Assembly: GCF_001997385.1 (NCBI RefSeq)
Contig: NZ_CP019633.1
Span: forward strand, 720,001-752,000
Direction of reading: 5' to 3'
Length of the DNA: 32,000 nt
DNA from: Sedimentisphaera cyanobacteriorum
GTDB taxonomy: Bacteria; Planctomycetota; Phycisphaerae; Sedimentisphaerales; Sedimentisphaeraceae
The translations under genes and the position numbers were made by a program. A model generated the notes under the pieces. That model was given only the letters and a program-made list of their open reading frames with translations. It had not been told where the DNA came from and did not search any database. Each line of letters starts with the position of its first letter. Position 1 is the first letter of the stretch. Positions 1 to 32,000 of this stretch are shown here, piece after piece.

Positions 1-744
1 CTCGCCCATTGCCTTGGCGAATGTGAAGGACATACCCCCGCCAATTATGATCGTGTTCACCTTATCCATGAGGTTTTCAATTACCTGCAGCTTATCTGAA
101 ACCTTAGCTCCGCCGAGTATAGCGACAAATGGTTTATCGCCCGCTTCGATTGTCTCGCCGAGGAACTTAATCTCTTTTTCGATAAGAAAACCTGCCACGC
201 ATGGCTTGCCGCTCATCATCTGCGGTACAGTAAGCATTGACGCATTGTCTCTGTGTGCTGTTCCGAAAGCATCGCATACATAAACATCCGCAAGATCTGC
301 TATCTCCTGCGCGAAATTGTCTTTTGCTTCTCTGAGCTGGTGATCTTCCTTGGCGGCTTTGTCTTTTATTGTTTCTGCTTTGTGGAATCTGAGATTCTCA
401 AGCAGCATAACATCGCCCGGCTTCAAATTTGCAGCATTCGCCTGCACATCACTGCCAATGCAGTCCTCAGCAAAGATTACATCTTTACCAAGCAGCTCTG
501 AGAGCCTTTGGGCAACCGGTGCAAGCGAGAAATCCATATTTCTTTCGCCTTTAGGGCGACCAAGATGACTCATAAGTATCACACATGCCCCGCCTTCAAG
601 GGCATTTTTGATGCTCGGAAGAGCCTTGGCGATTCTCGCATCGTCGGTAATCTCTTTTTTGTCGTTCAAAGGCACATTAAAATCGCACCTTATAAGTACT
701 TTTTTACCTTCCACGTTGATATCAGCAATTGTTTTCTTTGCCAT
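1..744 (-). CDS. pgk: Phosphoglycerate kinase, N-terminal ~248 aa (3' end lies beyond the window edge)
   Basis: This gene is absent from the supplied ORF track because it runs off the window edge. The reverse complement of 1..744 reads without stops from the ATG at comp(742..744): [38 protein letters not shown]...[10 protein letters not shown]...[13 protein letters not shown]...[22 protein letters not shown] and AFGTAHR are classic PGK signatures. The plus-strand ORFs at 14..759 are its antisense shadows. Confidence 0.93.
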
Positions 745-909
745 TTTTTCACCTTTTAAAATTAAGAAATACAACAGACATTAACAAGTATTATAAACCC
801 AAATAATGATACTTTAAATCACAATAAAATCAAGCACCATATAGATTAATTTTGTGAGTTTTACGAATTCAGGCAAATATTGTTTTTGGACTCAGCAGGG
901 CTGAGGGAT

Positions 910-1740
910 CTATTTTTCCAATGTTGGTTTCCCTTCAAGATATCCAAGAGAGGTGAGAAATTTATCTGCTTCAAGGAGTGTTTCGTAGAATTTTTTCTTA
1001 TTGAAGAAACCGTGCACGCAGTCTTTGTAGGTATGCAAGTCGCATCTTTTTCCGAACTCTTTCATTTTTGCCTTGAAATTTTCTGCCGTTGATACCGGAA
1101 TCAAATCATCTTTTGTACCGAGGAATATTGTCGCTGGAGGCATATCTTTGTGAATGTTGTGCAGAGGCGAGAATTGACGCCAGTAATCATTTACTCTTTC
1201 GTAGCCGTAACCTTTCGGCCCGTTATCAAAAACTGGATTAAACAAAACAAGAGCATTCGGACGACAGCTTACCTCAAGGTCGTCTGTTTTATCGTTGAAT
1301 TCATCCAGCGCTGCCGTTGCTGAGGCCACATGCCCGCCTGCGCTTCCGCCTCCTGCTGCGATCATATTGGGATCCACGCCAAGCATATCTGCATTCTCAC
1401 GAACCCATCTTATCGCTGATTTACCATCTTTAACGCATTCCTTAGGTGATGTCTCGTATTTTTTCTTTGTCCTGTAGTCTGCACACATTGCCGTCATACC
1501 TCTTGAAGCAAGATATTCCGCTTGAGGATAAAAATGCGATGGGCTTCCGCTTACCCACCCTCCGCCGAAGAAAAACACGATGCAAGGCGTTTTATCGCTG
1601 CTCTTATGTCCTTCCGGATTGAATATGTGCATCGTCAGCTCTGCCTGATCTGTTTTTTTGTAAACCATAATTTTATCCGGCTCTATATCTGCAGAAAAAA
1701 GCGAGCCCGCAATCAATAGGCTTATAACTAAATGTTTCAC
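910..1740 (-). CDS. Secreted alpha/beta-hydrolase, carbohydrate/feruloyl-esterase-like
   Basis: 276 aa with a hydrophobic signal-like N-terminus (MKHLVISLLIAGSLFSA). It carries an oxyanion-hole type motif (FFFGGGW) and a nucleophile elbow (GGSAGG, G-x-S-x-G). The GTG start at comp(1738..1740) is preceded by AAGGAG. Confidence 0.75.
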   Translation of the reverse strand: MKHLVISLLIAGSLFSADIEPDKIMVYKKTDQAELTMHIFNPEGHKSSDKTPCIVFFFGGGWVSGSPSHFYPQAEYLASRGMTAMCADYRTKKKYETSPKECVKDGKSAIRWVRENADMLGVDPNMIAAGGGSAGGHVASATAALDEFNDKTDDLEVSCRPNALVLFNPVFDNGPKGYGYERVNDYWRQFSPLHNIHKDMPPATIFLGTKDDLIPVSTAENFKAKMKEFGKRCDLHTYKDCVHGFFNKKKFYETLLEADKFLTSLGYLEGKPTLEK

Positions 1741-1758
1741 TTGGATCTCCTTAAAAAA

Positions 1759-2286
1759 TTATTGTGAGAATATAATATCAGCTGCTTCGCCGATATCTTT
1801 TACTGTTAATGCATTTTCAGGCAGTTCTTTGCGGTGTTTTAAGCCGTGTCCGGTTAAGAGGTATATCCCTTTTCCGCCTGCATTTTCGGCAAGATAATAG
1901 TCGCTCGGATGGTCTCCTACACTGTAAGACTTCATTAGGTTAATGTCATAATCGGCCTCTGATTTCCTTAAAAAATACGGCTTTGGCTTTTTGCAGCTGC
2001 AAAAGTCTTCATTTTTATGCGGGCACACATAGGTCTCAGTGATTTTAATGCCGCTCTCAAGCAGTACTCTGTTCACATATCCGTTCACTGCCTCTACATC
2101 ATTCCGGCTTATTAGCCCCTTGCCGATTCCAGATTGATTTGTGATTATAAACAGTTTGAATCTTTCTTGAAGTCTTCTTAAAGCCTCAAATGTGTTTTTA
2201 TAAAAAACAGCATCCTCCGGCGAGCTGAGATGCCCTCTGTCTTCAATAATAGTACCGTCTCTGTCGAGAAAAACAGCATTATTCAC
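1759..2286 (-). CDS. gmhB: HAD-IIIA phosphatase, D-glycero-D-manno-heptose-1,7-bisphosphate phosphatase-like
   Basis: 175 aa. It has HAD motif I (FLDRDGTI), the ITNQSGIG motif and a GmhB-type zinc-binding loop (CPHKNEDFCSCKKPKP). The start codon is GTG. Confidence 0.75.
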   Translation of the reverse strand: MNNAVFLDRDGTIIEDRGHLSSPEDAVFYKNTFEALRRLQERFKLFIITNQSGIGKGLISRNDVEAVNGYVNRVLLESGIKITETYVCPHKNEDFCSCKKPKPYFLRKSEADYDINLMKSYSVGDHPSDYYLAENAGGKGIYLLTGHGLKHRKELPENALTVKDIGEAADIIFSQ

Positions 2287-2310
2287 AGCAATTCCTTTAA
2301 TTAATAAAAA

Positions 2311-3501
2311 CTAAGCCGTATTTTCTTCTGCACGTATTGGAGAGCTCAGTCCAAAGGCATTAACCGCAAACGCCGCAAAGACTGTCAAACTGCTCACAGC
2401 TACGCCTATTGTGAATGTCCCTGTGGAGTCTGCTATCCAGCCGCCGGCACCCGGGCCGATTATTCCGGCAAGACCGTACCAGAGAAAGCATATTGGGTAT
2501 AGGCTCGGGAAAAGCTCTGTGCCGAAATACGCAACCATTGACGATGCATAAACAACAAAGCAAGCCCCGAAGTTTATTCCTGCTATCAGCGTAGCTGCTA
2601 TAAGCAGGGGCTCTGGCATTTCAAAGGCAAACAGTACCACCGACAAGCCAAGGGCAGCCAGAGAGGCCAGGATAGTGGGGCGGACTCCAAATTTGTCATG
2701 AATCTGTCCCCAGATAATTCGGCCTGATGCGTTTCCTACCGCGAAAATTGAAATGCCAAGAGTGGCCGCTTCGCTTGTAAGTCCAAGGCTCAGAAGGATC
2801 GGCTTTAAGTTTCCAATAACCAGAAGCCCTGCAAATGTGCCTGCAAACATCCCTGTACAAAGCATCACAAACGGCTTTGAAAGCAGGTAGTTTGAGGCAA
2901 TTTTCTTCTCTCTGCCTTCAATTTTATCCTTAGATGCAGAAAGTTCAGGCTCTTTTAAGAAAAGGCTGGCTGCGATTGCAAGACCGCCAAAACCGTAGCC
3001 TATGAGCCTGAAAACTTCTAAAACGTTCCAGTCAAGGGAGGTGAGCAGATATTCAGACAGCGAGCTTAATGCAATTGCTCCGCCTCCGAACCCCGCAACT
3101 ACCACGCCGGTTACCAGCCCCTTGTTGTTTGGAAACCATTTCATACCAACTGTAAGAGGGCAGACGTAGCCGGCTCCTATGCCTGCACCTGCCACAATAC
3201 CTATGCCGCCGAGAATAACCGCAAAGTTCCCGCCGGAAAATGAAGCGGTAAGATAACCGATTGAAAAAAGCAGAGCTCCGGTGAAGGCAATTTTGCGTGG
3301 TGAAAATCTGCCCAGCAGTCTTCCGGCTGGAATCATAACGACAGTAAATACCGCTATGTTGATTCCGAAGATTAAACTGGCCTGTCCGTTGCTTTGGCCG
3401 TAATCTGAGGTTAGAGACGGGATGAAAACGCTCCACGCATATACCCCGCCTAATACCGACTGCATCAGGACGCCTGCTATTAGTACGATCAATTTTTTCA
3501 T
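2311..3501 (-). CDS. MFS transporter (oxalate/formate antiporter-like family)
   Basis: 396 aa and highly hydrophobic, with about 12 predicted TM segments in two halves split by a charged loop (KEPELSASKDKIEGREKK). Glycine-rich helices are typical of the MFS family. Confidence 0.8.
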   Translation of the reverse strand: MKKLIVLIAGVLMQSVLGGVYAWSVFIPSLTSDYGQSNGQASLIFGINIAVFTVVMIPAGRLLGRFSPRKIAFTGALLFSIGYLTASFSGGNFAVILGGIGIVAGAGIGAGYVCPLTVGMKWFPNNKGLVTGVVVAGFGGGAIALSSLSEYLLTSLDWNVLEVFRLIGYGFGGLAIAASLFLKEPELSASKDKIEGREKKIASNYLLSKPFVMLCTGMFAGTFAGLLVIGNLKPILLSLGLTSEAATLGISIFAVGNASGRIIWGQIHDKFGVRPTILASLAALGLSVVLFAFEMPEPLLIAATLIAGINFGACFVVYASSMVAYFGTELFPSLYPICFLWYGLAGIIGPGAGGWIADSTGTFTIGVAVSSLTVFAAFAVNAFGLSSPIRAEENTA

Positions 3502-3533
3502 ATCAACCCTTTCTATAAATCAGCTTCAGCTTT

Positions 3534-3556
3534 AAAAGTTGAGCCAACTTTTTTTA
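3534..3556. terminator. AT-rich hairpin flanked by an A-tract and a T-tract (possible bidirectional terminator after aroK-aroC)
   Basis: AAAAGTTG (3534..3541), loop agc, CAACTTTT (3545..3552), followed by TTT. The stem is weak. Confidence 0.3.
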
Positions 3557-3599
3557 TTCGCAATCGCTTTTAGCGATAAGACGTCAAATTTGCGTATGT

Positions 3600-5195
3600 T
3601 TATATTGTGCCGGGTCTGAGCCTTTGCTGAATCTCCCAGCAGTCAAGCAGTACAAGCGCAGCCATCGCTTCAACCACAGGAATAATCCGAGGCAGAATGC
3701 ACGGGTCGTGCCGGCCTTCAATTTGGATTTTTTTGGAGCTGCCTTCAGTATTCACTGTATCCTGAGGCTGTGATATTGAAGGCGTTGGTTTCACTGCAAG
3801 ACTGACAAGAATATCCTGCCCAGTGGAAATCCCCCCCAGCACTCCGCCTGCATGATTGCTAAGAAAATCATTATCTCTCATCTGATCATTGAATTCGCTT
3901 CCTCTGCTTTTTGCAGCTTCGAAGCCGTCTCCGAAGGAGAGCCCCTTAACCGCTCCGAGCGAGAATAACGCACCGGCCAGCCTTGCATCAAGCTTGCCGA
4001 AAACAGGATCTCCAAGCCCCGCAGGAACGCCGGAAATCCTCAGCTCCACAATACCCCCGAGTGAGTCGCCGTTTTTGCGGGCTTCCAAAATCGCCTGCTG
4101 CATTTTCTCTGCCGCTTGTTTGTCTGCGCATCGAACCGGATTCGATTCAATTTCATTTGGATTGTATTCTTCTGCTTTAACGCCGCCAATCTCAAAACTG
4201 GAGGCGGTTATTTTTACGCCGCGGTCTGCGAGTATTTTCTTGGCAGCAGCCCCCGAGGCAACCCTTCCGGCAGTTTCCCTCCCTGAAGACCTGCCTCCGC
4301 CTTTGTGATCTCGTATGCCGTATTTCTTCCAAAACGTAAAATCAGCATGCCCCGGTCGGAAGAGGTGTTTAATAATGTCGTATTTTGTGGAATCCTGGTC
4401 CTTATTTTCTATGATCATTGCTATGGGCGTTCCGGTGGTTTTGCCTTCAAACACGCCCGACAGAATTCTTACTTTATCCTTCTCGCTTCTTGGGGTTGAA
4501 ACGCTGCTTTGTCCGGGGCGTCGGCGTTCAAGCTCTGCCTGAATATCCTCAGCCGAGAACTCAATCCCGGGTTTCAGTCCGTCGAGAACCACGCCTACAG
4601 CAGGGCCGTGGCTTTCTCCGAATGTTGTCGCCCGTATGATTTGTCCTGAAGTGTTTGGAGATTTCGAAAGCATTGCAAAGTAATCACTAGCAGCGCTGAT
4701 AAACTTGCCCGGGTTGTCATTATCGTCCGAAACATCTATCGTTATATCTGCAAAAGGTTCGAGTGTCTCAATTTTTTTGCTCGCAGCCTCTTTGAAATAA
4801 TCCTCAGGCGAGCGGCGCTTGAAATATACAGAGCTGCCTCTTTTCTTCAGCCTTTCCCATAAGATGCCCAGATCGGCTTTGAGAAGTACGATAACCGAAT
4901 CATCCCTCAGAAGCCTTCTGGATTCAGAGTCCAATAAGGTGCTCCCGCCTACAGAAATGATGCACCAGTCCAGCTCGGAAGCCTCTTTTACTGCTCTTTT
5001 CTCGTATTCACGGAAGGCTGTTTCACCCAGCTTTTCGCATATCTCATAGAAGTTGAGCTTCTCATTGTGCTCGCGGCTGTAAAGCTCTTCAATTATACTG
5101 TCTGTCTCATAAAAGGGGATTTCAAGTCTTTTGGCTGCTTCTGCACCTATAGTGCTTTTGCCGCTGCATTTTGGGCCTGTAATTATTATTTTCAT
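3600..5195 (-). CDS. aroK-aroC: Bifunctional shikimate kinase / chorismate synthase fusion
   Basis: 531 aa. The N-terminal ~175 aa has a P-loop (GPKCSGKST) and shikimate-kinase-like layout (IPFYETDSIIE...GETAFREYE...VGGSTLL). The C-terminal ~340 aa is chorismate synthase (TTFGESHGPAVGVVLDG, ERRRPGQS, GVFEGKTTGTPIAMIIEN, GRHDPCI). Confidence 0.9.
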   Translation of the reverse strand: MKIIITGPKCSGKSTIGAEAAKRLEIPFYETDSIIEELYSREHNEKLNFYEICEKLGETAFREYEKRAVKEASELDWCIISVGGSTLLDSESRRLLRDDSVIVLLKADLGILWERLKKRGSSVYFKRRSPEDYFKEAASKKIETLEPFADITIDVSDDNDNPGKFISAASDYFAMLSKSPNTSGQIIRATTFGESHGPAVGVVLDGLKPGIEFSAEDIQAELERRRPGQSSVSTPRSEKDKVRILSGVFEGKTTGTPIAMIIENKDQDSTKYDIIKHLFRPGHADFTFWKKYGIRDHKGGGRSSGRETAGRVASGAAAKKILADRGVKITASSFEIGGVKAEEYNPNEIESNPVRCADKQAAEKMQQAILEARKNGDSLGGIVELRISGVPAGLGDPVFGKLDARLAGALFSLGAVKGLSFGDGFEAAKSRGSEFNDQMRDNDFLSNHAGGVLGGISTGQDILVSLAVKPTPSISQPQDTVNTEGSSKKIQIEGRHDPCILPRIIPVVEAMAALVLLDCWEIQQRLRPGTI

Positions 5196-5514
5196 TTTTT
5201 CTTCTGGTGTTAAAGGGTATTTTTCATAAAGCTGCTGCTATTTTACCTAACAGCTGCATTCCAAAAATCTCTCGGCGCACAAAAAACCAGCAGAATCCCA
5301 TTTGAGACTCGCCGGTATGCTTATCGTCTGTTTCTATTATCTTAAACGATTCATTTGCAGTCTGTCTGCCAAATTTTCAAAACAGCAGTTACAGGCAGGC
5401 CTTTCTGCCCGTTTTTATTGGCTTAAATTATAATGAAACTAACTTATGGTCAAGTTTTTTATCCCTGAAATTTTAAATTCCGGCCTTAAAATGCGGCGTC
5501 AAATCCGCTTTTAC

Positions 5515-5542
5515 TTGACTTATTCCAGCCCTTTATTACACT
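5515..5542 (+). promoter_or_regulatory. Candidate sigma70-type promoter for eno
   Basis: TTGACT (5515..5520), a 16-nt spacer, then TACACT (5537..5542), about 70 nt upstream of the eno ATG. This is a pattern match only. Confidence 0.3.
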
Positions 5543-5592
5543 TGGCGCTGTTTCTGCTTTTAATGTGAAAAAAGCTTAATAATAATGCATAA

Positions 5593-6906
<1,314 letters not shown>

Positions 6907-6931
6907 GCAAAGCTCATATAAGAAAAAATTT

Positions 6932-6966
6932 AAGGACGCAGGATTCTTTCCGGCGTCCTTTTTTTG
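6932..6966 (+). terminator. Rho-independent terminator of eno
   Basis: Stem AAGGACGC (6932..6939) pairs with GCGTCCTT (6953..6960) and is followed by a T-run through 6965. Confidence 0.8.
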
Positions 6967-7051
6967 TGCCCTGCGAAGGAAAATGCTTGCAGAAGTCTGG
7001 GCGATTTAATATTGTAAAACCGGAAATGAATGTATTTGAAAGGCGGTTATA

Positions 7052-8011
7052 ATGACCAGTAAATTGTATTTCTTATTCTGCATATTGCTTGCGGCATCAG
7101 GATTATCCGCAGATAAGCAAAAAGAAGGGCTAAAGCTGGAAGATTTTCACGCTCACGATCCCTTCGTGCTTGCTGATGAGAAAACAGAAACTTATTACCT
7201 TTACAGTACAGGCGGAAAGGCCTTCTCCAGCAAGGATCTGGAAACTTGGAAAGGCCCGTTTAAGTTTATTGAGCTACCAGACGAGAGCTGGGCGAATCTA
7301 AAACATGGTGCATGGGCACCGGAAGTGCATATCTACAAAGGGAAATATTACCTCTTCGTTACACTGCATAACCAGGACAGGTCTGTGGAAGGCAAAGGGC
7401 AGCCGCTTCGGCCAAGACATATGAGAAGCACGCAGGTTTTGGTAAGCGATTCACCCAAAGGGCCCTTCAAGCCGATAACCAGAAAACCCACTCTCCCTGC
7501 AGGAATTATGAACTTAGACGGAACTTTCTTTCTCGAAGACGGGCAGCCTTGGATGGTTTACTGCCATGAATGGGTTCAGGTATTAGACGGCACAGTTGAG
7601 GCAGTAAGGCTTACAGATGATTTATCTGAAACTGCCGGCCAGCCCAAACTGCTTTTCAGAGGCTCCGATGCCCCATGGGCAGCGCCAATAAATAAGAATC
7701 GCAAGGCTTATGTTACCGACGGATGTTTTCTCTACAGGACAAAGGCCGGCAAGCTCTTAATGCTGTGGTCCAGCTGGCAGAAAAATCACAATTATACCCA
7801 GGGGCTCGCAGTAAGCACTTCTGGCAGGATAGAGGGGCCTTGGAAGCAGGAAAAACCCCTTCTTACCAACGACAGCGGGCATGGGATGATATTTGAAACT
7901 TTCGACGGCCGCCTTATGCTTGTAGTGCACAGACCTACTATGAGCCCTGATTCAAGGGCAAGACTGCATGAAATCAAAGATACCGGAGACAGCATTAAAC
8001 TTATAGACTAG
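7052..8011 (+). CDS. Secreted glycoside hydrolase family 43 (five-bladed beta-propeller)
   Basis: 319 aa with a signal peptide (LYFLFCILLAASGLSA). It has GH43-type blade motifs: HAHDPFVLADEKTETYYLYST, AWAPEVHIYKGKYYLF, LDGTFFLEDGQPWMVY and TDGCFLY. Confidence 0.8.
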   Translation: MTSKLYFLFCILLAASGLSADKQKEGLKLEDFHAHDPFVLADEKTETYYLYSTGGKAFSSKDLETWKGPFKFIELPDESWANLKHGAWAPEVHIYKGKYYLFVTLHNQDRSVEGKGQPLRPRHMRSTQVLVSDSPKGPFKPITRKPTLPAGIMNLDGTFFLEDGQPWMVYCHEWVQVLDGTVEAVRLTDDLSETAGQPKLLFRGSDAPWAAPINKNRKAYVTDGCFLYRTKAGKLLMLWSSWQKNHNYTQGLAVSTSGRIEGPWKQEKPLLTNDSGHGMIFETFDGRLMLVVHRPTMSPDSRARLHEIKDTGDSIKLID

Positions 8012-8113
8012 TTTTAAGAAAGAATCAAGCAGTTTTGAATTATTCTCAGAAATCTTGCATTTCCGATTCAGGCGAGATATAATTTTCAAAAATATTATTA
8101 GGCCGGCGGATAT

Positions 8114-8890
8114 ATGGAAAATAAGAACATACAAGAAATTCTCGAAAAGGTAAGCTCGGGAGATATGAGCCCTTCTGATGCGATGAAAAAGCTTAGGGTT
8201 CTCCCTTTCGTGCATACAGAAAATGCCTGCATAGATACTCATCGCTCAGTTCGATGCGGATTTCCGGAAGTGATTTACTGCCCGGGCAAGAGCACAGGCG
8301 AGATAGTTCAAATTTTCGGCAAGCTTTTTGAAACCGGGGTGAATATTTTAGCCACCCGCGCAGAAGAGCCGGTTTATCAAGCAGTTCGAGACAGCGGAAT
8401 ATGCCCGAGTGAGGAGCTAACCTACGACCCGAGAGGCAGAACAATAACTCTTATGCAGAATCATTACGATTCACTTACTGGAGATATATCCGTTGTAACA
8501 GCGGGCACCGCAGATGTTCCAGTGGGCAGAGAGGCCCTGGCAACCTGCCTTGCAATGGGGCAGAATGCCGAGCTGATTGCAGATGTAGGCGTGGCAGGGA
8601 TACACAGGCTCCTCAGCAGGCTTGAACGAATCCGCAAGAGCAATGTAGTGATAGTTGCAGCGGGGATGGAAGGTGCTTTAGCGAGCGTAGTGGCAGGGCT
8701 GGTGGATGTCCCGGTGATAGCTGTGCCTACCAGCGTAGGCTACGGTTCCAGCTTCGGCGGGGTTTCGGCTCTTCTTACAATGCTCAACAGCTGCGCAAAT
8801 GGGGTGAGCGTAGTGAACATAGACAACGGCTTCTCGGCAGGCTATACGGCCTCGTTAATCAACAGGAATTTTCAGCGGAGTGAGGAATGA
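8114..8890 (+). CDS. larB: Nickel-pincer cofactor biosynthesis protein LarB (PurE-like NaAD carboxylase/hydrolase)
   Basis: 258 aa. The N-terminus is LarB-typical (ILEKVSSGDMSPSDAMKKLR...DTHRSVRCGFPEVIYCPGK). A PurE-like core follows (VVTAGTADVPVGREA...IVAAGMEGALASVVAGL...VIAVPTSVGYG). Confidence 0.85.
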   Translation: MENKNIQEILEKVSSGDMSPSDAMKKLRVLPFVHTENACIDTHRSVRCGFPEVIYCPGKSTGEIVQIFGKLFETGVNILATRAEEPVYQAVRDSGICPSEELTYDPRGRTITLMQNHYDSLTGDISVVTAGTADVPVGREALATCLAMGQNAELIADVGVAGIHRLLSRLERIRKSNVVIVAAGMEGALASVVAGLVDVPVIAVPTSVGYGSSFGGVSALLTMLNSCANGVSVVNIDNGFSAGYTASLINRNFQRSEE

Positions 8891-9780
8891 ATATTGTATC
8901 CAACATAAAATTTCTTGAGCCGAGAGTTTCAAACGGCTATAAAAATATGTACGGACGCTGCCTTATTGTGGGCGGTTCTCGGAATATGCCCGGAGCGCCT
9001 GTATTGTCCGGCAAAGCGGCCTTGCGTTCCGGAGCAGGTCTTGTGGAACTGGTTGTTCCCGAGCCTGCATATTTGCCTGCGGCTTCCAGCGAACCGTGTT
9101 ATATGGTAACACCCGCAGGGGCAGACAGTACAGGAAAATTCAGCAAGGAATCTGTGGATGAAGTTCTCGCTTCTGCGGAGAAGGCAGATGTGATAGCCGT
9201 TGGGCCGGGGCTGGGAATTGGTGATAATCTTCAGCTTCTGATCTCTGAGCTGATAAAGGTGCCTGAATTTAATATTGTTATCGATGCAGACGGGATAAAC
9301 AATCTCATACACATACCCCATTGGCCGAATATGGCAAGGGCAAACATAATCCTCACGCCTCATCCGGGCGAGATGAAGCGTCTTGCAGCTTCTATCTCGA
9401 TGGAATATTCCCCTGATGAAAGGCTCGAAAATGCCGCCGAGCTCTCGCTGGAGTCCGGCACGATAGTTGTGCTCAAAGGAGCGGAGAGCGTTGCTGCTTT
9501 CGGCGAAGACTGCTATGTAAACAATACCGGAAATCCCGGAATGGCCACGGGCGGAAGCGGGGACGTGCTTACAGGGATGACAGCTGCTATCTGGGCGCAG
9601 ATGCAGCGGAATCAGGCAGATGAAGACCAGCTCAGAAACGCATTTGATGCAGCAGTCCTTGCAGTTTATCTGCACGGGGCAGCTGGAGATATTGCTGAGG
9701 ATAAGTGCGGTACAGCTGCTATGATCGCTTCTGATATTATTGAAGCTCTCCCGCAGGCCTTCCGAACCAACGGCATGTGA
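8887..9780 (+). CDS. nnrD: ADP-dependent NAD(P)H-hydrate dehydratase (YjeF C-terminal domain type)
   Basis: 297 aa with the motifs GRCLIVGGSRNMPGAPVLSGKAALRSGAGLV, LTPHPGE and GMATGGSGDVLTG. Its ATG overlaps the larB stop codon (ATGA at 8887..8890). Confidence 0.85.
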   Translation: MNIVSNIKFLEPRVSNGYKNMYGRCLIVGGSRNMPGAPVLSGKAALRSGAGLVELVVPEPAYLPAASSEPCYMVTPAGADSTGKFSKESVDEVLASAEKADVIAVGPGLGIGDNLQLLISELIKVPEFNIVIDADGINNLIHIPHWPNMARANIILTPHPGEMKRLAASISMEYSPDERLENAAELSLESGTIVVLKGAESVAAFGEDCYVNNTGNPGMATGGSGDVLTGMTAAIWAQMQRNQADEDQLRNAFDAAVLAVYLHGAAGDIAEDKCGTAAMIASDIIEALPQAFRTNGM

Positions 9781-9807
9781 TTCATCGCTTTACTGAATGG
9801 ACGGCTC

Positions 9808-10422
9808 TTAAAATCTGAATATCGACAGGTAGTTATAACTGCCCGCTGCTGAGCAGGTTTCCGCTTTTATCCCAACAGCATCTTCCAGCTCTTCTGGAGT
9901 ATATCGAATATTCAGAGCAGGCCCGAAACCGGTATCCTCCTTTTTGAATTCCAGAACAGCGAGCCTGCCTGAGGGCTTGAGGATTCGTGATGTTTCCTTC
10001 TTGAAGCTGCTGATTTGTCCGTCTGTAAATCCGTGAAATACGTTCGATATATACACCAGATCAACCGATGCGTCTTCAATCGGCAACTTTTCTGTAATGC
10101 TTGCAAGGTGCACTTCTGTGTTGTCTGAATCTAAATCGCTTTTGAGATTTTCGATTGAATCCTCGTGGGTATCTACTGCATAAACCTTCCCTTCGCTACC
10201 TGTTAGTTCGGAGAATAGTTTTGTCATATATCCATTCCCGCAGCCGGCATCAAGTATGCACTGGCCGGGAGTAATATCAAGAAGTTCTAAAACTGCTTCT
10301 GTATCAACTATAAGTTCGGACGATTTTCCGCCGTGCTGGTGATTGTGATTGCTGTTCATATTTAAACCTTGTTCCTTTATGTTAATTTGTTCCGATTTTA
10401 TATGCAGGCTGAAACTTGTCAA
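9808..10422 (-). CDS. Class I SAM-dependent methyltransferase
   Basis: It has SAM-binding motif I (ILDAGCGNGY) and a Methyltransf_11-like layout. The start is ambiguous. The internal ATG at comp(10357..10359) gives MNSNHNHQHGG..., is preceded by AAGGAAC, and may be the true start. Confidence 0.75.
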   Translation of the reverse strand: MTSFSLHIKSEQINIKEQGLNMNSNHNHQHGGKSSELIVDTEAVLELLDITPGQCILDAGCGNGYMTKLFSELTGSEGKVYAVDTHEDSIENLKSDLDSDNTEVHLASITEKLPIEDASVDLVYISNVFHGFTDGQISSFKKETSRILKPSGRLAVLEFKKEDTGFGPALNIRYTPEELEDAVGIKAETCSAAGSYNYLSIFRF

Positions 10423-10588
10423 TTTGTCTGGCTTGACTATTACCTGCGATTTTATAGACTGTTTTGAGACGGTTAGAATTATCAGGGTTAGAAAAAAACG
10501 TATTTTCAGATTAAATGGTTATGATGCAAACTGAAAAGTGCGGCTAATATTCGTTTTCCTCTAAAAGGGAATCGATTTTCGAGGGGTT

Positions 10589-13531
10589 ATGAAAAAATAT
10601 AATTCGAATAATTTATGTTACTCAGAAATTAAGCTCTCGTTTCTGCATGTCTTGTTGTTAACTGCCTTAATCAATGTTCATTCTTACGCGCACGAGATTT
10701 GGTTTAATTCTTCAATGGAATACTCAGATTCCCGTCCGCAGCTGAGTCCGCAAAGCGAAGCTAACTTCTCCAGGGCCGATTTCGATGCGGAAAATATCGG
10801 CGGTTCAGGTAATAATTCAAGCGGAGGCAGCGATAACGGCACGGCAAACGACAGCTTTACCTATATTGCAAATAATCAGCCGATTCAAGGTCAAACTTTC
10901 ACCACAGCAAATTCAGCTCACGGTTACAGACTGAATTCGATTACCGTTCAGATGGCAGGATATTCAAGCAATATCGTAGAGGGCAGTAATCAGGTTTTTT
11001 GGGACCTTAGAAAGCATAACGGCCCGATTATCCTAACAGTCGCAAGGATTGAAGGCAGCAGCAGAAAGGTTGTAACAACCCAGCTCTTTAAGGCGGGCGG
11101 ACTGGATAACCCGGGCAGGGGGCAAAGCTCAAACGGCCCCGGTACTTACATCACATTCCATCTGCCATTTACAACATTTCTGCAGCCGAATACTCTGTAC
11201 GGCTTTGAGATTGCAATCGGCAATGGCAGCGGCAATTTTTTTGAATGGCTTGGAACCAAAAGCGATTCCTATCCGGCAGGAAGCGCTTATCATCATTCCG
11301 GCAGTGAGGTTGCTCTGCTTGATGGAGACCATACCTTTGCTGCCGATATGACTGCCCTAAGCTCTCCTCCGAAAGGGTTTGAACATCCATCTGCACTTCA
11401 CAGTCAAAAAGAGCTCAATTTAATGAAAGAGAAAGTAGAAGCTGAAGAGCAGCCATGGCTTTCAGGCTGGAATAAACTTCTCAGCAGTCCATACAATAAT
11501 CTCGGCTGGCCTGCATACAACGTTGACTATATTTCCAGAGGCGGCGAATCAGATAACTATACCCGCTGCCAGCAGGATGCGCATCTGATTTACACTCAGG
11601 CCATAAGATGGCATATTACAGGATATAAAGCTTATGCAGACAGGGCAGTTGAGATAGCGAATGTGTGGTCTGATTTGGTTGGTTTGAAGGGCAATTCGAA
11701 CAGGTCTTTAGCTGCTGGAATATGCGGCTTTTTATTCGCCTGCTCAGGCGATCTGCTAAGCTCATACCCGGGCTGGAAAGATGAAGATAAGAAGGCTTAC
11801 AAGGATATGATGATGCGTGTGTTCTACCCTGAAAACTTAGACTTCCTCTGGCGCCATCACGATACTTTTTGGAGAGAGGGCGGCAACACGCACTACCGCC
11901 TGAACTGGGATACCGCAAATATGGCCTCTATGGCGGCTATCGGCGTTTTCTGCGATAACAGGGCTGTTTACCAGCAGGCCTTAGACTTTTTCAAATACGG
12001 CCCGGGCAGCGGAAGGGTTGAGCGGGCGGCTTGGTATATCCACCCAAACGGGCTCGGCCAAGGGGAAGAGGCCGGCAGAGACCAGGGGCACAATCTTGGC
12101 GGATGGTACTTTATGGCGATGCTCTGCAAGATTGCCTGGAATCAGGGTGATGACCTTTTCGGCTATGATAACAACCGGGTGCTTAGAGCATTTGAATACA
12201 ATGCAAAATACAACCTCGGACGCGACGTACCCTACACCCGCCATCAGAACTGCGATATGGGATACACCGAGGGCTCAGTTTCAATCGCAGGAAGAGGGCT
12301 CGGCGGATACTTTCAGTATGAGCTGGTTTACAATCATTATGAAAAGCAGAAGGGCATCGCCGCACCTTGGAGCAGAAGGGCTGCAGAGCAGTTAATGCCC
12401 GAGCCTTGGCCGGATACCGGCATACATCCATCTCAGGTGGATTGGTTCGGCCTTGGAACGCTTACATTCACAAAAGAGCATCAGGCTGATGAAACGCCTC
12501 CGCAAGGGCTCAGAGCAAATTGGAGCAACAATCAGATTACCCTGTGCTGGTGGGGCTCAGCGGGTGCCGACAGTTATATTGTAAAACGCTCTGAATCGCC
12601 TGATTCAGCCTTTACTGAGCTTGGAAGGGTTTATCCCCCGGACTTGTATTTTCATGACACAAGCGTTGAAAACGGCAAAACTTATTATTATATCGTGGAG
12701 GCTGCAGGGTCATCTGAGAATCTGCAGAGTGAGCCTCTGCGAGTCTCGCAGGAGCTGGCCGCTCATTATACATTTGAAGGCAATGCCGATGATCTTGCCG
12801 GAAGCAGAGATGCCAAGCTCTGCGGAGCAGAAGACGGCCTGCCCGGTTTTGCCTCTGGATATAAAAGCGCAAAGGCCATAGATCTCAATGGAAAAAACCA
12901 GTACGTCAAACTTCCCGCAGGAGCGGGCAATTATCAGGATATTACCGTTTCAGCCTGGGTTTACTGGCGCGGCGGGGATAACTGGCAGCGGGTGTTTGAT
13001 TTCGGTTCGGAGATTGAAAAGTCTATGTTCCTTACAGTTTCCGGCGATGGAGGGGTTCAGTTCGGACTGACAACCACAAAATGGGGTGATTTCGAAGGCG
13101 ATGCCTGCTATTATCTCCGCGGACCGGAAATGCCCGTTAATCAGTGGACTCATCTGGCTGTTACGCTGAAAGGCGATACAGCAGCGCTTTATGTAAATGC
13201 AGAGCAAAAGGACGAAAAGACGGTGAGTCTTGTTGACCCGCTCTTTGCCCAGCCTTACTGCTATATCGGCAGGAGTATGTGGAATTCAGACCCGTATTTC
13301 AACGGCAAAATCGATGATTTCAGGATTTACAACTTCGGGCTTTCTCATGAGAAGATTCAGAGACTTGCAAATGATGATGACCCGCTGCAGGTTTTGCGTG
13401 CAATGGCAGAATGGTGGCTTTCAGTTTGCCCCTCTGAAAAGGAAAAAGAAAGCTGTCTCGCAATAGACTTTGATTCGAGCGGTATGGTTGATTTTAAAGA
13501 TTTCTGCATAATCGCCTCAAACTGGATTTGA
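10589..13531 (+). CDS. Secreted multidomain protein: unknown beta-rich N-terminal module, alginate-lyase-fold (alpha/alpha toroid) domain, FN3-like domain, LamG domain and a dockerin-like C-terminal repeat
   Basis: 980 aa. Approximate nucleotide ranges are given for each module.
- About 11375..12470 is the alginate-lyase-like region (HPSALHSQKELNLMKEKVEAEEQPWLSGWNKLL..., GNTHYRLNW, EAGRDQGHNLGGW, AWNQGDDLFGY).
- About 12505..12745 is FN3-like (LRANWSNNQITLCWWGSAGADSYIVKR...GKTYYYIV).
- About 12755..13370 is LamG/Laminin_G_3-like (HYTFEGNADD...ITVSAWVYW...WQRVFDFG...WTHLAVT...NGKIDDFRIYNFGLS).
- 13459..13528 holds an EF-hand/dockerin-like loop (DFDSSGMVDFKDF). Confidence 0.6.
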   Translation: MKKYNSNNLCYSEIKLSFLHVLLLTALINVHSYAHEIWFNSSMEYSDSRPQLSPQSEANFSRADFDAENIGGSGNNSSGGSDNGTANDSFTYIANNQPIQGQTFTTANSAHGYRLNSITVQMAGYSSNIVEGSNQVFWDLRKHNGPIILTVARIEGSSRKVVTTQLFKAGGLDNPGRGQSSNGPGTYITFHLPFTTFLQPNTLYGFEIAIGNGSGNFFEWLGTKSDSYPAGSAYHHSGSEVALLDGDHTFAADMTALSSPPKGFEHPSALHSQKELNLMKEKVEAEEQPWLSGWNKLLSSPYNNLGWPAYNVDYISRGGESDNYTRCQQDAHLIYTQAIRWHITGYKAYADRAVEIANVWSDLVGLKGNSNRSLAAGICGFLFACSGDLLSSYPGWKDEDKKAYKDMMMRVFYPENLDFLWRHHDTFWREGGNTHYRLNWDTANMASMAAIGVFCDNRAVYQQALDFFKYGPGSGRVERAAWYIHPNGLGQGEEAGRDQGHNLGGWYFMAMLCKIAWNQGDDLFGYDNNRVLRAFEYNAKYNLGRDVPYTRHQNCDMGYTEGSVSIAGRGLGGYFQYELVYNHYEKQKGIAAPWSRRAAEQLMPEPWPDTGIHPSQVDWFGLGTLTFTKEHQADETPPQGLRANWSNNQITLCWWGSAGADSYIVKRSESPDSAFTELGRVYPPDLYFHDTSVENGKTYYYIVEAAGSSENLQSEPLRVSQELAAHYTFEGNADDLAGSRDAKLCGAEDGLPGFASGYKSAKAIDLNGKNQYVKLPAGAGNYQDITVSAWVYWRGGDNWQRVFDFGSEIEKSMFLTVSGDGGVQFGLTTTKWGDFEGDACYYLRGPEMPVNQWTHLAVTLKGDTAALYVNAEQKDEKTVSLVDPLFAQPYCYIGRSMWNSDPYFNGKIDDFRIYNFGLSHEKIQRLANDDDPLQVLRAMAEWWLSVCPSEKEKESCLAIDFDSSGMVDFKDFCIIASNWI

Positions 13532-13645
13532 TTTTTAATCATTATAATAATTTCTGCTTAATTAGAAAAATTAAAAAACGGATAAAGGTTTAAAGCCTTT
13601 TTACTTTTCCTCAAGCTTAAATTGAGATACTCAAGGAGCATTAAA

Positions 13646-15832
13646 ATGGGAGAATCAGTTAAAACACAATTGGCATTTCTAACCTTCATTTTTGCAGGAC
13701 TGCTTATTTTCAGCTCCCCACATGAAGGGAAGGCAGAAACAAAAGAGCAATTCTCCAGCTATTTATTTACATACTTCACCGGCAACGGCCCTGGACAGGA
13801 GCAGATACACTTTGCTCTCAGTCTCGACGGCTTCAATTACAAGGCTCTAAATAAAAACGAGCCTGTTATTTCTTCTGAAAAAATCAGCTCTACAGGCGGC
13901 GTGCGTGATCCGCATATCCTGCGTGGAGAAGACGGGGAAACTTTTTACATGGTGGCTACTGACCTGTATGTCCCTGAGATGGGGTGGAATAATTATGCTA
14001 TGATTATGCTTAAATCTAAGGATATGATCCACTGGCAATCTTCCGTGGTTAATATTCCAGAAACTTACCCTGAAAAATTCGGCGATGTGAACCGCGTATG
14101 GGCGCCGCAGACCATCTATGACCAGAAGGCAGGGAAGTATATGGTTTATTTTTCTATGAAACACAGCGATGAGCCTGATGTGATATATTACGCCTATGCA
14201 AACGATAATTTTACCGGACTCGAATCTGCTCCAAAACAGCTTTATTTCCCGCCCGAAAACAGCAATACCAAAGCATGCATTGACGGAGACATAATTAAAA
14301 AAGACGGCAGATTCTACTTGTTCTATAAAGCAGAAGACGGAAACCCGGGTATCAAGCTTGCTGTTTCAAACAAGCTTACAGAGGGCTACAGGCTATACAG
14401 CAGCAGGCGGATGGACAGTTCGCGTCATAGAGTGGAGGGTTCGGGCATTTTCAAGCTCAACAGCAGCAGCGACTGGATCCTGATGTACGATGTTTACACC
14501 CGCGGCAGATACCAGTTCACACGTTCTTCTGATCTTCTCAATTTCGAAGTAATTGATGATGAGATCTCGATGGATTTCCACCCAAGACACGGAACTGTAA
14601 TGCCGATTACAAGCAGCGAATACCTCAGGCTGGTTGAAAAATGGGGCTTACTGAAGCATCTGTCATTCAAAGCGGGTTCAGAATACGTAAAAACTAATAA
14701 TGTTTCAGTTGATACAAAAAATAACATAATCCATCTTCCGGTGAAAAGAGGTGCTGATCTCAAAAGCTTCGACCCTGAATTGAGCGTGTGCTCTTTTGCA
14801 TCAATAATGCCTGAGGGCAAGCAGGATTTCTCCCAAGGACCAGTCGAATATACCGTAAATATTGCTGAAAAAAAAGAGGTTTACAATATTACCGCTTCTC
14901 AATGGAATAATCCGGTGCTTGAAGGATTTTATGCCGACCCTGATGCGATTTATTCTGAAAAAACAGGCAAATTCTATATCTACCCAACAAGCGACGGATA
15001 TACCGGCTGGTCTGGAACGTATTTCAAGGCCTTCTCTTCAGAAAATCTGGTTGATTGGGAGGATGAAGGTGTAATCCTCGACCTGAAAAAAGATGTAAGC
15101 TGGACGAACCGAAATGCATGGGCACCCTGCATAATAGAAAAGAAAATCGACGGGGATTATCAATACTTCTACTACTTTACCGCTGCCCAGAAAATTGGAG
15201 TTGCGGTTTGTGATGAGCCCGCTGGAACTTTCACTGACACGGGCAAGCCCTTAATCAGCTCTGCTCCGAAGGGGGTAAACCGCGGGCAGGAGATAGACCC
15301 CGACGTATTCTGCGACCCGAAGACAAACAAGAACTATCTGTATTGGGGCAATGGGTATTTGGCAGCTGCCGAGCTTAATGAGGATATGGTTTCCATCAAG
15401 AAGGATACGCTGAAGATTATGACTCCGGACAGTACATTCCGTGAAGGCGTGCACGTTTTCTCCCGCAAAGGCAAATACTACTTCCTCTGGTCTGAAAATG
15501 ACACAAGAAGCCCCGATTACCGCGTGCGATACGCCTTGGCAGATTCGCCGACGGGAGATTTGATGATACCTGAAGATAATCTGGTTATTGCCAAATCGCC
15601 GGAAAAGGGGATTTACGCAGCCGGCCACAATTCTACAGTCAGCATACCCGGCAAGGACGAACGCTATATTGTGTACCATCGATTTACATACCCCAAAGGC
15701 ATCGATATGGGGCGTTCGGCCGGTTATCACAGAGAAGTGTGTATAGACAGGCTCAAGTTCGATCAGTCCGGAAAAATTATCAGAACCGAGCCAACTCATA
15801 AGGGAATTTCACCTGTATCGGTTGAACAATAA
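13646..15832 (+). CDS. Secreted tandem GH43 glycoside hydrolase (two beta-propeller catalytic-type modules)
   Basis: I prefer the ATG at 13646, which has AAGGAG at 13633..13638, over the TTG at 13622 used by the ORF track. The signal peptide is QLAFLTFIFAGLLIFSSP. Module 1 has GGVRDPHILRGEDGETFYMVATD, VWAPQTIYDQKAGKYMVYFS and IDGDIIKKDGRFYLFY. Module 2 has EGFYADPDAIYSEKTGKFYIYPTSD, NAWAPCIIEK, EIDPDVFCDPKTNKNYLYWGNG and REGVHVFSRKGKYYFLWSEND. Confidence 0.8.
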   Translation: MGESVKTQLAFLTFIFAGLLIFSSPHEGKAETKEQFSSYLFTYFTGNGPGQEQIHFALSLDGFNYKALNKNEPVISSEKISSTGGVRDPHILRGEDGETFYMVATDLYVPEMGWNNYAMIMLKSKDMIHWQSSVVNIPETYPEKFGDVNRVWAPQTIYDQKAGKYMVYFSMKHSDEPDVIYYAYANDNFTGLESAPKQLYFPPENSNTKACIDGDIIKKDGRFYLFYKAEDGNPGIKLAVSNKLTEGYRLYSSRRMDSSRHRVEGSGIFKLNSSSDWILMYDVYTRGRYQFTRSSDLLNFEVIDDEISMDFHPRHGTVMPITSSEYLRLVEKWGLLKHLSFKAGSEYVKTNNVSVDTKNNIIHLPVKRGADLKSFDPELSVCSFASIMPEGKQDFSQGPVEYTVNIAEKKEVYNITASQWNNPVLEGFYADPDAIYSEKTGKFYIYPTSDGYTGWSGTYFKAFSSENLVDWEDEGVILDLKKDVSWTNRNAWAPCIIEKKIDGDYQYFYYFTAAQKIGVAVCDEPAGTFTDTGKPLISSAPKGVNRGQEIDPDVFCDPKTNKNYLYWGNGYLAAAELNEDMVSIKKDTLKIMTPDSTFREGVHVFSRKGKYYFLWSENDTRSPDYRVRYALADSPTGDLMIPEDNLVIAKSPEKGIYAAGHNSTVSIPGKDERYIVYHRFTYPKGIDMGRSAGYHREVCIDRLKFDQSGKIIRTEPTHKGISPVSVEQ

Positions 15833-15860
15833 TTTTGGTTAGTTTTAAAGGGTTAGAATT

Positions 15861-18542
15861 ATGAGAATCAGGAAGTTTTTTTTATGTTCAGTTTTAGCTG
15901 TTTTCTGTATTCTGCTGATGCGCAGCGATTTGTTTTCAGCGGAGAAAAACAGCCGCAAAGTGCAGGATTATCTCGAGCCTGTGCCTTTTACAGAGGTGAG
16001 CTTTAACGATGAATTCTGGCTTCCCCGCTTGCAGACAAACCGCAAGGTTACCGTTCCGCATATATTCAATAAGCTTGAAGAAACCGGCCGGATAGACAAC
16101 TTTGCAATAGCAGGCGGCCTTAAAAACGGCAAGCCCCGCTATCATTTTCCGTTTGATGATACCGATATATACAAAACGCTTGAGGGAGCGAGCTATTCTC
16201 TGATGGTTTCGCCCGACCAGGAGCTTGAGAATTATCTTGATGAGCTTATAGAGCTTATCGCAGCGGCCCAGGAAGAAGACGGGTATCTTTATACCGTCCG
16301 CACCAATAGCGGTGATATATGGAGCGGAAAAGAGAGGTGGTCTTATCTCTCTATGAGCCACGAGCTTTACAACGCGGGACATCTGTTTGAAGCCGCGATT
16401 GCTCATTATCAGGCTACAGGCAAGAAATCGCTTCTGAATGTAGCAGTGAAATTTGCCGATCTTCTGGTGGAAACCTTTCATGAGAGCGGCGTTGAAATCC
16501 CGCCCGGTCATGAGATTGTTGAATCAGGCCTCGCAAGGCTTTCTGATGTTACCGGCAATAGAGACTACTTGGAACTTGCCAGATATTTCGTTGATATTCG
16601 GGGCAGGGTTACAGAAGACTACGAGCCTTGGGGCGAATACCATCAGGACCACAAACCCGTACTCCAGCAGGAAGAGGCCAAAGGCCACGTTGTAAGGGCG
16701 CTTTATCTGTACATAGGTATGGCAGATATAGCTTCTCGGATTCCGGATTCTGGCTACAGCGAAGAGCTTATGGATACGCTGGTAAAGATATGGCACAGCA
16801 TCAATGATACAAAGATGTATATTACCGGCGGGCTAGGAGCAAAGCATGGCGGAGAGTCTTTCGGCAGGCCTTACGAGCTACCGAACGACGGATACTGCGA
16901 AACCTGCGCTCAGATTGCAAATGTTATGTGGAATCAGCGTATGTTCCTTCGCTTCAAGGAAGGCAGGTATATAGATTCCCTCGAACGCAGCCTCTACAAC
17001 TCGCTAATCAGCGGAGTATCGCTGCAAGGTGATACCTTCTTCTACCCCAATCCGCTCGTCTCAAGCGGCGGCTATTCACGGAGCTCGTGGTTTGAATGCA
17101 ACTGCTGCATAGGGAATATTGCACGTACAATCCCTTCTATCCCCGGCTATGTTTATGCCCGCAGCGAGGACGGGGTATGGGTTAATCTTTTTATTCCGGG
17201 CAAGGCTGGGTTTGAGCTGTCGAACACTCAGGTTGAATTTGTTCAGAAGGGCGGTTATCCTTGGAAGGGCAATATCTCAATAGAAGTTTCACCAAAAGAT
17301 GAGGCTCGGTTTACAGTGTATCTCCGCATTCCCGGCTGGGCACGGAATAAACCTGTCCCAAGCAGCCTCTACCGCTATAAAGAAATGTTTGATAAACAGC
17401 CCGAGCTTTCTGTAAACGGAAAATCAGTCCCGCTGAAAACACAAAAAGGCTACGCTGCTATCAGCCGCAAATGGAAGTCAGGGGATAAAATTGAGCTGAA
17501 CCTGCCGATGAAGGTTAGGAAGGTTTTGCCGCATCCGAATATCAAAGCGGACAGGGGCAGAATTGCCATGGAAAGAGGGCCGATTGTTTACTGCGCTGAA
17601 TGGCCTGATTTTAACAGCAAACGTGTAACGCATTTGTATATCCCCGAAAATGCAGAGTTCAAGGCTGAATACCGCAAGGATATGCTTGGCCTTAATGGCG
17701 TTGCTGATAAAGGCTGCGTTCTTACAGGCACTGTAAAGGGTCTTTTCGAAAACGAAAAATCCTTGGCAGTATCTAAAAAAGTTGATTTTACTGCAATCCC
17801 GTATTACGCATGGGCTCACAGAGGCGAAGGTCAAATGGCGGTATGGCTGCCTGAAGAGAAAGATTTGGCAAATCCAATTCCTAAGCCTACCGTTAAAAAG
17901 ATGCTTGGCCATTGGAAGCTTGAAGAGGAATCAGGAACTGCTGCAAAAGATTCAAGCGGACAAGGCGGCACCGGCAAACTCGCTGACGGGCTTTCTTTTG
18001 ATGAAGATTCAAAAGAAACTGCTGCAGGAAGCTGTCTCCATTTCGATGGTACCGGCGACTATATCAAACTGCCCGAAGGTTTTGATGATTTTGTAAAGGG
18101 ATGCACAATCTCTGTATGGGCATATCCAACAGCAGTTAATAGATGGGCGAGGTTTGTGGATTTAGGCAGCGGCGCGGCTTCAGACAATATCTTTCTAACG
18201 CGTGAGGCGGATTCGAATAATCTGATATTCGATTCCTTTACAGGAGCAAGCTCATCAGGCCTTGTTCGGGCGGAAGATGCTGTAGAGCTCAATGAATGGC
18301 AGATGTTTACCGCTGCTGCAGGCCCTTCAGGCAATGCTAAGCTTTTCAAGAACGGCAAACTTATAGCCGATGGAAAAATAGAGGTCTCAAATATAAAGCG
18401 AACCCGCAATTTCATCGGCAAAAGCAACTGGTCTGCCGATGAAAACTTTCAGGGGCTTATGGATGATGTGCGAATTTACAATTACGGCTTGAGCGATTCG
18501 CAGGTCAAGCAGCTCTATAAAAACACAAAACCAAGCCATTGA
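15861..18542 (+). CDS. GH127 beta-L-arabinofuranosidase-like (DUF1680) fused to a C-terminal LamG domain
   Basis: 893 aa with a signal peptide (FFLCSVLAVFCILLMRSDLFSA). The N-terminus is GH127-type (FNDEFWLPRLQTNRKVTVPHIFNKLEETGRIDNF). The Zn/Cys catalytic motifs GYCETCA (E-x-C) and FECNCCIGN (C-C) are present. The LamG module lies at about 17904..18522 (CLHFDGTGDYIKLP...CTISVWAYP...WARFVDLG...MDDVRIYNYGLS). Confidence 0.88.
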   Translation: MRIRKFFLCSVLAVFCILLMRSDLFSAEKNSRKVQDYLEPVPFTEVSFNDEFWLPRLQTNRKVTVPHIFNKLEETGRIDNFAIAGGLKNGKPRYHFPFDDTDIYKTLEGASYSLMVSPDQELENYLDELIELIAAAQEEDGYLYTVRTNSGDIWSGKERWSYLSMSHELYNAGHLFEAAIAHYQATGKKSLLNVAVKFADLLVETFHESGVEIPPGHEIVESGLARLSDVTGNRDYLELARYFVDIRGRVTEDYEPWGEYHQDHKPVLQQEEAKGHVVRALYLYIGMADIASRIPDSGYSEELMDTLVKIWHSINDTKMYITGGLGAKHGGESFGRPYELPNDGYCETCAQIANVMWNQRMFLRFKEGRYIDSLERSLYNSLISGVSLQGDTFFYPNPLVSSGGYSRSSWFECNCCIGNIARTIPSIPGYVYARSEDGVWVNLFIPGKAGFELSNTQVEFVQKGGYPWKGNISIEVSPKDEARFTVYLRIPGWARNKPVPSSLYRYKEMFDKQPELSVNGKSVPLKTQKGYAAISRKWKSGDKIELNLPMKVRKVLPHPNIKADRGRIAMERGPIVYCAEWPDFNSKRVTHLYIPENAEFKAEYRKDMLGLNGVADKGCVLTGTVKGLFENEKSLAVSKKVDFTAIPYYAWAHRGEGQMAVWLPEEKDLANPIPKPTVKKMLGHWKLEEESGTAAKDSSGQGGTGKLADGLSFDEDSKETAAGSCLHFDGTGDYIKLPEGFDDFVKGCTISVWAYPTAVNRWARFVDLGSGAASDNIFLTREADSNNLIFDSFTGASSSGLVRAEDAVELNEWQMFTAAAGPSGNAKLFKNGKLIADGKIEVSNIKRTRNFIGKSNWSADENFQGLMDDVRIYNYGLSDSQVKQLYKNTKPSH

Positions 18543-18579
18543 TTCATTAGATTGCCGACTGCAGACAAATGTTGAAAAA

Positions 18580-18608
18580 AGGGTGCTTTCAGACGGGAAG
18601 CACCCTTA
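18580..18608. terminator. Bidirectional hairpin terminator between the convergent GH127 and dctM genes
   Basis: A perfect 10-bp stem, AAGGGTGCTT (18580..18589) pairing with AAGCACCCTT (18599..18608). An A-run lies upstream and AAATTTTT downstream, so a T-tract follows the stem on either strand. Confidence 0.7.
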
Positions 18609-18638
18609 AATTTTTATCACAAATAACTATATGATGGA

Positions 18639-20024
18639 CTATTCCTCAGCGGGCTTTTCAGCTGGATCTTCCTGCTTCATTCCCAAAACGCTGCTGTTCC
18701 ATTGCTCAACTGTTTTTTCTACAGCCTCCGCTTTTAACTGCCCCGTTTTAACAGGCAGCCAGAGCGATACCTTCGGGACGTAGGTAATTACCATCAGCGA
18801 GACAACCATTGCCCCGAAGAACGGGAGCATATAACGTGTAACTTTGGCGATAGTAGTCTTTCCTGCACCGCATCCGATAAACAGGCAAGTCCCCACCGGC
18901 GGCGTACACAGTCCGATGCAGAGGTTGGCAATGAGCATAATCCCGAAGTGGATCTCGTGCATACCCATAGTTTTTACTACAGGCAGGAATATCGGCGTAA
19001 AGATAAGCACTGCCGGGGTCATATCCATAAAAGTGCCCACAAAAAGAAGCAGCAGATTGATTGTAAAGAGGATTACAACAGGGTTGTCAGAGAGGCTTAT
19101 AAGCCCGCTGCTTACAGACTGCGGTATGTTGGCCATTGTCATTATCCAGCTCATCCCCGAGCTTGCTCCTATAAGAAGCATTACCACAGCAGTTGTTATT
19201 CCAGTTCGCTTGAGTATTTCGGGAAGCTCTTTCATCTTTATCTCCCGATACACCCAAACCGAGAGGATAAATGCATAAAGCACCGCTACCGCAGCAGCCT
19301 CTGTGGCTGTGAATATTCCTTTCAGAATCCCGCCTATTACTATTATTACAAGCAGAAGGCTCAGAATTGCCCGTTTGAACGACAGCAGTGCCTCAATAAA
19401 CGAAACCCTGTCTGCAGAGCTGTATTTGTATCTGAAGGCAAAATAGCCGCATACGAACATTATAAAAAGTCCTGTGATTATCCCCGGAATTATCCCTGCC
19501 ATAAACATCGCAGCAATGGATACGCTCCCCGCTGCAACGGAATAAACAATCATTACATTGCTCGGAGGGATAAGAAGTCCTGTAGTTGCAGCGGTTGTGG
19601 TTACGGCTACGTTGAATTCGCGGTTGTAGCCTTTCTTGTTCATTTCCGGAATCATAAAACCGCCTACTGATGAAACCGCAGCTGCTGCAGAGCCCGAAAT
19701 AGATCCGAACAGCATGCAAGTAAGCGTGTTTACGTATGCAAGTCCGCCGGGAAACATACCCACTAATGAATTGGCAAAGTCGATAAGTCTTCGTGCCATA
19801 CCGCCTCTACCCATTAGCTGGCCGGAAAAAATAAAAAACGGAATCGCAAGCAAAGCGAAGCTGTTTACCCCTTCGGCCATCTTCGCCGCCACCATAACTG
19901 TGGGGTCGCTTCCCTGAGCAGCGATCGCCATAAAGGCTGCTATAGCAATTGAAACCGCTATAGGAACGTTGATTATCAGCAGGAGTACAAATCCAAGTAC
20001 AAGAATCAGTGTGATTGAACCCAT
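18639..20024 (-). CDS. dctM: TRAP transporter large permease subunit
   Basis: 461 aa polytopic membrane protein with DctM-like sequence (SFALLAIPFFIFSGQLMGRGGMARRLIDFA, LFGSISGSAAA). AGGAGGA lies upstream of the start. The ATG overlaps the dctQ stop codon (TAATG). Confidence 0.9.
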   Translation of the reverse strand: MGSITLILVLGFVLLLIINVPIAVSIAIAAFMAIAAQGSDPTVMVAAKMAEGVNSFALLAIPFFIFSGQLMGRGGMARRLIDFANSLVGMFPGGLAYVNTLTCMLFGSISGSAAAAVSSVGGFMIPEMNKKGYNREFNVAVTTTAATTGLLIPPSNVMIVYSVAAGSVSIAAMFMAGIIPGIITGLFIMFVCGYFAFRYKYSSADRVSFIEALLSFKRAILSLLLVIIVIGGILKGIFTATEAAAVAVLYAFILSVWVYREIKMKELPEILKRTGITTAVVMLLIGASSGMSWIMTMANIPQSVSSGLISLSDNPVVILFTINLLLLFVGTFMDMTPAVLIFTPIFLPVVKTMGMHEIHFGIMLIANLCIGLCTPPVGTCLFIGCGAGKTTIAKVTRYMLPFFGAMVVSLMVITYVPKVSLWLPVKTGQLKAEAVEKTVEQWNSSVLGMKQEDPAEKPAEE

Positions 20025-20538
20025 TAGTTGTCCTCCTTTTGCTGGTCTTTTTCAAGAATTGTTTCTGCAAGCTGCTCGGCTGTAAACAAAATTATAAACG
20101 CACCGGCAATCGGCAGAGCAAAATATACATGCCCCATCGTTACGCCTAAAGCGGGCGTAAGGGCAGCGGTTGTCTGGTCCATATTCGCAGAGGCCACCTG
20201 AACCCCGCCGATTATGAAAACAGCAATAGCGAAAAACAGCACTGTCAGCTGCGTAAAAACCTTTACAAGCTTCCTGGCCTCGGGAGCGAGTTTGCCCACA
20301 AAATAATCAACTCCCAAATGGGCATTTTCCCCAAATGCCAGCGCACCGCCCAGAAGTGCAACCCATACCAAAAGGAAGCGTGCCAGCTCTTCGGTCCATT
20401 TGGCCTGCCCCCAAGAACGAAGCGTGTGAACACGCCCCACAATACATCGAGAACGAGCACCGCCATTGCAATTATCAGTCCGTATTCAAGCATTCGGCAG
20501 AGCCAGAATCTTGCTTTTTTAAGAAGCTCTATATTCAT
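20024..20538 (-). pseudogene. dctQ: TRAP transporter small permease subunit, split by a 1-nt frameshift in a homopolymer
   Basis: Two overlapping ORFs in different frames together make one DctQ. ORF 20263..20538 gives the N-terminus (...LDVLWGVFTRFVLGG) and 20024..20440 gives the rest (QAKWTEELARFLLVWVALLGGALAF...). The frames meet at the C5 run at 20408..20412. One extra C/G there gives a continuous 171-aa protein reading ...FTRFVLGGQAKWTEELARF... Confidence 0.8.
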
Positions 20539-21545
20539 GGTTTAATCTCTCGAATCTTCTTTACAAGCTTGATGATTTCTTCATTCTCAATCGCTTCATA
20601 CATAGGCTGCACCTTTTCTGCGAAGAGGCTCTGATCTACTTCATGTATTGTTACGCCGTTTTCTTCAGCAAATTCAAGCGATCTTTTTGTTTCTTCTTTC
20701 CAAAGCTCTCTCTGATATTCTCTGGATTCTTTCGCAGCTTTCATCAGCCAGCTTTGAAGCCTGCTGTCCAAACTGCGCCATATCTTTGTGCTCATAAGAA
20801 GCACATCAGGTATGCGGGTGTGAGCATCTTTGGAGAAATGCTTGCACACTTCGTAATGCTTGTTTGTCGTGAAGCTGGGCGGGTTGTTTTCAGCCCCGTC
20901 CACTGTTCCCTGAGCAAGAGCTGTATAGAGCTCGCCCCAGGCGATTGGTGTGGGGGATGCCCCCAGCGAGCTTACCATCTTCATTGCCATCTCGCTGTTC
21001 ATTACTCTTATTTTCAGGTTTTTCAGGTCCTCCGGAGTTTTTACAGGCTTGTCCTTAGTGTAAAAATTTCTGCTCCCCGAATCGTAGTAGCAAAGCCCTT
21101 GAACACCTTTATCATTGCCTTTTTTAAGCAGTTCGCCCCCAAGCTCGCTTTTTAGTACTGTCCAGAAATGCTCTTCAGAACGGAATAGATATGGAAGGCC
21201 GAAAACCTTCAGCTCAGGTACAAAATTTTCCAGAGATGCTGCTGAAGTCTTGGTCATTGCAAGGTCGCCGCTGCGAAGCTGCGCTATACACTCCACCTCC
21301 GAGCCCAGTACACTGCTTGGATAGATGTCGATTGTGGCCGTCCCGCCGGAGAGCTCCTCCAAACGCTCCTTCATAAAGACCATGCCCTTATGAACGGGGT
21401 GGTTTGTGTCAAGGCAGTGGCCGAGTTTAAGAACGGTTTTCTCAGACCTGCCTTCCATAGAACGGACAAACAATGAGAATATGCCCGTTGCTATAATAAG
21501 GCCTATTATTAAACCGCTTACAAAAAATGAAGATTCTTTTTTCAC
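20535..21545 (-). CDS. dctP: TRAP transporter substrate-binding subunit (DctP family), probable hexuronate/sugar-acid binding
   Basis: 336 aa with an N-terminal membrane anchor or signal followed by a DctP-like fold (LKLGHCLDTNHPVHKGMVFMKERLEELSGG...IDIYPSSVLG). The start is GTG. Its stop overlaps the dctQ start (ATGA). Substrate is inferred from context only. Confidence 0.85.
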   Translation of the reverse strand: MKKESSFFVSGLIIGLIIATGIFSLFVRSMEGRSEKTVLKLGHCLDTNHPVHKGMVFMKERLEELSGGTATIDIYPSSVLGSEVECIAQLRSGDLAMTKTSAASLENFVPELKVFGLPYLFRSEEHFWTVLKSELGGELLKKGNDKGVQGLCYYDSGSRNFYTKDKPVKTPEDLKNLKIRVMNSEMAMKMVSSLGASPTPIAWGELYTALAQGTVDGAENNPPSFTTNKHYEVCKHFSKDAHTRIPDVLLMSTKIWRSLDSRLQSWLMKAAKESREYQRELWKEETKRSLEFAEENGVTIHEVDQSLFAEKVQPMYEAIENEEIIKLVKKIREIKP

Positions 21546-21563
21546 GTTTACCCCGCTTAAAAA

Positions 21564-22787
21564 TTAGATACTAAACTGTTCTTCTAAAACTGCCGCAGAT
21601 GCACCTTTCATCAAGGCATTATGGCCTGCCTGAGCAAGTCTTATCTCGATATTTCTTGAAGATTCGTCATAAACATTTGTTTCAAAACGACTCAAGAGAT
21701 GATGCTTAAAATAATCAAAACTGACCTCATTGATATATCCGGCAAGAATTAACACGTCCGGGTCGAATATATTAATAGCAGCAGCTGCTGCCCAGCTTAT
21801 TTTCTCGGCAGCGTAATCTCTAAGTGATAAGGCGTATTCATCGCCTTCTTCTATAAGCTTTTTCCACTTGCCGGCGACTACTTCAGGCTGGTCATCTTCA
21901 ATAATAATTTTGGAAAAACCGCTTTGAACGCCGGATGCAAGGTCTTTTTTTACCTTGTCAGCTATTGCAGGTCCTGATATATGCGCTTCAAGACAGCCGC
22001 GCTGCCCGCAACCGCATAGAGGCCCATTTGGGTCTATTACAATATGCCCAATCTCTCCGCAGCGGTTTGTTGCCCCGTTGATAAGGTTTCCATCTACTAT
22101 AGTATTAACTCCCACTCCATCGGCGGCATTGAAGTAAACAATGTTCTTTTTAGTAAGTGATGGAGATGCGTTCAACTCAGCAAGAAGCCGTACTTTGGTA
22201 GTGAAAACATAAATCGGACATTCGAAATAATCTTCGAGCATTGCCTTGAGCGGGATGTTTTTCCAGCCAAGAGGGCCTGATAGCTTAACAACACCTTCTG
22301 GTGATATTGAACCGCTTAATGCTAAACCTATACCGCCAAGCATATTACTGCTTATTTCGTATTTATTGAGCAATCCTTTGATGCTGATTTCTGCAAGTTT
22401 TACAACATTTTCAGCGGAACGGTCTAACTCTAAAGAAAGATTAACCTTGTCTCTTAGAGAGGAATTAAGGTCGTATAATGCTAATAGTATATGACTTGGT
22501 GAGATTTCTGCGCCCACCACGAACCCACCGGATGGGTTGATTGAAATCAACTTCGGCCGGGCTCCTCTTTTTACGCTTTCAACCTGCGTTTCCTGAATTA
22601 ACCCTTTTTTTCGCAGCCGACCTACAATATAGGTTACAGTAGAACTGCCCAGTTCAGTTTTTTGACAGAGCTGAGCTTGAGAAAGCGGTTCCTGCCTGCG
22701 AAGAATATTCAGGACAAGCTTTTCATTCTTGAGACCGGCGTTTTTAGAATCTATAGCAGTTAAGTTCATATTTATATAATAACTCAT
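21564..22787 (-). CDS. ROK-family transcriptional regulator (N-terminal winged HTH plus ROK sugar-binding domain)
   Basis: 407 aa. The wHTH is LVLNILRRQEPLSQAQLCQKTELGSSTVTYIVGRLRKKGLI. ROK zinc motif: GHIVIDPNGPLCGCGQRGCLE. An alternative start at comp(22767..22769) would give MNLTAIDS... Confidence 0.88.
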   Translation of the reverse strand: MSYYINMNLTAIDSKNAGLKNEKLVLNILRRQEPLSQAQLCQKTELGSSTVTYIVGRLRKKGLIQETQVESVKRGARPKLISINPSGGFVVGAEISPSHILLALYDLNSSLRDKVNLSLELDRSAENVVKLAEISIKGLLNKYEISSNMLGGIGLALSGSISPEGVVKLSGPLGWKNIPLKAMLEDYFECPIYVFTTKVRLLAELNASPSLTKKNIVYFNAADGVGVNTIVDGNLINGATNRCGEIGHIVIDPNGPLCGCGQRGCLEAHISGPAIADKVKKDLASGVQSGFSKIIIEDDQPEVVAGKWKKLIEEGDEYALSLRDYAAEKISWAAAAAINIFDPDVLILAGYINEVSFDYFKHHLLSRFETNVYDESSRNIEIRLAQAGHNALMKGASAAVLEEQFSI

Positions 22788-22814
22788 TCAATGAGCTTTT
22801 CAAGAAACTATTCG

Positions 22815-22842
22815 TTGAAATTGAAAATTTTTCAGTTATAAT
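22815..22842 (+). promoter_or_regulatory. Near-consensus sigma70-type promoter for the SDR/LarA-like/kinase/gnd/uxaC operon
   Basis: TTGAAA (22815..22820), a 16-nt spacer, then TATAAT (22837..22842), 45 nt upstream of the ATG at 22888. Confidence 0.5.
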
Positions 22843-22843
22843 A

Positions 22844-22862
22844 AAACTCAAAGCTTGAGTTT
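22844..22862. promoter_or_regulatory. Candidate operator: 8-3-8 inverted repeat overlapping the predicted transcription start
   Basis: AAACTCAA (22844..22851), spacer AGC, TTGAGTTT (22855..22862). The arms are perfect and begin right after the -10 box, in the divergent region next to the ROK regulator gene. Confidence 0.45.
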
Positions 22863-22887
22863 AATCATACTATATTGAGGTTGCCAA

Positions 22888-23706
22888 ATGAATAATTTAT
22901 TTGACCTAACAGAAAAAAAATACGTTATAACCGGCGGAGCAGGCGTTTTAGGAAGCAGAATGGCCAAAGATCTCGCTGCTGCCGGAGCGAAAGTGTGCAT
23001 TGCTGATAACGATCAGGACAATGCCGAAAAGGTTGCAGGCGAAATAAATGAGCAGGGCAGTTTTGCTGTCTCAGTGAAGTGTAATGTGCTGAAAAAGGAT
23101 GAAGTCCGCCAGACACTTGAAAAATCTGAAGAGCTCATGGGCGGGGTTGACGGTCTTATAAACGCCGCAGGAGGGAACAGAAAAGATGCTACTGCCTCAG
23201 GAGATTTGAAGTTTTTTGATATTCCTGAGGATGCTATGCATTTCGTATTTAACTTGAATTTCTTTGGAACATTTCTACCTTCTCAGGTTTTCGGAGAGTA
23301 TTTCGCTGATAAAAAGCAGGGCAGCATACTAAATGTATCAAGTATGGCAGCTCTAACACCCCTGACCAACATTTGCGGCTATGCCGCAGCAAAGGCCGCA
23401 GTAAGCAATTTCACTCAATGGCTTTCAGTGCATATGGCAAAAAATTATTCTCCGCAGATAAGGGTGAACGCTATTGCCCCGGGCTTTTTCCTCACTGAAC
23501 AGAACCGCTTTCTTCTCACTGATGAAAAAACAGGCGAACTCACTGACAGGGGCTCCACGATTATAGAACATACACCTATGGGCGAATTCGGAAAGCCTGA
23601 AGACCTAAGCGGCACCGTTTTCTGGCTCTTAAGCGATGCTTCAAGATTTGTAACAGGAACCGTAATCCCTATCGACGGGGGCTTCAGTGCTTTCAGCGGT
23701 GTTTGA
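22888..23706 (+). CDS. uxuB: SDR-family oxidoreductase, UxuB/YjmF-type fructuronate reductase (D-mannonate oxidoreductase)-like
   Basis: 272 aa with the motifs TGGAGVLG, NAAGGN, the catalytic Y-x3-K (YAAAKAA) and IRVNAIAPGFFLTEQNRFLL. I recognise these as the SDR-type mannonate oxidoreductase subgroup. Substrate assignment also rests on context. Confidence 0.7.
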   Translation: MNNLFDLTEKKYVITGGAGVLGSRMAKDLAAAGAKVCIADNDQDNAEKVAGEINEQGSFAVSVKCNVLKKDEVRQTLEKSEELMGGVDGLINAAGGNRKDATASGDLKFFDIPEDAMHFVFNLNFFGTFLPSQVFGEYFADKKQGSILNVSSMAALTPLTNICGYAAAKAAVSNFTQWLSVHMAKNYSPQIRVNAIAPGFFLTEQNRFLLTDEKTGELTDRGSTIIEHTPMGEFGKPEDLSGTVFWLLSDASRFVTGTVIPIDGGFSAFSGV

Positions 23707-23750
23707 TAACGGCAGGGCAGCAGTTTACCCATTTTAGAGGCAATTTAATT

Positions 23751-25001
23751 ATGCTTTACAGCAGCACAGGCAGTGAAAACACCAACCTATCCGGCGAGGA
23801 TCTGCGAACGGTTTTGTATGAGGCTCTGGACAAGCTTTCTGGCCGCAAAAGGGTTCTGGTGATACCGCCGGACAATACGAGATTCTATTCCCGTGCAGGC
23901 GAGCTTACCCGCTTTGCGTGGGAGTATTATGGGGATAAGCTAACTGATATTCTCCCCGCCCTTGGAACTCATAACCCTATGACAGCAGCTGAAATCAAGC
24001 GGATGTTCGGGGATGTGCCAAAGGAGCTTTTCCGCGTTCACAACTGGAGGGAGGATATAACAGCCCTCGGCCACGTACCTTCAAGCTATATCAGCGATGT
24101 CAGCGGGGGCAGGCTCAATTTCGACTGGCCTGCGCAGGTGAATAAACTGCTTGTAGAAGGCGGTTTTGACCTGATTCTTTCGATCGGCCAGGTGGTACCG
24201 CATGAAGTTATCGGTATGGCAAACTACAACAAGAACATATTTGTCGGGACGGGCGGGGCAGAAGGTATAAACAAAAGCCATTATCTGGGTGCAGTTTACG
24301 GGATGGAGCGGATAATGGGCAAAGCGGAGAATCCCGTTAGAAGCGTTCTGAATTACGCAAGCGAGAATTTTGCGAAAAGCCTTCCTGTTGTTTACGCCCA
24401 TACAGTGATCGAGGCTGGTGAAAACGGTAATACAGCTCGAGGACTTTTTGTAGGCGATGATGAGCAGTGTTTCCATAAAGCAGCGGAGCTGGCTGAGAAA
24501 GTGAACGTAACCAAAGTAGAAAAGCCGCTGAAGAAGGCAGTTGTCCTGCTTGAGGCAGACGAATACAAAAGCACATGGCTTGGAAACAAGGCTATATACA
24601 GAACCCGTATGGCAATGGCGGACGGGGGCGAACTGATAATTCTTGCCCCGAGCGTTAAGGAATTTGGCGAGGATAAACAGATCGACAAACTGATTCGCAA
24701 ATACGGCTACACCGGAACGCCGAATGTGCTTGAACAGACAGAGAAAAACAGCGACTTGAGCGATAATCTAAGCGCTGCCGCCCACCTGATACACGGCTCC
24801 TCAGAAGGGCGGTTCAATATCACTTACTGCCCGGGCGGCTTAACAAGAGAGGAGATTGAATCGGTGAATTTCAGATACGCCAGTTTGGATGAGATAATGA
24901 GAAAATACAGCCCTGAAATGTTGAAGGACGGATTTAATAACATTGAAGGCGAAGAAGTTTACTTCATTTCAAATCCAGGGCTCGGGCTCTGGAAGAGTTA
25001 A
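23751..25001 (+). CDS. LarA-family (lactate racemase domain, nickel-pincer nucleotide dependent) 2-hydroxyacid racemase/epimerase; candidate D-mannonate/D-gluconate 2-epimerase
   Basis: I prefer the ATG at 23751 (416 aa) over the TTG at 23703. LarA-like motifs are VLVIPPDNTRF (cf. SDHTRP), ALGTHNP, and VVPHEVIGMANYNKNIFVGTGGAEGINKSH. The spacing H151-x9-K161-x15-H177 equals what I recall for L. plantarum LarA His174/Lys184/His200. The function is inferred. Confidence 0.7.
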   Translation: MLYSSTGSENTNLSGEDLRTVLYEALDKLSGRKRVLVIPPDNTRFYSRAGELTRFAWEYYGDKLTDILPALGTHNPMTAAEIKRMFGDVPKELFRVHNWREDITALGHVPSSYISDVSGGRLNFDWPAQVNKLLVEGGFDLILSIGQVVPHEVIGMANYNKNIFVGTGGAEGINKSHYLGAVYGMERIMGKAENPVRSVLNYASENFAKSLPVVYAHTVIEAGENGNTARGLFVGDDEQCFHKAAELAEKVNVTKVEKPLKKAVVLLEADEYKSTWLGNKAIYRTRMAMADGGELIILAPSVKEFGEDKQIDKLIRKYGYTGTPNVLEQTEKNSDLSDNLSAAAHLIHGSSEGRFNITYCPGGLTREEIESVNFRYASLDEIMRKYSPEMLKDGFNNIEGEEVYFISNPGLGLWKS

Positions 25002-25031
25002 GGCAAATATTTAATAAAGATTGGGGAAAAT

Positions 25032-26099
25032 ATGAACGATATGAAAAAATATTCTATCCTTGTTCCAACTAGTATGGGACTCCGGCTGACCCCCGAGAAT
25101 TCTCAGCCCTTCCACTGCACCGAAACCTTCAAAATGCAGGCAACCAGCGCTGAAACAAACGTAGCAAGCGTTTCCTCATATCTGGGTATGCCCGTGAAGG
25201 TTTTAACCGCCTTTGTAAAAGGCAGTCCTGTATCCCGCTTCATTAAGGACAACCTCCAAGGCCGCGGGATGGACTATGAAGGAGCAGAATTCGAACAGGG
25301 CGGGCCATGGGGCTTTCGTCATCAGATAAATATGGCCGGCAGCGGCTGGGGCTCACGCGGGCCGCGCGTGCACAACGACAGAGCAGGCGAAGTTGGAAGA
25401 GAGCTGAGCTCGGAATATTTCGATTTCGAAAAAATCTTTGCAGAAGAGGGAGCCCGCATAGTTCACCTGTCCGGTTTAGTGGCGGCATTGTCAGAGAAAT
25501 CCAGCCAGTTCTGCCTTGATGTGGTTCGATCTGCCAAGAAAAATGGCTCGCTTATCTCATTCGATCTTAACTACAGGGCAAGCTTTTGGAAAGGCCGTGA
25601 GAAAGAGCTCGGCGAGGCTTTCGCTGAGATTGCTTCAAACAGCGATATACTTATCGGAAATGAAGAAGATTTTCAGCTCTGCCTTGGGATTGAAGGCCCT
25701 GAATCAGGCGGAAAAGGCCTGGAAGAAAAAATCGATAACTTCAAAGAAATGATTGGAAGAATACAGAAGGCCTATCCGAATGCGAAATGGTTTGGAAACA
25801 CGCTCCGTGAGGTGGTTTCGGCAAACACGCATAAATGGGGAGCGATTCTTACAGACAGCAGCGACTGGGAGATAATAAGCCCCAGAGAGATAGGCGTGTT
25901 AGACCGTATCGGAGGCGGCGACGGCTTCGTTGGCGGCCTGCTTTACGGCATACTTAAAGGCTGGGATGCAGCAAACTGTGCCCGTTTCGGATGGGCAGGC
26001 GGAGCCCTCGCTGCCACTATGCTAACAGACTACGCCCAGCCAGCAGATGAAGACCAGCTATGGAGCATCTGGGAAGGCAATGCGAGAGTAAAAAGATAA
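25032..26099 (+). CDS. PfkB-family sugar-acid kinase, KdgK-like (2-keto-3-deoxygluconate kinase-like; specificity uncertain)
   Basis: 355 aa. The N-terminus matches the KdgK pattern (MGLRLTPENSQPF...SAETNVA). It also has DLNYRASFWK, LIGNEEDF and the PfkB anion-hole motif DRIGGGDGFVGGLLYG. Confidence 0.75.
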   Translation: MNDMKKYSILVPTSMGLRLTPENSQPFHCTETFKMQATSAETNVASVSSYLGMPVKVLTAFVKGSPVSRFIKDNLQGRGMDYEGAEFEQGGPWGFRHQINMAGSGWGSRGPRVHNDRAGEVGRELSSEYFDFEKIFAEEGARIVHLSGLVAALSEKSSQFCLDVVRSAKKNGSLISFDLNYRASFWKGREKELGEAFAEIASNSDILIGNEEDFQLCLGIEGPESGGKGLEEKIDNFKEMIGRIQKAYPNAKWFGNTLREVVSANTHKWGAILTDSSDWEIISPREIGVLDRIGGGDGFVGGLLYGILKGWDAANCARFGWAGGALAATMLTDYAQPADEDQLWSIWEGNARVKR

Positions 26100-26126
26100 T
26101 AGAATTTAACATTAGGAGATAATAAT

Positions 26127-27578
26127 ATGGCAAAAGCAGATATAGCAGTAGTAGGCTTGGCGGTGATGGGTGAAAACCTCATCCTGAATATGGAAAGCAA
26201 AGGCTTCACCGTTGCCTGCTATAACCGCACGGTTTCCAAGGTTGATAATTTTATGAACGGCAGGGCAAAGGGCAAAAATATTATAGGCTGCCGGAGTATA
26301 GAAGAGCTGCTCAGCTCGCTCAAATCACCGAGAAAAATTATGCTTATGGTAAAGGCGGGAAAACCTGTCGATGCTTTTATTGAGCAGGTTCTACCCCATC
26401 TTGACGACGGAGATATTGTAATAGACGGGGGCAACAGCCATTTCCCCGATACAATCCGCAGAACTGAATATGTGGAAGGCAAGGGCAAGCTCTATATCGG
26501 AACAGGCGTTTCGGGTGGCGAGGAAGGGGCTCTTTTAGGCCCCTCTATAATGCCGGGGGGAAGCCCAGCTGCCTGGGAGCACGTAAAGCCCATATTCCAG
26601 AAAATCTCAGCCCACACAGAAAAGGACGAGCCCTGCTGCGAATGGGTTGGCGAAAACGGAGCAGGCCATTTCGTTAAGATGGTTCACAACGGCATCGAAT
26701 ACGGCGATATGCAGATGATCTGCGAAACATATCAGCTTATGAAATACGGCCTCGGTATGAGTAATGAGCAGATGAAGGACGTTTTCACCGATTGGAATGA
26801 AGGCGAGCTGGATTCTTATCTCATAGAGATTACCCGCGATATACTCGGCTGCAAGGATGAAAGCGGGCAGTATGTTCTCGATTTAATCCTCGATACTGCC
26901 GGCCAGAAAGGTACAGGCAAATGGACAGCGATAGCTTCTCTGGATGTAGGTCAGCCGCTTACGCTCATTGGAGAGGCTGTTTTCGCGCGCTGCCTTTCAG
27001 CACTCAAAGATGAACGGAAAAAAGCTTCTGAGGTGCTTTCCGGGCCTGATGCTGAGTTTGAAGGCGACAAGGCTAAAATGATTGACGATCTCCGCAAGGC
27101 GCTCTATGCCTCGAAGATCGTAAGCTATGCTCAGGGCTATCAGCTTATGCGTGCAGCTGCAGCAGAATATGGATGGAATCTCAATTATGGCGGAATAGCA
27201 CTTATGTGGCGGGGAGGATGCATTATACGTTCGGTATTCCTCGGAAAGATTAAAGAAGCCTTCGACAAGAATCCAGAGCTTACCAACCTCCTTCTCTATC
27301 CGTTCTTTGCAGAAGCGGTACAAAACAGTCAGGATGCTTGGAGACGTGTGGTAACAACTGCCGTTAAGCAGGGGATTCCTGTGCCGGCTATCAGCAGCGC
27401 GCTTGCATTCTACGACGGCTATCGAAGCGAGCGTCTGCCTGCAAATATGCTTCAGGCACAGAGGGATTATTTCGGAGCTCACACCTACGAGAGGATCGAC
27501 AAACCTCGCGGCGAATTCTTCCATACCAACTGGACAGGACGCGGAGGAGAAACCGCTTCTTCAAGCTATATTGTTTAG
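26127..27578 (+). CDS. gnd: 6-phosphogluconate dehydrogenase, decarboxylating
   Basis: 483 aa with the motifs GLAVMGENLILN, IDGGNSHF, GTGVSGGEEGA, GAGHFVKMVHNGIEYGDMQ and RDYFGAHTYER. AGGAG lies upstream of the start. Confidence 0.95.
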   Translation: MAKADIAVVGLAVMGENLILNMESKGFTVACYNRTVSKVDNFMNGRAKGKNIIGCRSIEELLSSLKSPRKIMLMVKAGKPVDAFIEQVLPHLDDGDIVIDGGNSHFPDTIRRTEYVEGKGKLYIGTGVSGGEEGALLGPSIMPGGSPAAWEHVKPIFQKISAHTEKDEPCCEWVGENGAGHFVKMVHNGIEYGDMQMICETYQLMKYGLGMSNEQMKDVFTDWNEGELDSYLIEITRDILGCKDESGQYVLDLILDTAGQKGTGKWTAIASLDVGQPLTLIGEAVFARCLSALKDERKKASEVLSGPDAEFEGDKAKMIDDLRKALYASKIVSYAQGYQLMRAAAAEYGWNLNYGGIALMWRGGCIIRSVFLGKIKEAFDKNPELTNLLLYPFFAEAVQNSQDAWRRVVTTAVKQGIPVPAISSALAFYDGYRSERLPANMLQAQRDYFGAHTYERIDKPRGEFFHTNWTGRGGETASSSYIV

Positions 27579-27605
27579 TGAACTAATCTCCGAAAGGAAA
27601 GCAGT

Positions 27606-29015
27606 ATGGATAACTTTATAACAGATAATTTCCTCCTGAAAAGCGGGTCAGCCCAAAGGCTTTACCACGAATTTGCAAAGGATATGCCGATATTTGATTA
27701 TCACTGTCATCTGCCCCCTAAACAGGTGGCAGAGGATGCTATGTTTGAAAATATCACTCAGGCGTGGCTCGCGGGCGACCACTACAAATGGCGTGCTATG
27801 CGTACTAACGGAGTGGATGAAAAATTTGCAACCGGCAGCGCTTCAGACCGCGAAAAATTCCGCAAATGGGCTGAAACTATCCCCTATGCCCTGAAAAGTC
27901 CGCTCCACCATTGGACTCATCTGGAGCTGAAGCGTTATTTTGGTATAGATGAGCTTCTCAGTCCCGCCTCCGCAGACAGGATATACGATAAAGCAAGCGA
28001 AATGCTTAGATCAAGTCAGTACAGCACCCGAAATCTGATGCGAATGATGAGTGTGAAGGCAGTTTGCACCACAGACGACCCCGTTGACAGCCTCGAATAT
28101 CACAAAAAGATTGCTGAAGACGGATTTGAAATCAAAGTTCTCCCAACGTGGCGGCCGGACAAAGCCATGGCTGCGGAGGATACTGATAAGCTCAATCAGT
28201 GGATTGAGAAGCTCAGCGAGGCAGCAGATATAGAGATTAGTGATTTTCACGCCTATCTGGAAGCCCTCAAAAAACGCCACAGCTTTTTCCACCAAAACGG
28301 CTGCCGCATATCAGACCACGGCCTTGAAACTGTTTTTGCTGAGGATTACACCGAATCGGAAATCAAAGCGATTTTTGAAAAAATTCGCTCAAACAAAGAA
28401 CTTGACCGCGATGAAGTGAACAAATTCAAATCTGCAATGCTGACTGAGCTTGCTGCTATGAATCACTCCCGAGGCTGGGCGCAGCAGCTTCATCTCGGTG
28501 CAATAAGAAACAACAATTCGAAGATGTTTAAGTCTCTAGGCCCGGATACGGGATTTGATTCGATTCTCGATGCCGAACTTGCTAGGCCCTTATCTAAATT
28601 TTTAGACAGATTAAACACCAATGACAGCCTCGCAAAAACCATTATCTACAACCTGAACCCCAGAGATAATGAGCTTATAGGCTCTATGATAGGCAATTTT
28701 CAGGATGGAAGCATCCCGGGCAAGATGCAGTTCGGCACGGCCTGGTGGTTTTTGGACAACAAATCAGGCATGGAAAGGCAAATTGAAGCTCTCTCCAGCC
28801 TCGGATTGCTGAGCAGATTCATTGGTATGCTCACTGATTCCCGAAGCTTCCTTTCCTATCCGCGGCACGAGTATTTCAGGAGGATTCTCTGCAATATTCT
28901 CGGCAATGATATCGAAAACGGAATTGTCCCGAATCACCTGAATTCTCTGGGCAGAATGGTTCAGGATATATGCTTTAACAACGCAGAAAATTACTTTCAG
29001 ATAGACCTTGATTGA
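27606..29015 (+). CDS. uxaC: Glucuronate isomerase (uronate isomerase)
   Basis: 469 aa with the motifs FITDNFLL, MPIFDYHCHL, GDHYKWRAMR, WTHLELKRYFGI, YNLNPRDNE, FGTAWWFLD and LTDSRSFLSY. Confidence 0.95.
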   Translation: MDNFITDNFLLKSGSAQRLYHEFAKDMPIFDYHCHLPPKQVAEDAMFENITQAWLAGDHYKWRAMRTNGVDEKFATGSASDREKFRKWAETIPYALKSPLHHWTHLELKRYFGIDELLSPASADRIYDKASEMLRSSQYSTRNLMRMMSVKAVCTTDDPVDSLEYHKKIAEDGFEIKVLPTWRPDKAMAAEDTDKLNQWIEKLSEAADIEISDFHAYLEALKKRHSFFHQNGCRISDHGLETVFAEDYTESEIKAIFEKIRSNKELDRDEVNKFKSAMLTELAAMNHSRGWAQQLHLGAIRNNNSKMFKSLGPDTGFDSILDAELARPLSKFLDRLNTNDSLAKTIIYNLNPRDNELIGSMIGNFQDGSIPGKMQFGTAWWFLDNKSGMERQIEALSSLGLLSRFIGMLTDSRSFLSYPRHEYFRRILCNILGNDIENGIVPNHLNSLGRMVQDICFNNAENYFQIDLD

Positions 29016-29049
29016 ACAAATAAAACCTTTTTCATTAATACCTTAAATT

Positions 29050-29077
29050 AGGCGAAGTTTATACTTCGCCTTTTTTC
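29050..29077 (+). terminator. Rho-independent terminator of the uxaC operon
   Basis: Stem AGGCGAAGT (29050..29058), loop TTAT, stem ACTTCGCCT (29063..29071), with a T-run at 29071..29076. Confidence 0.85.
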
Positions 29078-29131
29078 GTAAAAATTCAGGACAGATATAT
29101 ATTAACTCTGAGAAGAAAGATGAATTTTGAA

Positions 29132-29140
29132 GAATGATTT
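29132..29140. repeat. Left copy of the 9-bp target-site duplication GAATGATTT
   Basis: It is identical to 30650..30658 and directly abuts the left inverted repeat of the IS. Confidence 0.8.
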
Positions 29141-30649
29141 CACAGCCATCCCATAAGTCCATAAATTTATCGTTGAGGGCTTGTTTATTGTATTAAAACG
29201 CCCTTTTCTTGAAGGATTTGAATTACCCCAGTTTGCATTTTTTTTGCTTTTGTTCAATTGGCAGTTTTTTGCTCAATACTGCCCGCTCTCTTTTCACCTC
29301 TTTATTTTCGTAAAATCTTGCTACATATTAAAACCCGGCAAATAAGCCTGCTGAGGGCTGCCAACCATACGCGGTGAACCACGTGCTGTCCCACAGGCAG
29401 CCATAACGCTAAAAACATCCAGCCGGCTGAATAATAACCCCTCAGTAAAGTAAACAATCGGCTGAATGCTCCTTTCCACTGACCGAGGAAACCTATATAC
29501 CTTATTAAAATATAAGCCAGCATAGCCGTCCATACTTGCCATAGAATTGCTTTTTGGCTATGCCCTAGGAAATCGCTTAGCTGCAAAGTCTGTTTTATCT
29601 GCTTGAAAAACACCTCTATACCCCAGCGGCACTTATATAGGTCGCAAATACTGCTCGGCGCCCACTGCATATTGTTCGTGATAAATTTCATAAGCTTTTT
29701 CTCGCCGTTAATTTCCACATAAGCCTTAACTAAACGGAGCTTCTTCGGGTATGCCTCGCGGCTTTTCGGCATTTCAAGTTCAATTAAAGCATCGTATTGG
29801 ATATTACCTTTTGGTTCTGTATTCTGTTTAACAAAACGATATTTCATATTATCTTTGGCTCTGGTAACCCAGAATAATTCTCGCCTGTCAAGATCTGCTA
29901 GATGCTTAAAATCCACGTAAGCCTTGTCAAAAACCGCTATTTCGCCGCTTTTAAGGTCCTGACAGAGCTGATAAGCTTCTGTCGAATCATGGGTTGAGGC
30001 TTCTTTTACAATAGCAAATTGAGGCAGGAACGTCTGGAGATTCAGCTGCATATGGCACTTTGCAGCCGCTTTTCGTCTGCGATGTTTAGCCCAGTCAATA
30101 CAGTTGGCTACAAGCTGGATCGTGGTTGAGTCAACCGCATATATTGCTCTCTTAAAACGCCTCGGAAGGCCGGAATACTTATGGCCTCTCCCAAAATCAA
30201 GATGTTTGTTCTGGATATGGGACAGCACCTCCCAGAAGAGAGTCTCTGCCATAAGAGGATCTCGAACCCTGTTTGCATGAGAAAGCCCATTCCTGCTTGG
30301 AGGGGTTGCACGGCGGATAGGAGTCAAAGCTCCAGAATGATTACGCAATGTGTCGGAAACGTCGTTGAGCGAGAGACTGTGAGCAATCTGGACATGAAGC
30401 ATAGATACAATGTGCGACCAGCAAGAAAATGTTCGTGATTGCTTGTCAATACCGAAAGACCGAGACAATTTTGAAACAAGATGTGCAGGAATATGTTGGC
30501 ATATTTGCTTAAGAATGCTATATTGATGTTTGGCGGGTGTCATGGGTTACTCCTAATTTGTTTAATTAGACTGAAAGAATTAGTGTAACTCATACCCCGC
30601 TGATTTTAAAGAAACATCTTGTATTTTGCTCTTCTATGGAATGGCTGTG
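29141..30649 (-). mobile_element. IS4-family insertion sequence (1509 bp)
   Basis: The terminal inverted repeats are CACAGCCATCCCATA (29141..29155) and the reverse complement of 30635..30649, CACAGCCATTCCATA, matching at 14 of 15 positions. They are flanked by direct 9-bp repeats of GAATGATTT. The element encodes a single DDE transposase. Confidence 0.85.
29302..30543 (-). CDS. IS4-family DDE transposase (C-terminal tail probably frameshifted)
   Basis: 413 aa as called. The N-terminus is typical of IS4-group transposases (ILKQICQHIPAHLVSKLSRSFGIDKQSRTFSCWSHIVSMLHVQ), and the DDE region includes AVDSTTIQL, VFDKAYVDF and YKCRWGIEVFFKQIKQ. The last ~45 aa (YYSAGWMFLALWLPVG...) look out of frame. 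The overlapping frame (ORF 29321..29542) reads LLFSRLDVFSVMAACGTARGSPRMVGSPQQAYLPGFNM. Confidence 0.85.
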   Translation of the reverse strand: MTPAKHQYSILKQICQHIPAHLVSKLSRSFGIDKQSRTFSCWSHIVSMLHVQIAHSLSLNDVSDTLRNHSGALTPIRRATPPSRNGLSHANRVRDPLMAETLFWEVLSHIQNKHLDFGRGHKYSGLPRRFKRAIYAVDSTTIQLVANCIDWAKHRRRKAAAKCHMQLNLQTFLPQFAIVKEASTHDSTEAYQLCQDLKSGEIAVFDKAYVDFKHLADLDRRELFWVTRAKDNMKYRFVKQNTEPKGNIQYDALIELEMPKSREAYPKKLRLVKAYVEINGEKKLMKFITNNMQWAPSSICDLYKCRWGIEVFFKQIKQTLQLSDFLGHSQKAILWQVWTAMLAYILIRYIGFLGQWKGAFSRLFTLLRGYYSAGWMFLALWLPVGQHVVHRVWLAALSRLICRVLICSKILRK

Positions 30650-30658
30650 GAATGATTT
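30650..30658. repeat. Right copy of the 9-bp target-site duplication GAATGATTT
   Basis: It is identical to 29132..29140 and directly abuts the right inverted repeat of the IS. Confidence 0.8.
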
Positions 30659-30672
30659 ATGAAAGGTGAATA

Positions 30673-31866
30673 ATGATTAGGTATATTTTAGCATTTTCAG
30701 CAGCAGTGCTTTTTCTTGCGCCGAAAGCTAAGCCTCAGGACCTTGGTGCGAATTTCAATGAGAATCTGGGCAGGCCTCTGGAATTTACAGAGCAGATTGA
30801 AAATGAAAATATCAGATATGTCCGTGCTTTCATAGATTTTATGGACTATTTTCTTATCCTTGATGAAGAAAGGAAGATAAGCGGAGTTGATTTAGATGCA
30901 ATCCGAAACCACAACCCTTCTGAGAGGTTTGCTGCGGTAAAGGATAAGTCCGAAGGCAGGCTTGAGCTGATCTCGAGCTTTAAGATTCGCTTTGACATTT
31001 GCAAAGGTGATGTCCCGTTGCTTCATTCAGAGCAGCTGGAGTATGTGTTCACTGCTGCGGAGGAATTCCTCAAATCCTATAATCTTGGAGAAAAAATCAG
31101 CATATTGGTAATGGGTAATGAGCCTATGTTTGCATCGGGCAGGGATTCAAAGGACTATGCTCGCTTTATCAGCGAACTGGCAGACAGAATAGCAGGCTGG
31201 AAAAAGAAATACGGCTGGGATTTTCTCGTTTTTGCCGGCTCGCTCAATAAAGTATCCTTCAGCAAACACCCGACAATCCCTGAAGTGATCAAGGTGGCAA
31301 AGAGGAACAAAAACATAGACGGACTTGATATTCATATACATGCCAGAAAAAGAAAGCATCTGAGGGAAGATTTCAGGTTTATACGAAAAAAAATAGGATT
31401 TAGAAAAAAGCTTATATGCACTGAATTTTCGGTTGTTTGGGTTTTTCAGGGACATTTAGGCGAGCCGCTCGGTGAGTGGGGCGAGAAAAACGGCTTCAAT
31501 CCGGAAATGAAGCTTTGCGAATGGCTTACACTGCTTTCACGCAGGGCGGAAAACGGAAACCCTATATCTGCGGAGCTGTTCGAAGAGTATTTCGAAAGCC
31601 GGAGCTGGTATCCCGCTAACTGGTACAAGACCTTCTATGATGCCTGCAAAGATTATGATGTTTATGCAGCCTCAGGCCGGACATTCTGTGATATGGGGGT
31701 ACGCAAATACAGAGAGGACAGCAAGATGTGGTGCCTGGGATCGGTATTCAGCGGCAAATTTATGGGGAAAAATGAAGACGGCAACCAGAACCCGAGCCCT
31801 CTATTGTACCCGGAATTCAAGGCAGCAACCGAGCATTCCTTAAATGAAAGACTTAAACATAAATAG
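30673..31866 (+). CDS. Secreted hypothetical protein with clan GH-A (TIM-barrel glycoside hydrolase)-like catalytic motifs
   Basis: 397 aa with a signal peptide (ILAFSAAVLFLAPKA). LVMGNEP (Glu150 at 31120..31122) resembles the acid/base motif, and LICTEFS (Glu251) resembles the nucleophile motif about 100 residues later, with DIHIH between them. I do not recognise a specific family. The RBS is AAAGGTGA. Confidence 0.45.
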   Translation: MIRYILAFSAAVLFLAPKAKPQDLGANFNENLGRPLEFTEQIENENIRYVRAFIDFMDYFLILDEERKISGVDLDAIRNHNPSERFAAVKDKSEGRLELISSFKIRFDICKGDVPLLHSEQLEYVFTAAEEFLKSYNLGEKISILVMGNEPMFASGRDSKDYARFISELADRIAGWKKKYGWDFLVFAGSLNKVSFSKHPTIPEVIKVAKRNKNIDGLDIHIHARKRKHLREDFRFIRKKIGFRKKLICTEFSVVWVFQGHLGEPLGEWGEKNGFNPEMKLCEWLTLLSRRAENGNPISAELFEEYFESRSWYPANWYKTFYDACKDYDVYAASGRTFCDMGVRKYREDSKMWCLGSVFSGKFMGKNEDGNQNPSPLLYPEFKAATEHSLNERLKHK

Positions 31867-32000
31867 CAGTGTTTCTTTTCGATTAAGCTTTTTTTTATCC
31901 GTTCTGCGGTTTTTAACTGTCAGTTTATTTACTTTTTTGGCGATTTAGCGGTATTAATTCTTGTTATTAAGCCGCAGAATGATAAAATGCTCACCTAATA

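Follow-up and report, generated by a model that had tools for sequence, protein, structure and literature searches.

A five-gene operon of Sedimentisphaera cyanobacteriorum predicted to give the hexuronate isomerase pathway an alternative lower branch

Organisation of the locus

The window analysed here is a 32,000 nt stretch of the genome of Sedimentisphaera cyanobacteriorum (assembly GCF_001997385.1, NZ_CP019633.1, positions 720,001-752,000 of the forward strand). Between positions 22888 and 29015 lie five co-oriented, closely packed plus-strand genes, separated by gaps of 27-44 nt, which encode an SDR, a LarA homologue, a PfkB-family kinase, an NADP-type Gnd and UxaC (Table 1). The positions of these open reading frames, proposed in an earlier sequence-only reading, match exactly on recheck. 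The profile searches for which that reading had called, judged by Pfam and the curated NCBIfam cutoffs, bear out all five of its family assignments, with four of the five proteins exceeding curated cutoffs. Profile matches also confirm its description of a ROK regulator and a TRAP transporter as divergent to the operon, the transporter being of hexuronate type. The frame of the LarA homologue opens at 23703, with the ATG at 23751 the likely start; a GAGG motif precedes this codon, which is also where the public protein of 416 aa begins.

Table 1. Features of the locus, in window coordinates
Feature	Position	Strand	Basis or remark
LarB, first NPN cofactor synthesis enzyme	8114..8890	+	NF033503, 281 bits vs cutoff 175
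TRAP transporter, predicted hexuronate uptake	18639..21545	-	Pfam and NCBIfam matches
dctM	18639-20024	-	Pfam and NCBIfam matches
dctQ	20024-20538	-	1-nt frameshift as read
dctP	20535-21545	-	Pfam and NCBIfam matches
ROK-family regulator, N-terminal winged helix	21564..22787	-	ROK and MarR_2/HTH_24 domains
Sigma-70-like promoter, TTGAAA-16-TATAAT	22815..22842	+	11/12 positions, region's top score; consensus match only
Inverted repeat AAACTCAA-AGC-TTGAGTTT	22844..22862	.	Immediately 3' of the -10 box; candidate ROK operator
SDR-type fructuronate reductase/D-mannonate oxidoreductase (UxuB function, predicted)	22888..23706	+	NCBIfam PRK08277, 359 bits vs cutoff 281
LarA homologue, group 18 (predicted GntE-type NPN-dependent D-mannonate/D-gluconate 2-epimerase)	23751..25001	+	NF052594, 654 bits vs cutoff 500
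PfkB-family sugar-acid kinase, predicted gluconate (or mannonate) 6-kinase	25032..26099	+	Pfam PfkB
Gnd, decarboxylating 6-phosphogluconate dehydrogenase, NADP type	26127..27578	+	TIGR00873, 771 bits
UxaC, glucuronate (uronate) isomerase	27606..29015	+	Pfam 702 bits, NCBIfam 658 bits
Intrinsic-terminator-like hairpin (29050-29071) and T tail	29050..29077	+	9-bp stem, 5 GC pairs; region's best

The promoter and terminator that had been placed around the operon are each the highest-scoring site of their kind in the region, though the totals of promoter-like and terminator-like sites show no excess over shuffled sequence. The promoter-like site is conserved in S. salicampi, where the inverted repeat that follows it is also mostly kept. 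The divergent ROK arrangement is repeated in six planctomycete loci, in three of which CTCA...TG.G-like motifs again lie 3' of -10-like boxes. The repeat may represent the operator of the ROK regulator, which would probably repress the operon by binding just 3' of the -10 box.

The best PDB matches of DctP are the hexuronate-binding SBPs 4x8r, 4n8y, 4n91 and 4mhf. The ligands of these nearest solved relatives are glucuronate or galacturonate, in support of a role for the locus in glucuronate use. The frameshift, as read, in dctQ of this linked transporter counts against such a role.

The SDR most closely resembles 4wuv among solved structures (1e-64) and contains the motif CIADND; it is probably NADH-dependent, because an Asp follows strand beta-2. 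The assignment of Gnd to the NADP type is based on its YNRT motif. The absence of UxuA and Eda from the locus, remarked on in the sequence-only reading, is borne out by tblastn with representative sequences, which found no homologues of UxuA, Eda, UxaE or KduI in the 32-kb window. The larB gene previously reported in the same window is confirmed; larC and larE are absent from these 32 kb.

Conservation of the gene neighbourhood

The conservation of gene order, a check also suggested beforehand, was studied in the neighbourhoods of group 18 LarA homologues (LarAH18) at 80 genome loci. An SDR is present at 61/80, Gnd at 54/80 and UxaC at 25/80, and a core of SDR, LarAH18 and Gnd, usually accompanied by a kinase, recurs in at least six phyla. 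Random juxtaposition as the cause of the operon's gene set is excluded, because the set recurs around the LarA homologue among these loci in several phyla. Transketolase follows Gnd at two loci, and UxaE-like genes are found in 27 related loci. In other phyla LarAH18 is flanked by a PdxB-like dehydrogenase and a HAD-like hydrolase. At acidobacterial loci, where neither a kinase nor Gnd lies close by, it is linked to a UxaC-like gene, an MFS transporter and an SDR. At none of the 80 genome loci is larB found next to LarAH18.

The group 18 epimerase

The NCBIfam model matched by the LarA homologue, NF052594 ('NPN_18_hexonate'), describes a nickel-dependent putative hexonate epimerase; the protein also contains a Lar_N domain (PF09861, 41 bits, cutoff 23) and matches 4NAR (GntE2, E=3e-39) and 2YJG (9e-7) in the PDB. 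In the reference LarA the catalytic residues are D72, H108, H174 and K298, with R75, K184 and H200 binding NPN. In the window protein the catalytic residues D41, H74, H151 and K280, and the NPN-binding residues R44, K161 and H177, align with their GntE2 equivalents. Together with E152, V153 and H345, each of these is found in no fewer than 77 of the 78 family members, and all ten except D41 are strictly invariant. The GntE signature, defined as E and V/S after the catalytic His, W..K in helix 11 and A, H in helix 14, is present as H151-E152-V153, W276...N279-K280 and A344-H345.

The survey of LarA homologues with D-gluconate 2-epimerases to which the sequence-only reading had referred does exist (Desguin 2020, PMC7583248). 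The 20-residue signature of the window protein is identical to that in the group 18 rows of its dataset, with 51-65% identity to the group 18 entries. LarAH15 of Phytophthora nicotianae, assayed in 2024, is a narrow-spectrum D-mannonate/D-gluconate 2-epimerase with a KM of 9.4 mM and a kcat of 111/s (PMC11770544). The primer used to clone it codes for MATLLFAEG, which matches the beginning of the LarA domain in the group 18 entry PITG_09435; judged by this primer-encoded N-terminus rather than by a full alignment, LarAH15 would belong to group 18. Among relatives of the window protein, interconversion of D-mannonate and D-gluconate has been measured for GntE1, GntE2 and LarAH15.

The proposed route and the order of its steps

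Taken together, these results suggest, with a probability of roughly 0.7, that this operon gives the hexuronate isomerase pathway a complete alternative to its usual lower branch, leading from glucuronate to ribulose-5-phosphate (Ru5P) and CO2. Glucuronate would be imported, probably through the adjoining TRAP system, and turned by UxaC into fructuronate, which the SDR would reduce to D-mannonate, probably using NADH. The group 18 LarA homologue, as an NPN enzyme of the GntE type, would then invert C2 to give D-gluconate, the PfkB kinase would add a phosphate at C6, and NADP-dependent Gnd would convert the 6-phosphogluconate to Ru5P and CO2. This sequence of intermediates had been proposed from the gene set, and conserved context and the literature support it. 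The accompanying description of the route as redox-balanced stands with regard to electrons but not to the match of cofactors, since the SDR looks to be of the NADH type and Gnd of the NADP type.

What is shown here is which genes are present, that the catalytic residues are conserved and that the genes stay linked; all substrates, cofactor preferences and regulation are inferred, as is the placing of epimerisation before phosphorylation. It is possible, if rather unlikely, that the two middle steps are reversed, such that the PfkB protein is a mannonate kinase and LarAH18 a 6-phosphomannonate 2-epimerase, whose product would be the 6-phosphogluconate used by Gnd. Extracts of Lactobacillus suebicus do phosphorylate mannonate first and then epimerise 6-phosphomannonate (PMC6978723); no paper on either activity was found in the literature after that report. 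The reported KM of GntE-type enzymes for free mannonate is high (9-120 mM), which counts against the main reading and in favour of the reversed order, as do the kinases beside LarAH18, of which three types are seen, including two unusual PfkB subfamilies, and in no case a canonical gluconokinase/GntK. The PdxB-like dehydrogenase that flanks LarAH18 in other phyla likewise belongs to a family that uses a phosphorylated 2-hydroxy acid. Against this, the group 18 LarAH15 and the group 20 GntE2 are narrowly specific enzymes with turnover rates of 111-197 per second on free mannonate, and phosphorylated substrates are absent from the published assays found. Furthermore, the acidobacterial LarAH18 loci, because they have no kinase or Gnd nearby, fit a substrate that is not phosphorylated. 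It is correspondingly doubtful that a nickel-pincer enzyme acts here on a phosphorylated sugar acid, within a kinase-epimerase-Gnd module widespread, and horizontally spread, among polysaccharide-degrading anaerobes in at least six phyla.

The kinase is the protein that exceeds no NCBIfam cutoff, and it falls in none of the characterised specificity groups, which weighs against the main reading, as does the finding that many copies at about 70% identity stand alone, away from any LarAH or Gnd. Its nearest solved structure is the Thermotoga maritima KdgK TM0067 (1.8e-33) and its best NCBIfam matches are KDG-kinase-like, as would be expected were it an ordinary KDG kinase, with uxuA and eda elsewhere completing the Ashwell route and the LarA homologue and Gnd forming an unrelated gluconate side-path. 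This is very improbable: the kinase scores only 35-96 bits against KdgK equivalog models with cutoffs of 400-440, differs from the TM0067 type in the GG and YDR motifs of the substrate region, and in its closest relatives is almost always beside gnd (29 of the 32 metagenome loci with a kinase at least 74% identical). At six loci a TM0067-type KdgK, together with Eda, is found in the same cluster as the window-type kinase, and the latter, as a distinct subfamily, is therefore rejected as a KdgK.

Fructuronate (5-keto-D-mannonate) is itself a 2-hydroxy acid, the C2 epimer of which is 5-ketogluconate. There is, however, only a slight chance that the epimerase acts at this earlier point, with the SDR as a gluconate 5-dehydrogenase yielding gluconate: models of gluconate 5-dehydrogenase are among the secondary matches (E about 1e-53) of the SDR, which fails all of their cutoffs and passes that for D-mannonate oxidoreductase alone, mannonate is the substrate of the assayed relatives of the epimerase, and SDR orthologues lie immediately upstream of uxuA, for which mannonate is the substrate, at three loci, which implies that mannonate is the SDR product.

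Implications

If the operon acts as proposed, hexuronate carbon would enter metabolism as pentose phosphates and CO2 rather than as pyruvate and GAP, with no net gain or loss of reducing equivalents and an apparent conversion of NADH into NADPH. A redox-neutral route of this kind has been flagged as attractive for engineered pectin conversion (Valk 2020, PMC6978723). Predicted fermentation balances would change for abundant anaerobic polysaccharide degraders among the Sedimentisphaerales, Marinilabiliales, Ignavibacteria and Acidobacteria, and pipelines that seek only UxuA, KdgK and Eda would misjudge genomes of this kind as incapable of glucuronate use. As a clean set of five genes, the locus presents two uncharacterised enzymes, a bacterial group 18 nickel-pincer epimerase and a PfkB-family hexonate kinase; the latter would be the first mannonate kinase to be identified or else a gluconate kinase of a third type, not homologous to the others.

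Comparison with known systems

The classical Ashwell isomerase pathway proceeds through UxaC, UxuB, UxuA, KdgK and KdgA/Eda. The upper half, in which UxaC acts and fructuronate is then reduced to mannonate, is common to both, although the reductase here is an SDR rather than the long-chain UxuB of the E. coli type. By contrast, UxuA and Eda are missing from the window, the kinase falls outside the KdgK type, and carbon would leave as Ru5P and CO2 instead of pyruvate and GAP. In other phyla the Ashwell branch and the epimerase branch share one cluster.

The galacturonate pathway of L. suebicus (Valk 2020) also leads from mannonate to 6-phosphogluconate and on through Gnd, a redox-neutral conversion of hexuronate to Ru5P. 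The order of kinase and then epimerase was measured there, and the likeness is one of reactions.

Among LarA homologues, the window protein shares both the signature and the published context of group 18 (NF052594), for which an SDR, Gnd, a ribokinase-family kinase and UxaC are tabulated in Table S1 of Desguin 2020 (PMC7583248). In the literature found, this gene context is listed and its role in a pathway is not spelled out; the assayed example, LarAH15, is eukaryotic.

The closest parallel is Thermotoga maritima, for which the same pathway logic was proposed in 2012 (Rodionova), as recounted in passages of PMC6978723, PMC3750489 and PMC7583248, and in which the activity of the epimerase GntE2/TM0442 was demonstrated by Desguin 2020 (PMC7583248). 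Both systems share an SDR that forms, or here would form, mannonate, an NPN epimerase leading to gluconate, a kinase, and Gnd as the entry to the pentose-phosphate pathway; their epimerases also have catalytic and NPN-binding residues in common. The Thermotoga operon, gnd-uxaR-uxaE-uxaD-gntE-gntK, nevertheless differs in most of its parts. Its epimerase belongs to group 20 and the assayed GntE2 shares only about 31% identity with the group 18 protein, its SDR is of another subfamily (TM0441/1vl8 match at just 2e-34), and its GntK is an FGGY (COG1070) rather than a PfkB kinase, in keeping with context tables in which COG1070 accompanies 86% of group 20 cases and COG0524 is listed for group 18. 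In Sedimentisphaera uxaC lies within the operon and no uxaE is found in the window, whereas the Thermotoga operon carries uxaE; the regulator is ROK instead of GntR-type, and uptake would be by a TRAP system. The pathway idea is hence already known, and the operon varies it modestly, with a different type of kinase.

Gene content and layout of the operon

The five open reading frames proposed in the sequence-only reading lie at exactly the positions it gave, and scans against curated families (Pfam, NCBIfam), run for each protein, provided the assignments listed below, with the kinase alone falling under every NCBIfam cutoff. Gaps between the genes measure 27-44 nt. Translation of the LarA homologue probably begins at the ATG at 23751, given the GAGG motif upstream and a public 416-aa protein that begins there; the protein is 100% identical to L21SP3_00566, a public S. 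cyanobacteriorum entry named as a hypothetical protein.

Features of the window, with the matches on which they were assigned
Feature	Position	Strand	Details
531-aa ORF	3600-5195	-	shikimate kinase domain (1-160) fused to full chorismate synthase (188-519)
Polysaccharide-degrading run	7052-18542	+	upstream of transporter
larB	8114-8890	+	
larB and NAD(P)H-hydrate dehydratase gene	8114-9780	+	4 nt overlap
dctQ	20024-20538	-	two reading frames, break near 20407
Promoter-like site	22815-22842	+	11/12 matches
Inverted repeat, 8 bp	22844-22862		AAACTCAA-AGC-TTGAGTTT
SDR	22888-23706	+	NCBIfam PRK08277 'D-mannonate oxidoreductase', 359 bits (cutoff 281)
LarA homologue	23703-25001	+	NF052594 'nickel-dependent putative hexonate epimerase', 654 bits (cutoff 500)
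PfkB-family kinase	25032-26099	+	passes no NCBIfam cutoff
Decarboxylating NADP-type 6-phosphogluconate dehydrogenase (Gnd)	26127-27578	+	771 bits
Glucuronate isomerase (UxaC)	27606-29015	+	658 bits
Terminator-like hairpin with T tail	29050-29071	+	
Transposase	29302-30543	-	DDE_Tnp_1/DUF4372
397-aa ORF	30673-31866	+	signal-peptide-like N-terminus, no Pfam match

The absence of UxuA and Eda from the locus was borne out: with representatives from related loci as queries, tblastn across the full 32 kb gave no match to either, nor to UxaE or KduI. Scanning with Rfam likewise revealed no RNA element in the window. The promoter and terminator suggested at the ends of the operon are each the top site of their kind in the region, but promoter-like and terminator-like sites in total show no excess over shuffled sequence.

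From GH43 to uxaC inclusive, the genes follow one another in the same order in the sister species S. salicampi, with 80.8% nucleotide identity across 15.4 kb. Just downstream of uxaC both species carry a transposase, that of S. salicampi (locus L161, 15436-16674, minus strand) being a Transposase_mut gene of a family unlike that in the window, which points to insertions that arose independently at this one operon boundary. The 397-aa ORF that follows has no relative in the best 80 related loci.

The presence of larB in the window was confirmed. Its nearness as a functional link was rejected, as larB is found near the group-18 LarA homologue (LarAH18) in 0/80 other loci, and neither larC nor larE lies near larB. 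The overlap of larB with its neighbour pairs a cofactor enzyme that uses nicotinic acid adenine dinucleotide with a nicotinamide-nucleotide repair enzyme.

Assignment of the epimerase

The LarA homologue aligns with the T. maritima D-gluconate 2-epimerase GntE2 (TM0442, PDB 4NAR) at E=3e-39. At the catalytic, nickel-pincer nucleotide-binding and GntE-specificity positions defined by Desguin 2020 (PMC7583248) and a 2024 follow-up (PMC11770544), the aligned pairs (window/GntE2) are D41/D38, R44/R41, K161/K164 and H177/H180, with H151-E152-V153 on H154-E155-S156, K280 on the catalytic Lys and A344-H345 on the helix-14 positions. Each such position is kept in at least 75 of 78 aligned family members, and the majority show no variation at all. 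All 20 signature residues agree with those of 'Group 18 / G2E3' in the Desguin 2020 dataset; identity to members of this group is 65% for Melioribacter, 63% for Acidobacterium capsulatum, 55% for Rhodopirellula and 51% for a diatom, and 31% to groups 19 and 20.

Group 18 was labelled 'putative hexonate epimerase' by Desguin 2020 (PMC7583248), without an assay there. It is very probable that a member has already been assayed, namely LarAH15 of P. nicotianae, which work of 2024 demonstrated to be a narrow-spectrum D-mannonate/D-gluconate 2-epimerase with a KM of 9.4 mM and a kcat of 111 per second (PMC11770544). Its cloning primer encodes MATLLFAEG, and the LarA domain of Phytophthora infestans PITG_09435, which the Desguin 2020 dataset places in group 18, starts MTLLFAEGS; this match of nine residues would place LarAH15 in the group.

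Conserved context in related loci

One genome per species was scanned, which yielded over 575 stretches coding for relatives; the best 80 of these, from Planctomycetota, Bacteroidota, Ignavibacteriota, Acidobacteriota, Calditrichota and Spirochaetota (epimerase identity 64-71%), formed the comparison set, in which all ORFs neighbouring the epimerase were clustered and the clusters annotated. The gene order proves to be conserved: among these best 80 loci the orthologous SDR recurs near the epimerase in 61, Gnd in 54 and UxaC in 25. A PfkB kinase of any subfamily is present in 42, a LacI regulator in 29, UxaE-like genes in 27, KduI in 14, Eda in 13, UxuA in 7 and, in planctomycetes only, ROK in 5, while transketolase immediately follows Gnd in 2. 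In acidobacterial loci the epimerase is left with just a UxaC-like gene, an MFS transporter and an SDR. Most of this context can already be read from Table S1 of Desguin 2020 (PMC7583248), where the 25 group-18 genes are accompanied by COG1028 (36%), COG0362 (32%), COG0524 (16%) and COG1904 (12%).

Three loci (L009, L047 and L074) have the order SDR-UxuA-kinase-epimerase, which implies that mannonate is both the product of the SDR and the branch point. The alternative in which the SDR is a gluconate 5-dehydrogenase and fructuronate the substrate of the epimerase was rejected, given the family cutoffs and the adjacency of SDR and uxuA.

Two further proteins recur beside the epimerase. In 22 Bacteroidota and Ignavibacteriota loci, among them L079 (7897-9039), L011, L012, L030 and L037, the epimerase is separated from gnd by a PdxB-like D-2-hydroxyacid dehydrogenase (431.6 bits against the PdxB cutoff of 434); the substrate of the PdxB family is a phosphorylated 2-hydroxy acid. 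At least 13 loci (such as L031 8928-9821, L004, L034, L041, L095, L121 and L152) encode, immediately before the epimerase, a 297-aa protein with a weak HAD-hydrolase match; a PfkA-family (PPi-phosphofructokinase-like) gene often goes with it. The PfkA-family gene of nine related loci was considered as a substitute hexonate kinase and rejected, as it scores as an ordinary member of the PPi-phosphofructokinase subfamily.

The kinase and the order of the middle steps

The PfkB kinase is judged not to be KdgK. Its nearest solved relative is the T. maritima KdgK, TM0067 (2afb, E=1.8e-33), and among NCBIfam models it best matches the kinase half of a KDPG-aldolase/kinase fusion (165 bits), yet it forms a separate subfamily that occurs beside KdgK paralogues. 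Loci L017, L029, L030 and L061 and metagenome contigs L091 and L092 each encode two kinases, the TM0067-like KdgK adjoining Eda and the window-type kinase adjoining the epimerase and Gnd. An alignment of 50 kinases resolves three subfamilies with distinct residues at substrate-region motifs: YGGGEANV and KVVYDRA in the KdgK type, ATSAE[TS]NV and RV[HQ]NDRAGE in the window type, and VSGGE[FY]NV and VVFYNR in a third type from Ignavibacteria. In the reverse test, of the 32 metagenome contigs whose kinase shows at least 74% identity, 29 carry gnd next to it. KdgK was rejected on the co-occurring paralogues and differing motifs, and from these comparisons the kinase is judged to be functionally tied to Gnd and without a characterised counterpart. 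Many window-type kinases of about 70% identity are solitary: neither the epimerase nor gnd nor an SDR occurs within 6 kb of them (metagenome contigs L081-L160), and their neighbours, which are not conserved and mostly lack a Pfam match, gave no clue to the substrate. The predicted substrate is gluconate or mannonate.

Strong comparative evidence supports the pathway originally proposed, in which glucuronate would pass through fructuronate, mannonate, gluconate and 6-phosphogluconate to Ru5P, and epimerisation before phosphorylation is given a probability of about 0.7. The opposite order, in which the kinase precedes the epimerase, seems unlikely here, although a kinase followed by a 6-phosphate epimerase was measured in L. 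suebicus, without the genes being identified (Valk 2020, PMC6978723); no subsequent work on a mannonate kinase or 6-phosphomannonate was found in the literature searched. All other readings together are improbable.

The epimerase-first route had also been called redox-balanced. This holds for electrons, but probably not inside one cofactor pool. Going by the general motif rules of the two families, 6PGDH and SDR, the YNRT motif in Gnd is that of NADP-dependent enzymes, while strand beta-2 of the SDR ends in Asp (CIADND), the classical marker of NAD(H).

Transport, regulation and neighbouring genes

Family scans (Pfam, NCBIfam) agree with the divergent arrangement first described, the opposite strand encoding a ROK regulator with a winged-helix domain, then dctP, dctQ and dctM of a TRAP transporter. 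Of the solved structures related to DctP, the five best (E 1e-57 to 1e-70) include 4x8r (glucuronate-bound), 4n8y (galacturonate-bound), 4n91 and 4mhf. Relative to the intact 171-aa S. salicampi gene, dctQ has a one-base deletion in a G run (CTTGG-GGGCAGG against CTTGGCGGGCAGG), which is either genuine, the frameshift putting the small TRAP subunit out of action, or a sequencing error in the homopolymer.

The inverted repeat, which lies two bases past the -10 box, is a candidate ROK operator. It is largely kept in S. salicampi (L161, about 9094-9112), and three other planctomycete loci with a divergent ROK gene (L002, L003 and L016) have related CTCA...TG.G motifs at the corresponding place between ROK and SDR.

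The polysaccharide-degrading run comprises a GH43, a 980-aa alginate-lyase-like protein with LamG, a double GH43 and a GH127 beta-L-arabinofuranosidase with LamG. GH43 and GH127 are kept in S. salicampi, and the run may release a uronate-containing substrate.

Comparison with known systems

Conversion of mannonate to gluconate by a LarA homologue, with GntK and Gnd then taking the hexuronate carbon into the pentose-phosphate pathway, is a proposal of 2012 for T. maritima, as relayed by later papers (PMC6978723, PMC3750489, PMC7583248). The Thermotoga operon is induced on pectin (Rodionov 2013, PMC3750489), and the activity of GntE2 was measured in 2020 (Desguin 2020, PMC7583248). No description of the route in planctomycetes was found in the literature searched, which included one Phycisphaerae survey that does not mention uronates. 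The Thermotoga route employs an FGGY kinase (COG1070 in 86% of group-20 contexts), whereas the window has a PfkB-family kinase, a group-18 epimerase and uxaC inside the operon. The operon is a variant of the GntE route and not a new kind of system; what is still novel about it is the uncharacterised kinase, together with the order in which the two middle steps would run.

Follow-up and report, generated by a model that had tools for sequence, protein, structure and literature searches.

The gene at 23751–25001 on the forward strand is deposited as encoding a 'hypothetical protein', and the question it raises is whether its product is a working nickel-pincer-nucleotide (NPN)-dependent enzyme of the LarA family and, if so, on which substrate it would act. 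It was analysed within a 32,000-nucleotide stretch of Sedimentisphaera cyanobacteriorum DNA (hereafter the window), and the 416-residue product is referred to as LarAH18, a LarA homologue of group 18 (GntE-type). The open reading frame is intact, with 416 codons followed by a TAA stop. The product is a 100% match to the S. cyanobacteriorum GenBank protein L21SP3_00566, likewise of 416 residues, whose identical start supports the ATG. M1 is unchanged across 38 homologues, and an AGAGG motif lies 9 nt 5' of the start codon.

Profile searches matched LarAH18 to the Pfam domain PF09861 (Lar_N) with 41.3 bits (cut-off 23.3) and to the NCBIfam model NF052594, 'nickel-dependent putative hexonate epimerase', with 654.7 bits (E = 4e-197; curated cut-off 500), covering profile positions 2–410 of 411. 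Single-sequence and profile searches of the PDB retrieved 4NAR (E = 3e-39) and the LarA apoprotein 2YJG (E = 9e-7) as the only matches and did not reach Lactobacillus plantarum LarA (5HUQ). LarAH18 has the Lar_N domain and the two-domain LarA fold of the LarA superfamily (Pfam PF09861, COG3875) and, as judged from its sequence, is a member of LarAH group 18, described by NF052594. The preliminary description of this DNA had placed a LarA-family frame here, and the intact frame, together with full-length homology to Lar_N, NF052594 and 4NAR, bears this out. Identity to the orthologue of S. salicampi is 87%, and it ranges from 63 to 71% across phyla. A lactate or malate racemase identity was rejected, as the corresponding models returned only 34–55 bits against cut-offs of 460–500.

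Published work and a curated model already cover the family, its key residues, the genes around it and the reaction it probably catalyses (Desguin et al. 2020, PMC7583248; NF052594). Desguin et al. defined group 18, labelled G2E3, as a proposed hexonate epimerase and tabulated its context as SDR, Gnd, a ribokinase-family kinase and UxaC. D-gluconate 2-epimerase activity has been proven for groups 19 and 20, with a different native substrate suspected for group 19 (PMC7583248). A 2025 paper lists as experimentally confirmed only LarAH groups 1, 2, 5, 6, 7a, 10, 19 and 20; the NCBIfam name for NF052594 still carries the word 'putative', and the literature searched yielded no enzyme assay of LarAH18 itself or of any other bacterial group-18 member.

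For residue assignment, LarAH18 was aligned using MAFFT with LarA of L. plantarum, with GntE1 and GntE2 and with two group-18 sequences from the literature, the references being taken from the 2020 dataset of Desguin et al., and conservation was assessed over 81 orthologues drawn from 80 genomes. The peptides VLVIPPDNTRF, ALGTHNP and VVPHEVIGMANYNKNIFVGTGGAEGINKSH are all present in the translation, and the codons of D41 (GAC, 23871–23873), R44 (AGA, 23880–23882), H74 (CAT, 23970–23972), H151 (CAT, 24201–24203), K161 (AAG, 24231–24233) and H177 (CAT, 24279–24281) verify the positions assigned to these residues in the preliminary description. In the alignment they fall under LarA D72, R75, H108, H174, K184 and H200, respectively, and they are unchanged in 81/81 orthologues. 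The segment D41-N42-T43-R44 (23871–23882, forward strand, as are all features of the gene) corresponds to the catalytic D72 and the NPN- and carboxylate-binding R75 of LarA, H74 to the catalytic His108, and H151 to His174. K161 is the equivalent of Lys184, which forms the NPN thioamide tether, and H177 that of the nickel ligand His200. A further equivalent, K280 for LarA K298, had been missing from the earlier residue list. LarAH18 accordingly contains the NPN-binding set R44, K161 (tether) and H177 (nickel ligand), found in all 81 orthologues, and the catalytic set D41, H74, H151 and K280.

The 10- and 16-residue spacing between LarA residues 174, 184 and 200, to which the preliminary description had drawn attention, is reproduced in LarAH18, and it is not a chance pattern, as it is embedded in full-length LarA homology. 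That description had also made its reading depend on the His/Lys/His residues falling on the LarA active site, and the sequence alignment places all of them under their LarA counterparts. A degenerate homologue was ruled out because each essential residue is invariant, and the view that the gene encodes an active NPN enzyme is likewise favoured by the invariance of all NPN-binding and catalytic residues. One proposal did not hold up, namely that the change of SDHTRP to PDNTRF relates to substrate or cofactor-phosphate binding: only D, T/S and R of this motif are conserved in active homologues, its counterparts being PDGTRS in GntE1 and TDYTRV in GntE2. Within group 18, position 42 is F, I, Y, Q or N and position 45 is F, Y, L or A; LarAH18 has a rare residue, Asn, at the variable position 42.

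Around these residues, LarAH18 carries the pocket signature of group 18. H151 is followed by the substrate loop E152-V153 (24201–24209; H, E and V in 81/81 orthologues), and an E-V loop is a signature of the gluconate epimerase groups 18–20 (PMC7583248; PMC11770544). The A-N-Y-N preceding K161 is specific to group 18, the corresponding stretch being S-G-G-x in LarA, GntE1 and GntE2. The segment W276-L277-G278-N279-K280 (24576–24590; W, N and K in 81/81 orthologues) provides the helix alpha-11 residues W/L/N and K280, in agreement with the W L N K that Desguin et al. (2020) give for group 18. The segment S341-AAAHLIHG-S350 (24771–24800) matches the group-18 peptide of helix alpha-14, with the substrate-pocket signature S.AA.LIH.S, and the peptide LSAAAHLIHGSSEGRF is shared with published group-18 sequences and mostly invariant among the homologues aligned. 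The 20-residue group-18 signature of Desguin et al. (2020, Table S3: D R H H E V K H V W L N K S A A L I H S) is complete in LarAH18, as D41, R44, H74, H151, E152, V153, K161, H177, V196, W276, L277, N279, K280, S341, A343, A344, L346, I347, H348 and S350. The GntE residues E, V, A and H at the positions of LarA F175, F176, W358 and T359 (Urdiain-Arraiza 2024) are also found, with E152/V153 placed by alignment, A344/H345 taken from the AAAHLIH motif common to GntE1 and GntE2, and the alpha-14 register following the papers.

An AlphaFold2 model of LarAH18 was predicted with a pLDDT of 87, although the loop bearing K161 is of low confidence (pLDDT < 50 at residues 153–157 and 166–173). Foldseek searches of the PDB with this model returned 19 matches at E ≤ 0.001, all of them LarA-superfamily chains with TM scores of 0.53–0.83, headed by GntE2 (4NAR; TM 0.83), with LarA (5HUQ) at about 0.70. 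The preliminary description had proposed comparing an AlphaFold model with the LarA structure, and the predicted model matches the structures of both GntE2 and LarA.

LarAH18 is encoded by the second gene of a five-gene operon (22888–29015, forward strand) for fructuronate reductase, LarAH18, a PfkB kinase, 6-phosphogluconate dehydrogenase and glucuronate isomerase, with intergenic gaps of 44, 30, 27 and 27 nt. The first gene (22888–23706) encodes an SDR-type fructuronate reductase/D-mannonate oxidoreductase, UxuB/YjmF-like, which passes the curated D-mannonate oxidoreductase model NF006132 (359 bits, cut-off 281), as anticipated when a mannonate-forming SDR was noted directly 5' of LarAH18; KduD and gluconate 5-dehydrogenase were discarded because their models scored far under cut-off. 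Downstream, the PfkB-family sugar-acid kinase (PF00294; 25032–26099), putatively a gluconate 6-kinase or alternatively a mannonate or KDG kinase, reached the cut-off of no NCBIfam model. Its closest PDB entry is 2AFB, the Thermotoga maritima KDG kinase (E = 2e-33), and it is most like KDG kinases rather than a known gluconokinase. The operon is completed by Gnd, the decarboxylating NADP-dependent 6-phosphogluconate dehydrogenase (26127–27578; TIGR00873, 771 bits), and by the glucuronate isomerase UxaC (27606–29015; PF02614, 702 bits; NF002794, 658 bits).

The best promoter candidate in the 100-nt gap 5' of the SDR gene is a sigma-70-like TTGAAA-16-TATAAT (22815–22842, forward strand; 11/12), a consensus match only, and a terminator-like hairpin of 9 bp followed by a T-run (29050–29071, forward strand), a pattern match only, lies 35 nt 3' of uxaC. 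On the reverse strand, divergent from the operon, are a ROK-family regulator with an N-terminal winged helix (21564–22787), assigned from family and domain profile matches, and a TRAP transporter presumably for uronate uptake (18639–21545; DctP 20535–21545, DctQ 20024–20538, DctM 18639–20024). Its dctQ is split by a frameshift inside a G5 homopolymer (20408–20412), possibly through an error in sequencing. Immediately adjacent to the operon is an IS4 transposase. A search of the window for a P-loop gluconokinase gave only spurious P-loop matches to an AroK domain at 5055–5195, and an Rfam scan of the window gave no match.

Gene context was surveyed at LarAH18 loci from 80 genomes of Planctomycetota, Bacteroidota, Acidobacteriota, Ignavibacteriota and Spirochaetota. 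An SDR gene neighbours LarAH18 in 52–54 of the 80 loci, Gnd in 47–48 (25/36 of the loci with full flanks), UxaC in 32–33, UxaE in 30 and PfkB in 28, with PfkB orthologues at 65–82% identity beside LarAH18 in about 24; Eda is found in seven loci and KduI in five. In many loci of Bacteroidota, the gene order is kinase first, then LarAH18. The divergent ROK arrangement recurs in four Planctomycetota loci (L001–L003, L037), and TRAP genes come after uxaC in three loci (L001, L003, L004). A GntK/IdnK-type gluconokinase is naturally fused to LarAH18 in four separate protein clusters, and a P-loop GntK adjoins it in two Acidobacteriaceae loci; these fusions bear both on the choice between free and 6-phosphorylated mannonate and on the substrate of the PfkB kinase.

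Taken together, LarAH18 is probably a functional NPN-dependent 2-hydroxyacid epimerase of group 18, with D-mannonate and D-gluconate as its most likely substrates, encoded in a glucuronate-degrading operon. The pathway supports the substrate assignment: Gnd needs 6-phosphogluconate, UxaC, UxaE and the SDR make D-mannonate, and only C2 epimerisation of D-mannonate joins the two. The same pair, rather than lactate, had been put forward in the preliminary description, and the conserved context of Gnd, UxaC and kinase points to it. The analysis establishes the family to which LarAH18 belongs, its fold, the layout of the operon and the conservation of residues and gene context; its loading with cofactor, its substrate and which of kinase and epimerase acts first are inferred. 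By homology with LarA, NPN would be tethered at K161, with H177 completing the nickel coordination, and the substrate carboxylate would be held by R44, H74 and H151. H74 or H151 would take the proton of the C2 hydroxyl while the hydride passes from C2 to C4 of the NPN pyridinium, to give a 2-keto intermediate, and the hydride would then go back to the opposite face. In the proposed pathway, glucuronate would be taken up, probably via the divergent TRAP system, isomerised by UxaC to fructuronate and reduced by the SDR with NAD(P)H to D-mannonate, which LarAH18 would convert to D-gluconate. The PfkB kinase would then use ATP to form 6-phosphogluconate, and Gnd with NADP+ would yield ribulose-5-phosphate and CO2, so that the operon route for glucuronate would be redox-neutral overall.

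Comparison with known systems places LarAH18 among its published relatives. The four typical neighbours of group 18 (SDR, Gnd, ribokinase-family kinase and UxaC) are all present in the Sedimentisphaera operon, LarAH18 shares 62–63% identity with the members published from Acidobacterium capsulatum and Koribacter, and there is no difference of kind from them. Compared with Bacteroidota group-18 loci, the operon lacks UxaE and is accompanied by TRAP and ROK genes instead of the MFS and LacI-type ones. GntE2 (TM0442, 4NAR, group 20) and GntE1 (Corynebacterium glutamicum, group 19) share the fold, the catalytic and NPN residues, the H-E-V/S loop and the helix alpha-11 W...K with LarAH18, and they have been proposed to channel mannonate towards the pentose phosphate pathway, as is LarAH18 here. 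They are, however, only 29–31% identical to it and have S-G-G-x-K instead of A-N-Y-N-K at the tethering lysine, T/A-G instead of L277/N279, and Arg instead of Ser (S350) at the last signature position; in T. maritima, a different kinase gene, gntK, lies beside gntE where Sedimentisphaera has PfkB. L. plantarum LarA (5HUQ, 6C1W) shares the two-domain fold, equivalents of D72, R75, H108, H174, K184, H200 and K298, and the 10/16 spacing, but identity is about 17% by structural alignment and 25% over 154 residues by BLASTP. The N-terminus of LarAH18 is about 30 residues shorter, E152/V153 together with small or polar residues take the place of the hydrophobic F175/F176/W358 pocket of LarA, and the LarAH18 gene lies outside any larABCDE operon.

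An assayed D-gluconate 2-epimerase, LarAH15 of Phytophthora nicotianae, has a narrow substrate spectrum, with a Km for D-mannonate of 9.4 mM and a kcat of 111 per second (PMC11770544), and pocket residues E, V, A and H (Urdiain-Arraiza et al. 2024). Its cloning primer encodes MATLLFAE, matching MTLLFAEGSK of P. infestans PITG_09435, assigned to group 18 in the 2020 dataset, and LarAH15 is very probably a group-18 enzyme on the basis of this primer-derived N-terminus rather than the full sequence: the 2024 supplement gives primers only, and no LLFAEG match was found among 150 homologue representatives. Unlike Sedimentisphaera LarAH18, LarAH15 is eukaryotic and has no operon context. In the literature, only GntE1, GntE2, LarAH15 and LarAH10 have been assayed in vitro for converting D-mannonate and D-gluconate into each other, and GntE enzymes have high published Km values of 9–120 mM for free D-mannonate (PMC7583248; PMC11770544).

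These millimolar values lend some weight to a reversed order, in which the PfkB kinase would be a D-mannonate 6-kinase and LarAH18 a 6-phospho-D-mannonate 2-epimerase supplying Gnd, as in extracts of Lactobacillus suebicus. There, Valk et al. detected both activities, without assigned genes, and no mention of 6-phosphomannonate epimerase or mannonate kinase activity was found elsewhere in the literature searched. The L. suebicus route joins the same upper pathway (UxaC, UxaE and UxuB) to 6-phosphogluconate and Gnd, but its epimerase activity acts after phosphorylation, unlike the step proposed for LarAH18. The operon kinase is not a GntK-type gluconokinase, and the position of the kinase gene before LarAH18 in many Bacteroidota loci would also suit this order. 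Nevertheless, we consider it unlikely: the GntK/IdnK-type gluconokinases fused or adjacent to LarAH18 elsewhere fit a free gluconate product, GntE1, GntE2 and the probable group-18 enzyme LarAH15 all use unphosphorylated D-mannonate, and the L. suebicus kinase candidates of Valk et al. are GntK paralogues rather than PfkB. As a weaker alternative, the PfkB protein may represent a new, non-orthologous gluconokinase family. If the reversed order were true, LarAH18 would become the first NPN enzyme with a phosphorylated sugar acid as its substrate, and the reading would extend to the many Planctomycetota and Bacteroidota with an SDR-PfkB-LarAH18-Gnd cluster.

Somewhat more doubtful still is an active NPN epimerase with another substrate of uronate metabolism, such as D-altronate/D-allonate, L-gulonate/L-idonate or an aldarate, with PfkB serving as KDG kinase in a parallel branch. 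Desguin et al. proposed just 'a hexonate' for group 18, the pocket differs from that of GntE1 and GntE2 at L277/N279 and S350, Eda and KduI occur in some clusters, and the kinase is closest to KDG kinases. Against this, the genes found most often beside LarAH18, after the SDR, are Gnd and the D-mannonate-making UxaC, UxaE and mannonate oxidoreductase, and the gluconokinase fusions and the assay of the probable group-18 enzyme LarAH15 favour gluconate.

As regards cofactor supply, LarB, the first enzyme of NPN biosynthesis, is encoded at 8114–8890 on the forward strand (NF033503, 281 bits, cut-off 175), 15 kb upstream of the LarAH18 gene, and no larC or larE was seen within the 32-kb window, so that both would have to be encoded elsewhere in the genome. 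That the gene, though present, yields no working NPN enzyme in this organism, through an incomplete cofactor pathway or a decaying locus, as larB alone, the frameshifted dctQ and the abutting IS4 transposase might suggest, is very improbable, given the intact frame, the conservation of all catalytic and cofactor residues, the 87% identity in S. salicampi and 63–71% across phyla, the common dispersal of lar genes (LarB lies within 10 kb of LarAH18 in 2/80 loci only) and the possible sequencing error in the dctQ homopolymer.

A D-mannonate/D-gluconate 2-epimerase at this position gives a function-level annotation to a gene deposited without one, and would mean that an anaerobic planctomycete could ferment glucuronate from polysaccharides via the pentose phosphate pathway without net redox cost. 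The LarAH18 operon also offers a clean test case for distinguishing free from 6-phosphorylated mannonate as the substrate of bacterial group 18, and for the substrate of the PfkB kinase.

The LarA-family open reading frame at 23751..25001 (+) is real, comprising 416 codons followed by a TAA stop. Its ATG start is supported by an identical 416-residue GenBank protein of S. cyanobacteriorum (L21SP3_00566, deposited as 'hypothetical protein'), by the invariance of M1 among 38 close homologues and by an AGAGG motif 9 nt 5' of the ATG. The protein (the query, or LarAH18, for LarA homologue of group 18) matched Pfam Lar_N with 41.3 bits (cut-off 23.3) and, over profile positions 2–410 of 411, the NCBIfam model NF052594 ('nickel-dependent putative hexonate epimerase') with 654.7 bits (curated cut-off 500). 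PDB matches of the sequence included 4NAR (E = 3e-39) and the LarA apoprotein 2YJG (E = 9e-7). Assignment as a lactate or malate racemase was rejected, those NCBIfam models scoring only 34–55 bits against cut-offs of 460–500.

LarA homologues have been divided into 25 groups, with D-gluconate 2-epimerase activity shown for group 19 (GntE1 of C. glutamicum) and group 20 (GntE2 of T. maritima, PDB 4NAR); group 18, which carries the label 'G2E3' in the dataset, was proposed to be a hexonate epimerase and was not covered by the assays (Desguin et al. 2020, PMC7583248). A 2025 paper lists only groups 1, 2, 5, 6, 7a, 10, 19 and 20 as experimentally confirmed. LarAH15 of Phytophthora nicotianae, a narrow-spectrum D-gluconate 2-epimerase acting on D-mannonate with a Km of 9.4 mM and a kcat of 111 per second (Urdiain-Arraiza et al. 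2024, PMC11770544), is very probably a group-18 enzyme, as judged from its primer-encoded N-terminus: the forward primer encodes MATLLFAE (PMC11770544), which matches MTLLFAEGSKTAELS where the LarA part of the group-18 entry P. infestans PITG_09435 begins (PMC7583248 dataset). The gene context remarked on in the preliminary description had likewise been tabulated for group 18, with SDR in 36%, 6-phosphogluconate dehydrogenase in 32%, ribokinase-family kinase in 16% and glucuronate isomerase in 12% (PMC7583248, Table S1). As an orthologue within a published and curated family, for which residues, context and probable reaction have been described before, the query is an ordinary finding.

The query, L. 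plantarum LarA, GntE1, GntE2 and two sequences of group 18 (dataset of Desguin et al. 2020) were aligned, and residue correspondences were taken from sequence alignments. LarA D72, R75, H108, H174, K184 and H200 correspond to query D41, R44, H74, H151 (24201–24203), K161 (24231–24233) and H177 (24279–24281), all found at the codons first assigned to them, and LarA K298 to K280, which had not been listed. Since homology to the LarA superfamily extends over the whole protein, the His/Lys/His pattern is no chance motif. E152-V153 directly follow the second catalytic histidine, helix α11 comprises W276-L277-G-N279-K280 and helix α14 S341-AAAHLIHG-S350; the query reproduces without deviation the signature published for group 18 (D R H H E V K H V W L N K S A A L I H S). 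D41, R44, H74, H151, E152, V153, K161, H177, V196, W276, N279 and K280 did not vary across the 81 orthologues compared, which come from 80 species-level genomes. The change of SDHTRP to PDNTRF, taken earlier as a possible clue to substrate or cofactor-phosphate binding, proved uninformative: the proven enzymes share only D, T/S and R (PDGTRS in GntE1, TDYTRV in GntE2), and group 18 itself has F, I, Y, Q or N at position 42 and F, Y, L or A at position 45, with Pro40 invariant. Group 18 reads G-M-A-N-Y-N-K up to the tethering lysine (residues 155–160, at 24213–24230, and K161), whereas LarA, GntE1 and GntE2 read G-F-S-G-G-x-K; A-N-Y-N-K for S-G-G-x-K is a more distinctive feature of the group.

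An AlphaFold2 model of the query, built on 38 homologues (mean pLDDT 87, pTM 0.87), was compared with the PDB using Foldseek. All 19 matches with E ≤ 0.001 were LarA-superfamily chains, led by GntE2 (4NAR; TM 0.83, E = 3e-29), and the LarA holoenzymes 5HUQ, 6C1W and 9EID gave TM values of 0.70–0.73. Only residues 153–157 and 166–173, the loops either side of K161, were poorly modelled, as expected for a model without cofactor, which limits the reading of the cofactor site.

Five plus-strand genes occupy 22888–29015 with intergenic gaps of 44, 30, 27 and 27 nt, namely an SDR D-mannonate oxidoreductase (22888–23706; NF006132, 359 bits vs 281), LarAH18, a PfkB kinase (25032–26099; PF00294), Gnd (26127–27578; TIGR00873, 771 bits) and UxaC (27606–29015; NF002794, 658 bits). 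By pattern match only, the region's best promoter-like site (22815–22842, 11/12) lies in the gap 5' of the operon, and a terminator-like hairpin with a T-run (29050–29071) shortly 3' of it; directly beyond the latter is an IS4-family transposase (29302–30543, –), and a 397-residue ORF at 30673–31866 (+) had no NCBIfam match at E ≤ 0.001. Divergent from the operon are a ROK regulator (21564–22787) and a TRAP transporter (18639–21545), whose small-subunit gene dctQ (20024–20538, –) is split over two reading frames; one added G in the G5 run at 20408–20412 would bring back FVLGGQAKWTEELARF, which DctQ also has at the related loci L001 and L004, and the split is either a true frameshift or a homopolymer sequencing error. 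Farther upstream of the transporter lie polysaccharide-degrading enzymes of secreted type that carry LamG domains; the three large glycan-degrading enzymes at 10589–18542 (+; alginate-lyase-like with LamG, GH43/GH32-like, and GH127-like with LamG) are likely sources of uronate-containing oligosaccharides. The NPN (nickel-pincer nucleotide) synthesis gene larB was located at 8114–8890 (+; NF033503, 281 bits vs 175), and neither larC nor larE was found within the 32-kb window or adjoining larB. The 3' end of larB shares 4 nt with an NAD(P)H-hydrate dehydratase gene (8887–9780, +), so that a nicotinamide-cofactor repair gene appears to be co-transcribed with the first NPN-synthesis gene. A single 531-residue ORF at 3600–5195 (–) combines shikimate kinase (residues 10–159) and chorismate synthase (residues 188–519).

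A scan with one genome per species turned up relatives encoded in no fewer than 591 genomes, the best 80 of which (63–71% identical) belonged to Planctomycetota, Acidobacteriota, Bacteroidota, Ignavibacteriota, Spirochaetota and others. In these 80, tblastn with the window proteins detected the SDR at 52 loci, Gnd at 47, UxaC at 32 and the PfkB kinase at 30 (about 24 of them at ≥ 65% identity); of the 36 loci whose flanks both extend 5 kb or more, 25 had Gnd and 22 the SDR. Unbiased clustering of every ORF within 8 kb reproduced this ranking and added LacI regulators (27 loci), a PdxB-like dehydrogenase (25), an MFS transporter (16), Eda (7) and KduI (5). It also brought out the tagaturonate epimerase UxaE (PF16257), which occurs together with LarAH18 in 30 of 81 loci, mostly of Bacteroidota (e.g. 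L063, 4343–5656, –). These counts define a recurring core of UxaC with or without UxaE, fructuronate reductase, LarAH18 and Gnd; as the window contains no UxaE, the Sedimentisphaera operon appears dedicated to glucuronate and not to galacturonate.

By homology with LarA, K161 would tether NPN and H177 complete the nickel site, H74 and H151 forming the acid/base pair for proton-coupled hydride transfer via a 2-keto intermediate, as described in the literature. UxaC would convert glucuronate to fructuronate, the SDR fructuronate to D-mannonate, LarAH18 D-mannonate to D-gluconate, the PfkB kinase D-gluconate to 6-phosphogluconate, and Gnd the latter to ribulose-5-phosphate; C2 epimerisation is the sole single step joining D-mannonate to the skeleton of the Gnd substrate. 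The proposed route would be redox-neutral, which would suit fermentative metabolism; the same logic has been put forward for T. maritima by Rodionova et al. (as related in citing papers). We consider this reading of the enzyme and its pathway probable. The invariant NPN and catalytic residues, the NF052594 score and the SDR/Gnd/UxaC context argue, at sequence level, for the active mannonate/gluconate enzyme first proposed.

An exhaustive protein-library search (2443 cluster representatives at E ≤ 0.001, 375 at E ≤ 1e-30) revealed four metagenomic representatives of 588–612 residues (P0124, P0128, P0138 and P0150; cluster sizes 1, 7, 1 and 3, members on different contigs) in which a GntK/IdnK-type gluconokinase (TIGR01313, 124–180 bits, cut-off 113.75) makes up the N-terminal and LarAH18 (NF052594, 477–576 bits) the C-terminal part of a fusion protein. 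One fusion is from a Pirellulaceae genome, one was verified on a 53-kb contig to be a single gene, and locus L081 carries that of cluster member P0275 (4857–6644). At two Acidobacteriaceae loci without the PfkB kinase, a separate P-loop gluconokinase gene adjoins LarAH18. Fusions and adjoining genes tie LarAH18 to gluconate phosphorylation, and suggest that in Planctomycetota and Bacteroidota the PfkB kinase fills the corresponding role. No mention of such fusions was found in the LarA-superfamily papers checked for them. Separately, metagenomic P0149 (823 residues) bears LarAH18 and a C-terminal AGE/cellobiose 2-epimerase-like domain, which at 366 bits falls short of the NF041848 cut-off (800); the protein would thus unite two distinct epimerase folds.

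The fusions weigh against the reverse order, in which mannonate is phosphorylated first and 6-phosphomannonate then epimerised, as does the finding that the characterised enzymes act on free mannonate. That order was observed in L. suebicus extracts, with no genes assigned (Valk et al. 2020, PMC6978723), the only mention in the searchable literature; although the window kinase resembles KDG kinase rather than GntK and the Km of GntE enzymes for free mannonate is millimolar, we regard it as unlikely for the operon described here. That the substrate is another hexonate and the kinase acts in a KDG branch is more doubtful still, and a non-functional gene highly improbable, both readings being weakly supported.
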